A stretch of 64,000 bases of DNA, from the NCBI GenBank assembly GCA_020137815.1, contig CM035351.1, positions 7,874,001 through 7,938,000 of the forward strand. Reading direction: 5' to 3'. The position numbers were made by a program, and so were the translations under genes. Positions 1 through 64,000 of this stretch are shown one piece after another. The notes beneath the pieces are model-generated. The model had not been told where the DNA came from and ran no database searches. It worked only from the letters and a program-made list of their open reading frames with translations. The stretch comes from Hormiphora californensis (taxonomy: Eukaryota > Animalia > Ctenophora). The stretch's first letter is position 1. The number at the start of each line of letters is the position of its first letter.

Positions 1-520
1 TCAAGTTGGGTTATTACTTGCATCACAACTCAAACTATTGTATGCCCCAGAAATTTGAGTTGAAACCGTTTGCCACATACTACAATTGCAAGTACAGATT
101 AAACACCCAATGGCCCCTGGTAAGTGAGGGTTGCAAGGAGGGATGACCAACTAACGACTGTTCTGAGTGTACAGGACGCCAAACTCGTACCAACATCGCT
201 ATTTTACACCACAATAATGTACATAGTATTCGAAAGGGGTTTCATAGTCATAGGTTTTGGTCGAATGTGCCTTCTAACGGTCTCTTAAGGAACATGACAC
301 AGCCAGGTTCGGTAATCGATCCTACGGAAATGCAACCCTTCAGACATGCTAGAAAGGGACTACCACCTAACATCGTGCTACTAAGGTGGGCTACATTAAC
401 TTGTTCAGATATGTTGTTATGTTCTAACCCTGCTTTACGGGGCGCGGTGAGACAGGGTGGAATATCTAATGTTGAAATTAGGTAAAGTAACCTTTTCATG
501 TACAGTTTGTTGGATAAGCA

Positions 521-1304
521 GAGTGAAGATAAGATCTACTTTAATCTGAGTTACTCAGTGGGAATCCCCCGAGGACAGGGAACTGATGATTTCTACCAGC
601 CTGTAGCCGTGGGGGTCAAGGTAAAATTCTAGAGCTATAATCTCTTGAAATAGAAACACATTCCACACATCATCTCATACTATTTTTCATCAAGTAAATC
701 TCCCTTTCTCTCTCTGCAGGTCCAGTTCAAGGCACTGCGATATCTAGTCAGAAAGACTCTGGGTGCGACCTACCAAAACGTCAGCGCCACACTACTCGAC
801 GAGAATGCCTTCATAATCTACAGCACAGACTCCCTTTGGGTGCCCACCAACGTGGACCGCTTCTTCGACAGGATCTCCCCAATCACAGAACTAGTTGATC
901 AGTCCGGGTTTTACGACAACTACACGGTGGTGGACTGTCAGAAGTTGTGTCCCAAGGAGCCAGTAGCAGAGGAACAGAAGACAGCCTCATCAGCGCCCTC
1001 TATAGCACGATACCCCCTAGGTATTATGCACGTGCTATTAGGTGCTCTCTGGAGGACTCTCCTTACCATCTGGTGGTGGACGGGGGAGGGTGGGGGAGGT
1101 GTAACAGCCACCCACCAATCCAGCACTCAGTACATGTGTTGCGTCAATAACTTTGCGTACAATAGGAACTTTGACACCACAGAGCCTTATGAGGGGGTTG
1201 CAGATTGTGGGACGTGCTCTAAGAACATTACCCTGGCACCACTACCAGGGAGCAATGTGCTCATGCTAATAGACAATAACCCGGACTGTGTGTGTCCGGA
1301 GAAG
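521..1304 (+). CDS. Voltage-gated Ca channel alpha2-delta (CACNA2D)-like subunit, 3' exons (approx. 521-620, 720-1304); gene starts upstream of the window
   Basis: Spliced translation ...VAVGVK|VQFKAL...ATLLDENAFIIYS...GFYDNYTVVDCQKLC...CCVNNF...DCGTCSKNITLAPLPGSNVLMLI...CVC matches the alpha2-delta C-terminal pattern (LLDxNGF, YDYQxxC, DCGxCSR..LxxTNLL). Likely donor GT at 1305; the ORF could alternatively read on to 1481. Terminal exon not resolved. Confidence 0.8.
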
Positions 1305-2129
1305 GTACGGACCCGGAACAAATACTTCCGGAAGTTATGCGAGTACCCCGTGTCCCAATGGCAGTCTGATTTAACGTTACGGGACTGCTTCGAGCAGAAC
1401 CATAAGAGTGTACCCGTGGGCACGTGGTATTGCTCTAAAGACTTAAAAACATACTCTCGAACACTCAATAACGACACATGATAGACAGTGTTAGTTTCGT
1501 GTAACTGTTGTGCAAGGGAGATCAGGGAGAAAGTGGGTCGCTAGCTCTGATCTCTTGCATATCAACCTTCCTTTGACTGTAACACACCTATGTTTTAACA
1601 TATTTTCACACCGAATATAATCGTACTTTTGTGTGACTTTTGAGATCCTAGTGAGAGTTGTAGCAGGCAATGGTCGAGAGGGGGGGCAAGTATAAATATA
1701 GGAAGGAGAGAAAAGGATAAGATCTGTGATCTTGAGAAGTTGAGATCATTTCATTGCATGTTAGTTGCACGGTGAAACTTATAGGTCCAGTTGAGGAAGT
1801 GCCAAAAATAAAACAAATTCCGTGACCTAATAAATTGTTTGTTTACTTAGTCTAAGAGATCTGGTATTTGAAATTATTCCCTCCCCTCGCAGTAGTTCCA
1901 GTGAACGTAGTGACTAATTGGTTGGCTCTTTTTGTACACTGAATCTTTCACAGACTAGTTTCCATGCTCTCACATCTTCTCTTTCTCTCTGTTATTTCAA
2001 GCAATTTTAGCTGTCTGCATCTATCATAGTAACATTGCTTGCTATGTTTGAATGCAGGGTCCTCTCCACAATATACGTCATCACTCTCACAATCATTTGC
2101 TTGATCCCACTTTGCTATATAGGTATATT

Positions 2130-2456
2130 CAGGGGTCTAGGGATAAGGACGGGGGCAGCCGCCACCCCCCCCCCCCCATTTTTGGCGAGGTTCGCCCCAC
2201 CACTCTTACAATGCATGCAACCCTCACAAACCCTTACAACCACATCCAATTAGACGTATTGACGTATGTATGTATGCCGACTCAATGGACAATTTGAAAC
2301 CATTTTTTCAAAATTCAAAACTCATTTTCTCGGGCCCCGCTGTTGCTCCGCCTGATCTGTAGGTTGATAAATCTTGCTCAGAAAAAAAGTTTCTTGGGCG
2401 CTGACCAGCGCTGTAATTGGTCACCCCCCACTTGAAAAACCATTCCTACATCCCTG
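2130..2456. mobile_element. hAT-like non-autonomous element (MITE)
   Basis: Termini CAGGGGTCTAGGGAT ... ATTCCTACATCCCTG (imperfect TIR), flanked by the 8-bp direct repeat GGTATATT (2122-2129) / GGTGTATT (2457-2464). Confidence 0.65.
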
Positions 2457-2973
2457 GGTGTATTTTATTTGCCTGTTCTATTTTGGGAAAGCATTACAAC
2501 TATGCTGGACTTCTTCAACAATATACTTGAGTAGGGAAAGAAGGGAAGTAGTCCATCTTGCATGTTATAAAATGTTGTGGCACTGTTATATATAGGGATA
2601 TATCTTGACTCTTGAGAACCCTTTTGCCTTGTTGCACACGTGAACTTTACTCAATTCTCCATTCGTGTTGTATATTGCGCTCTAATCCAGCTATAACAAC
2701 GAGTTGAAGCTGCGATCAATAACCATGAGGTTACCTGCCAATTAGCATGGTCTCCCCCCTCCACAACAACACCCTCTGTTATGTTAATCGAGATAGCTCG
2801 AGTTGCCACTCCAAACTTGCTAGTTTGGAGTTATTAACCTTGCTGTACACAACTTCAATTGCACCTCATGCCTTATAAAATTTAGTTACCTATAAACCTT
2901 TCTATATACACAACTTCAATATTGAACCTTATTCTATAGCAACAGATTTAGTGTGGTTTGTAGTATCTCTCCA

Positions 2974-5918
<2,945 letters not shown>

Positions 5919-5929
5919 TGTTGATAAAG

Positions 5930-6013
5930 ATGTCTATGTCTATGTCTATGTCTATGTCTATGTCTATGTCTATGTCTATGTCTATGTCTATGTCTATGTC
6001 TATGTCTATGTCT
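5930..6013. repeat. (TATGTC)n hexanucleotide microsatellite
   Basis: About 13 copies just after the lectin-gene stop codon. Confidence 0.95.
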
Positions 6014-6218
6014 GTCAGTTGTTCTGTTACAATTGTCAATTATTATGCGTCCCTTTTTGTACCGTACTTAGTGTGCATATAATGTCATGTATCGTCATGT
6101 ATACCACCAACATTCCTTACCCGAGATATCATCCAACTATATCAGATATATCACCTAATATACACCACTGCAGAGATATGACCAACATATCCCTCTATAG
6201 CTGTACGGTTTGAGAACA

Positions 6219-6255
6219 CCCATTATTTGAGGCGCACCCAACGGGTGCGCTATTT
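6219..6255 (+). mobile_element. Dispersed repeat end, Helitron-3'-like hairpin (copy 1)
   Basis: CCCATTATTTGAGGCGCACCCAACGGGTGCGCTAT, nearly identical to 35343-35376. Confidence 0.4.
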
Positions 6256-6991
6256 AGTCAGAGTACTAAAAACACAGAATTTAGATACTTGAGGTCCAAT
6301 GGTTTGGCCAATGATTTCTCTATATTTTTAGTGCACTGTACTGTAGACCCAACGTTTTACACAATTACAATGACTGTTCTCAGACAATAGGATCATATTG
6401 TCCTTATAGGAACTATAGCCTGGTACTGCAGCGGCCTGCGGTAAAACAATGGGTCCAATACAAAAAATAGGATGGTCTAATATAGCCTTTTATAGTCCTT
6501 TCAAGGCCCAAGGATCAACATATTCCCTCTCTCACTCTCACTATTAGCTGAGTAACTTTTAGTCAGTGCTCTAATTGTGTAACAGTAAAATTGAAGTGAG
6601 CGGTCCATTGTAACATAGTTCACTTTTCTAGTTCTGAAGAAGGCTGAGACGCCGGAACCGTCAACTAACACGCGTGCTTCCCCTATTATATTGTGTTCGA
6701 CTGTCCGGTATTTCATACTAATACTCATGCGCCTCATTTAAACTTTTGGCCACCTCCATTCGCGCAGGGCCATGTTTCTTATCAGTTTAATGTCAGAGAA
6801 TCTGAACCAGTTAAAGTTAGAGGTAGTCCGTGCCCCAGTCCTAACAGGTGAACTATATATCGGTGTGGTACAGTATGCAGCATTGCAGACACAAAAGTCT
6901 CCCTTCACCAGATAAGCTACTAGCGCTGTACTGAGCTGTTTGTCTAGTGTGTGTGTGTGTCTACGCAGCACAGTTTTTGTTTAATCAGTGT

Positions 6992-7006
6992 GGTTGCTAA
7001 GCAACC
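6992..7006. promoter_or_regulatory. RFX X-box-like palindrome upstream of the TRP start codon
   Basis: GGTTGCTAAGCAACC ends 6 nt before the ATG at 7013; a second, GTTACCATGGCAAC, lies at 7191-7204 in intron 1. Confidence 0.45.
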
Positions 7007-7012
7007 GTCGTC

Positions 7013-10000
7013 ATGTCGCTCTTCAACGCCATGAAGGCGCTCAAATACCTTGGCAACATGGATGGGTATAAGGAGGTGATAATCGAGACTCCTCTCACGA
7101 CTACCATCGAGGGACCAGCCAACAGTGTCTCAGAGATACCCCAACCTCACGGCATCCCAATGTCCATGATGCTCCATGTGAGTTCAACGCGTTACCATGG
7201 CAACCATTGTTTTGTACTTGCTTGTAGTGGGAAAACGGTAATGGAAAACTGAGATACAGTAAGACGACACGCAACCGTGGCCAATCAGGGCGCTAGTACG
7301 TGCTGAACACATGCACTTTTTGCCGCACGTTATGCAACGTGCACGTCTCCTTACTGTATTTCTATTACGGTAATACGACTACAAGCAGCACTGTTACACT
7401 TATCCAACTTTGAAACATTGTTTCAGGACGAGAATATTTCAACGGGCAAGTTTAAAGGAAGGAGAGCGGGGACAGGGAGCATTACAGAGAATCCCTTGGT
7501 GGTTGATGTAGAGGCGGATAGGGATCAGAGGCCATCAATGTGGCAAAACAACCTCTCAGGACTATCTGTAAGTCTAACTGTCTTGATATTTGGCGTTTTA
7601 ACTGCCTCCAGACCTATAGCTAGCGTTTATTCGTCTTTACAGGGAGCATTATTGAGAATGGGCGATGTAGCGAGTATGGAACCTATTTCACAGGCGGCTG
7701 GCCCCCTTCCTTATGCAGTATCACAATGAGATGCTGAATACAGAAGTTAACCTGAACCACATCGGAGATGATACCTTTCGGATCGATTCACTGAAGGAAG
7801 CTTACCTAGAACCGTATGTATCATTGCAGCTGTCCCAAGTTCCTTTCCAACAAACGTTTAGTGAATTGTGACACACATGTGACATGATCTCCCGCAGGAT
7901 GTAAGAAGCTGAACCATGAGATTTGTTCGGTGAACATTAGGAAGGCCATCCTGTACCAATCTAGAAGTCTACTGAAGATCATAATTCGAGCTCATAAACT
8001 AAAGTTCATCAAAAATCCAAGGGGCCATATTGTCAACCGAGACAAATCAAGCATTGTCAACATGTTGGATATTTTCAGGTAAATTTTAGAAACTTGTTAG
8101 AAATATACTAACAAACGAAACCCCATCAATTAGAATACAACTTTTGCTACTCCTAGTGAAATACTACAGGAACAAAGAGCTAAATGCCGCTTTTTGGTTT
8201 GTATTTTAGAGAAGTTTGATGTTATATCACTTCCTGCAGGATGTCGCCCCTAATGACGGCGGTGAAGGTGGGTAATGTGAAGGTTGTCAAGTTGCTGCTG
8301 GAGTACGGGGCAGATCCTCTCAACATCAACACTACAAACGAAACAGCACTCTCCATCGGAATCAAGGTACTGAACCATGGTTTATAGAAGCACTTGATCA
8401 ACTATTATTCGGTAGAAACCTTGTCAGAGCATTGACCTGACCCTAGGGAACACACATAATCAACTCTAATTCTATATAACCCCCCTTGTTCCCCCTCCAA
8501 CCCTTATTCCCCTCGACCAGCACTACAATGAGGAGATGATTGAGCTGTTGATAGAGTACGGTGCAGATATTGGGGTATCGCTGTGCATCGCTGGACTCAA
8601 CCGAACCTCTCCCCCTTCACGCTCACAAGAAGCAGTCCCAAGGCATCAACTCTCCGTCTATGGGGTAATTTAACTGATTTCGTTGTCCTTACTTCTAAAT
8701 TTCGAAAACGAGCTGAAACGACGCCCAAAAACTAATTTATTTCAGGATATCCCATTACGGGTTCTCCTTCGAGCCGATATTGATGCTCACTCAGCCTAAA
8801 TTCCTACTAATGACCCGGAACCCTGTTCTGACCGCCTTCAAGGTGGGGACCATCATCAACAAGATAGGAGACAAGAAGGACGAGTACCTGGGTGATTGCG
8901 ACATGCTGGAACAACAAACAGACGACTTTGCGTATTACTACCTGGATCAGTGCAGGACAATGTGGGAGGCCCTCATGCTACTTCACGATCAGGGTGCCGA
9001 CCAGGGGAACGACCTGCTGGACTATGCTATCAAGAAGAAGAAAATGAAGTTCATTTCTCATCACTTTTGTCAGCAGTATATGATGGACACTTGGTACGTA
9101 TTATAGTGAGGGAAAGAAGGATATAAAAACAACCAGCCATCTTAGATCTGACATCTGAGATGTAAGAAATGGTTGATAGACACGTCATTTATTCAGGTAC
9201 GGTGGAGTGCAAAGAGGGAGAACAACGAACACGTGCAAGAAACTGTTTACCCTCCTGATTCTCCACATCATCTTCCCCTTCTTCCTCCTTCACAGCGTCT
9301 ACATCTTCGCCTCTAACTTTGACCTGGCGAACTTCACTAATTTCGGCAACACCAGACCCATGACCCTGTGGAGAAGCCTGCACGTGCCTGTAGTTAGTTT
9401 TGTGGTGGATTTCTTTAATTTCCTTGTTATGATCGTCATCATGATTGCCACGTGTTTAACTGAATCCGATACATCTGAGGACAGCCACTTTTATGATGGT
9501 CCAGAGGTAATTGATGTAATACCTACCCAAATACCCAATTATACTGCCACAGAAAGTTTATTTACCGGACTTCTAGCGCCAGGAACGATAAATGTACGGT
9601 TTATTCAGACGAGTAACTAATTGGTTGACTTATTAACTAATTGATTAATTATTCAGATATTTCTGTGGATGTGTTTGGCAGCTCGGTTCATGGTTGAACT
9701 CGACAAGATCAGGACACAGGGTCGGCACTTCTTTAAGCACGTTGGCAATGTGGTGGATCTGTCTGTATCCATGTCAATTATCATCACCGTCCTGCTGAGA
9801 ATCGTCTCACAAACGACATTCGCAACATACCTAGATGGAAAGTAAGTATTTGGATCAGAACGTCCTCCGTGTATTTATAGATCACCGGCCTAGTGGTTAG
9901 GATGTTTGTATATGATGTTATTTACCGTATGTTTCAGAATGTTCCTGTGGTCCAGTTACATCTACGCCACGGCTTTTCTTGGTTTGATGTTACGGATGCT

Positions 10001-11124
10001 GGAGATGCTGGATATCACATACACCCTGGGACCTCTCGAGGGAGCCATCAGCAAAATGATGACGGTACTTGAAGATCATAGGAATTAGAATCAGAGACCC
10101 TTCTAGAGGGAATTATGAAACTGTCAGCTTTCATTGAAAGTCGTCATTTAACATCTTCTCCCTCATTTGTAGGATGTAATAAAAGTTTGTGTTCTACTTG
10201 CGATATGCATGCTTGGGTTCAGTGTTTCAATATGGACTGTAACCCTTCAATCATACACCTACGAGAGCAGTTTAGAAAACAGAAGCGATACAGCCGGGGA
10301 ATTATCTTATCCAGAGTACTTTAGCTCGTTCAATACAACAATAATTACTCTACTGTGGTCTGCTATGGGTCTGATTGAGCCCGACAACATTGCAATTAGC
10401 TACAACTCAAATGCAGACGCTTATCTAAAGGTAAAACTGACGAATTCATACAATATTTGAGGTAGCTATTTTGTCACTTGTTAGTCAAATGTAGTGGGTA
10501 ACGATTCCGTTCGTTGGATCCTATGTTCACACTAATATTCAATGGTGCTAATGAAATATCCAACAAATCTCTCTCTCTTGTCAGGTGTTATGGGGATCAT
10601 ACATTCTTACTGCCATGATTCTCTTCCTAAACATGCTGATTGCAATGCTCACAGAGACATATGTGTCGGTCATAAACAACGCTGAAACTGAGTGGAAGTT
10701 CGCCCGATCAGTGGTGGTGGTAAAATACACAGGAACCCACCCCTTCATATTTCCCTTCAACCTCATCCTATACCCCGTGTTCCTTGTGTACCATCTCATT
10801 CAGTCCAAGTATGATAGGAAGAGGATCAGGAAGTTTGGGGAGGAGGACGAGGAAGCGATGAGACAATCAGGATTCCTACACTTGGCCATCAAGGAGCGGT
10901 TCAAGGAGAAGTTTAGCGATCTCCTAGACCTACCCTACTACTACCGAAAGAATATATTTGATTTTTACGCGACGGCCCCACTTGTTCAGCAGAAAAAGAA
11001 GAAGGATAAAGATAGCAGCAGCACCAAAACAGCGACTCGTAAAAATAGAACTCAGAGTATGGTTACTCAAAGTAGGATAACCGATTTAAGTGATGACGAC
11101 AAATCAAGTCTGAAATCCGACTAA
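7013..11124 (+). CDS. TRPC-like transient receptor potential channel with N-terminal ankyrin repeats (multi-exon)
   Basis: Ankyrin motifs SPLMTAVKVGNVKVVKLLLEYGAD and NEEMIELLIEYGAD; TRPC linker NPVLTAFKV...DFAYYYLDQCRT...LLDYAIKKKKMKFISHHFCQQ...W; pore region FSSFNTTIITLLWSAMGL; S6 LFLNMLIAML; TRP box EWKFAR. Confidence 0.92.
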
Positions 11125-11564
11125 AAATAGAGAAGTTTTAACATCACATCGCAATTAAACAGTTCCCAAATCTAATTCGTATTGAAAATACGTTTATGTA
11201 TACATGAGAACCGTTGCTATATCAACCAGTGCTATATCAATCTGCGAGAAAAAGAAGCGAACTGATTTTATACTTTTTTCAAGATTTAAATAATATAATC
11301 TGTGAATTATTTAAACGAGAAGTTTCGTTAACAAAACTTCTCATTTAAATTTGTTAAAGCTTCAGATAACTCTGTTGAGCACTGTCAGTAACTAAGAAAT
11401 CTGTCAAAGCATAAATATGTTACAACGTGAAAAGTATATAAGTACAATGTTTGTTCTTTTGAAATTCAGTTTACTTTTAGCAAACGACTGTTTTTGAATC
11501 TGAAGAAATCAAATAAATAAATACAACATAAATACAATCAATAATAATAAATAAACAGCTCAAC

Positions 11565-13842
11565 TCAAGGCAGCATTTCAAAAGGACGCCTGACCCTTGA
11601 GATTCGAATGAACCTTGAGCACCTCCTAAATTGTGGGGAGCAGAGTTTTACTAGCACAATCACACCCAGGATCGCCATTAGCAGTACAATATAAACATCG
11701 AGACGCTGGTGGACTGGAGTCACTATTTCACCGATATAGACAGGAAGTGGATCAACATAGAGGTGGTTTTCGATCATAGCCTTTACGAAGATGGTGAGGG
11801 CTCCACCCGCTACTGAACTCATGTGCATCATACAACCATCTGATATGATGAGGGGGGAATTAAAAATATATGTAGATAATCTATCTGAAATATGGATATT
11901 AAACATGTTCTACTCGCCACTTTACTAGAATCATACCTCTTAGTTCGGCCTCTGAAAGAGGTTTTCTCATGGCAAACTTTTCCGCTGCTCCTGCGTTCTG
12001 CTCTTCAATCCCACCGTTAAAAAGATTTCGTCGTGCTGCCGCCCTGAGATTTATAAGCTGGTTGTCCACACACAGCAAACCGAACCAAGGGCCTTTTTCG
12101 CGGCATTGTGCACAGTATATACTTGTTTCAGTTTCACAGTTGTAACTAGTGTTTACTAGTGTTTACTACTAGTGACTAGTGTTTACTACTAGTGTTTACT
12201 AGTGTTTACCTTTCCTTTGCTCGTTTTGAGTGGAGGGCGATAGCTTCTGGAAGATGGGATCCATCGTAGGGTGCATAACAACCATCATTTCTCTGCCAAC
12301 CTAGGAGCATGTCCAGTATTCCAGGACGTAGAAAATCTTCCACAAACCCTGCTCCACCACAAAACATGACCTGAACAATACATTAGATATAGTGTTGCTA
12401 CAGATACAGCATGGTTGCCATGGTAACTACAGATACAGCATGGTTGCCATGGTAACTGCACACACACACACACCTGTTCCATAATGAGATCCTGATCTAC
12501 ACCCGGGTCTACACCCCTCTTGAAGATACCCTCCATCTCATTATATATGTTACTGCAGAACAACCTAGCATAGTGAGCCTCAATGGCAGCCCCTCCTCTT
12601 GACTCGATGGCATTGGTACAGTTGAAGTGCTTTAGAAGAAAGAAGAAGAGGAGCTGGTGGGTAACGGAGTACTCCCTCTGACCACTGTCAGTTATCTGCT
12701 GCCAACATTTCTCCGTGATCTAGGGGTATTCATTAATTGTTACAATGAGATCTGATCAGGATTAAAGGGTATTCATTATAATGACACCATATATTTCAGT
12801 GACCGGGTAGAGCTCATTGTTCAGGGGTCATTGTTCAGGGGTCATTGTTCAGGGTTGTAAATGGGGTTGGATGATGTTATGGTGTGAATAGGTGGTGCGT
12901 GCACAACGGTATGAACATTACTTTGTTTTGTTGGGGAAGGAGGGTCGAACAAGGCAAACATTACTCACGGTGCATTTAGAGCCCTTATAGTGACCACTCC
13001 CGATAGTTCCCATTAGACAATCGTCACTCTCCTTCGGCTCGATGAAAAACGAACTTTTTTTACGGAATAACAGACCTATAGGTTAGTGGGGAAATTGAGT
13101 GGACTATGAGGGACCTATGAGATCGTGGAAGTAGGGGAAATTGAGTTCAATTGGGTGTTTTGTTGACCATTATAAGTAAGTGCAGTACACGGTACCTGAA
13201 TCAACTCGTCCGAGAGCGCCAGACAATAAGTTCTGGTATACAAAGGGTTGACTGAGAAGTTCAGAAAACTTTCCGTACTGGACGGCAGCATTTCTTTGGC
13301 ATAGTAAATCCCTCGCCCCTGCTACTTCCCTCGCATACCGGGCAATGTCCGTTACCCTTGCCATGATATCGGGTGTTGGATCTTCAGCATTTAGAATAGT
13401 CGACTCTAGGCCTCCTGTAAACGATATTAACATCAGTTAGGTTTAGAGGGTTCACATGGTCGTGTAGTTCTATCATACATACCTTCAGAGTTCAGGACTA
13501 ACTCTTACAAATATAATGTGTTTGTATCTGAAATTTCGAACTGAACAATTGGGCTATATAGGTATGTGATATATTGACACGTAATATAGAATGTAAATCA
13601 CGACACATTAATTGGCATGTACCTTGTATCATTCTGATTCCCCACATTGAATCGACGATAAGTGAGCCCCTATTCGCATCAAAATAACGGAGAAGATGCT
13701 CTATCGCACTGAGAGTTCTGTTCACATCACTAGATGTGAAGTACGGCCTCCGAACGTGAGATGGTCTAATCAGGACCCCCTCCGTGCTGACGGGTAGCAA
13801 GGCAAGTAGTATGAGGGTGGAAGTGGGACAGGATAGGAACAT
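11565..13842 (-). CDS. UPF0764 / C16orf89-like protein (exons approx. 13842-13623, 13414-13196, 13078-12969, 12719-12474, 12370-12210, 12044-11937, 11840-11565)
   Basis: Signal peptide plus the family motifs ESDDCL...KC|ITEKCW...YSVTHQLLFF, DLIMEQVMFCG..GF...LLGWQRNDGCY and DGCMMHMSSVAGGAL. C-terminal hydrophobic segment. Confidence 0.85.
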
Positions 13843-14241
13843 TGATCACCTCCCTCTGGAATTGAAAACACGTGTCATTTTAACTTGTTGAATAACAACA
13901 AAACACGAGGAAATGTTATTGTCGAGTAAGGGCCAAGGGGTATAGCAGCTGGGATTGCAGCAGAAACAATTCAAGAGGAGTAGCAAAGATTGTGGCGGAA
14001 GTTATAAAGGTGCCAATATATAGGGATCTCATGTACTACTAAGTAACTTTATAGCTGTACAAATACATCCTGTAATCATAAACAAAACCGATATATTATA
14101 TCTATTGTAAATGGTTAGTTTGATCCAGTTTAGAAGGCCGAAATATCGATCATGTACTGCATAACCGTAGTTCTAGGCTAATGACAGACTGGGAACAATT
14201 AGGATTACTTCGTTCAGCTGGACATGCTCAAGAAGGGGTAT

Positions 14242-14355
<114 letters not shown>

Positions 14356-14839
14356 GGAGGGTGCTATTACTTCCCTGTTTGGGATAATAGGCAGCAGCTC
14401 CAGCGAGCGAGAGAGAGCATCAAGGAGAGAGCATCTCTAAAAAGGAAGAAACACACAAGTAAATAAAGAGACTGCAAGGGGGCGACGAATAGCATTAAAA
14501 TACACCTCCGCCTACAATGGGTGATTTGGTGCTTTGGACAACTCTGTACAATGGCAGCTGCACACATGCCTTCTACACATGTCTTGTGTACAAACTGTAC
14601 ACACTCATGAATTGATTAGAGTGTCACAACTAAACGATTGCGTAAGACGCATGTGTGTATCTCACAGAGCACGCTGAACACTAATCACTAGAGAGAGAGA
14701 TCTGTGAACATATGCTCAGTACCTTGGAGACTGTGAGATAGAACTAGAGAGAGAGAGAGAGTGCAATAAATATAGAGGGAGCTAGCATTCTCGCACCTAA
14801 CTATACAGAGATCCCTTCCTCTCTCTATATGTCTCTATC

Positions 14840-14918
<79 letters not shown>

Positions 14919-15508
14919 GCCCTCTCTCTATAGCTCGATTAGCGGGCTACCATCTGCTCGCGGACACAAGCTCTGATAATAACCAAATCCTCCAAATCCT
15001 AGAGAGACACTATTATAAAGAGTTACGGTACAGAGAGCTCTGCCGAACCCTTTACAGTGTGATCACACAGTGTACAGAGAGCTATGCAGTTGGATCCGAA
15101 AAATAACGGAATAAGACATCCTCTAAACGGATCCAAGAATATCGGCTAAACGCTCAGCTATACACGACACAAAGGTACTGATAATGGGTAAGTGATTTTG
15201 GAGACCTCGGTCATGATCTGTATAGTGATCGCAAAGGTACAGTCGACTTTCCCTGTAAACCATGTAATAGTCGGTATTATAGGTGGGCAGTAGTGAAAGT
15301 GTCATGACAGTACATCAAAGACATGTCAGGAGGAATATACTCCTAATATGGTATAACGTAAGTCTCGCGGGATGTCACATGCTCACTACCCTGGACAAAT
15401 TAATCAAAACTGCACAGGATGGTTGAAGGTGTTGGAAACGTGCAGAGACGATCTCATCATTTATAAAGGAGTAAAAACGTTCAATAAAACATGTCAATAC
15501 TGTTTCGA

Positions 15509-16898
15509 TCATGACACTAAAACTACTAGAGTCACTAGAAGTAGATGTAGGATAGTGTTCTGGAGTCTAGTGGCTGAGTTTCCAACACATACGGGGACGG
15601 AGGGGCACCACTTTTGTTCTGATGTACACGTCACTTGAGAGGAACCCTGAAAACAGAATATATTTCATATTTCATAACTTGGTACTTACTCATATTATGT
15701 TTTTAAATAAAACTAAAACTAAAACTTTGATTTCGTTTGATTGGTATATAACAGCTAACCTGAATTGTATATCCTTTAGAGCACTCAATGGTAGCTACCG
15801 ATCCCACGTTGAAAGGCGGGGCTCCTTCTATTGCACTTTTCTCTGCAACAACCCGGGCATTCGCAACTTGGGCCGTAATGTCACTGCAGCCAGCTGTAGA
15901 ATAACAAAATTAGTGTGTTACCATGGAGATTATATTTGAGAATTTGTTGGTTGCCATGGTTACCTGTACATTTCACCATGTTTGAGAGTGATGGAGAGTA
16001 TCCTGAAGAGAGGCACCTGGTGGAGAACTGGCCAAGTTGATACATCTCCGGAGCGTACCCACTCTTACATCCCACCTGGGGGTTTCAAGAAAATATTCAA
16101 CATGTATTAAGTATCTTCTGAAGAAGTCCATTAAGTTTGTTAACTTTGCTAAACATGAGCGCTATAATATCGATTCTATTTGATTTTACCTTTATGGTAG
16201 CATCAATATCAGGCACTATGGGTGCTGCACTTTTCACCACAGAGAGACTCTTGCTGGGATAGGTTGCTGACCAGTGTTGGGTGCTGTCAGATGGAATAGG
16301 AGAGCACCCCACCGCACACCATGTTGTCACCGCGGTGAAGATATCTGGTACGAAACTACCACTCGTACACTTGACCACCACAACCCCGGCCTGACTTCCA
16401 TCACTAAACGCATCTATTGCACCTTGATCCCTGAGAGGTACAATTTAATAAAACAAAGTGTGCATCTAAATGAATCCCGGAAACGGTCGAGCACTGTGAG
16501 AACAGCGATCTAAATAGAGGATCCCAAAGTTTGGTACATAGCACAGTCCTTTCCTGATAATAAATACATTACTGATGCATGGTTGTCTTCCACTTACACT
16601 CCGTATTGTCCCCGGACATCGTTGGTAAAGACCTGTGTGGCGGGGTATTTACAGGCCACTGTATATGTGTCACCATCCTTGAAGGTCGAGGGAAGGTTGT
16701 TTCCTGTTTTCAGATCCTTTATTTGATCTACTGATATGGTTATCTTATCACTGGAACAGTCTGCTGCCAACGCAATACCTGTAGAGGAGGGGTAGTATAA
16801 TCTGTAATGCATGGTGGGAAAGGTGAAATTAAAAAGTTAGAACGAATAAAATTACCTTGCAGAGTGAGGGTGATGATTGCTAACAGAATAGTGCTCAT
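15509..16898 (-). CDS. Triple CCP/sushi-like GPI-anchor-type surface protein, paralogue 1 (6 exons)
   Basis: MSTILLAIITLTLQ|GIALAADC...YTVACK...VFTN...VVKCTSGSFVPDIF...WCAVGC...VGCKSGY...TRC...KCT|AGC...PPFNVGSVATIECSKGYTIQ|GSSQVTCTSEQKWCPSVPVC, then the hydrophobic tail ILHLLLVTLVVLVS*. Confidence 0.8.
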
Positions 16899-16986
16899 TT
16901 GGATAGCGTACCTTCCAAGTTTACATGACTCTACATTTCAGGGCAGAAGAGGGTTAACAAAACATTGTATATCAAATAAAACACGA

Positions 16987-18487
16987 TCAATAAAAGTAAT
17001 AAATAATAAGAAGTGAGATAAAAATCATTACAAAAGATAATTTATTTAGTTGGGTAGCATGTGAAGCTGTGGCGGCAGTTCCTAATTTACACTCAGGCTC
17101 GCTGGGGTACCACTGCTGGTTCGACAAACATGTCACAAACTCCACGCCCTGGTGGAAAGATTTGAGTAGCTTGATATGCTGTGTCCGTGGTGTGTGTCAG
17201 TATGATTCAAGTCTTGAATTCCAAGGAAGGATGTAACATTACACCTTGGTTGGATAAATCTTTGGATACAAAACATAAATTTACTTAGCATTGCAATACC
17301 TTCGAATATCCACTCACATACAAACAAAAATCGGTTGGAGCACCGGGATGCAATGATACACAAGGTCTTGGGACCAAAACTTACGGGATTGTAATAGCCG
17401 GTGGAGCATGATACGGTGGCAATTGCCCCAACCTGGTAGGGTGCAGCCACCTCCGTCTCACTCAGGTCAGGAGTTGTGTCTATCGCACCATTCAGGAAGT
17501 TACTCTTTATGTCCTTACAACCCGCTGTAGAAAAACTTCTGTGACTCGATATTTTTCAAAAATGAGGAGGGGGAGTAGGTAACAACTTACAAGTACATTC
17601 GACGAGAGTGTTTATTGCAGGGTCGTATCCGCCCTCCAGGCACTGGGTATCCAGGGAGCCGGACTGGAGTGTAGCGGGAGCATACCCCTCCCTGCACCCC
17701 ACTTCAATGAAGTTATCTGAGCGGGTTATGGGGGCACCAGTCTTGTGATAGAGATATGGAACTTGCCTTGTAGGTTACCGCATGAAACTTCTCCATGTCC
17801 TCTGGAATTGGGCTACACCCAGGCTGATGGAAATACATGGTGATTTGATATCTGTGTGTAACATACACTTTCAATACCATGATAAGCATTGATTGGAAAC
17901 CGATTACCTAATTACATAATTAATTAATGTACCTGCACACCAAGTACTGATTCCAGTAAAGATATCAGGGGTTATAGTGAGGATTCCAGACTACCTTTTC
18001 ACATTTAACTTCAATCTGCCCCTTCTGGCTCCCATCGGTTGTTATTTCATCTATAATGTCTGTATCCCTGGGATAATGTGTATGAAGTGCAGTTGAAATC
18101 CATCAATCCCATGTGTTTATTCATTCCAAATATTTTACACGTGTGTCTCAAATAGGTTTACTTACACTCCGGAGGTACTCCTGATCTGGTTGACAAACAC
18201 GTGCTTAGAGTTTTTACAAGTCACCGTATACGTTTTATCCTTGGTTAAATAAACAGGGATTATTTTGTCATCATCTTCTTTCTCTGGAACCAACTGGAGA
18301 TCTTTCCTACTTTCAATTAGCTTCTCGCTGAGGCATTTCTCGTCTAGATTTGTCGATTCCTCTTCATCATCGCCTGTGTATGAGCTCAGGTAACATGGAG
18401 TGAACTACCAAAAACAGCCAATTCCGCAATTCCAACATTACCTCTTATAATTGAAAGTGAACTGATAAGTAGCAACAACAACAGCAT
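16987..18487 (-). pseudogene. Triple CCP/sushi-like paralogue 2; three +1 frameshifts in this sequence (pseudogene or consensus error)
   Basis: Colinear with paralogue 1 (MLLLLLLISSLSIIR, YTVTCK..HVFVN, DGSQKGQIEVKC, PDIFTGISTWC, GCSPIP, VGCREGY, PYQVGAIATVSCSTGY, VTCLSNQQWYPSEPEC, hydrophobic tail). The frame breaks near 17992, 17823 and 17767. Confidence 0.7.
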
Positions 18488-18751
18488 AACAAGGGAGGTG
18501 GCCGGTTATTAGACACACACAAGAAGACTATATATCTTGAGAGAGAGAGGTACCTGGTTTCCTGGTTCTGTCCTTGTTACATACACTCACACACACTCTG
18601 TTTTCTCTCTAATAGATAGTGCTTCAATTGCTGCCCCGACCTAGACAAGCAAATACAACTTTGGAGGTTGCCACTTCCAGTCTCACAGTTTCCATGTTTT
18701 GGTTTTACTATGTTACTATTTTCTACGGTGATCTGAGTTTATACCCCCCTT

Positions 18752-20851
18752 ATGAAGGATATGATATTGTTCCTGCTTTGTCAGTTCTTGTCTGGTGGTG
18801 TCTCCACTACGGTAAAAGAGAGACCTGTCTATAACAACTGTGTGGTACCTGGCGGCTGGAAGGATGAACTGGTCGTAGCGCCAACTCCCAGAAACAACAT
18901 TATCCGTAACTCAGAAACCGCCGTGGTAAGCTTACTGAATATACTTGACTTGGGTTTGATAAAGTGGTTTATCAAGAGCAATTTTATACTCCGGCCCCAG
19001 AGAGTTCCGTTTTATAAAAACTGTAATTTCCGGAGCACCTCTTGAGAGACAAAAAGTTGTTGGAGGGTCGCTTGTTGATCTGTTGTTAAACTATTTAACC
19101 AAGTTAAGAGAGGAGCCATACAACATATATATCCGCGATATTCATTTAGTAACCATGGGTAACCATATTTCTCCTTGACAACTCTCTCGGATCAAATTAA
19201 ATCAAATCAACACGATAACAGTCGCATTTATAATATCAAAAAGATCTCCCATGAAAATTAGTATCGCACATTAGTGGGGAGACAGTTTACTGGCTCAGAA
19301 GGCGATGAATGGAAGTAATGAGAAGTTCTAGCTCTGAGATATTCTATTATAGTATGAGACTTATAAAAGCGAGTAGTAGTTATGAACATTGAACCAACTT
19401 GTCACGTCAAATCTATATCTACGTCAATGAAGAAATCTATACTACGTCAATGGAGAGCTTAAAGAGTAAAAACCTGTCGGGAATTGCGCTGACAGTTTTT
19501 AACTGCGAGGGGGGGGGGGTCGGCCGATATATTAACTGAAATAAAGCATCAGGTATATTAAGAAGATTGTACGACAGTAATTCTTCTGTCCCATGCAGGT
19601 GATGTGCAAGAATGCTGGTTTTACATTTATCAACTCTGTGTATGAGATCCAGGGGGTCTACGCCAAGTCGATATTCCAGGACTCTGCAGTGACAGTGACT
19701 TGTAAATACGGGGCCCTCTCACCCAACTTCTTTGAGGGACGAACGAGCTGGTGTGGACGTGAGTATTGATAAAGTTAGATCATGCTAGCAATGCAATGAG
19801 ACGAGAGACAAAGTTAAGCCTTGTTCGAATGTTCGACCCTCTCTCATCCCACGACGGCAGTCCAGAGATAAACGCGAAATAACTAATAAGTGGTGAGGGT
19901 ATCATAGAGCCGAAATTCACAACTGTATTTCCCTTATGTACAGAGGGATGCCCCAAGGCTCCGACGGATGCGTATACGGCTCGGTACGGGAACACGACTG
20001 ATGACCTGGATGCTACTGATCTCTACCAAACAGAAGGGAACCTGGCACCAGTGTACCCTCAACCCATGTACCTTATAAAGTTCTCGTGCAACACCGGGTA
20101 CAACCAGATCTATAATGATAAAGGGTCCGCTTATGTCCGGTGCAACGAGGGTGGCTATGACAGGATTCCTATATTTTGTACATGTAGGTCGAGCTATAAT
20201 ATGAGTCATAAAGTTTCCTTTTATGTTCACAATGAGTCTTTAAGTTTAATATAATGTTCAAAATGAGTCTTAAAGTTTAATATAATGTTCACAATTCAAT
20301 CATTCTACATACGTTAGGCAAACAAGAAACAACCCACTGAGATCTGAACAACTTTATATAATTTCAGCTGGATGTGGGGATCCCGAGCTGACACCTACAA
20401 CAGGGAAAGCCCACACTTTTACCCCGGTACCTGATACAAGTACCATGACCTCCGTGGATCCACCCTACAGAATAGGTAATCATTCATTTAGGTGCTGTAC
20501 TTTTGAAACCACTGTGTATCCGTTTAGACCTAACGGATGAGAGGGTCGAAAAAGGTATCATGTAGATTGTAACATTTCACCCCTACTGCTGCAGGCTCGG
20601 TGGTAACGGTTAACTGTGAAGGTAAATCTGGGGATAATGAGGAGGCAGTCGTTACCTGCACCTCCGCTTATGGGTGGACGGGTAGCCTAGATTGGTCGGA
20701 CCTGGAATGTAGATATAAAGAGCCCACGAACAGTAGTGAAGCAAAGACAATATCCCTGTCAGATTTAAAGAAAAAGAACTCGGCTGCAAACTGTTGGAGC
20801 ATTGTACCATTCGTGATACTGATATCCTTTTTATTATTTGTTGTCCGATAA
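18752..20851 (+). CDS. Triple CCP/sushi-like GPI-anchor-type protein, paralogue 3 (exons approx. 18752-18925, 19599-19758, 19944-20244, 20368-20475, 20595-20851)
   Basis: Signal peptide, KERPVYNNC, VMCKNAGFTFIN, VTCKYGALSPNFF...WCG|QGC, FSCNTGY...VRC...FCT|SGC, PPYRIGSVVTVNC...VTCTSAYGW...C, hydrophobic C-terminus. Confidence 0.8.
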
Positions 20852-20906
20852 CTCAGATCTGTTGATGCCGCCCCAAAATAACACAACACCCTTCCCGTGT
20901 AGCACA

Positions 20907-23185
20907 ATGTGGTTACTAGGATTCCTTCTGTTGCCATTGGCAACGGATGCACTCAAGGAACGCCCGACATACAGTAGCTGTACAATACCTGATGGATACG
21001 AGAAACAACTAAACATCATTCCACCCCTGAGGGACAGGGAGACGCAACATGGACAGACAATAACAGTGCTTTGCAGAACTTCTGGACACACTTTCATGAA
21101 CCACATGTACTCGGTAGGTGGGAATGACGAATTCTTTTTGTGTTTGTTTGTTTGTTGCTTTGTTTGTTTGTTTATTTGTTGCTTTCTTTGTTTGTTTGTT
21201 TGTTTTACTGACTTGCACTCTTTTCAGACTAATGGGGTATCACCAACAGATATTTTCTTCTACTCCTACATTCTGATAACATGTCGGGATGGCTCGCTCC
21301 AGCCTAATATATTCCTTCAGACTAACTGGTGTGACAGTAAGTATGTGGCTGATTTTACAAATCACACAATGCCGCGAAACAGGCCCTTTGTTCAGTTTGT
21401 TGCACGGCTCAAAACCAGATTTTGGACAAAATTCGGTTACTTCTACATGCCAACTACTATAAAGAGATTATCCCAGTAGTTTAACTCAACATTGATTGAA
21501 TTGTTGAGTAAGGGCCGTCTTTCACCCCTTAACCAACAAGGATTGAAGGTATATAACAGTTAACTCCTAAACCACCGAGGGAAAACTTCATAGTTAAATG
21601 ATGCGATTCCTAGTAACTGATCTCTGCGATTGAGTGATCCGGTATCTATAATTCCGGTAAAAGTTGTATCCAATCGTATGTGTCGTGACGGCGTGGGGTA
21701 AAACTGCACAACAACCCTTTTCCTGCTTCCTGATAGAATCGAAATTAGCTGTTAAGCAATTAAACTTTCCCACAATGATGTAAGGCAAAGTAAGATCTCG
21801 ATATATAACTGTTTAGCTCAAGTTATTCCTTCCTCCATGGGCGAAAGTCACGTTAAATTTGGAATTTTGTAATCAATTTATGTAGCTGAATCTCCTTCCG
21901 AAACCCCCAATATCAATAAAATTTCAGAGGGTTGCTCACAGTTCCCGTCCTCGTATTATGCTGCTACATATGGATACACAACACTGGCACGGAGAAAGAA
22001 CCCACTTCGGAATTACGGTAACTAAAAGTTCTTTAATTCTTCCTAAGAACAGATATATGCTATTTTCTCGGAACCAAGGATTATTAAATACCTGCTCGCC
22101 AGACGTTTTAACTATAATGGGATGATCTTGAAGAGTAATAATATATATCTACAAAGGTGGTTAAATGATATTATTGATATAAAGCTGCAGCAGCAGGCTC
22201 CCTCATGAGTCGCAAGGCAGAATTGAACTGCTCTCATCGTGCGTTTTGTCTCGTGAGACAGAAGAAGAGAATTATATCAAAGATATTAAATAGAGTTCCT
22301 GGAAAGCAATTCCATTATACAAGAAATGTGTCTGATATTACTGCAGGTGTGCTACAAGCCCCAGTATCAGCGGACCCTCTCTATGTTGTGACGGCTTCAT
22401 GTCAGCCGGGCTACACCCAGATAGTAGGGGATAATGGAGCTGCCTCCGTTAGATGTACAGAAACGGGATACAACAAGAAACCAATCACTTGCGCTCGTAA
22501 GTATAAACTGGAGCAGCTTCTTGATTTTATAGTAAACCCGAATTCTACAGCTATATAATATAATAGAGGGCTTCATGTTTTCCATAAACTGACATCTCAC
22601 CATTCACAGCGGGGTGTGATGGGTCTATTTACTGGTCTATTTACACAACAATATATGTTTCAGCGGGGTGTGATGCACCTTACAACCTGAACTACGATAC
22701 ACTGGACACGACCCTGTTATTCTCTACTGTCACACCCAACACAGCAGGCTCCGGAGTTGCTGAGTATGCTACCGGAACGGTGGTCAGTGAAATTACAATC
22801 ATGAAACTTGCTCAGACCTATACAGTTTAGGACTGCGAAGACACATAAAAACAACATAATATTACTAATTTGACTAATGTGATAATAACCTCTCTAGATC
22901 ACGGTAGACTGCTACAAGTACGCCACTACAACGGAGAATAGGGACACAATAGTGACCATGACGTGTGTATCGGGGTCGGGATGGAACAATTTAGATGCTC
23001 TGAAAGCCATCGATGGTGGGGCATGTGAGAAGAGCTACACGGGAACGGGACAGCAGTCGAAGGGGCTAAATGGGTCAATGATCATTGATGTACTGACCAA
23101 ACAGAAAAAGGGTGGTTGTAGCTCTATTTCATATTCAACTACTGTTTTTAGTTTATCAATATTTATCATATTCCTTTTTAATTGA
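20907..23185 (+). CDS. Triple CCP/sushi-like GPI-anchor-type protein, paralogue 4 (exons approx. 20907-21113, 21228-21337, 21928-22017, 22347-22496, 22664-22782, 22898-23185)
   Basis: MWLLGFLLLPLATDALKERPTYSSC, VLCRTSGHTFMN, ITCRDGSLQPNIF...WCD, ASCQPGY...SVRCTETGY...TCA, YATGTV|ITVDC...MTCVSGSGW...C, tail TTVFSLSIFIIFLFN*. Confidence 0.8.
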
Positions 23186-23264
23186 ACCTTTTTACAACAA
23201 TGATGTACCTACAATTTCCAAACACTATAACATTTCAAGATAATATCATATTTGTATATATAGC

Positions 23265-24591
23265 ATGCTATGGGCATTCCTACAGTTGATGTTTCTGGGA
23301 ACTGCTACCTCAATAAACTGTGACATAGATCCAATATGGTCGTCATACCTCAACATAGTACCGTTACCCAATGGGAATGCCCTTCAGGAAAACTCAACTT
23401 ACATCATCGCTTGTATCAAGGTTTGTGATGTTAACCGTTTAATGTCGTTCTGGTAGCTACACATTCTCTACCATTAAGTACACTGATCAACAAGCAAACA
23501 ATAAACCTGCAGCTACCAGGGTGGTAGCTAAATCAGTACAACATTTCAGTTCGGGGAGACATTTGTGAACAAGGTCTACGAGACGGAGGGTATAACACAA
23601 ACTGGAGTGTACACAACTGGGGCCATCTCTGTCCAATGCTACGTCAACGGGACTGTGATTCCCGAGTTCTTCGCTGAGACCTATAACTGGTGCAGGAGTA
23701 AGTAGAGCGCCATTGAAGACGTGCTAGATGACTGGGTGACTGCCCCTCTTTGTTTGAACACCCCGATTTTATCTAAACTAAATCCCCATGTCTCAGAAGG
23801 TTGTGTCAGTATCCCTACCACGTCCTACACACTAAAGTACCCTGCTGGATCGTCCCGAACTACAGAGATGCTGAGCCCTGTTGCCCCGGTTGAGGAGGAC
23901 ATCTTGGTGGAGTGTGCAGCCGGCTACGTACAGGTATGATAATGAGGGGTCACAAAGGATCACAAAGGTCCAGGTACTACATCTTCCAGGTATATGCAGC
24001 AAGTGCTGTGTTCTAATGTTGAGATTCTCCCATACAGAACTCCTCTTGAGTTCAGTATCTCCACTGCAAGCGCCACAGTATCTCTCATTCACATTCACTT
24101 TGCTATCATTTTCACCCCTAATTTCCTATCTAGGCGGTTGGCGATACAGGTAGCCAGAAAGTGCAGTGTGAGGGCGGTTCTGGTAACTACAACAACTACC
24201 TAATCAACTGCGTGGAGGGGTGTATGTACCCGATAGAGGGGGAGGGTAGCTCAATCAGCAGTATACCCAGCTATGAGGTGGGACAACCTCCATTCGCCAT
24301 AGGCACCAAACTCAAGGTAAAATTAGCATAGTAATTGTTCTAATATCTATTATCTAACTATTAAATACCATATATAAACCAACTAAACTATTTCTGTAGG
24401 TGGATTGCCGAGGATCTACATCGTCGAAGGAAATTGTTTGCAGGAAGAACCAGGGATGGGAGGGTTTGAGCGACCTGACTTGCAAGAAAAAGACTGTCAG
24501 CATTTTGGGAACAACATCACACGCCACAGACAATTATCATCTCATTTCAGCTCTTCTGTTAGCTCTTGTTACTCTTCATTTCATATTATAA
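23265..24591 (+). CDS. Triple CCP/sushi-like GPI-anchor-type protein, paralogue 5 (exons approx. 23265-23420, 23550-23697, 23797-23933, 24133-24316, 24400-24591)
   Basis: MLWAFLQLMFLGTATSINC, YIIACIK|FGETFVN, VQCYVNGTVIPEFF...WCR|KGC, VECAAGY...VQC...NCVEGC, PPFAIGTKLK|VDC...IVCRKNQGW...C, tail LISALLLALVTLHFIL*. Confidence 0.8.
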
Positions 24592-24677
24592 CGTATACAT
24601 AAGTTGGAGTCTGAATTACTAATTACCACACAAATAATCTTTGGTCTGTGTAATCTTTAGGTGATATGTGATGAACC

Positions 24678-26648
24678 ATGATATCCTTTCTGCTTAGCAT
24701 TCTACTTGGACAGGGCTTCACAGGTACCAAGCAAACTCCTATCTCTAGACTTGGTCCAACTAACTCCTTCAGAAAGAAAGAAAACTAACTCCTTCAGAAA
24801 TCTTATTATAGCTCTCCCCCTGGCTCAACTATCATAGCTCCCTCACAACTCTATTTCAGTTATAGTTATATAGTAACTAATTCTCTCCGAACTACCACTC
24901 TGTTTCAGATGTATCCTATGTTAGGAAGCGAGCTAGTGAGGACTGTTGGGAGGGAGTGAACTGTACCTACTGTGAGGTGCCCACCTACTACATGACTCAA
25001 CTCGTTATAGTACCTAATCCTAGTGGGTACAGAATTAATAATGGCATGTCAGCTACTGTGTACTGCAAAACGGTAGGTTTTTACCATTTCTCCATGATGC
25101 ACATAATTACACTCATCATTCCAAAAGGAATGTATCGTGCGACCCTGTATAACACTGTATTCTGTACTAGAGGTTATAAAGATCTTGCTAAGTTCTTCCG
25201 AACCTCCAAATTTCAAGTCTCTATCTTATCAGGAACCGGAGATATGACAAATTTGTTATTTCAGGGGGGTGACAGTTTCAAAAAATCCGACTTTACAGCA
25301 AGCCACCAATTGCAAACAATCAGATAATTATACTAAGATTTATCCTGTTCCTTATTACAACTCCCTCTCTCCTCCACAGATAGGAAAGAGTTTCATTAAC
25401 TCGGTTCTGGCAGTGTCTAATGTGAACAAGGAGGATGTATTCTTCAACGATGGTATCACAATAAGCTGTGATAAAGGCACCATCTCACCCTCTGTATTTG
25501 AGGACGATCAATGGTGTGCATGTGAGTTTAATAATATGAGTTTGAAAATTTCTGTCAGGCCAATGCTCAGATAGGCCACAACATCAAAGTGTGGACACTT
25601 ATTGTGGACACTTGTTAGTTGTTGTGGACATACGTCCCGTCGTCCCACACCCGGTGTCCCAGTAAATTTGGGACACCGGGGTCCCGCATGGTAATGTCAA
25701 CAAGCCTAGCAAGTGTAAATCCAGTTAAACACTGTATCCAACCAAACTGATGCAATACATGCTATACAAACAAATGAACTGCTGCGTGTAATACTTGATA
25801 GTGTGAATGACTTGTTATACCTTTCATGGAGGCCACAATAAATATTCTGAACAATGAATGAACAACAAACAATGAATTTCTTTACAGATGGGTGTGCAGA
25901 GATTCCTACTGACCAGTACCAGGTCACATACCCAGAGTTATCATACCAAACCGACCTGGCAGTCACACCAGTCTACACTGACTCAACAAAGGTAACGTCA
26001 TGTCGGTACATGAAGTCTCACAAGATCAAGCCTCATTCTAATGGCCGAAGGTGGCCGGTTCGACCACCCTTTTTACTGGAAATGTATTAGGATTTGCGAC
26101 GTCATTAACAACCAACAGAACACCCTCATATTATTTCAGTCGATAAAAGTTGACTGTAAAGCCGGTTATAGTGACGCTGTAGGGGATGCTGGGGAGAAGA
26201 GTGTGCGATGTACCACTAGCGGGTACACAGGGTACATTAGATCCTGTGTGGAAGGGTGTGATTACCCGCTAACTGATGGAGCTCACACACTGTCCGTACA
26301 ACCCAATTACGAGACAGGGTATGCGTATTACCCGGCTAGCGATAACACGGCAATCACTGTAAAGTGCGCTGGAGGTAGGAAAGCTTTATGTTAAAGTGCA
26401 CTGAAGGGAGGCAAACCCAAAACTCGAGAATTGGAAACTGAAGTGATTATTCAAATATGTTACTTTTGTGCTAACCCGCCATTAAATTTTCAGATGACTA
26501 CTCGATTCCGATTTACTGTGTGAAAAACCTGGGCTGGGTCAATACAAACCTACTTTCCTGTGCCAAGACAACTTCTGGTGGAGTGACACCAAATATGAAC
26601 AATTCTCTTTTTGTGCTTTTTATTTCCCTGATTTTATTGGCTACGTAA
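24678..26648 (+). CDS. Triple CCP/sushi-like GPI-anchor-type protein, paralogue 6 (exons approx. 24678-24723, 24909-25072, 25379-25521, 25889-25991, 26140-26374, 26494-26648)
   Basis: MISFLLSILLGQGFT, VYCKT|IGKSFIN, ISCDKGTISPSVF...WCA|YGC, VDCKAGY...SVRCTTSGY...SCVEGC, ITVKC...IYCVKNLGW...C, tail LFVLFISLILLAT*. AATAAA near 26666. Confidence 0.8.
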
Positions 26649-26744
26649 CTCACGTGTTTTAGTAAAATAAAATCTTTAAATTAAAATTCAAGCAACACAC
26701 GTTAACCCCCAATTAAAAAACTCAAATAATCATTTCCATTCAAT

Positions 26745-28782
26745 TTACCGCTCAATTTCAACATTATGCTTGAGATCAGAAAACAGAACAATCAGAAAGA
26801 GAGCTGTGCTCACTATGAGCAAGAGAGCTAAAGCAGCCGTTACACTGTAATCGAGAAGGGCTACAACAATAAACAGGGCAACAGAGGCAAACATCTTGCC
26901 TCCCCCGTCAATGAGTCCGAAACCCGAGTTCCTTGCCAGGGTCGGGTACAACTGGGGCAGGATCATGTACATAATAACAGACATGGAGGAGAGATTGAAG
27001 ACAAAGAACCCGAGGAAAAAGTACATGGCAAGAACGGGCATGCAGACGAAAAGAAGAATGTTACAGATGGTGGCCAGTAAAGCATACCCTTTGGCAGAGT
27101 CCAGTTGTCCCACTAGTCGGGAGGAGAGGAACGCAGAGGCGGTACCCAGATACAAGACCAGGGATAACAATATCCCGTTAGTAAAGTCCTTGTTGGATAG
27201 GGTCACACATTGCAGAGATGACTCATCAACTGAGCGTCCTGGTTCCTGTGGATCGCCCATCATCTCTAGACCCTCCATCCCACAGTAATCAGTCACCAGC
27301 ATCTTTGTGTAGATGAATATAATGGCCTTGAAAACTGTCTGTAGACAAGAGTTTAGGAACAAAACTTTGAAGGTGTCTGCCCGGAGTTCTGAGCTGCATA
27401 TCAGGATGAAAGAATGATATATCCTCTCAGGTTCTAACAAGTCTGATTCTGATTGGTCGTTCTCTTCGGTGGTAATGATGATTTTCTCAAAAAACTCGGC
27501 AGATTTTCTCGTCTTATATCTGTAAAAAAAGGTTCAAAGGGATTAGAATACTACTTATTACCGTAAAATTTCTATATATACGAATTTATCCTATGAAGGA
27601 GCAGGATAATTACCGCAAAGCTTCAACGACAGCCTGGTGTTGGTTTTTAACACTCAGGTACTTGGGAGACTCTGGTAGGATGAATAGTAGGACTGCAGGA
27701 ACCAGAGCCGGCACTGCTATCACTATTGAGAAGAGTCTCCAGCCGTATGCGTTTAGGAATCCTAGTCCGATAATGTTGGCCAGTGTCATGCCAGCACACC
27801 AGAAGACTGTTATCAGGGAAACTCCTGCTGACCTAGTGAGATATTGTTTAGTGGTGAACTTAAAGCAGTATTCGCCGGGATGCAAGATCATTACTACTGC
27901 TATTAGTAGATAGAGTGTGTTGTACCTAAAGTGTGTGCTGGACACCTCTGCCCAGAAGGTGTAGGCGATGGATAAGGAGCCCCCGTAGTTGAGACCACAC
28001 ATCATAGCAGCAGGTAGGAATATCCAATAGGAGGGAGATACCGCACAAACAAGGGTGAAGATGAACACCATGCCGTTAGTTAACACTGCCGTCTTTCTCC
28101 TGCCGTATCTGTAGAATGTTTGATTATGAAAGTTAAGTTAGTTTTTAGTTTCATTTTCCTCTTTCGCTTATGATGGGGATCCCGATACAGCAAAGTCGTG
28201 GTTATGAAGTAACAGCTATTTCAAGTATGATTGAAATTAAGAATGAATTCATTGTATAACATACTTGTCAGACAGGGGTCCGAATAGTATAGATCCCAGC
28301 CCGGAAGCAGTGAAGGTCAGTGATGTAACAAATGCCACCTGTGTTGCATTAAGATTCCACTCGCACCTGTGACACATGTGTGGGTCAAATGTAGTAAATT
28401 ACAGCTCAGTGTCAAGTACAATTAGTGAACTCGAGAGAGAGAGATGACTGGTTATAACACCTGTCCCATGTACTTACGTGAGGAATGGTACGATGATCGC
28501 AATATAGGCCAGCTGCAGGGACTCTGCCATGGATACGAATCCCAGGGAAACAAGATACATCCCGTCATACCGATTAAAGGGGGACTGATCTAGAATCTCC
28601 TGGACAGACAACCTCTCAGGGGAGTCCAGGGCTAGGGAGTGAAGTTCCCCGGTAATGTGGATTGGAGCTGATGATGATGTCTTGGAGACGAGAGGATCCA
28701 GCTCCGAAACCTCCGTGTCCGACATTTTAGGAAGAACAGCTGATCGCCTCGATGGTGCTGAATCAGACCCACTTTCTGTCAT
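26745..28782 (-). CDS. MFS transporter of the SV2/SVOP (sugar porter-like) group (exons approx. 28782-28478, 28366-28265, 28108-27613, 27519-26745)
   Basis: TM1 SLGFVSMAESLQL; motif A FGPLSDK|YGRRK; GWRLFSI...LPESPKYL; PQLYPTLARNSGFGL; many hydrophobic helices. Confidence 0.88.
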
Positions 28783-29402
28783 TATAAAGATAAAGTATTT
28801 TTACAGCACAGGTTATAGCTAGTAAAACAACAGGTCATCACCACGGGCTTTATATAGAATTTAAAAGGCTAACCAGCAGCAAGGCTTTGTGTTGGAGGAC
28901 CGAGAGAGAACAAAGACCACGGCAGGGTGGTCCTCACACACTATTCGGTGTGTATATTATCACGTGTAACGCCGTGTTGTCCTCTCTCTCTCTGTATATG
29001 TAGACAAAATGAGAAGGCCTACATACATATAAAGGATATGTGTAGAGGTAGACATTGAGATTGAGCCATCAGCATTAAACACAATGTCACAATACTACCC
29101 CAATCATGAGAAGTTATATATGGCCAGTTTAGATACGTTGACTGTCTTTCACAAACTAGACAAATGCCTCAATGACCTTCCCTAATGGGTAACAAATCAT
29201 ACGCACTGTAATATTTTAAAAACCTCATGCCGAAGGATACAAGCTCTTATGCAAAGCACTAAAGCTTTATAAAGCTAAGGTCAGTAGAAGCCGGAAGGAT
29301 GGTAGACTCGCACACAGCTGCACCCACTACCCACACAGCAAGGGGACAGTGATCCTACTATATGATCGCACTACAGAAGAGTAGAAAGGGAGGAAAAGAG
29401 GG

Positions 29403-29473
<71 letters not shown>

Positions 29474-31371
29474 AGAGATAGAGAGAAAGATAGAGAGAGG
29501 AAGATAATAATTTAAAGAAGACCGAGAGCAGTTCTATGCTCAACAAAACAGTAACAAGGACTGGGAAGCGTTGTTTTTACTCAACAAGGGAAGCGAGGAA
29601 CCAGCTGTACTCTGATCTGCTAAATCGAACACTATCCAACCAACACGTGTACACACAAATATCGGGAAATCTGGACGTGTTTGTGCAATGTGTAAACGTA
29701 GTGAAAGAACGAAGAAAAAACTGCGATAAAATAATGCAGGGATATATGCGTATAAGCAGTGAGCCGCAACTGTTTGATTGTATATGTACAAGATAAGACA
29801 ATCAGATATCTGGTAAATGTGAGACTGATCAATAGAGATCATTGGTACACAAAACAAGAGAGCGCTATTGTTATTTGAATATAATATCTCATGTAGTATA
29901 ACATGCTGTGTATAGTGAGGTAAGATGAGGAACACTGTATTTGAAACGCCCCATGTGGACCTTGTGTGTAACACAGCAGATCACCATCTGCCAAAAGTAA
30001 AGTACAGATCACGCACTATACCATGGTAGACTTGGAGCCATGTGAATATAGTGAATGTAGACCTATAACAAAGTGTACTACTACTCGCCCACAGAATGTG
30101 TGTGTGTGACATATAATAATGTTGACAATTTTGAGAGTCGAGATTACACACAATACAAATGTGGTGTATCGAATATCACGCATCTGTTGAGCATACAAAT
30201 CTAGCACATATTATTATTACTGCATGATAAAAGTCGCAATCTCAAATTATCTTTCAAAGTATCCTCATATCAATATATATATCGCTCTCATTATTGTTAT
30301 ATCGATACACACCTATTGCCACTTCTTGACGTACGCTCATTGCGTCACTAGCTCATTCAAAATTTGTCAAAGATTTCCTGATGGGAGAGACATCGCCCAA
30401 CAATTCTATCACTTGACAAGAAAAGGTAGTGTTGGAAATATGTTCATATGTTGTCCTGAGGTATTATGCGTCGATAAGATCCGTACTCCCCGAATCCTGT
30501 AGTTTCCAAAACATCGTGGGAAATGGCCTTCCCCCGGTCCGTTGGACTTGAATCCACGCAGAACAGTAATCTGAACAAGTGAACAATTATTGGTTTGGGT
30601 ATAAACTATGAACTCTATCTTAGTAAGTCCTACTGTTAGTCAAGTTATTGAGGGGGTTGTATTGAGAGGGGTGATATCGTGCTGTATCTGCATTATACAG
30701 GAACAACGAGGAACCATTAATATTCAACATATTGCGTGGGATAGTTGCATAAATTATATTGCTTTATAATGTGTTGGATAATGGGGCTGCGTGGGCGGCT
30801 ACATTGTAAATCACGGTTTGTGTTTTGCTACTTATACTGATAGAAGGTATTGTAGTCGCCTCAATTGTTAAATTCAAGGTAACTTTACTAACATAAAGAT
30901 GATGATGGCAACAGCACAGAGAGTCCGATAGCAGATATCCATCTTGAAACACAATGAAACAAAATACGAACTCTGGGTGATCTCGGAAGAAACAGAAGTG
31001 ATCTGATACTTTTTGAAATATAGACAGCAGATCTCTATTATAGATGCGTGTGTCTTTTAATAGTTTTACCAAATCGCCTCCGTTATCCACTTTAGTCTTA
31101 CAGATCGATGAGAGAAAGAAAGAGGGAGATAAAGAGAAAGCAAGGGAGAGATCAGATAGAGAGAAGAGATTTAAGTTTTCGCTAATGTGAGTGATGTCCG
31201 ATAAATGTATCCCACCACCACAGCCGCAGTCTGTAAATGATCATCTCTTCTTCTTCTTCTTCTAATAAAACAATCGATTTTATAAAATTCAAAAGGTCAT
31301 AAGAAGTCATCACGCACATAAAAGTTAAAAGAAAGCAAATACACAGCTAAAACAAGTTATAACTAGGTTTC

Positions 31372-34313
31372 CTATACGTCTAAAAGATTTTGATTTTCGG
31401 CCTGACTTCCCTCTGCAGGCACCATAGGAACTGCGCTAGGGTCTGTTGGTGTTGTGGCATTGTTCCTTCCCTTCACCCTCCGGTTTGCCCTGTTTCCCCT
31501 ACCAGCTGGGTTCGGTGAAACTTGGGGGGAGGTCCCAACGGCAGGCGACTTCGGCCGTGGAGCCAGCGTCATCGCGGGCCGAGCCTGGATATTTGGTGAT
31601 CGGGGTGCCATATTTGGTGATCGGGCCTGCATATTTGGCGATCGTGCTTGCATGTTTGGTGATCGGGCTTGCATGTTTGGCGATCGAGGTGCTATGTTTG
31701 GAGTATGGGGTATTGTACCCATGTTAGGCGGTCGAGCAACGGAGCTTCTTTGTTCCACACCCCCAGGTTGAGAGGTGTTGGAGGTCCGGGGGTACCCTGG
31801 ATTACTCGCACCACTATATCTGGGCCCTGCTGGGTTACTGGCAGCACTAGATCGCGGCGTTGGTCGACCTCCAGCACTATTAACCACCCCCGTTCGTGCC
31901 CCGGAGGAGTAGCCGGAGCTGGTGCAGCCTGCCTGGTTCACCACCTGCTTCTTCTTGATTGACTTCCTTATCTCCAGACCTACGTAGGATGAGAACTTGG
32001 AGAGGGGCCTCTTCCAGAGGTTTTCCTCGAATGATTTCGTGAACTTGATGTATGCCCAAGGGGACAATGCCAGCGCTAAGAGTCCCAGCGAGTAGACGGT
32101 GTCAAGCACAATTGCATCGAGATCGTATATCGTCCCAACTTGAATTTTATCGCATGACTTCCTTTTTTCCTCCTCGGCCTCTTTCAGCTGGGCAAGTTTT
32201 TCTTTGGATAAGTTAATCCATGCCAGGTTCGAAGAGCCTGAAATAAAGGATATCAAATTATTGGAATTTAGAAGCGTAAATATAGGAATATAACTAAAAA
32301 TTCATGCACTCATTTGAAACTCCTCATAAATCATCCCAACTTACTGAGTGTCATGTCTGTGTTGAAGATCTCGACCATGGTTAGAGGTATGGCAACGAAT
32401 ATGTAGAGGGTGAGGATGAGTATCACTGAAACTGGCACCTTCCCCCGGGCCTTCTCCATGATGGTAGCTGAGAGAGTGTTAGTTACCATAGTTACACGTG
32501 TTAGTTACCATGGCAACGGACTAGACCACAATGACCAGCTCATTATGCGGCTCATCAAGTATGTACATAAATTAATCTTTACTCACTTGTTTGTCTCTTC
32601 AGATGTCTCCTAATGCTCTTGATACTGAGACTCTGGTTGAGGGGAGGTTGTTCTACAGTTGATGGTCGATCGATCGTTACCAACTGGTCAGTGGCCACAC
32701 TACTCGAGGCAGTTATTTTCTGAGAATATATTATATACATTTATATACCACACTATGAACAGTAATTTGATAAGTGGTCTGCAGATGTCCCAAGGACTAT
32801 ATATTGTAATATATGTACAAATCTATCAGCTATTCTACAGATCTTAGTGTTGCTTGTTGTTTGTACCTCTCTGTTCTTCTTGATGACCGTGAGTTCGTAC
32901 ACGATGCCCGCATAGCAGACGATGCACCCAAGTAGGGGGAGAATTAGACAGGAGATAACGTAGATATACATGTACACCTGACATTGTGTTGTCGCTGGGT
33001 AGTCCGCTGCAACATTCCCTGCACAATTTTGTAGTCCTGTACTGTTGCTCTAAAGGAGGAGGAGGACAATGAGATAAGAAATAGACATGTGTTGAACTGC
33101 ACGTGAGGTACTTAAATCACAGCACGTGTGATGACCTTTGTATTGTGGTAAACAATGAACTTACACAGTCATTGTAGGAGAAGGCAGTGAGGTTTTTTGA
33201 GGGGTAGAAACAGGCCGGAGCGAGAACTGTCTCCGTATGAAGGGCCTGGGCGGTACACAGAGTGGCTGACCCGATAGAAACCACGAAAATTGGAATTAGC
33301 CAGGATAGCGAACACAGGATCATCTAGATATTGAGAAGGTTTAGATTTCATAAGTTAGTTCATATTGTTTTATATAATACTCGTAATGTTATGTGGTTTA
33401 AGAAATATATTGCGAGTTCTTCTTCACCTGGTTGAGGAAGTTGAAGTGGTCGATGTAGCTGAAGGGATAGGAGATGGCGTAGAACCTGCTGTAACTGAGC
33501 AGTAAAAGTGTATACATGGGGACACTAATCGCTATTGCCGTAAACGCAGACAAGTACTTACAGCTTCCCTGTAAAATATTCCGGATAGCTAATAACAAGA
33601 ATAAACCTAGTTACCATGGAGACATGAATTCAATTAGGAACAATGCTCATCACGTGTCTCGTGTAAACTAAATTATAATATAGTGTCTCCACAGTCCACA
33701 TATACATACCCGATCAAGTGGAAATAATCCAGTTCCAGTTATCAGGATCACTGTTATACAGAACAGAGTAGCAATGCAATAGTTAATCAACTGAAAGAGA
33801 TGGACGGATGTTAATTGGGCCAATGTAAATCCAATCTCCCCAACACGTTGGAATTACTCCTTCATAAAAACAAGTGCTCCTTCATAAAGTTACTCACTAG
33901 CATGTAGATGTCAAGGGCGTCAGATAAGAACACAAAGATGCCCAGGAGAATTTGAACAACACCGACTATCAGAATAACAGCCACCACGTATATCATGTAC
34001 TTTGATACTATCATGTCTTTGAAATTAACAGCCATACTGGTGTAGGCAGCACCTGCAAAATAGTGAGGTGTTATGTCATATAGCAATATAATAATCTTGT
34101 ACATTAGTGACTTCACTGTTGACTTATTAAAACTAAATAAAAACTAAATTAAGTTGCCAACTTACACGGCTCTTCCGTTGTCTGGTCTGGTGGGTTAGTT
34201 ACCACCTCCGGTTTAGAACCTACATTCCACATACTGGTCGTAGGATCCACGCCACTATCACCGACTATCGGGTCATCACTCAATACAATACCGTCAGTCA
34301 CAAAACAACTCAC
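31372..34313 (-). CDS. Rhodopsin-class (family A-like) GPCR with a long Pro/Ser/Arg-rich C-terminal tail; N-terminus not resolved
   Basis: Seven hydrophobic segments across exons: TM1 YVVAVILIVGVVQILLGI; TM3 SCKYLSAFTAIAISVPMYTLLLLSYSRFYAISYPFSY (DRY-equivalent SRF); TM4 W..P; TM5 LILPLLGCIVCY; TM6 IFVAIPL; TM7 ALALSPWAY. Confidence 0.8.
31585..31715 (-). repeat. Coding 21-bp tandem repeat (heptad ARSPNMQ-like, about 5-6 copies) in the GPCR tail
   Basis: TPNIAPRSPNMQARSPNMQARSPNMQARSPNMAPRSPNIQARP. Confidence 0.9.
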
Positions 34314-35330
34314 TGAACAGGAGTATAATACCTTTTGATTGTTTTGTCACCATCTTGTACACTATCTTATAAGAATTTCTATAAGCAATGCAGTCTTCAT
34401 TCTTCTCTACAGATCAGATAAAATATTATGTATGTTGACATGTATCTGCATTCTGCATGCTTGACACGTACCTGATTGAGCCAAGATGAGAATAGTGGCA
34501 ACAACAAGCAGTAGGGATTTCATTTTCCATCCAATTTATCTGTGCATCAGATCTATCTATATGAGATGGGTAGAAGGTGTGACATGTCTGCTGCAGCAGG
34601 CATAATGTGTGCAGCATGTGTCTCTATTGGAGATGAGAGAACACAACTCTCCCTCAGGAGAGAGAGAGAGAGGCCCCCTGCAGGGAGAGTGTGTGTGTAG
34701 GAGAGAAAGATATATCTAGAGTATTGTTCACGTTGGGAAGCAGATGCTGACGTATAGATTGCATTTGCTGCTTCACCTGCTACTATATAATACAGGTGTG
34801 TGATGTAGGTGTGTGTAAAGCTTGTCAAAGACTTATTAGGCTACTACAAACTAGTCTTCATTTGACATGCTTGAGAAGAGGAGAAGAAAGATCGAGCTCA
34901 CAAAGAGACTAGTAGTAGCTGCAGTGTGTGTGCGTGTGTTCAAGCGTGGGAGCAGGAGGACTCTTTTCAGCCATAATTAGTTTAGCATTGTTTTCAAGCT
35001 TTGGCACAATAGAACGCAATTTCTAGTCGCCGGTCAACAAAATAATCCAGGCTCCCTCGTACAATGAGATCACTAATACACAAACCCCGCCAAGTATTGT
35101 CTACTAATTTTTGTTCTATTGATCTTTTATTTAAAAAGTCATCTGACACAGATCCCCTTGGCACTATATCGTATCTCTATTATAATTTGGAGATGAACGA
35201 CGTCGAAGTGGTCGTTCGTTCAGTGCGTTTCTACGCGACAGTGCTCCTTCATAAAACACTTTATATGCCATGGCAACCGTTTTATTGACGTTGAAAGGGG
35301 CAAAAAGAACAACCCGGCGAAGCCGGGTGG

Positions 35331-35377
35331 GTTATCAAAAAGCCCTTACTTGAGGCGCACCCAATGGGTGCGCTAGT
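35331..35377 (+). mobile_element. Helitron-3'-like terminus (copy 2)
   Basis: GCGCACCCA-A-TGGGTGCGC hairpin running into CTAG|T, preceded near 35312 by the hairpin ACCCGGCGAAGCCGGGT. Shared with 6219-6255. Confidence 0.45.
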
Positions 35378-36570
35378 TTAATATATCAAGGACAGTACAG
35401 CTCCTAATCCTATTGGTCTATTTTTAACCGCCATGCGAAGATTGGTATTTCCGTATAGAATGCGTTTTAATTGAACAACTGGGATTGTATGATTCAGAAG
35501 GAAAAGCCAAAGTTAGAATGAATTACCTTGTGACTGGGAATTGCGGTTTATAACAGTAGCTCACTAACATTATCTGCTGATCTTTAATTTTGAAGTAATC
35601 TCACTGAGCGTGTAATTAACCTGATCAGATCTTGTGAAGGTCGACACGTAGAGCACACGCCCAGACAAATCATGATTAGCAGAATGTACTCATACATAAT
35701 CATACATTATAATTTCGACTACAAAGACAGTTTTATGCTAAACAAGAATAACTGCATTATGTTTCATAATGCTATGTTTCCCCGCCAACCTCTATTTTCA
35801 TAACTATTTAAATCTATCGTGAAGGCGGTCCAGTCCAGACATTTCTCATCATTTATCAATCACTCAAACCGTTTGGAACTTGGTCTTGTGTTTTAGTAGC
35901 ACTAAATTGTGTGCCACAATGCGCGGCTCACATTTCCTGAAAACGTGCCATTGAAGTATTTGATGAAGGAGCAACACCGTTGTCCCTCGCAACTGAGCGT
36001 GTTACAGCCAGTTTTGTGACCGTGACACCTCACTAGTATGTAAACTTGTCGAATTCTAAACCCCTATGCCTTTTTACAAAAGGCATCCGGGTGAATGCCT
36101 TCGGCATTCAACCGGGCGGGGAAAAAATATGCAAAAGTTACGAAAGCACTTGCTGAGTTAGTCAAAGCACTACAAAAATGCGACAAAACTACATAGCAAG
36201 TTGGTATTGTATCTAGACAACAAGTGGCAACACGTTCAAGTGTGATAAGCTCATATTTGATCATGCTACTACTAGGGTGTGAAGACAGTACTCTTTAGTG
36301 AGCTTCACACAGCTGGAATGTGATGACAGAGTTGATGACTCAGACTCTGATGACGCGAGAACAACCCCATTGTTGTCGCTCTTTACAGAGCAACAATGTA
36401 CTACAAACAATGAAGCCTCCTCCTTTTCATTCTTGACAATAGGAAATGATACTGTGCAGTATCATGGTAGAGTAGGAGAGTGTTTAAAGCACTCTTAACA
36501 CCATAAGACCCTAAAAAACACCAAAATGCGGTACAGACAATCCACAAACTCTCTCCCTCCCCCATAGATT

Positions 36571-39500
36571 ATGATATTAGATCTGCACACGGCGCTAAGT
36601 AATCTTCCAACGCAACAGATCAGACAAGTATGGAACGAGGGCTCTCTCTTCTCTCCAATCAGCACCGGAACCTGCTCCAGTGCCGTAGGAAAGGTAGTAT
36701 ATGTACTTGTAAGATTGAAAATATATTGTTGACTTGTTGGCTAGCTAATAAGAGAATTGAAGCATAGTAATAGTAGTAGTCTGATGGCTGCTCTCATGTA
36801 CACCAATTACATAAACCACCATTGAGGCTCGGAGCGCCCACAAAAACATTCGATAAATCTGGTCTCTCCTTTTCTAGCCAATTCGATACAACAGAGAGGG
36901 TACTTGTGTTACAAGTACATTGCTACCAGTACCCTCTCTCTCCTTTGAACCAATATACGTCACTTACCATGAAACAAGGCTAGCTTCACCACCGACCACA
37001 ATAATCTCACCATTCAATTCATACACTTAACACTCCTGGCTACAATTTGTAGTACAAAATACCCACAATTCACTTTGATTTGGAAGGGATTCCTGGTAAA
37101 GTGCTCGACAGGATCAAGATTCTGAAGCTGATTACAAAAGCTTGTTCACAATTCATTCACTATTAAATATTTGAGACTGAGAGGTGGGAGATAGGTTGGT
37201 TGGAAACTGGAGAGGTCATTGACAAAAAGAGCTCATAAATTAGTCATGTACATGTACATGTGTGTACTGTGTATGCGGGGGAACAAACCAGGTGATTGGA
37301 TAAACGTTTACACATCAAATACACACAGTTTCAATGCACATAATATATTTGACAAAGGATGGATATTCCAGGCAACTTGGAATATATGGATACAGTCAGA
37401 GTGGAATCAGCAAATGTTACACAACTGTTACAACTGTTGTCTGTGTAGCAACTCTGCCGATCACAAATTAACACAAGTTATCAATCAGGTCAGTCAGCTA
37501 CTACCGGTGAAGCGTTACAAGATCAGGTCTCACTACGAGGGGGTATTCGCCCTCCAATTCACCCGTGACATGACCTGTCTGGCAGTGGGCTACGGGTCAG
37601 GTGACGTGACGCTACATGATCCCTGTACAGCTAAGAAGCTCTACAGTCCCAGTAGGAAAGCAGAACAGCTTCCGGTTACTGGACTGCAGTTCCGGTCCGA
37701 TGACCACGCCCAATTGGTGTATTGTTTGGCACACGGCCATATCTTCCTGCAACAGGTATTATACACAGGCTAGACTGCCTTTCACATACCCTTTACATTT
37801 GTAAAGGGAGGGTTAGAACATAACAATAATACACAAGCACTCGGAGGAAAATGGGAAAAATATATATGCGTGTAAAATGAACTTAAAAATATATATATAC
37901 GCGTGTGTGGTGTTGTGGGCGTGAGCTGTGACAATTTGTCTATATATGTGTTACAGGAGGCTGATGTTTACTAATATGGTTTCCATATTGACATATGAAG
38001 TGTCATGTGTACCACGTGCATACTCTAAACACACTGCCACTATTCTCCATGTCTTTGAGACATAAACTACATGCAGTCCATGTCTTTTAGACCATCCGTA
38101 ACACCAGACATTGTCTACCACTGTCCACTAAATAAAATTCCACAAGGCACCTCTCTAAACTTTAAAAACTTAAGACGCTGTTAGACTCTATTATTTTCAA
38201 GGAAATTATTGTCCGCATACGAATCAGTTTATCAGAGTTGTCGGCCGCGTCAATTCAAGAGACCAATTTTAAAAGAGATATTATAACAAGCTGTTATAGA
38301 CCGTTATGTTGAGCAAGCAATTGTTTACAATGCGTTTAAACAGCTCCTATTATATATCTGTAATTACTGGTCTGTAACAGCTTCTGAAAGTCATCCAATG
38401 CCAGTCCTTCCATACCCATTAACAATATATAATAGGACAGTAATTAAACTTCTATAAATGGGGTTCTTCTTCTACTTGAGTCTAAAAACTACTATAGTAA
38501 CGAAGTATATAAAGGAAGAGATAGACTTCTATTCATCTCAGCACCCGGCTATGTGTGTAAAGCTTCAAAGCCTTACTGATACTAATCAGTATCGCTATAC
38601 CAGACATGTGTTAAAAGTCTATTCTTAAGATATGACACATATATATCGAACTTTGATACAATACCGCCCTGGCCAAAAGTAACAAAAGTAAAATATAACT
38701 GGTGTAAACTGTTGTTGCATCCTTTGTGAAAGATGTGACAACTAAAGGGGATGCAGTGCATCCGATACACCAACACTTCTGTTACACTTTACTTGATCCA
38801 GCCGTCAGAGTATTGGCCTGGTACAGCGATCCAGGCCACAATGTGATATTATTATTAGCTTAATATACTTAAATATACTTTGAGTAGGCAGTGCCTACTA
38901 GGCCTACTAGGCACTATACGTGTTGTGACAAACAAATCCAAATAACACAACGTGCCAGACTAATTAACCGGAGAGGTGGTCTACAAATATCATAGAGTCA
39001 TCATAGTATCATACACCATAATATGACACTACTAAACACTGCACACTACAGAGACACTACTATGTGGTGCACTTATTCATGATTCACTTTGAATATTAAT
39101 TTCCTTACTCATCACTCATATTAGTAATGGGCAAATTGGGCATGCATCCTACACATTCATTATGTCATGTCCAAATGTAACATGATCCAAGTTATACGTC
39201 ACATAATCCACAGGATCAGGACTAGGAACCCTCTGCCATTTGTGCCGTCTTGGGGTGAGAGGGTCTAGGGAGTAAGGCCAGGGAAATTAATAATATATCT
39301 GCATTCTTTTCAGATTGATGAAGATGGGACAGTAATTGATGCAGCAACAGTTATTGAAGGTAATTTTAATTAATAAACCAACCGGGAACCAACCTTGGTG
39401 ACATAGACACCTGGCGCGACCGAGATTGAGCGGGGGTCGCGCCAGGTGTCTATATCACCATGCCAAGAACCAACCCAGGTATTACAAGATCTGTCTCTCA

Positions 39501-42119
39501 AGCAGCAACAATTAAGTTCTCAATTAACAATTTGACGAACATCGGATGATGACAAGAAATACAAAACAAATTACCGAAGAAAAACAAACAATTAAAACAA
39601 CTGAACAATGATATTTCTCATACCAATTACATGATCACCACGCACTCGTGTTTTTAACATGTCATTGCAATCAATCATATGATTCGAGTCTTTACAGTAA
39701 TTATCCGATAACGATCACTGGTCGACAATATTCTAAGAATATATATGTCAACCTGAGCTATCGGAGGTAATTAAAGTGACTACCGCGGTATATTTTTTGC
39801 AAAGACAAGTTATAAACACGAGATAAGCATGGGATCTTATAGTAATTGTAAAATTTAGAATTAGTTTAAAAAATTACCGGAAGTCTGGCCCATTTTTGAC
39901 CGAATTTCCCACGGGGTATCGCACGTAGCAGCACACAGCACGCGATCAAAACATAGTTTCAAGGCAATTTGATAATCCTGATACCAAAATTTGAGTAACA
40001 TTACCTCAACCTGAAACACCTAGTTTCTCTAATTAATAAACTTAATTAGTTCCCCATTTCAAACTTACGTGTACAGCCGTATCTTGCAAACTCCATAATA
40101 AACTCCTGAAAAGGTTTGGAAGATTTAGGCAACTATTTAGCAGCGATTAGGGCTCTTGAAGTGTTTTAAATATGTCTCCCTCCCTTTGGCACTTTGGCAC
40201 TTTCTGTTCAAAAGGTCATTTGATATTGAAGCACTAAACTGACATCCAATATTTACTAACGATACTATACGACAATTAACCAATCTTGTCAGGTCGATCC
40301 CAGATTCCCAGACATAGCGTAATAGATCACCACCCTCGTTTCAGATAATGAAATTAATACACTAGATGTCAGTCGGTTTGGGTATTACTTTGTAACTGCC
40401 GGGAAAGATAAAAACATCAGGGTTTATGACTGGGAGAAGTTCAAGGTACATATGTCACATGACCTACTAATTATTGCTTACTGCTAAACAAATGTGATTG
40501 TGGAGAGATAATTTATGTTATCTGAACCCAATGTAATTAAACCCAATTATTGTTACAGCCGTTTTCGATTCTCGGTCCGATGACACAGGGTGATTACATA
40601 GGACCCCCTGAAGATACACTAACCCAGCATGGAAAGAGGATATTCTCGTGTAAATTCTCTGATACCAGCCCCTATCATCTCGTGTCAGGTGGATGGGACA
40701 AGTAAGAAGATAAACAAAATATAGCTCTCGAAATTATACCTGTTTCTCATTTCCTCCCCCTAGAACTACCCCCTACATGTTCCTTGACTCAACTCACGCC
40801 CAGCTCTTCAGTTCCTTGTGGGGACTCACATCACACACATCCTGTCAGGCCAATGCTCTGACAGCTCACCTCTCTTCAGTTCGGTTAAGTTGTGGGATCT
40901 AAGGACGGGGCACGTGGAGAGGAGCATGAGTAGTAGTGACCATGGACCAAAGCTCTGTGGAGATGCCCTGGATATTAGGGGGGATCTCTGTGTTACTGGA
41001 TCTCTCCTCCCCGACAATGCCATCGAGTTGTGGTGCCTCAAGGTATATTTGCAGGGTGTCACTCTGGATAACGGTATAGATTGAACCCATGTATAACAGT
41101 ATAGTAGTACACGTATATTCCAATGGTTATCATCTGTCATTGTTCCAGTACCACACCTGACTAGTGACTCTTACCGGGCGTGGAACATTCCATCATTATC
41201 TTGAAATATTATACTCCGCTCCACAACAAACGAAACCTGATCAAGACACCCCCTCCCCGACACACGTCCTATTTCCAGACAGAACTATTATATGTAACCC
41301 TAGACAGAACCATGTGTAACCCTAGACAATAAGACAACACGAGTCATATCTATTTCAGGAGGGGAGGAGGGTGGCTGTTCTGCCATACGAGAGTCCCAGG
41401 TTACGGGGTCAGTATATACATGCAGTGAGGTTCTGTAATGGTACTAAGAATGTAGTGGCTGGCAGCGCCGTCTGTCACGATGCCCAGGTAACTATGCAGT
41501 GAGGTTACCATGGTAACAAAACTTGACAACGAGCCAGTGAGTAGGTTGCATGAGTGAAATTCAATGACGAAACCCTTTTTCTAATTTCATGGAGTAGTAA
41601 TGTTTTGAAATTTGTCATGCCAGCTGCTGCAAGCTTTGATAATATAAGGCTATATAACAATACTCTTGTTGTTGAGCAACTGCTTATCTTCTCCGAGATA
41701 CTTATATGGATCAACTCTTATCCGCGCCGGCTGATCATTTATGCAGGTGTCACTGGGGGATTTAACAGTGCAGTCAGGTGATGGGCTCCTCAGTGTCTGA
41801 GAGGAGCGGAAGAAGAGAGCAGGATATAGATAGAAATAAGAGACAGAATCGAGATATTATATATATGTTGGCGTTCTTAGAATTAATATACACCTGCATT
41901 TAATATAATATCATGACAGCTACCCCCCCCTCTCTCTTTCAGATAATTTCAGTTGAGGACAGGAAGGTTGTGGCTCGTATTGATGGTTACAGGCGATCAG
42001 TATCATCCCTGGCAGTGTGTAACTCGGGGAAAATAGCCATCGGGGGGAGTGGCTCGTATATCTCTCTAGTGGAGACCATGGACTCCCCATTCTTTCTAGA
42101 GGACGAACCAGAACAATAG
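36571..42119 (+). CDS. WD40-repeat protein (exons approx. 36571-36693?, 37489-37755, 39314-39359, 40345-40446, 40558-40700, 40880-41042, 41359-41486, 41943-42119)
   Basis: WD motifs VFALQFTRDMTCLAVGYGSGDVTLHD, INTLDVSRFGYYFVTAGKDKNIRVYDW, HGKRIFSCKF...HLVSGGWD|SVKLWD, VSSLAV...IAIGGS. First exon is tentative. Confidence 0.85.
39396..39460. repeat. Short inverted repeat: 26-bp arms (1 mismatch), 13-nt loop
   Basis: TGGTGACATAGACACCTGGCGCGACC ... GGTCGCGCCAGGTGTCTATATCACCA, in a WD40 intron. Confidence 0.9.
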
Positions 42120-42144
42120 TCAGAGATAGTGGAGAGAGAGGGGA

Positions 42145-42188
<44 letters not shown>

Positions 42189-42455
42189 TGGAGAGAGAAT
42201 GGAGAGAGGGATGTTAACATGATAATTGAGATTCCATTTTTTTAAATTGAAACAAAGCTGATATCGGTTTGATAAAAGAAATTCTAAGATTACAAACAGG
42301 TACCTTCCAAACAAAAGACTAAAATAAAATGTCCTCTGAGTCCTTGAATTTTAGCTTCAAATAGATCACCTCACTCTGGCTCACTAACACAATCTCTCCC
42401 CCATAACGGGGAGACCTAACGAAAAACAATTGTCCATTTTACATGACTGAGCCTC

Positions 42456-43022
42456 TCATAACTGTGTAAACCGGTAACCATTCACTGAATACGTCTTCTC
42501 TGAGTTGATCCCAATTTTGTTGACATCCTTTGAGAAGGAGACAGATTTCTTGATCCTCTTCTTCTGTTGTTTGGGGGTCTGGAGGCCGGATTTAACAATG
42601 TCTGGTGTACTGAGCGCTCTACTGATCACTGGTTTCCTCTTCTTATCACCCAGTGAGACAGCTGTAGTTCTGAGTTTGTTCAGGGAGAGAATGATGTTTC
42701 CAAGGGCTTTGAATTTCCTAATTTTCCTCTTCTCAGGGTGTGGTCGGGGAGAGGTTGTGGCCTCAGCAGTTGTTTTGTGAGACAGGGTCGAGCAAGGAAA
42801 AGCCTCAGCAGCAGTAGGAGCAGCAGCAGGAGGAGAAGGTATGACGAGGGTGTGACAGTAAGCGTGTTCGTACCCTGTGTCCCTGAGAACCTGGTGCAGT
42901 TGGAGGATGTTGGGAGAGATCTGGCTAAACCTCGTTCCGGCTCGGTACTCGTGATCCGCAGGTGCATACTCCGAGTAGGCGGGGGGAGGGGGCAGCAACA
43001 CTGGAGAGAATGCAGAGGACAT
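42456..43022 (-). CDS. Single-exon 188-aa basic, probably disordered protein of unknown family
   Basis: Clean ATG-initiated ORF with non-repetitive composition and a splice acceptor about 33 nt upstream; convergent with the WD40 gene. No recognisable domain. Confidence 0.5.
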   Translation of the reverse strand: MSSAFSPVLLPPPPAYSEYAPADHEYRAGTRFSQISPNILQLHQVLRDTGYEHAYCHTLVIPSPPAAAPTAAEAFPCSTLSHKTTAEATTSPRPHPEKRKIRKFKALGNIILSLNKLRTTAVSLGDKKRKPVISRALSTPDIVKSGLQTPKQQKKRIKKSVSFSKDVNKIGINSEKTYSVNGYRFTQL

Positions 43023-44162
43023 GATGTTATCAACAAATGGAGAGATTACGATTCACTGTGTGGAAGGTTGGGTGAAGTGCGTATCATATGGCAGGGGTTC
43101 TTATACCACCGGCTGCCCGGACACGTGACGTGTCTTCTCCAATTACACACACACACAATTACACAAAAAAAAAAAAAAAAAGTTTAATTCTCTCACACAC
43201 AGGTATATCTGACTGGCAACGTCACGGTCCCCTGATGAGGTTGTGAACCGTCCTCCTCTCGTCACTGATCACCACCAATTGCTTCCAGGGTGACATGAGA
43301 AGTGAGATGGTACCAGATACGTCACACCATTTAGAGAGAGAGAGAGAGAGAGAGATCTGATGGAACGTCACATCTTATATTCGTCACAGCTAGTCAGACA
43401 CTCTGTCAGTGTCTATAGTATTAAAAAGTTCTAACTAAAACTTCGTGTGAGGATCAGTTAAATCTAACAAGCCCCAGCCCCTATGTCAAGACCTCCCCCT
43501 CCCTCGAAAACTTCCTCTGCCTCAAATGAAGTCTCTTATCAGTTCATTTGACTGTCTTTCATGAACAATATGGCTGTGTTATTTATTTTTCTCTTTCTGC
43601 TATAAGGTGGCGTCAACAAGTGTTATTGGAAAATCTTTTCTCCAACTATTCAAGGAAACTGGTTTGTTTCTTTCTCTCTCTCCCCCTCTCTCTTTCTCTC
43701 CCTGTCTTTTTTAATCTCTCTCTCTATCTCTCTCTTTCTTCATTCCTCCCTAGTCCCTGCACCCATGACAGAGACGAAGAAGTGCAACATTGGTCGAGCC
43801 AGGCACATTGTTAATTGTATGCTATGAGTATCACATCGCATACTAATTTTTTGTAGTAAGCTATTGGTTATATAACTGCCGATTACAACCCTCTCTCTTT
43901 ATTTCATTCTCTCCCTCCCTCCCTTTTCTCTCTCTCCTTCCCTTTTCTCTCTCTATGTCCCTTTCTTTATCTCTCTATGGCACCCCAGGCCCCACCAAGC
44001 GTCATCAGAGAAAGAGAGACAACCGATGGGAAGGTGAAAATTAATGCTTCAATTATTTGAATATCGGCTCATAAATCGCCCCACCAATAATACATTTTTA
44101 CTAATTCTTGCCCCTCCTCCTCCCTCGCCTTATAACTCGTCGCACAGACAGTAGCGTAAGAG

Positions 44163-44222
<60 letters not shown>

Positions 44223-44392
44223 GAAGAGAGAGAGAGAGAGAGAGAGATAGAGATGAGACGAAGAGCATAGAGAGATAGAAAGATCTCTATACTCTGCTCT
44301 CTCTCTCTATCACGATCTATCTCTCTCATCTCTCTCGCAGATCGAAAAGGTATCTAACCCTGCTTTACATTCATGGTCGTAGATCTCCTTAA

Positions 44393-45784
44393 GGGTACGC
44401 TAACCAAAAATTTTTTTCGAGTGCAGGGAAATCTCTCACCGTAGGGTTGTAGGCCATGCCAAGGAGACCTTAAATATGCAATTTGAGCTCTCAAGTCGAA
44501 TTCATATTTTTGCTACAGCTATTTAAAAAATGTCCTGTAAATACGTTTTTGGCATCTCAAAAATTTTTTTTAAAAGATAGGAGCATGAAACTTTGGGGAC
44601 TTGAAGAGGACATGAAGGGGAATAACCACAAAAAATTTTTTTTGCAATCCGAGCTGATTTCCGGTCCTGAGATGGATTTCTTTTTTTCCACTTTAACGCC
44701 CTATTTGGCAAAGTTCCGAAAACATGTGAAAGCTGTAAATTGGTGAAAAGTTGCGTCTAACGATTATCTAAGTGGCCATAAATTTTGGGCGTGTCCTTAT
44801 TTGAAATAAGATGTACAGAGTTTTTTTTGTGAAAGCCGTCATTTCAGAAATAAATAAATTCCCTGTATCTCAAAAACGGCTGATCGTAGAGACCTGAGAC
44901 TATGCTTAAACGATTCAGAAGGTCCGATTTTGGGGGGGTCTTCTGAGAGACATTTTGCTCCTACTTCAACCGTTTTTGCTGTAATTGCGAAAAACAAAAA
45001 CCCATCTTCGCCATCGTGGATTTTTTGTGATTTTGTTTTTGGTGATTATAGGGACCCATATGGACCAAATAGTGAAGGAATTAGCTTGTTACACATTTTT
45101 CCATAGTTTCGGTCCTTTCTTAGCCAAAATTCCCTAATTACAGGATATTGGAGTTTAGCTCTTGCCCTTTCCATAGAATTTGTTTTTCGCAATTACAGCA
45201 AAAACGGTTGAAGTAGGAGCAAAATGTCTCTCAGAAGACCCCCCCAAAATCGGACCTTCTGAATCGTTTAAGCATAGTCTCAGGTCTCTACGATCAGCCG
45301 TTTTTGAGATACAGGGAATTTATTTATTTCTGAAATGACGGCTTTCACAAAAAAAACTCTGTACATCTTATTTCAAATAAGGACACGCCCAAAATTTATG
45401 GCCACTTAGATAATCGTTAGACGCAACTTTTCACCAATTTACAGCTTTGACATGTTTTCGGAACTTTGCCAAATAGGGCGTTGAAGTGGAAAAAAAGAAA
45501 TCCATCTCAGGACCGGAAATCAGCTCGGATTGCAAAAAAAATTTTTTGTGGTTATTCCCCTTCATGTCCTCTTCAAATCCCCAAATTTTCATGCTCCTAT
45601 CTTTTAAAAAAAATTTTTGAGATGCCAAAAACGTATTTACAGGACATTTTTTAAATAGCTGTAGCAAAAATATGAATTCGACTTGAGAGCTCAAATTGCA
45701 TATTTGAGGTCTCCTTGGCATGGCCTACAACCCTACGGTGAGAGATTTCCCTGCACTCGAAAAAAATTTTTGGTTAGCGTACCC
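44393..45784. mobile_element. Foldback-type non-autonomous DNA transposon: about 606-bp TIRs, 180-bp spacer, TTAA target duplication (Kolobok-like termini)
   Basis: 44393-44998 is the near-perfect reverse complement of 45179-45784; ends read TTAA|GGGTACGC ... GCGTACCC|TTAA. The mirrored ORFs in the track confirm the symmetry. Confidence 0.9.
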
Positions 45785-45995
45785 TTAATAGTGCAAATAA
45801 TTCATTTTATATTTTCGCATCTTTTACATATTGTTTGAAAGAGATTTAATATCAACAAAATTTATTACTAAGCAAACGAAAAATTGCAAAATGCCCTGTT
45901 TCTCGAAACCGGCTAACATTAATTCTTAGAGACAGCTAAATTGTGTTCAAACGATGTGAAGGTCCGACTTATAGGACCCTATATAGTTACATGTA

Positions 45996-46131
45996 CAGTC
46001 GGACCCCGATTTAGGGACCCCCGATTTAGTGGCACCCCGATTAGCATTATTTGAACCCGATTTAGTGGACACCCCGATTTAGTGGACAAGAGCCTTTCCC
46101 CCGAGAGTGTCCCTAAATCGGGGTCCGACTG
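45996..46131. mobile_element. Tc1/mariner/pogo-type MITE (136 bp)
   Basis: TA|CAGTCGGACCCCGATTTAGGGAC ... GTCCCTAAATCGGGGTCCGACTG|TA, with internal repeats of CCCGATTTAGTGG. Confidence 0.8.
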
Positions 46132-46141
46132 TACCTACATG

Positions 46142-46288
46142 ATATAGTTATGGGCCTATATAGTTAGGGGCCTATATAGTTATGGGCCTATATAGTTAGG
46201 GGCCTATATAGTTAGGGGCCTATATAGTTAGGGGCCTATATAGTTAGGGGCCTATATAGTTAGGGGCCTATATAGTTAGGGGCCTATA
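46142..46288. repeat. 17-bp minisatellite (ATATAGTTAGGGGCCT-type unit), about 8 copies
   Basis: Direct tandem units visible. Confidence 0.9.
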
Positions 46289-47697
46289 ATATTAGGGCTA
46301 TATTCCAATCGTTTTTGTAGAAATCTTGTTGAGTAAGGTGACAAAGGTGACCCGCGTTGCCCCTGAGATCCGCATTGCTCCGAACATGCTAAATGGGACG
46401 ATTTTAAAATTGACGGTTCCTACAAAGTTTGTACACTACTTTTTGCAGAGTAAAATTGTCTATCTAACTGTTTTTACAAAATGTAAGTTGGCCAACTCAA
46501 ACAAAAATTATGGAAGTTTTGCTGGTGGCAACTTTAAAGTCACGTGACACACGTATTTCTTTTGATCCACTTTACCCCGCTCTCATCCTAGTTAATCTTA
46601 TACTAAATGCACCCCCATCTTCTATCTAATTGAAATCGTATAGTTATAGAGTACAGGTAGTAGTGGCACGGTGGGAAGGAGATTAAACTACTATTTAAAG
46701 TATTTAGTAGGTATAATAAAACAGATCTCTCTCCAAAGATGGGATCCCATTGAAAGGACGATGATATTCATCTCCACACACGCGGTAGGATAACTAGATC
46801 CACCATCCACTGAGGAGCGATTTGTATACCGCATCTCTTATACAGGCCCTAGCCATCTTATCTGTATTAGTATCTTCTACCGATCAGCCATCTTATCTGT
46901 ATCTAATTCATTTACTTGTGACTTGTCTTACAATTTATTAATATTATCTATCGGGTAGGTAAATACCCGCGTGGATCGGCGCTTACTAAATCATGGAGGG
47001 GGAGGTGTATCCGTACTGATCAATACGGATAAAACTTTAATCAGCATCGGTTCGATAGTCTAGACGGTAATGACAACTGATAGTATAAGAGGGGATGAGA
47101 AAAGAGAGGTAAAACTAAATTAGTGAGCATGAGAGAGAGATGTAAAGTAGAGAAGAAGGGGTAAAGAGAGAGGGAGAGAGAGAAAATATTATAAAGATCT
47201 GTTTCATACTGACACGCGGAGAACTGGGTTTGCTGATGAAATAATATCTAGTTCTTGAATCAGATTTATCCCTGCTGAAGGCTTCATAAACACAGATGTT
47301 GAATCTATTCGTATCGCCTCAACATTGCTATATTATACGTTAAATTGTATATTACAGTGGCTTTGTTGACCTTTATATATGTGGTATATAAATTACTCCC
47401 GCCTCCTAGAGCTATATGCAGCCTGTAATATAATGGCGCATGACTGTTTGCACTAGATTTACTTTCACTTGTGAAATTCGGCGGTTTGCTTTGTAAAATC
47501 CCATTCTCTTTTCGGTCCCCTTGCACAATATAATATATTTAAATAAAGCTATAATATAATAGCCCTCCCTCAGTCTCACAGCCTTTGTCTCGCAGCTCCT
47601 ATCAATCTCTTTCACTTATTCTTTTCACCTTTACTATTGAGATTACTAATTTATAAACTATTCAACTTGCTATAATCAGTATCTGATAGGAGTCTTA

Positions 47698-47811
47698 CCT
47701 CGTCAGCTTTGTCGAGTACTGTCCCCCACAACCCCCCTGTATCAAAGGAAGGTGCTATGATACTGCGTTGTGGTCCATTTTCTTTGATCTTGTTATATAT
47801 CTTCCTGGAAT
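47698..47811 (-). other. Isolated candidate coding exon (SRKIYNKIKENGPQRSIIAPSFDTGGLWGTVLDKADE)
   Basis: Acceptor CCCCCTCAG, open frame, donor GAG|GTAAGA. Parent gene not identified. Confidence 0.35.
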
Positions 47812-48337
47812 CTGAGGGGGTAGTTTTTCTTATAATCTGTAATGGTTAAAGAGTACTAGAAGAGAGTAATAGTAGTGGTTTCAGTGAGACAAAATGCCGG
47901 CCTTGTTTTGGAGGGTTCCAAAGACAGGAACGCTAGTTGTTTAGGCGGTTGGAGTAGTTATTATATAGAGCCACTATATTAAACTCTCCATATCACGCAA
48001 TCCTTTAGGCTTTACCAGGAAAATAGGAAATTCAGAGGACCTCTGACAGAGGCCAATTATATGGTCCAGGCCGGGGATATGGAATTTGTGACTTAAACCG
48101 CTTTTCCAATAAACCAACATCTTTGCTTGAGACAGTTGTGTCGAAAAATCTAGTAATGAATTAATATACGGAGAGAGATGAAAGGAGCTGATTTGTATAA
48201 AACACTGCGTACGCCTTGTTAACTCCACACGCACTGTTTTTTGTTCAAACCGAGTAAAGATATAATAAAGAGAGGGAGAGTGAGAGAGAGAGTGAGAGAG
48301 AGAGAGAGAGAGAGATAAAGAAAGAGAGAGAGAGAGA

Positions 48338-48372
<35 letters not shown>

Positions 48373-49882
48373 GTTGTTGCGAGAAGCCGTCCCGGGGGGC
48401 AATGCAGCAGCTGATGGTGGTGGTCGGTCGGTGCTGCAGTCGGCTATTCCTTTCATCCTTTGTTATGCTTACAAAAGTTAAACGCTACAAGCTAGTCTCT
48501 TCTCGCTTAAAGAAGCTTGTCAAGTATGCAACAATGCACAGAGCCCCCCCCCCCCTTATAGTGGAGAAAAAGTGATTGTACAGTTAAGTTATTGTGACTA
48601 TTTACCTGCATCACAAATATGCTAACTACACATAATTTATAGCGTTACTATTCAACCCCCACCCAGTTCAAAACCCACCTGCGGTTTACTTGTTAACCAT
48701 GCAAAATTGTAGTTGAAGCATTGCGGCAATTGTCTCCTCTTTTTAGATAGTCATTCAAGCTTCTTCTGAAATTGCATCATTCTTATTTTTGACCTGCGAT
48801 GACTCATCATGATTCAATGGTCAGTGTTTTGTATTACAAAGCCTTTTATTTATCCGTAGTGGGATTGATTGATACATTTTCCCACCTATACAGGCAGACA
48901 CTATTGGTTATTATTGGCTGAGAGTTCTTCCCCTTTTCATATATTGCATTGATACTCGATTGATGTATCGATGATACAGTCTACAATTCTTATGTCTTGT
49001 GGATTTACTCACCACTAAACGCTAAACGCATACAGATCTCTTTACGGTCGACATCCCTGTCCTCACTCTTTGTCGTATAATATGCCTTTTTGGTAAGCGT
49101 TCTATTGACCACACACTGATACCTACGTAATCCCATATATCGAATAGAATACCCCACGGACCAAACAGCATGTCTTTCTAGAGAGCATGCATACCACAGG
49201 ATGTTTACGTGCGCTTAAAAAGGATCTAAAAACCGCTAAAGGACTGAGTAGACTAGATATATCTCTAAGTTGAATTTAGCCGCATCCAATGCGAACTAGT
49301 ACTAGTAGTGTTTGAACCAAATATCTAATGGGAATGGTCGCGTTATTATTTGGTAAAAACCACAGCTCAACCCGCCGCACTGTTAAATACATGTGTTAGA
49401 GTGAATTCTCTATTTTTGGCACAAGGTCCAGTTAAATGACCAACTATATATATATTAGTTTACCTCTAGTCGAGATTGTGGCCAGTGTTATACAGTGACC
49501 AATATATTATTTGATACGCAAGAGAGATGATGACCTGATCTTGTTCCATTTTAATTTACGCGTTTTTAATGAACAATGTGTCCTCGAAACTGAGATAATG
49601 TGTTATTGAAGCGATAGAAAAGATAGCTTCCCCAGTGCAACAATTCAGTTTAATTTTTCAATCTGCTCTCTATCTACATTGTTCAAGATATCGTTTTATC
49701 TCGAGCACTGATCGCCATAAAACTGCTATAATAGATGGCGTGGATTACAATTGTAATGGTAAGGTTCAGGCACGTGTGCTAATGACGTGTTGGCTGCATT
49801 GTAGTTTCTCAGCCACGTGATTTCTCGCTTTCTCCATGGATCAGTGGTCATATAATGATCTTTTTACCTTGGTCGATCAGAA

Positions 49883-50075
49883 CTGTTTGGTCAATAATAA
49901 GTTTAGTACCTGTAGTCAGAACTATCAGTTTGGTCAATAATAAGTTTAGTACCTGTAGCCAGAACTATCTGTTTGGTCAATAATAAGTTTAGTACCTGTA
50001 GCCAGAACTATCTGTTTGGTCAATAATAAGTTTAGTACCTGTAGCCAGAACTATCTGTTTGGTCAATAATAAGTA
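49883..50075. repeat. 43-bp minisatellite, about 4.5 copies
   Basis: Unit CTGTTTGGTCAATAATAAGTTTAGTACCTGTAGCCAGAACTAT starts at 49883, 49926, 49969, 50012 and 50055. Confidence 0.92.
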
Positions 50076-51114
50076 CCTGACCTATTGTGCTCATGTTGTT
50101 TTCACAAGGATGTCCTACAGGCCACGCGCCGCTGTGTTTTCGGGGTGAGAGCTTGCCCTAATTGTTGCTGTAGTCCTACTTTCCCTTTAAAAGTCCCCCC
50201 CTTTTCCCGTATTTTCCCCCTTTTTTTTCTTTCTCTTTGCTGTCTCCTACTTTCCTATCTAGTCCCCCCGTCCTCTTTATCATCTTTTCCCCCTCTTTTC
50301 TTCTATTCCCCTTCTTGTCTCTCTCTTTCCTTTCTTTCTCTTTCCCAAATGTGACTTAACTGGTTTAATAGGCTATTTGGGGGACCCATTAGCTACTTTA
50401 AAAACTTCCCACAGCGTTGTTCAATCATCTAGTATGTACACACTGGCACTCAAAACATATATGAGAGAGGTATGAGAGAGAGACTAGTAGCGGGGACTAG
50501 AGAGGAGATAGTGAGAGAGCAGAGAGGAAGATTAAGTGCTCTCTATCTCCTCTCTCTTCTCCTTTGCTTCTCTCGAGCTTTCACCTTCTCTCCTCTCTCC
50601 TCCTCTCTCTCTCCCGGCACTCTCTCTCTCTCCTCTCTCTTCTCTCTTCTTCTCGCCCCCTCTTCTGTTTCTCTCATCCCCCTCGAGCTCTCTCCTCTCC
50701 CTTCTTCTTCTCTCCTCCTCTCTCTGTAGCCTCACTCTCGTCTCTCTCATCTCTCTCCTCTCCTCTCTTCTCTCTTGTCTACAAACCTCACACTTTGTCA
50801 TCATCCCCCTTACAGCTTTGTTATAGCTATTGTCTCCAACATTCTTCCAGCGCTCCACCAACGTCTTCTTGTTACTCTCAATAGCAACAACAAGCCAACA
50901 ACAGCCCCTCACTGCATTGTTACTCAACAACCAACAGCATCTCTGTAGCACAACAATTTACTTGTTGTTGCCATAATAATCTCTCACCCTTTGTTTGTAC
51001 CAACTCATTTTGTTTCTTGAATTACAATTAGATAATCCCCAGCTAAAAGCTTTGTAATCTGAATATTGAAATCGTTACAACTGCCCACTATATCTTCTTC
51101 AGTAGTAGTTGCAG

Positions 51115-51413
51115 ATGACTGAATCCCCAACCTCGACTGTGTCTATTGACGAGTCAGCCTCAACAATGCAGCTTCTCAAGGTACTATATTAAGTTTCATG
51201 TCTCCCTGGTATAATTGTTATCTATACATTTGAAAATAATCACTAGTTCCCCCTCTTTGAAGGTATTGTGTAAGATGCAGGACCAGCGGAATGGTTCAAA
51301 TCACCATGGTTACCATGGTCACGAAGAGAACCCCATCATGCCCAGTTCCGCCATTCCAAAACTCCCCCCATCATTCAGAAGGGCATCAGTGCCTACCAGC
51401 GAGATTTACGACA
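51115..51413 (+). CDS. First two coding exons of an unidentified gene (51115-51180, 51263-51413); downstream exons not located
   Basis: CAG|ATG start, MTESPTSTVSIDESASTMQLLK|VLCKMQDQRNG...PKLPPSFRRASVPTSEIYD; in-frame 82-nt GT-AG intron; ends at a consensus GTAAGT donor. Confidence 0.5.
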
Positions 51414-52120
51414 GTAAGTATAGTATTCACGACAGTGCGTGAGTGATCGGTAGCGGTTCAATTAGTCGATCATTAAGTGGGGGGTGTGTGTCAAAATGCT
51501 CAGATATGAATATCTCACAAATTATTAAATTTTACCCAATAATGAAGAGTTGAAGTTTAATAAATTGCCTACCGCTCGCCCTAGCACGCGGCCCTGTCAA
51601 AGAGTTAAAAATGAGTTGACAGGTAAATTTAATTGACAAATTAATAAAATTTCGAAATAAAACTGAGAATATTGTTTAAAATTTGGCCCCAAAAGTTTCT
51701 TGTCAATCACCCACAGTCACTCAGGAGCGCGTATCTATTGCATCTAAGAATCATACGCACACTCACAACTATATAACCTTCCGGCACGATATATATATAG
51801 TGATTGTTCCAAGGGGAGCTCACTTACATGGATGGTTTGGTTTAATTAAAAGTACGATTAGAGCTCTCTCTCTCTCCCGGTTTCAGATGATGCGAGGGAA
51901 TTTGTCAATTGGACGTTTACAACCACCGCGTAACAAGTAGCCACACCATTATCGACTGTCACGTGTTTACGAAGCTCGTGCAATAATCAATCAGTAGATA
52001 CAGATAATCGAGCACCCGTGTCAAATCAAATGTCTATCATTTTCTATTACTGTCTGTTCCCTTCTCTTTCTCTCTCTCCCTCTGTGTTCACTATCTATCT
52101 CTCTCTCTTCTCTCTTTCTC

Positions 52121-52216
<96 letters not shown>

Positions 52217-53707
52217 ACAACCTGCCCTGGTTAATCGGGGCTCGTGCAGCTATAACTATAAACAGAGAGCTATAAGATTCACTAAGTTATTTGTTCGCTC
52301 GCTCGAGTGACGGCTATGGATGAAGGCGTTGGTCGTGCAACTGTGGGTGGGTCTGGCAGTATAAAGATTATTTTCTTTTCAAGCATTCATGTTCATGAAT
52401 CTGATCCACCCCTTTTATGCATAAAGAAAGGTGAAAATGTCTTAATTGTTTTTCGTCAGCGATGAGGTCAAAAATATATTAACGTCAGCATACTGATTTC
52501 TTTATACTTGTAGCCACGGGCTGCAGGGCCACTTATAAGCTGAATTGTGACGTGAATACATATCTATTGTTTAATCAGCAGCTGTTTTCTGAACTCTCCC
52601 ATGGGTTATCTATAAGCTTGTGCAGCTCGATATTTTATCTTCACGCACTATTATTTCCACCCATAGCTTTGTATTATCATTACCTATACTACAGTATATC
52701 ACCCGCAATTTCATTATTATACAGTAGGATCTCAAGATATAATAAGTGTGTCCGGGCCGGGGCTTTGTCTGATTGTCTGATCTGTGCGGGAGTTTAATAT
52801 ATAGTGCCCCCCCCCCCCTAGATAGATAACTTCCCCCAATGAACCGGGGGATAGAGCTTGGATATAGATATACAAAGGACGTGTCTAGTAAGAATAATGA
52901 TTAGCACGCCTAATCAAGACCTCCCCCTATCTAATGGCACTGGGTGGAAGACATTATATAGCTGGAATATATCTACAAAGACATACAGAAGACAAAGGTT
53001 TATTGAAATGGGCCGTGACGATCATTGGGTAGATACAAGCTTGTATCATCCCAATCTCGTAGGTGGTTTCAATAACATGACCATTCTCACCAACTCCACC
53101 GTTCAGTAGCGTATTTCGTGGGGCTATATAAATAATACATGGCTAGATAAGAAGGAGTAAACGCTATATATACTGGACTTGTTGGTACGAGGTGTTTTAA
53201 TATGTTCGTATCTCGGTGGCGAACACTGATATAATGATAACCTGTCATTGTCAAGTGAAATGGATATCTTTCCTTCATTTCACATATCATTATATTATTT
53301 CGTAACAAAAGAATTTTGAGAATTTGCAATACCCACCCCCCTTCCAGCTTATATCTAGCGCACAGCAGGAGAGAAGCTGAGCTGGCCGGGTCCGGGGCTT
53401 CTAAAGCATACTAACTTGATCACGCCAAGAATTACAGCCGCCATACTCCCCCCATTGTTGTAGCTCACTATATGCTAGGAGAAAGTTCACGCCTGGCCTC
53501 TTTAAATTTACAATTTCAATACCCCCCACACTCTGCTCAGTAACTCAGTAGCTGTCCTTTCTCTCTAAAACTCGCAATGGCACAACAATTTGTTGAAGAA
53601 TAGAGCACTAAACATTTAGACCCAGCTCCTCCCTATGTTTAATTTACTTTACACTGTTGTCAGATTACCTAACTCAACTGTAAGTGTTAATATTATATAT
53701 TAATAAA

Positions 53708-53764
<57 letters not shown>

Positions 53765-56700
53765 CCCTGAGTGACCACATTTACTATTACTTATACTACT
53801 ACTTGGAGTTTATACTATTACTAGTCCCCTATTAAACTATTGATCACTGTTCTCTAAAGTGGAGAACGTACTGTAAACATATAAAATTTCCTTTCACGTG
53901 ATAGCTCCGTTTTGATACTACACAACAGTATAGAATTTGATTGGCCGATTTCAATCAACCTGCACATATATAAAAAATGGAATTCCCAACTGCATCTCTC
54001 TTTGATAAAGACACACCATTTTCCCAATACTATATCAATCTACAATCTCTCTCTAACCTATTCTCTATATTTACAGAGTAAGATCCCCTCTCTCTCCGTT
54101 ATAGTTTAACTATCCCACTCTGCATCCTAGTCTCTCTTTGTAACCCCTCACTCAGACACGGGGGATTGACACGATCTGTGAGCCAGGATTGAATGGGGCC
54201 ACCCCGCCACCCCCCGTGCTATGATACCATTTTGTTGTTGTAACTTTACTAAATTTACAGAACTTTAACTAACTTTTGTAGAAGCCATGCATTCTATAGT
54301 ACTACTTGTCTTATATTCATGGCGTGTTTCGGACTATTCAATATGATATCGTATTGATATAATTCTGTTTATGATACGAATAAGAAGTCATAATTGCATG
54401 AATAAATATTTTATTCCCTGTTCCGATCCGGAAAACTACTTCGAAAATCATTGTTTTATTACACTGCTGCTCCTCCTGCTGGGATACATGGAATATGCAG
54501 CTGAACATCATTATACACCGACATGAACACCTGAAGTAGCACCCTATACTTTGTTGAGTATACTCAACAACCCCTATAACTCGGCTATAGAATTCCCCTG
54601 TTTTTAGTTAAAATTACAGTAGGTAGGCCACTAGTTTGATTAGGGGGACTCTCGGCGATCCTGCACATGATATCAAAACCTCAGTCAACACCACCTGTCC
54701 CTTAGGAATTACTAGGCTGGGTTTATTAAAATTATTTACCTAATCTCAACTTCCGTCAAATATTCCCTTCTTTCGTCGCTACCTTGGCACTTATATTAAT
54801 TTACTTGAACAAAAAGCAATTTAAGCTCTTTCATGCCTTCCTCTCTGAATGTCACAGCTACACATATCTCTCGAGTGGTTGTTGGGGGGAAATATAATTC
54901 CAAGCTGATTATACTACTTTCCAAGAAGATACACTGCACTTGTTTCAATAGTGATCTCACATGGTGTTATCAGTAACACGATGTTGTCTCTCTTTGTGGC
55001 AGCTTGGCTCGCTTTGAAAGCTTTTCTCAGTGTACTGTGTCATTTTGGGAGACACGGTTTAGATCGGAGACACGCACCACTTGGTGATTAATAATTTAGA
55101 TTAACGGCTAGCCATGTGGTTAATGGGCGCCACCCCGCAGTCAGACGGTATAATGACCCCTCCTCCACACGTGGTCTTCAACAATCTACCATGCGTCTCT
55201 CTGATATTCCTTCCAGCCGGTCAGTTAACAGCCTGATTCTTTTTGTAAACTTCCACTAAAGCGTCTCAATCCATTAGTATTGCTCCTTAGAGGTCAGCAC
55301 CGCACAAGAGCACCGCACTTGGTATTTTCATTAATAGCACCGCTCAGGAGTAAGATAGAGGTCTGGTTTTTTCGCTAAAAGGAAATTTGAACACCGGACC
55401 ATCTGCAGAGTATATGAAAATCAACCCCCGGCTGTTATGTTAATGTATCGGAATCTTTGATTGAAAAATTTTGGTCGGACGACCAGTTAAAAAAAACAAG
55501 ACCCTATAGGGGAAAACAAAGCGATCATCAGTTAGTTGAGTAAAAGTCTTTGATATAGTGGTTTCTGCAAATTCACAAACGACACTAACCTATTTATTTC
55601 TTTGACATGAGCCAAGCCCTGCACTATGTCAAAAGAAAGACTTCTGACGAACGACTTCTGACGTTGTATGGTGCATGATCCGCCTCAGCCTGAGAGATAG
55701 TAGAGAGAGGAGGGAGAGACGAGCAGAGATAGAGGACAGGAGAGACAGGAGACATGAGAGGAGAAAGAGGAGGGGAAAAGAGAGAGAGAGATGATCTTGA
55801 GGAGAGAGCGAGAGAGAGAGAGGATCCGAGAAAAAAGAAGAGAGAGAGAGAGAGAGAGGGGGGGGGAGAGGGCGGGGGGAGAGGGAGAAATAGAGAAGAG
55901 ATTAGAGAAAGATAGATATCATACGGGGGGTCACCAAACGGGTGTTCAACCAACGGGCTTTCTAGTAGTTCAAAACAAAGGAAAGCACACCGCAAAATTT
56001 ATCAATTCAGGCAACACAAAGGACTGATGAGGGTTGTTGGAAATTTTAATGGTACGTTCTCGAAGCATATTTATTTTGAATTATATTGTGGATTGTTCTT
56101 GCGAAGTGCACATAGACGAGAGATATTTCGGCGCCCGTTCTTTGGTATAAGATACTGAGGACAGGGCATATAGTTAAGAGCTTTATAGAGCTGATGATAT
56201 CTAAGACAAATTACAAAGCGGTGTTAGCTCTCAAATCACAAGAAGCTAGAACCGTCCCCAGTTGGTACAGATGATAAGACTCTGATGGGCGCCTCCCTTC
56301 TTCCTATTTAGTGTTGGGTGAGTTGTGCGCAAAGACTATGTGCAGGCATCCATGATCATAAGCTATTGTACACTAAGACTAACAACATTGTACCAATCCC
56401 CAACAAAAGATCATATTAGATCATGCCAACACAACAATTTTTCACTCAATTCCCCAAAAAGATTCTATTAAGATCCGTTGCACGCAAGCGAGAGATCAGT
56501 TGTGAACGGGTGCCCAGCCCTGTCAGATTTCTTAGTATTGATTCTGTATTACCACCTCAAATAGCAGTCCTCTCGTTCTTCTGCATTGGGGCTCCAGCTG
56601 TAGAATTAAAGCTAACAAAACAACACACATTGATTAAAGAGATTAGAGTCCAACGAGCCCAATTTAATACTAGCTTTTATTAAAATCAAGCTTATAAGTA

Positions 56701-59700
56701 TAGATATGTTTACTTAGTTTAGTTTGTTAGTGAGTAACACTAATGTTACCCCACCGTATGACACATCTCAACAAAAAACTCGACTTCTGACATTTAAATC
56801 TAGGAAGTAGCGCGTCTCTCGCCTCTGCACCGCTCTGACTCCCCCAAATCGTCGATCGTTCTCTCTCTTCTCTCGTCTCTCCATCATATCGTCTCTTGAC
56901 CAAGAGAATCACCATATACCCAAACAAAAGTTCTGTTGTAACAACCCCCCGATTAGATCTTATGCTTTGAGAGAGAGAGAGAGAGAGAGATTGTACTAGA
57001 ACAATACGAGGATTAAGTTGGGGCGGATCGATCTATTAAGTAAACTATTGGGCGGCTCAATGAAGGCTGTCAAACGCGATGGGGGCTCGGGGACCAAAGT
57101 AAATACTTCAGTCTCTGTAGTACCTTAACATTCTTACGTCATGCAACTTATTGTATATATCTCTCTTTCTAATCGTCTCTCTATCTATATCGTATATATC
57201 TCTTTGCTCTATATATATCCTAATATCTATCTCTATATATAAAAAGCGGGCACCGTTCTGGTTGAACATCCATGTTTGTCTTTTTGTTCTTACCTTCATC
57301 TTCCCCCATGACAATGCGCTCTTTTTCGCCGCCCGTCTTGGTGGCGCTAACCTTTGGTTTCTCGGTTGTTCTCTGGTTGCTATCTTTTGGCCTGGTACGC
57401 CAACGCCGCTTTTGGTATGGTTTCCCCGCCATCGTTGCCCGCCCCCTCCCTTTTTCCCTCCCTTTGTTTTTTATACCACCAGTCTCGATTTGCACGGGGT
57501 TTATGTTTTTTTCTTTTCCGCCTTTTTTTGACCTCTAATAAAACAATACCAAACATGCGGCCACCCCAATTTTTGATGAGACCCCGAGCCCGAAAGCAAA
57601 GGTAAAAGCACATAGAGTTGGAGGCCTCGCGACCCGAAGAGACATGATTTACACGACCCGTCTTCCTTCACTCCCCGTCCTGATGCCACCCCCGCCCCCT
57701 CGTGAGTCTGTGAGGAGGGAAGAGAGAGTGGAACGACCTAATTCAAACAAAAGAAATTTCCCCCGCTTTGTAACATCCAAACCGTTTTCCGACGTGATAG
57801 ACCGATTACGCCGAAGTATACCGCCAGACCACTCGCCCGGTTTGGGATCCGCCAGGAGAAGGGCAGGACCAGTCGTCAGGGCGGTGGGTAGGGTGGGCTA
57901 GACTGTGAATTAGGGGACAAGTCAAACACAACATTCTTTAGTGGGTGGTTGTGGCGATGGCGGACCTGCGACAAGCGCCGACAACCATGAAGGGGACCCT
58001 ATCCGAATATCCCACCCCGTATATATTAACCTGTTTAGGTTCCCCCTACGAGCTCTCCCCACCTCCCATCCACTATTGCACTTTTTCCCCCCCCCGCTTT
58101 AGCAGATAGCTGAAATCCTCGTGATCTGTTGAAACCCAGTGTGTGATTTTTGTGCAAATAGGCACATTATTTTTAGTGGAGGGATTAGAAATAGCGAGAC
58201 AGCAGCAGCGCCTGTCTTCCTCCTCCACCCTCCACCCTCCCCGCTCTCCTAACCCTCCTTTTTCAGCCTCCCTCTTTTTCTTCCTTCTTCCTTCTTCCTA
58301 TATCCTCATTTCCTTTCCTTCAAGGCCCGGCCCGATCCCCTTGCCCACTACTAGTTCCTCCTCTACAGCATCTCGCGAGCGAGCTTTTTCTTCCTTTTCT
58401 CGCTATTTTTTCACTTTTTGAGTCATGGCGTTTTATATTCTTTATAGAGCCACCTTTTCCTCGTTTTGTTCACTTTAATTTTTTGTTTGAACGTTGGTTT
58501 TTAAAAAATGTTCACGATCCGGCCAAAGAACATGGTTATCTAAGTATGCGGTGAAAGATCCTCAGTCCCCAATTTCTTCTCCTCTTTTTGGTTTTTGAAA
58601 CAATATAATTAAATTTATAATCCAGTGATTCGTTAGCGGCATTTTTTTATGCTTCGTATTCTCGCGTCTCTCTCTCTCTTATCATTCTATCTCTCGACAC
58701 TCGAGCGCGGTCTTGCGTCGTAGTCGTGTTATCTACTCTCTCTCCTCCTGTTTTTTCTTACACTCTTTGTCCTCCGTGTCCGGTTCTCCTCTGTCTTCTC
58801 TTTCTGTCCTCTCATCCTCTTTCGGCTCTATGTTCCTTACAGCTCTGTCTTTGTTCTCTCCCTCTTCCCTCCTCGCCACCTCTTGCTCTCCTCTCTTCTC
58901 TCTCTCCATCTCTCTCATCCTCTATCCTCACCCCTTCTCTTTCACAGCTGACCCATACGAATGGTGCACGGTGATCGTTCTCACAGACGATCTTGGGTTA
59001 CCACACTTGACAACCCCCTTGGCACCCTGTATAAATAGGTTAAGTGGATATTTCTTATTCACTCTATTTATCTCCCTTCTACCACACATCTAACTCTCTT
59101 CTCACTTATTTCATCTCCTCCTTTGCTCCTTCTCTCACTCCATGCCCACTATCCAGCCACCCCACGGGTCCACAGGAAAATCCATCTCACAGTAAAGTGC
59201 TAATCGCACTACTACTGGCTCAAATCAAGCTGGGGAGTTGTTAAGCTAAAAAGGTGATTCACTAAATGCACTGGGCTCTAAAAAACTTGTTAGAAGTGTG
59301 TGCCATCACGCTAAGAACCTGTGTTTTTAGAAGCTAGATGATAGCAACCATATGGCTTATTTGAGGCAATCAAACTATATCACACTTCAATACGTAGCTA
59401 GAACCGCATCAAACTAGTGACTGAGAAAGAGAGAAAGAGATGTCCCTTGTCCAGAGTGAACAAATTCTTTTCCCTTCCCCCCGAAATAGAACAGGCATAA
59501 TTAAAGAATTATGCCGTTTCCTAGCTACGAACAAAAGGCCTGGGTTGAGCCACGTAGATAATCGTTGGAAAACTATTTCAGATTTCATCACTAATAAAAG
59601 CATGGAACATCCTCAGACAGCGTGCAAAGGACGTAAAGAGAAACCGTTTATCATGGCCAGAAGGAAAGCTCCATCAAAAACCCACTCTTTGCGCTAATTA

Positions 59701-60382
59701 TAATGCACCTTTATGTTTTCTACAAATTTCCAAAATTTCATGCTTCTATCACAAAAAACGTGCCGAATCCTTGTCTAGCTAAACCGTCTTTCGTGTGCCC
59801 GCCCGCAAAATACAAATGTAAGGGTTAGAACATAACAACTGAATCCTATGTGGAGATGACAAGAAAATCGAGCTCGTTTTCGGTTGGTGGGTTCAAAATT
59901 AGATAGAGCAGCCGTTGTTGCTGTAGTCACCGCACCACAATATTTGTAACTAAATGTATTATTTGCTATCTTTCTTTTATACCATCACGTACGCTGTGAA
60001 TAATGTATGAGATAACGAAGCGCTTCGAGTTCGGGGATGGTTATTATTCATTAGCAGCTCTAAAAAGATAGCTTGGGCATCAGAACATCTTTTGAGATGC
60101 AAATACAGTGCAATATTTAGGTGCCGGCAGGCACCTCCGACCCAATTTTTTTGTAACTTAACTGTTTGCTGAGCGTTATCTTTTCAAAAGAATTCATTTA
60201 TTCATTTGTTGTACAAGCCGCACCCAACGGATATGGACCTAAAGCATTACATAGGCATATAATAAATATTTGGCTGTTTGGTTGTTTGGCGTTTGACGCA
60301 AATTTTATGGGGTCCGTGGCCACTGGAGCGGTAACTGAATTGGGACTGAATTATTAAAATTTATTCGATAATAATATTTCTA

Positions 60383-60645
60383 ATTCGGGGCCTGGCAAGG
60401 CCCCCCGACCCGAATATAACCCAAACTCAACCCATCCCCCCTAAAACATCCCCCCTAAAACTAAAACAACGGGGCCGAGCCGACAGGCAGATGAAAAAAA
60501 ACCATAACCATAACCATTCGGGGCCTGGCAAGGCCCCCCGACCCGAATATAAACCAAACTCAACCCATCCCCCCTAAAACAACGGGGCCGAGCCGACAGG
60601 CCCTTAATACCAGATGAAAAAAAACATAAAACCATAACCATAAAC
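60383..60645. repeat. Imperfect direct duplication of about 130 bp in a probable transposon remnant
   Basis: ATTCGGGGCCTGGCAAGGCCCCCCGACCCGAATATAA...AACAACGGGGCCGAGCCGACAGGC...CAGATGAAAAAAAA occurs at about 60383 and 60516. A GTAATTACAT micro-repeat lies at about 60880-60970. Confidence 0.8.
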
Positions 60646-61117
60646 CATAGATATTTTTAGAGTGAAAGTTTTGAAGCCCCCTGAAGTAGTAGAGGTTTTC
60701 TAGGGCTCGTTGGAAAGCTCTCGAGGTCCCGCGACGTATAGGGGGTGTGGCGATGGCCATTCCCAAACCTATAAGGGGTAGGACGCGAAAAACAGTCAAA
60801 ATAAGGGGTATGCAGATCTCTGCAATTAGAAGGAGTAGAAAGGTGTTCTAGGGTGCGTTCGAAATCTCTCGAGGTGCTGAAGTAATTGGAATGTAATTGG
60901 AAGGAATTACATGTAATTGGAAGTAATTACATGTAATTACATGTAATTAAAGGGTAATTACATGTAATTAAAAGGTCTAAATGACTCCAAATGACAATTT
61001 AAACATATTTTGACATATTTGGAGGCCCTGAGACCAGCGGGTGGCCAAATTTAATCCGGTTTCGGGTCGGCTGACGTAAAAACTCCGCGTTTTGGTCGAG
61101 ATATATTATACACTAAC

Positions 61118-62233
61118 TTGAATAGCTTGATCACTCGGAAGATCCTAAACAGCCGGAGAATCCTCCCTGAATCAAAGAAGGCCATCTTTGACATGAAGAG
61201 TTGAGCGTAGAAGGGAAGGAGAGATAGGAAATCAACTATATTCTGCCCGTTAGTTAGAAATCCCTTCACACTAGGCCACGTGATAGCCCGGATAATCAGA
61301 TCAATGGAGAAGAACCCTGCTATACATACATCCATCCAGTACAGAAAGGGGTACATGATGTGGTCTGGGTTGGTAAAGGCTGGGTTGTAGGCTGGCTCTG
61401 TCTCCAGTATAAACGAGATGATACTGATTGTGATGAACACAATGTCCACCCCAGCCCATATCCCGGCTGCTGTAGTACTGCTGGGGTCGACCAGGAACAA
61501 GTGGATTCTAGCTTTGAGGGTGTTGGGTATGGGCACAAAGTCATTCCTCTTGGCAGTGGGCTCTACCTTCTTGGGCTGGAGACCCCAGTACTCCAGCTCC
61601 TTCTCTATGAGGCGGGTATCTAGTTCGGTTGGGAACTTCATCTTGCCTGTCTGATAGAATGTCGATATGAACTCAAATACTGTCCTGTTCCTGAAGGAGA
61701 GAGAGAGGGCGGGGTGTTATAATTTATGTGGTTTAGGACCCGGGGTTGTAACAATTAAAATACTGCGGTCTCTGCACAGTACTGAATTTAAAAAATGTCA
61801 CAAGCAACATGGGGAAGAGTTGCTGACTAAGGGGTGGAGTATTATCTGTATTTTTTAGTGATCTACCTGTCAAAGAAGTATGAGTTGAGGGATGGTTCAT
61901 AGTGTTCTTGGAGTCTGGTGGGGGATGCCAGGAGAGAGTCAGGGTGTAGCTGGAGATCAGCTGTGTGAAGGTAGAACTTACCACCAGACACATTTACACA
62001 GATCAGGGGAGAGTTAATTGGGGCTCTCTTGTGACCGTTCCTGAAAATACAGGGGACTTGTGTTAGTAGGGTGACTGATAGTTTCCCCTACCCCTCACAT
62101 AATTCTACAGTCTAAACGTCACCCCTCTACATGAGGGGATCCGGGAACCTCACTCCCAATTAGTCCCAACTAATAACCTGTTCCAGTCGGAAGCAGCATT
62201 TGACTGAGTAACACTTCGTGCCCCGACATTCAT
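61118..62233 (-). CDS. Shaker-superfamily voltage-gated K+ channel alpha subunit: T1 domain and S1-S4 (exons 62233-62178, 62040-61866, 61690-61118); S5-pore-S6 not found
   Basis: T1: ICVNVSGGKF...HPDSLLAS...YFFDR|NRTVFEFISTFYQTG...EKELEYWGL. S1 FITISIISFILETEP; S2 CIAGFFSIDLIIR; S3 NIVDFLSLLPFY; S4 RILRLFRIFRVIKLFK. Confidence 0.92.
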
Positions 62234-64000
62234 ATCTTAACAAGCTGAATAAGACTTTTGGAAGAAGAATAACAGATTCAAACAATAATACTACAACTGT
62301 CAACTAATTGCCTATTATTTTCCTTCTTCCGCTATAATTATAGCATATATATAACTACCATTCTAGTTAGTGTCCTATGAAGCGAAACGAAGTGATATAA
62401 AAGGTACAGTAATATAAAAAAAGTTACAATGCGGGTATCGGTCGAATTGGCAGTCACTATCTTTCTATCTTTAACTTGCAATTTATTGAGCCCACAATGA
62501 TTACTGTGACACGTCACACTACAAAAATATTAGCCTTTAGTACTGACCAGTGATTGTCGTACAGAGATAGATAGGACAAGATAGAGAGAGCGGGGGAGAG
62601 CGAGAGAGATAGATAGGATAAGATAGAGAGAGAGATAGGATAAGATAGAGAGATAGTAGGATAAGGTAGAGAAAGGGAGATGGAAAGGAGGGAGTTAGGG
62701 TAGAAAATTGCCGCTTTCCACCTGACGTAAATAAGCCTGAACATCTAGAGGGAGACAATAATTAGAAATATACGCATAACAATTAAAAAAAAAGAGAGAG
62801 GAAAAAAGATAGGCAACTTTAGAATTAGTAGATTGGGTAAATAGACACAGAAAGAGGAATTGTCTCCAGCACTTGTTGACTACAACAATTCAGCACTATA
62901 ATGCAATCCTACAAGTAACAAGAATATATCATCACGACCTGTATCAACTGTGTGACGGCGAAGACTCAAAATTGCAGAAGAGAGGGAGAGAGAGAATATT
63001 AGAAAGAGGAAATAAAGAATCAAAAATGAAGGAATGCCAAGTTAGCTGGGGTTTTCTCCCGCTAACAATTGATGATTTTAATGCGCCAATTACCACGTCA
63101 CTGCACGTACCGAGACCCCCCCTAGTTATGCACATGACACATTCCGGTGCTAATTAGCGTTAATTAGTTGGGAATGTGGTGGGGCCATGGGCATTTATCC
63201 AATTCACACGTGGTCAACGCATTAATGATACATGCGTTTCTGTGGCTTGAGGTACGTGCTGGCAATCTTATTCAGTTGCTTAGGAGATGCTGTGCTACCA
63301 AGGGGAGAGATGCATTAAATTCTCTCACGCCGGTTATCTCGGAACAGGAAAGTAAAAGTGAGGTCGATTAATATGTAGTGGTAACCAAATTAACGCATAA
63401 ACATTCATACCAATCATAAACCATTAAACCAGTTTGATCTCTCTCCATTTTCCCTCTCTTCCTCTCTACCAGACATCAGTTATTCTGCGGATAATTTATT
63501 TCTCATATCAACTTACCAGGAAGAACCAGACGATCCAAGACTCCCCCATATTGCCACTAATTGACCGGTCTTGGAACCAGACGACCAATTATTGATCCTC
63601 CAGAGATGAACTGTTTATCCTGGCTAGACATAGCAGCTAGGGAGAGAAATAGTGAGATTTTAGATATATGAAATAAATCTTATTTAATGAACATTTAGTG
63701 TTAATTGATTTAATTACACGAATTAAGTAAGTTCCATAATCACTAAGAATATGTAACAGACTACAACACGAAATCGTAGCTCTATGACATCTATAAATTG
63801 TAAAATAGAACTATCAGGATCTCAGAGAGAGAGAAAGAGATATTATGGTAAAAGAGTCCTCCTTTTCCACCGACAAAAGGCAGCTAAAGTTACTCCTCAC
63901 TACGTCTTGTCCTGTTCCTTGGATGACTCAGAGTGCCCGTACATATTGGAAGGTATGGGGATCATGTCTTGTTGTACATAGAAGCGAGGCATGTACATTG

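Follow-up and report, generated by a model that had tools for sequence, protein, structure and literature searches.

Six closely packed Sushi-like paralogues in two divergent rows of the Hormiphora californensis genome as candidate operons

Gene content and spacing of the cluster

In the present study, we analysed a stretch of 64,000 nucleotides of Hormiphora californensis DNA (contig CM035351.1), hereafter the window, in which positions 15509..26648 hold six multi-exon paralogues arranged in two divergent rows, g2-g1 on the minus strand and g3-g6 on the plus strand. An earlier sequence-only reading had described these two arrays and the short distances between stop codon and next ATG, and both were borne out by the gene models, in which all 28 introns of the six paralogues are GT-AG. 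The features of the locus are as follows.

15509..16898, minus strand, g1: 282 aa, intact, downstream member of the minus row; 6 exons (16898-16856, 16778-16598, 16430-16190, 16075-15964, 15893-15760, 15646-15509); full-length relative P0028 (57% identity)
16899..16986, minus strand, g2-g1 gap: 88 bp; candidate AG 16931-32, 32 nt 5' of the ATG
16987..18487, minus strand, g2: 6 exons (18487-18442, 18373-18166, 18067-17933, 17823-17591, 17524-17385, 17148-16987)
18488..18751, no strand, head-to-head spacer: 264 bp from ATG to ATG of the row heads g2 and g3; three dinucleotide-repeat tracts (18513, 18539, 18588)
18752..20851, plus strand, g3: 312 aa, heads the plus row; 5 exons (18752-18925, 19599-19758, 19944-20183, 20368-20475, 20595-20851); 57% to Mnemiopsis P0001 residues 1-261
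20619..20627, plus strand, strong donor-like site: within the g3 last exon, 281 nt 5' of candidate AG 20901-02, not in the g4 reading frame
20852..20906, plus strand, g3-g4 gap: 55 bp; candidate AG 20901-02, 4 nt 5' of the ATG, top score of the four
20907..23185, plus strand, g4: 319 aa; 6 exons (20907-21113, 21228-21336, 21928-22017, 22347-22496, 22664-22779, 22898-23185); orthologues P0001 residues 267-462 and P0002
23186..23264, plus strand, g4-g5 gap: 79 bp; candidate AG 23262-63, 1 nt 5' of the ATG
23265..24591, plus strand, g5: 271 aa; 5 exons (23265-23420, 23550-23697, 23797-23933, 24134-24316, 24400-24591); orthologue P0008 (48%)
24592..24677, plus strand, g5-g6 gap: 86 bp; candidate AG 24659-60, 17 nt 5' of the ATG
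24678..26648, plus strand, g6: 281 aa, ends the plus row; 6 exons (24678-24723, 24909-25072, 25380-25521, 25888-25991, 26140-26374, 26494-26648); orthologue P0007 (58%)
26745..28782, minus strand, MFS transporter gene: convergent with g6, stops 96 bp apart

The cluster gaps of 55-88 bp are shorter than each of the five other gaps between co-oriented neighbours in the window (429-1681 bp, measured on hand-made gene models; exact p=0.008), which counts in favour of an operon. The distance from stop to candidate AG is 49-76 nt, which would accommodate a short 3'UTR and little else; in tunicate operons, likewise, there is little or no DNA between the cistrons. With repeat tracts counted as a heuristic for promoter location, three of the four dinucleotide tracts in the cluster fall in the 264-bp spacer, which may be a shared bidirectional promoter. 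Such tracts lie within 300 nt upstream of 6/9 row-head genes vs 1/4 downstream genes; a CA tract was found in the g2 last intron, 299 nt 5' of g1, and no repeat tract was found within 500 nt upstream of g4, g5 or g6.

In the assembly, the reading frame of g2 jumps by +1 at three points and meets two stop codons within exons 3-4 (about 17995-17740), a disruption absent from the earlier reading. An alternative g2 donor skips the first and second frame jumps and leaves the third, so that the reading frame is not rescued. The gene may be a null allele or a pseudogene, or the disruption may be an assembly error.

Predicted products and their relatives

The products are predicted to be cell-surface proteins with three Sushi-like modules each, and they are probably GPI-anchored, each of the six units, read by eye, having a hydrophobic segment at its N-terminus and another at its C-terminus. 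The Sushi/CCP assignment rests on the orthologues P0001, which scored 46.5 bits against the Pfam Sushi model (cut-off 20.7), and P0002, the g4 orthologue, of which the predicted structure (pLDDT 83) gave CCP-repeat proteins as its first structural matches (E 3e-6); P0001 folded without an alignment gave a pLDDT of 33. In sequence searches all the matches with a named organism were ctenophore proteins, and the others were without organism; a search with a Kv-channel exon, made to place the taxon, gave no match at E<=1e-20. The cluster family is predicted to have the CCP fold in common with proteins made of tandem Sushi/CCP modules, namely beta-2-glycoprotein I, factor H, CD55 and CD46, but the identity to them is about 11-18% and whole-chain TM-scores are 0.14-0.21. 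No complement role of the cluster proteins is implied by this likeness.

The Mnemiopsis protein P0001, a model of 514 aa, merges the orthologues of g3 (57%) and g4 (59%) with the order g3-g4 kept. Since it is annotated as a single protein, the whole plus row could in principle be a single cis-spliced gene for longer multi-Sushi fusion proteins. We regard this as very improbable, because hydrophobic segments stand at both ends of every unit and P0001 is without the first 70 residues of its g4 unit, which leaves half a module. Furthermore, P0019 is 68% alike to P0001 at the junction and then runs on into its own hydrophobic tail, and P0002, P0008, P0007 and P0028 are separate, complete open reading frames. 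In addition, the last donor of the upstream gene and the ATG beyond the gap lie in different frames in 4/4 cases, which extends to the minus row what had been claimed for the three plus-arm cases. The merging of operonic genes in annotation is described as a recognised artefact in the available part of PMC7986045.

Splice acceptors, donors and 3' ends in the gaps

The four candidate AGs are all present where the sequence-only reading had placed them. For evaluation of their strength, an acceptor matrix was built from 68 cis acceptors in the window, and 236 intronic AGs served as decoys. The gap AGs are individually weak, which counts against an operon: scores as low as theirs occur in just 1-19% of true sites and scores as high in 6-23% of the decoys. 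The AG of the g2-g1 gap has the lowest score of the four, yet the longest AG-free zone (134 nt). All four are TAG, a triplet found in 10/68 cis acceptors, whereas 58/68 of these are CAG; this uniform TAG also counts against an operon. Against shuffled gaps the single p values were 0.39, 0.05, 0.30 and 0.20 (combined p=0.035). A composite test, with thresholds chosen after viewing the gaps (YAG at most 35 nt from the ATG, AG-free zone of at least 20 nt, branch-like motif), was passed by 4/4 gaps, by 15-21% of shuffles per gap and by 0/9 row-head genes. Upstream ATGs follow the candidate AG in two gaps, as a start-stop mini uORF in g2-g1 and as two ATGs in g5-g6, which likewise counts against an operon.

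It could be argued that the AGs are unused, that transcripts start in or just before the gaps with short unspliced 5'UTRs, and that the packing is a by-product of tandem duplication. The single-gap scores, which do not exceed the shuffles (p 0.05-0.39), and the departure of the TAG bias from the cis sites agree with this explanation. We nevertheless hold it to be improbable, in view of the combined p value and the 4/4 result of the composite test (post hoc), of the difficulty of fitting a 3'UTR plus a promoter into 55 bp, and of the RNA contig that is probably common to the g4 and g5 orthologues (see below).

The acceptors had also been called donor-less. This fails for g4, because the g3 last exon holds a strong donor-like site (after 20621) which scores at least as high as 94% of 49 true donors, so that a promoter inside g3 could conceivably give a 5'UTR by cis-splicing. 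Weaker donor-like sites occur in the g4 last exon at 22903 and 22917. In the last exons of g2 and g5, no donor-like site was found that scores above the lowest tenth of the true donors.

As had been noticed, none of the gaps contains AATAAA and one lies 18 nt past the g6 stop (about 26666). This absence is normal for gene ends in the window and carries no weight as an argument for an operon, because AATAAA occurs within 100 nt of the stop in just 1/15 of them. Poly(A) hexamers with one mismatch lie 26 nt 5' of the junction in the g3-g4 gap and 28 nt 5' of the junction in the g5-g6 gap. The AATAAA nearest to g4 lies 127 nt past its stop, within g5 exon 1, and that of the MFS gene falls within g6, so that with stops this close the 3' ends of g6 and the MFS gene likely overlap. 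Both of these observations speak against an operon.

They agree with an explanation in which each gene has its own promoter within the last intron or exon of its upstream neighbour, the AG ends an outron (monocistronic spliced-leader addition) or a cis 5'UTR intron, and the 3'UTRs overlap the next gene. The donor-like sites of g3 and g4, the CA tract in the g2 last intron and the widespread addition of the spliced leader (SL) in ctenophores also favour it. On the other side, the last exons of g2 and g5 offer no comparable donor, no repeat tracts precede g4, g5 and g6 within 500 nt, and up to four concealed promoters would be required in coding-dense DNA, while the five other co-oriented pairs keep at least 429 bp. 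This explanation is the most serious competitor of the operon, but we judge it unlikely.

Linkage in other ctenophores and the operon reading

The orthologues of g4 and g5 in another species, P0002 and P0008, are full-length open reading frames, uninterrupted at 9/9 intron positions. Each of them is listed on Logan with 2 contigs, the longest of 4,823 nt, while seven other Logan family members that were looked up for comparison sit on contigs of 1,011-2,198 nt. One spliced RNA contig probably carries both orthologues, its identity and the order and strand of the genes being deduced from metadata. Overlap of separate transcripts alone can fuse assembled contigs, so a fused contig could also arise without an operon, as the hidden promoters would have it, and tandem paralogues tend to remain linked without co-transcription. 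A word search with g3 exon 3, meant to find a g3 orthologue belonging to the 4,823-nt contig, gave P0001 alone among 9 candidates; such searches are insensitive, since one of them missed P0002. A search of RNA data for the stretch listed no data set that contains it, and gave one run, X1, which has the same species label but shares next to none of its words. The X1 contigs, which come from a relative and are mostly less than 90% alike, gave pieces on g1, g4 and g6 only and match introns 1 and 4 of g4; they cover no gap and are evidence neither way on read-through. A scan of metagenomes gave one locus among 103 stretches, L001 (1,477 nt), which carries part of a g3 orthologue in separate exon blocks corresponding to g3 exons 2-5; it ends before the g3-g4 gap.

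That SL trans-splicing exists in ctenophores, as had been stated, is documented in the available part of PMC8527503: in Hormiphora, 56% or more of the Iso-Seq reads are reported to carry a leader, and SL trans-splicing is also shown in Mnemiopsis, so that the machinery for the proposed resolution is present in the phylum. Because SL addition is this widespread, an acceptor before an ATG would by itself fit a monocistronic trans-spliced gene as well as an operon. Searching the 64-kb window for the spliced-leader 3' end plus donor motif gave 0 matches, with 1.1 expected by chance.

Taken together, we estimate a probability of about 0.58 that g3-g6 are transcribed as one RNA from a presumed spacer promoter and resolved by SL trans-splicing at the gap AGs. 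A promoter in the 264-bp spacer would drive the plus row as a single RNA, transcription would read through the g3-g4, g4-g5 and g5-g6 gaps, and a spliced leader would be joined at the AG of each gap to give single mRNAs, the 3' end of the upstream mRNA being formed at or close to the acceptor. Such an operon would supply the surface proteins jointly to the same cells. The g2-g1 row may work likewise, with chances somewhat short of even, and it is less secure because the frame of g2 is broken. The proposal of a 2-gene and a 4-gene operon is thus upheld in part, by the g3-g4 linkage in Mnemiopsis and the probable g4/g5 RNA contig, and is weakened by the poor acceptors and the broken g2.

SL-resolved operons are known from nematodes, tunicates, flatworms, chaetognaths and Hydra (available parts of PMC7986045, PMC12460157 and PMC3273482). 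The cluster resembles the tunicate operons of Ciona and Oikopleura in its head-to-tail order and very short spacing. In tunicates a single SL is added to operonic as well as monocistronic mRNAs, so spacing is the discriminator there, and the cluster gaps are near the cut-offs of 60-84 bp (60 bp in Oikopleura); the median distance between poly(A) and acceptor is 1 bp in Ciona and about 31-33 bp in Oikopleura (accessible sections of PMC7986045). Unlike the tunicate operons, the cluster is a candidate, its genes are all paralogues within a single family of surface proteins, and the two rows diverge from one 264-bp spacer. In the Hydra RFC140/flp operon, likewise non-bilaterian, an acceptor AG between the closely spaced genes is enough for the bicistronic RNA to be resolved; that operon is experimentally proven and joins unrelated genes, and its gap, up to 417 nt long, includes a U-rich element and a predicted poly(A) signal (PMC3273482, in the part available), whereas the cluster gaps of 55-88 nt are candidates. 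Chaetognath operons are defined by distances of less than 250 bp between genes of which one or more must receive the SL, and the cluster gaps agree with the spacing part of this definition, the part compared; the available part of PMC12460157 describes no operon-specific SL and reports that metabolic genes are enriched and signalling and developmental genes depleted, while the cluster encodes predicted surface proteins; this depletion counts against an operon.

No report of a ctenophore operon was found in the literature searched, which left most subscription journals outside, so that absence is unproven. The terms 'operon' and 'polycistron' are absent from the main text of PMC8527503, and in the chromatin paper PMC12221973 the terms operon, polycistron, leader, trans-splic, bidirectional and GAGA do not occur. 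A joint reading, which we consider doubtful as a whole, is that these are the first ctenophore operons to be described: a 264-bp bidirectional promoter would give two polycistrons, made up of surface-protein paralogues that are old and conserved one to one. SL addition would take place at TAG-type acceptors unlike the CAG-type cis sites, the gene order would be kept in three or more ctenophore lineages, and g2, having decayed, would persist solely because its transcript leads into g1. If the operon is true, operons would extend to an animal phylum that was among the earliest to branch off, and the merging of gene models in ctenophore annotations would be explained. It would also be an operon that co-expresses a paralogous set of surface proteins instead of housekeeping genes.

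The cluster and its proteins

In the present study, six paralogous genes were found in two divergent rows, which confirms the layout proposed by the sequence-only reading:

15509-16898, minus strand: g1, open reading of 282 aa
16987-18487, minus strand: g2, upstream of g1
18488-18751: head-to-head spacer between g2 and g3
18752-20851, plus strand: g3, open reading of 312 aa
20907-23185, plus strand: g4, open reading of 319 aa
23265-24591, plus strand: g5, open reading of 271 aa
24678-26648, plus strand: g6, open reading of 281 aa

The stop-to-ATG gaps are 88, 55, 79 and 86 bp, within the 55-88 bp claimed, and the divergent ATGs lie 264 bp apart. Elsewhere in the window, five co-oriented gene pairs, taken from hand-made models without RNA support, are separated by 562, 1094, 1476, 429 and 1681 bp (exact p=0.008 against the cluster gaps). 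Compact 3' ends are also found without co-orientation, as the convergent MFS transporter gene and g6 have stops 96 bp apart (26648-26745). The nearest AATAAA of the transporter gene sits within the last exon of g6. The cluster is real, unusually tight and evolutionarily old.

In the models built from sequence, all 28 introns of the six genes are GT-AG. The proteins of g1, g3, g4, g5 and g6 each have hydrophobic N- and C-termini and three Cys-rich modules (by eye) and share 26-33% pairwise identity, in agreement with the suggested surface-protein paralogues; they may be GPI-anchored. Pfam Sushi was passed by P0001, the Mnemiopsis leidyi orthologue of the g3 and g4 units, and a structure model of the related protein P0002 from a 25-row alignment (pLDDT 83) had CCP-repeat proteins as its top matches, with low whole-chain TM-scores. 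No description of this family was found in the titles and abstract openings of the literature searched.

The splice sites of g2 are canonical and its ends intact, while in exons 3-4 (17740-17995, minus strand) the paralogue-like reading passes through frames 0, 1, 2 and 0 in turn (three jumps, net shift zero) and meets two stops. Since these lesions cluster within ~170 coding nt, they may be a local assembly error or a null allele. An alternative donor failed to rescue the reading. In g4, intron 1 and the exon 4-5 junction were matched by contigs of X1, a sequencing run, possibly of RNA, from a relative mostly <90% alike. Intron 4 of g4 also holds a short duplicate of the exon 5 start with its own AG (22597-22690, plus strand); X1 favours use of the downstream copy as the exon.

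Other features of the window are as follows:

654-1481: calcium-channel alpha2-delta subunit (Pfam)
3826-4260, plus strand: exon encoding about eight copies of a 14-residue Ser/Thr/Asn-rich tandem repeat, mucin-like by eye, in a gene that starts at 2044 with a hydrophobic N-terminus
7013-11124: DUF4735 (Pfam)
11565-14032: WD40 (Pfam)
30464-30942, minus strand: small ORF in two exons, hydrophobic at its N-terminus and a possible secreted peptide precursor; upstream of it lies a multi-exon gene for a membrane protein (7TM-like by eye)
36630-42120: Kv-type channel (Pfam)
44389-44998 and 45179-45788: inverted repeat with arms of 610 nt that are 99% complementary and 180 nt apart, possibly a foldback element
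61054-62300: ankyrin/TRP-like channel (by eye)

Age and linkage of the copies

A representative search gave 43 matches; among the 20 looked up, the named ones were all Bolinopsis or Mnemiopsis, and one had no visible organism. These matches place the window in a ctenophore that is not M. leidyi. The tree comprised 26 rows, excluding the near-duplicates P0045-P0051 and the majority of the short fragments. It joined g3 with the N-half of P0001 (support 100/100), g4 with its C-half (95/94) and with P0002 (99/95), g5 with P0042 and P0008 (100/99), g6 with P0007 (100/99) and, not firmly, g1 with P0028 (93/78). Genes g3-g6 formed a single clade (97/96), and g2 and g1 grouped together (99/97). These pairings and groups indicate that the copies are old and that each row was expanded by tandem duplication.

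The N-terminal part of g4 had P0001 as its sole match (1 of 105 candidates). In P0001, residues 1-261 correspond to the g3 orthologue (57%) and residues 267-462 to the g4 orthologue (59%), the latter beginning with its second exon. Taken at face value it would be a true fusion protein, an explanation we consider very remote for the cluster. Because half a module is missing and the related last exon of P0019 carries a tail of its own, the likeliest explanation of P0001 is that annotation merged two adjacent co-oriented genes. Tandem copies often remain linked anyway. The g3-g4 linkage in Mnemiopsis is still notable, because colinear blocks common to Hormiphora and Mnemiopsis hold at most four genes, according to PMC8527503.

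In genomic DNA (L001, a metagenomic locus of 1,477 nt) the g3 orthologue is split into exons as in the window; P0002 is unbroken across all five g4 intron positions and P0008 across all four of g5. Both proteins are assigned to Logan with 2 contigs, the longest of 4,823 nt, and seven other Logan members looked up had 1,011-2,198 nt. From the listed contig metadata we infer that both ORFs lie on one spliced RNA contig of a third ctenophore. This probable shared contig is the strongest lead; overlap of separate transcripts could also have fused it.

Splice and poly(A) signals in the gaps

The candidate acceptor AGs reported for the four gaps were all located (16931-32 on the minus strand; 20901-02, 23262-63 and 24659-60 on the plus strand). 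With a matrix trained on 68 cis acceptors (28 cluster, 40 neighbours, after removal of one doubtful site and manual repositioning of two others), they scored -2.0, 1.8, -1.6 and -0.7, the median of true sites being 3.9. Such scores were reached by 6-23% of 236 decoy AGs and, with the -3 base ignored, by shuffled gaps at p 0.39, 0.05, 0.30 and 0.20 (combined 0.035). All four candidates are TAG, vs 10 of 68 cis sites (Fisher p 0.001); this bias is unexplained, and either trans-splice sites differ or the gap AGs are no splice sites. A composite test asked for a nearby ATG, a zone free of AG and a branch-like motif (adjusted to the window's introns). It was passed by 4/4 gaps, 0/9 row-head genes (first of their row) and 15-21% of shuffles per gap; zone and motif alone were passed by 32/68 cis sites and 7/71 decoy YAGs. 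The product, 0.0009, is optimistic because thresholds were chosen with the gaps already seen. Overall, we regard it as improbable that the gap AGs are unused.

Cis-splicing from the upstream gene had been described as out of frame for the three plus-row gaps, and this held for all four last donors. The acceptors had also been called donor-less, which stood for g2 and g5, in whose last exons no donor-like site was found, and not for g3, with a site that equals or exceeds 94% of 49 true donors and lies 281 nt upstream of the g4 AG, or for g4, with two weak sites. AATAAA is indeed absent from the gaps; as an argument this is uninformative, because only 1 of 15 gene ends in the window has it within 100 nt of the stop (7 of 15 within 400 nt, one end coordinate being a few bases off). 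The nearest AATAAA of g4 sits within g5 exon 1. One-mismatch hexamers occur 26-28 nt before the junction in two of the four gaps, a background level, since the same zone of 20/69 cis acceptors has them.

The operon reading

The observed layout, frames, orthology and linkage make a four-gene operon probable for the plus row; as a two-gene operon, the minus row is the weaker part of the original proposal. Pol II would start in the spacer and transcribe through g3-g6, a spliced leader (SL) would be added at the AG of each gap, and the upstream message would end at or near that AG, as in tunicate operons. We give this reading, in which promoter, read-through and SL use are inferred, a probability of about 0.6.

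A less likely reading gives the downstream genes hidden promoters of their own, with an outron or an intron in the 5'UTR, for which the g3 donor-like site could serve. Dinucleotide tracts (≥4 units, ≤300 nt upstream), which may be ctenophore promoter marks, precede 6/9 row-head genes vs 1/4 downstream genes (g1, the tract lying in the last intron of g2). Their background frequency is 24% over all windows and only 3% within the cluster, where three of the four tracts fall in the spacer.

No report of a ctenophore operon was found in the titles and abstract openings of the literature searched. The SL-resolved operon of g3-g6 would probably be a ctenophore case of a known kind of system, and a screen for merged models like P0001 could reveal further ctenophore candidates.

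What the first reader, a model, noticed from the sequence alone, without database searches (positions are those of the whole stretch)
15509..26648. Family of highly diverged triple-CCP, GPI-anchor-type surface proteins: candidate recognition or complement-control locus
Seen: all six share signal peptide, three Cys-bracketed modules and a hydrophobic tail with no cytoplasmic domain. Module 3 of paralogue 1 is a textbook sushi domain (PPF.VGS.A...C..GY...GS..VTC....W....P.C). Modules 1-2 are atypical, with family-specific motifs C...G.TF.N and C..G...P.(I/F)F....WC..GC. Outside the Cys/Trp/Gly framework the paralogues differ strongly. Established: tandem GPI-linked CCP proteins (e.g. CD55 in the RCA cluster) mark self, and invertebrate allorecognition and gamete-recognition loci are clusters of fast-evolving surface proteins. 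Inference: a possibly undescribed, co-expressed surface code.
Basis: partly seen in the sequence, partly recalled or inferred. Interest (0 to 1): 0.72.

Follow-up and report, generated by a model that had tools for sequence, protein, structure and literature searches.

The report
Comb-jelly glue-cell surface protein cluster
Six neighbouring comb-jelly genes encode conserved three-sushi-module proteins, predicted to be lipid-anchored at the cell surface, from a family that includes published candidate genes of the glue cells (colloblasts), so they are likely parts of the still unknown prey-sticking apparatus rather than a fast-changing self-recognition code.

Summary
The six genes are real: signal peptide, three CCP/sushi-fold modules, GPI-type tail; paralogues 23-37% identical. 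Gene 2's three frame breaks are assembly errors. The organism is a ctenophore. The recognition/complement reading is not supported: five of six genes have a one-to-one orthologue (48-59% identical), gene 2 variants are 16 synonymous to 3 non-synonymous (pN/pS 0.055), and ctenophores are reported to fuse across individuals. Two Mnemiopsis family members match, by MD5 checksum, 'colloblast candidate' genes of Babonis 2018 (kept in at least 70% of ctenophores sampled, absent from colloblast-less Beroe and Haeckelia); 12 of those 189 candidates share this size and sushi position. Gene order and module lengths indicate this locus is Mnemiopsis ML02309a-ML023015a, five of whose seven genes are on that list. 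Same-strand genes lie only 55-88 bases apart, suggesting two divergent operons resolved by trans-splicing (untested). Best reading: an ancient colloblast surface family that likely tethers glue to the cell. Function and cell type are inferred, not shown.

The parts
15509..16898 (-). g1, triple-CCP GPI-type gene, 6 exons, 282 aa; near-canonical module 3 (aa 195-257); putative orthologue of Mnemiopsis ML023013a
   Evidence: orthologue P0028 54%; 63-aa module 3 and 25-aa tail equal those of ML023013a
16987..18487 (-). g2, triple-CCP GPI-type gene, 6 exons, about 305 aa; three single extra bases in the window are assembly errors; putative orthologue of ML023012a
   Evidence: 65-aa module 3 at 208-272 versus 207-271 in ML023012a
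18488..18751 (.). 264-base head-to-head spacer between g2 and g3; likely bidirectional promoter (inferred)
   Evidence: sequence
18752..20851 (+). g3, triple-CCP GPI-type gene, 5 exons, 312 aa
   Evidence: 57% to N-terminal half of Mnemiopsis P0001
20852..20906 (+). 55-base spacer g3-g4 with pyrimidine-rich AG 4 bases before the g4 start; candidate trans-splice acceptor
   Evidence: inference
20907..23185 (+). g4, triple-CCP GPI-type gene, 6 exons, 320 aa
   Evidence: 59% to C-terminal half of P0001, 57% to P0002; contigs of run X8 (RNA by guess) bridge introns 1 and 4
23186..23264 (+). 79-base spacer g4-g5 with AG 1 base before the g5 start
23265..24591 (+). g5, triple-CCP GPI-type gene, 5 exons, 271 aa
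   Evidence: orthologue P0008 48%
24592..24677 (+). 86-base spacer g5-g6 with AG 17 bases before the g6 start
24678..26648 (+). g6, triple-CCP GPI-type gene, 6 exons, 281 aa; canonical AATAAA 17 bases after its stop
   Evidence: orthologue P0007 58%; X8 contig ends fit spliced exon 1
16899..16986 (-). 88-base spacer g2-g1
7013..11124 (+). Ankyrin-repeat TRP channel gene, second neighbour left of g1; synteny anchor, putative orthologue of colloblast candidate ML023015a
11568..13842 (-). DUF4735 gene between the TRP gene and g1 (would be ML023014a)
   Evidence: Pfam PF15882 E 5e-20

Best explanation
This is an old, conserved cluster of six ctenophore genes for three-CCP proteins predicted to be GPI-anchored, likely made together in colloblasts (tentacle glue cells), where they would coat the granule and apical membrane and tether the glue, and so the prey, to the cell. 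Shown: gene structure, purifying selection in g2, one-to-one orthology, family link to the published colloblast candidate list. Predicted: CCP fold of all three modules, GPI anchor. Inferred: (a) this locus equals Mnemiopsis ML02309a-ML023013a; (b) one bidirectional promoter drives two operon-like units (g2-g1 and g3-g4-g5-g6) cut apart by spliced-leader trans-splicing; (c) the membrane-distal module 1, with a family-specific helical insert, is the binding end, while modules 2-3 act as a stalk; (d) the ligand is glue or matrix protein. Odds: colloblast/tentacle-specific family about 0.75; adhesion-tether role given that about 0.6; operon about 0.5 and independent of the rest.
For: MD5 of 2 of 56 fetched proteins equals 2 of 16 digests tested from the colloblast-candidate table: P0045 = ML17015a, P0054 = ML079812a; they match g1 at E 3e-45 and 4e-31. 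12 of 189 candidates are 243-326 aa with one Pfam Sushi hit starting at aa 172-240, against 1 unlike protein among 165 tentacle candidates. ML02309a, ML023010a, ML023012a, ML023013a and ML023015a are candidates; four share the 27-gene cluster peaking at 11 and 14 h of development. ML023015a is an ankyrin TRP channel two genes from ML023013a, as is the TRP gene here; module-3 spans 63 and 65 aa agree. g3-g4 order is kept in Mnemiopsis (fused model P0001). Tree: five orthologue groups at 95-100/93-99 support. g2 exons 2-4, 187 codons: 16 synonymous, 3 non-synonymous sites, pN/pS 0.055, p 2e-8. Models pLDDT 78 and 92; top Foldseek hits all CCP chains, best E 6e-9; module 1 fits C1s CCP1 at 2.8 A over 66 residues, module 2 CR2 at 2.4 A over 59. 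Spacers 55-88 bases, no canonical AATAAA inside, one after g6; ctenophores trans-splice widely (PMC8527503).
Against: No expression by cell type was seen for any of these genes: the single-cell paper was not held and three other supplements had no entry. In the source study only 46 of 138 expressed candidates were up in adult tentacle bulb and 29 fell in putative colloblast cells, so list membership is not proof. The ML0230 assignment rests on order and lengths, not on sequence; ML023011a is not on the list, and ML023010a (404 aa) looks like a mixed model. The two checksum matches are paralogues elsewhere in the genome. Absence from Beroe and Haeckelia is taken from the paper, not retested, and several homologues come from unnamed records. 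Embryonic peaks at 11-14 h fit tentacle building as well as glue. No ligand is known. Structural Z-scores are middling (best 6.3). Two short upstream ATGs lie between the candidate acceptor and the g6 start, and the genome is compact anyway (96-base convergent spacer after g6).
Confidence: 0.5

Rival explanations
1. Same colloblast family, but a sensing or discrimination panel: each paralogue binds a different prey-surface feature (or marks own tissue as not to be glued) and gates discharge, possibly through the neighbouring TRP channel.
For: At least a dozen long-kept, highly divergent paralogues suggest distinct ligands; the linked TRP channel is also a colloblast candidate in the same expression cluster; CCP modules are general binding modules.
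Against: No cytoplasmic tail, so a co-receptor is needed; strong purifying selection argues against an arms race with prey; no binding data.
Confidence: 0.2
2. Developmental cell-adhesion code of the tentacle bulb (colloblast precursor, covering cell, nerve contacts), not part of the glue.
For: Putative orthologues peak at 11 and 14 h, during bulb invagination and tentacle outgrowth; architecture resembles tailless wiring molecules (established knowledge).
Against: Bulbs make colloblasts continuously, so these peaks also fit cargo genes; loss in Haeckelia, which keeps tentacles, points to the colloblast itself.
Confidence: 0.18
3. Allorecognition or gamete-recognition locus.
For: Tandem cluster of divergent tailless surface proteins; a few amino-acid variants exist (3 in g2 ectodomain).
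Against: pN/pS 0.055 in g2; among the coding sites listed for g1 (only the 40 best-supported of 346 rows were shown) 11 are synonymous and the 2 replacements lie in the tail; stable one-to-one orthologues; Bolinopsis, Mnemiopsis and Pleurobrachia form chimeras (PMC11565835). Only two samples were examined, and g3-g6 variants were not listed.
Confidence: 0.06
4. Complement-control (RCA/CD55-like) locus.
For: Fold hits include CD55, CD46 and factor H; GPI-type tail as in CD55.
Against: Those hits are 11-24% identical and reflect what CCP structures have been solved; beta2-glycoprotein I and C1s rank as high. Modules 1-2 are 69-99 aa with inserts, unlike 60-aa RCA modules. C3 and factor B are documented from cnidarians and bilaterians (PMC9835746); their absence from ctenophores is recalled, not tested here.
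Confidence: 0.02

Closest known systems
Sushi-bearing 'colloblast candidate' genes of Mnemiopsis leidyi (Babonis et al. 2018, PMC6278862), e.g. ML17015a, ML079812a, ML023012a, ML023013a
   Same: Same protein family (two checksum matches); same size and sushi position; probably the orthologous locus.
   Different: In the passages, section and supplement parts I read, they appear only as a sushi/SCR enrichment term and InterPro rows; the three-module build, GPI-type tail, family unity, tandem cluster and tight spacing are not described there.
CCP/sushi/SCR module (Pfam PF00084), e.g. beta2-glycoprotein I, C1s CCP1, factor H
   Same: Four-Cys modules with Trp before the last Cys in modules 1 and 3; predicted fold superposes at 2.4-3.2 A per module.
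   Different: Module 1 is 80-99 aa with a helical insert, module 2 69-77 aa; both mostly invisible to Pfam; in g3-g6 module 3 is also divergent.
CD55/DAF and the RCA cluster
   Same: Tandem genes, CCP chain, GPI-type tail, no cytoplasmic domain.
   Different: Three modules not four, no long Ser/Thr stalk, under 20% identity, no known complement target in the phylum.
Invertebrate allorecognition loci (Hydractinia Alr, Botryllus fuhc/fester; recalled)
   Same: Clustered divergent surface proteins.
   Different: Those are hyperpolymorphic and mostly transmembrane; these are conserved, under purifying selection, tailless.
Trans-spliced operons of nematodes and tunicates (PMC7986045)
   Same: Same-strand genes under about 100 bases apart; internal AG just before the start; gene predictors fuse neighbours.
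   Different: Not shown by leader reads here; the ctenophore genome paper I searched has no occurrence of 'operon' or 'polycistron'.

Membership tests
CCP/sushi module | Four framework cysteines per module with conserved Trp/Gly/Pro | tested here: met
   12 Cys invariant in 20 of 20 aligned members; module-3 Trp 20/20, module-1 Trp 17/20; module 2 has Tyr/Trp
CCP/sushi module | CCP beta fold in each module | tested here: met
   Predicted models of orthologues P0002 and P0028; single-module fits: module 1 Z 5.8, 2.8 A, 66 aa; module 2 Z 4.8, 2.4 A, 59 aa; module 3 Z 3.8, 3.2 A, 63 aa; Foldseek E to 6e-9. Z is middling, but the listed hits are CCP-type domains almost throughout
CCP/sushi module | Pfam PF00084 above cut-off | tested here: inconclusive
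   Met for module 3 of the g1 orthologue and 7 other full-length members, not for g5/g6 orthologues; window exon pieces below cut-off
CCP/sushi module | 1-3, 2-4 disulfide pairing | not tested
   Model coordinates not inspected
GPI-anchored proteins | Signal peptide, omega site, polar spacer, terminal hydrophobic stretch, no cytoplasmic tail | tested here: met
   Rule-based check, 6 of 6 window proteins and 13 of 14 homologues (P0041 has a longer charged tail); no trained predictor available
GPI-anchored proteins | Anchor attached in vivo | not testable with these tools
   Needs PI-PLC release or omega-site mass spectrometry
Regulators of complement activation (RCA) | Sequence orthology to CD55/CD46/factor H | tested here: not met
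   No RCA-like protein among 43 hits of the exhaustive profile-free search, all best hits are family members; structural matches 11-24% identical
Regulators of complement activation (RCA) | C3b/C4b binding; C3 present in the organism | not testable with these tools
   No genome held; papers read give no text statement on ctenophore C3
Allorecognition loci | High amino-acid polymorphism, diversifying selection | tested here: not met
   g2 pN/pS 0.055, 19 sites, two samples; partial list for g1 agrees; g3-g6 not listed
Allorecognition loci | Genotype predicts fusion or rejection | not testable with these tools
   Ctenophores of three genera fuse (PMC11565835)
Colloblast candidate gene set (Babonis 2018) | Family members are on the list | tested here: met
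   MD5 identity for ML17015a and ML079812a
Colloblast candidate gene set (Babonis 2018) | These six genes' own orthologues are on the list | tested here: inconclusive
   Gene order and module lengths fit ML02309a-ML023013a; no ML0230 sequence retrieved
Colloblast candidate gene set (Babonis 2018) | Expression in colloblasts; absence from Beroe and Haeckelia | not testable with these tools
   Single-cell paper not held; no named Beroe data searchable
Trans-spliced operon | Same-strand genes under about 100 bases apart with acceptor before the downstream start | tested here: met
   4 of 4 internal same-strand junctions, 55-88 bases; last AG 1-17 bases before the start
Trans-spliced operon | Spliced leader on downstream mRNAs; polycistronic precursor | not testable with these tools
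   No RNA holder listed; P0002 and P0008 share the same longest-contig length, 4823, a hint only

The most novel reading that the evidence does not exclude
A phylum-specific family of a dozen or more GPI-anchored triple-CCP proteins is a core component of the colloblast glue apparatus, and this locus is a conserved colloblast gene battery: two divergent trans-spliced operons from one promoter beside a colloblast TRP channel. It would give the first named molecular parts of ctenophore glue and a ctenophore operon tied to one cell type.
Probability: 0.3. Interest if true: 0.82.

Novelty: new variant of a known kind. Interest (0 to 1): 0.62.

Why it matters
The make-up of the colloblast adhesive, a fast underwater glue in the cell type that defines ctenophores, is open: the 2018 study found no homology to known adhesives. 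This finding turns an anonymous domain enrichment into one defined family with a fold, a probable anchor, orthologues and a compact locus that can be probed or knocked out as a unit in Mnemiopsis. If the gene order match holds, it is an eight-gene block kept between ctenophore species, with a possible operon explanation. It also removes a false lead: this is not a hypervariable self-recognition locus.

Tried and rejected
No whole genome held, so genome-wide family size, C3 presence and typical gene spacing were not tested. No RNA holder listed for the stretch; run X8 is RNA by guess and only 80-95% alike, so its intron-bridging contigs show splicing in a relative at best. Run X7 laid nothing. 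g2 as pseudogene: rejected. Word-indexed search with the family alignment returned only 4 proteins, one an unrelated factor XIII B. TRP exon search returned one unnamed protein and no ML023015a checksum match. 14 of 16 digests found no match. Gene IDs ML023010a etc. occur in no searched main text nor, for this locus, in supplements of PMC9525235, PMC10876535 (one scanned file unread) or PMC11184263 (2 of 3 rows seen). Sebe-Pedros 2018 not held. Earlier scan notes: nothing for this genome, one unrelated sushi note. bioRxiv supplements were closed and may hold cell-type data.
Full report
Observation. Three-frame reading and splice-site mapping give six genes between 15509 and 26648: g1 and g2 on the minus strand, g3-g6 on the plus strand, g2 and g3 head to head. 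Each encodes 271-320 aa: hydrophobic N-terminus, three four-cysteine modules joined by a C-x-x-G-C link, a short polar linker with small-residue omega candidates, and a hydrophobic end without a cytoplasmic tail. Pairwise identity is 23-37%. g2 is broken three times in the window; contigs from two samples lack one base at each place, so these are assembly errors. Contigs of run X8 (RNA by guess, 80-95% alike) skip g4 intron 1 and carry ends that fit the next exon at g4 intron 4 and g6 intron 1.

Organism and family. A g3 exon found one protein, Mnemiopsis leidyi KAL5257730.1 (P0001, 66% over the exon), a model that fuses the orthologues of g3 (57%) and g4 (59%) in the same order. An exhaustive search of 1.84 billion representatives with P0001 gave 43 hits. 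I looked up 20 of them; where clusters carry a species it is Mnemiopsis, Bolinopsis or Pleurobrachia, most are unnamed. The window is therefore a ctenophore; I did not determine the species. A tree of 26 rows (six window proteins, 18 longer hits, P0001 halves; short fragments and P0038, P0046, P0055 left out) pairs g1, g3, g4, g5 and g6 each with its own orthologue at 95-100/93-99 support; g2 is sister to the g1 pair, and g3-g6 form one clade. Identity to orthologues is similar in all three modules, about 41-68%.

Fold. AlphaFold models of the g4 and g1 orthologues (pLDDT 78 and 92) hit CCP chains throughout the lists shown (best E 6e-9; whole-chain TM-scores low, 0.16-0.27, as module angles differ). 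Single-module fits cover module 1 (C1s CCP1, Z 5.8, 2.8 A, 66 aa), module 2 (CR2, Z 4.8, 2.4 A, 59 aa) and module 3 (TGM6-D3, Z 3.8, 3.2 A, 63 aa). Z-scores are middling. Module 1 carries two short helices between its second and third cysteine, where the conserved T-F-x-N motif begins; this is the family's own feature and a candidate binding surface (inference).

Selection. In g2 exons 2-4 (187 codons, all 34 variant rows shown, two samples) 16 coding variants are synonymous and 3 are not: pN/pS 0.055, binomial p 2e-8. In the 40 of 346 rows shown for the whole locus, g1 has 11 synonymous and 2 replacement variants, both in the tail; g3-g6 were not shown. Chimeras form in three ctenophore genera (PMC11565835, passages). 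This is the opposite of an allorecognition locus. For complement, the RCA hits are fold-level only; the papers read do not state whether ctenophores have C3 (PMC12849515, PMC9835746, passages), and its absence is recalled.

Colloblast link. Babonis et al. 2018 (PMC6278862; passages, section 6, supplement parts 1-2 and searches) defined 189 genes present in at least 70% of 36 ctenophores and missing from Beroe and Haeckelia, and noted sushi/SCR enrichment. Its table lists 15 candidates with a Pfam Sushi hit; 12 are 243-326 aa with one hit near the C-terminus, the signature of this family. The table gives MD5 digests; 2 of 56 proteins I held match 2 of 16 digests tested: ML17015a and ML079812a, both clear family members. 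Five candidates sit on scaffold ML0230: genes 9, 10, 12, 13 and 15. Gene 15 is an ankyrin TRP channel; here an ankyrin TRP channel is the second gene left of g1, with a DUF4735 gene between. Gene 13 has a 63-aa sushi span and 25-aa tail, as g1; gene 12 a 65-aa span at 207-271, as g2 at 208-272; gene 10 has weak CCP hits and gene 9 none, as expected for g3-g6 types. So this is probably the same locus, though no ML0230 sequence was compared. Genes 9, 10, 13 and 15 share one expression cluster peaking at 11 and 14 h, during tentacle formation. Against: only a third of expressed candidates were tentacle-bulb enriched in adults, gene 11 is not listed, and I saw no cell-type data for these genes.

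Arrangement. Stop-to-start distances are 88, 55, 79 and 86 bases, with an AG 13, 4, 1 and 17 bases before the downstream start, no canonical AATAAA inside, and one after g6; g2 and g3 share 264 bases. Such gaps match nematode and tunicate operons (PMC7986045, passages); leaders are on at least 56% of long reads in one ctenophore, where operons are not mentioned (PMC8527503, passages). Fused predictions (P0001; 767-aa ML04419a) and the equal longest-contig length of the g4 and g5 orthologues P0002 and P0008 fit read-through. Against: the genome is compact (96 bases between convergent g6 and the next gene), two short upstream ATGs precede g6, and no leader read was seen.

Mechanism. Most likely the proteins are co-produced in differentiating colloblasts, anchored by GPI in granule and apical membranes, exposed when the cell ruptures on prey, and bind glue or matrix through module 1, linking the glue to the anchored cell. 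Each step after gene structure, selection and family membership is inferred. Rivals are a prey or self discrimination panel and a developmental adhesion code; allorecognition and complement control are unlikely.

Novelty. Searches for ctenophore with sushi, GPI-anchored/CCP, colloblast with adhesive, markers or ultrastructure, the gene IDs, and operon terms (open-access library only) found the 2018 enrichment and a 2025 immune-repertoire paper that mentions sushi only in lectin and SRCR proteins (PMC11797021, passages). I found no description of this family. It is a new variant of a known kind of protein with a concrete route into an open question. Interest 0.62.

Noticed in passing
window 25150-25295 (g6 intron 2): Very high-copy, self-complementary element (summed contig depth 49,000-347,000 versus about 100-500 around it; opposite-strand joints; one contig of X5 skips it), probably a MITE-like repeat.
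   Followed up: no
window 7013-11124 +: Two-ankyrin TRP channel whose putative Mnemiopsis orthologue ML023015a is itself a colloblast candidate in the same expression cluster: a possible trigger channel.
   Followed up: partly
window 2926-5915 +: Secreted or surface protein with lectin-like segments and about seven 16-aa Asn/Thr/Ser-rich repeats (3826-4356), mucin-like; no Pfam hit on the repeat exon.
   Followed up: no
window 20865-20906: In-frame ATG 14 codons upstream of the g4 start and 13 bases after the g3 stop; trans-splicing at the AG ending 20902 would remove it.
   Followed up: partly
window 17570-18420: The assembly carries many single-base insertions relative to short-read contigs; other broken frames in this window may be artefacts too.
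   Followed up: partly
window 26745-28800 -: MFS/sugar-transporter-like gene converging on g6 with a 96-base gap.
   Followed up: no
window 147-1478 +, 37195-37770 +, 61054-61716 -: Calcium channel alpha2-delta, WD40 protein and Shaker-type potassium channel exons.
   Followed up: no
Mnemiopsis scaffolds ML0441 and ML0724: Further neighbouring colloblast candidates (ML04418a/ML04419a; ML07242a/ML07244a) suggest more tight clusters of this family.
   Followed up: no
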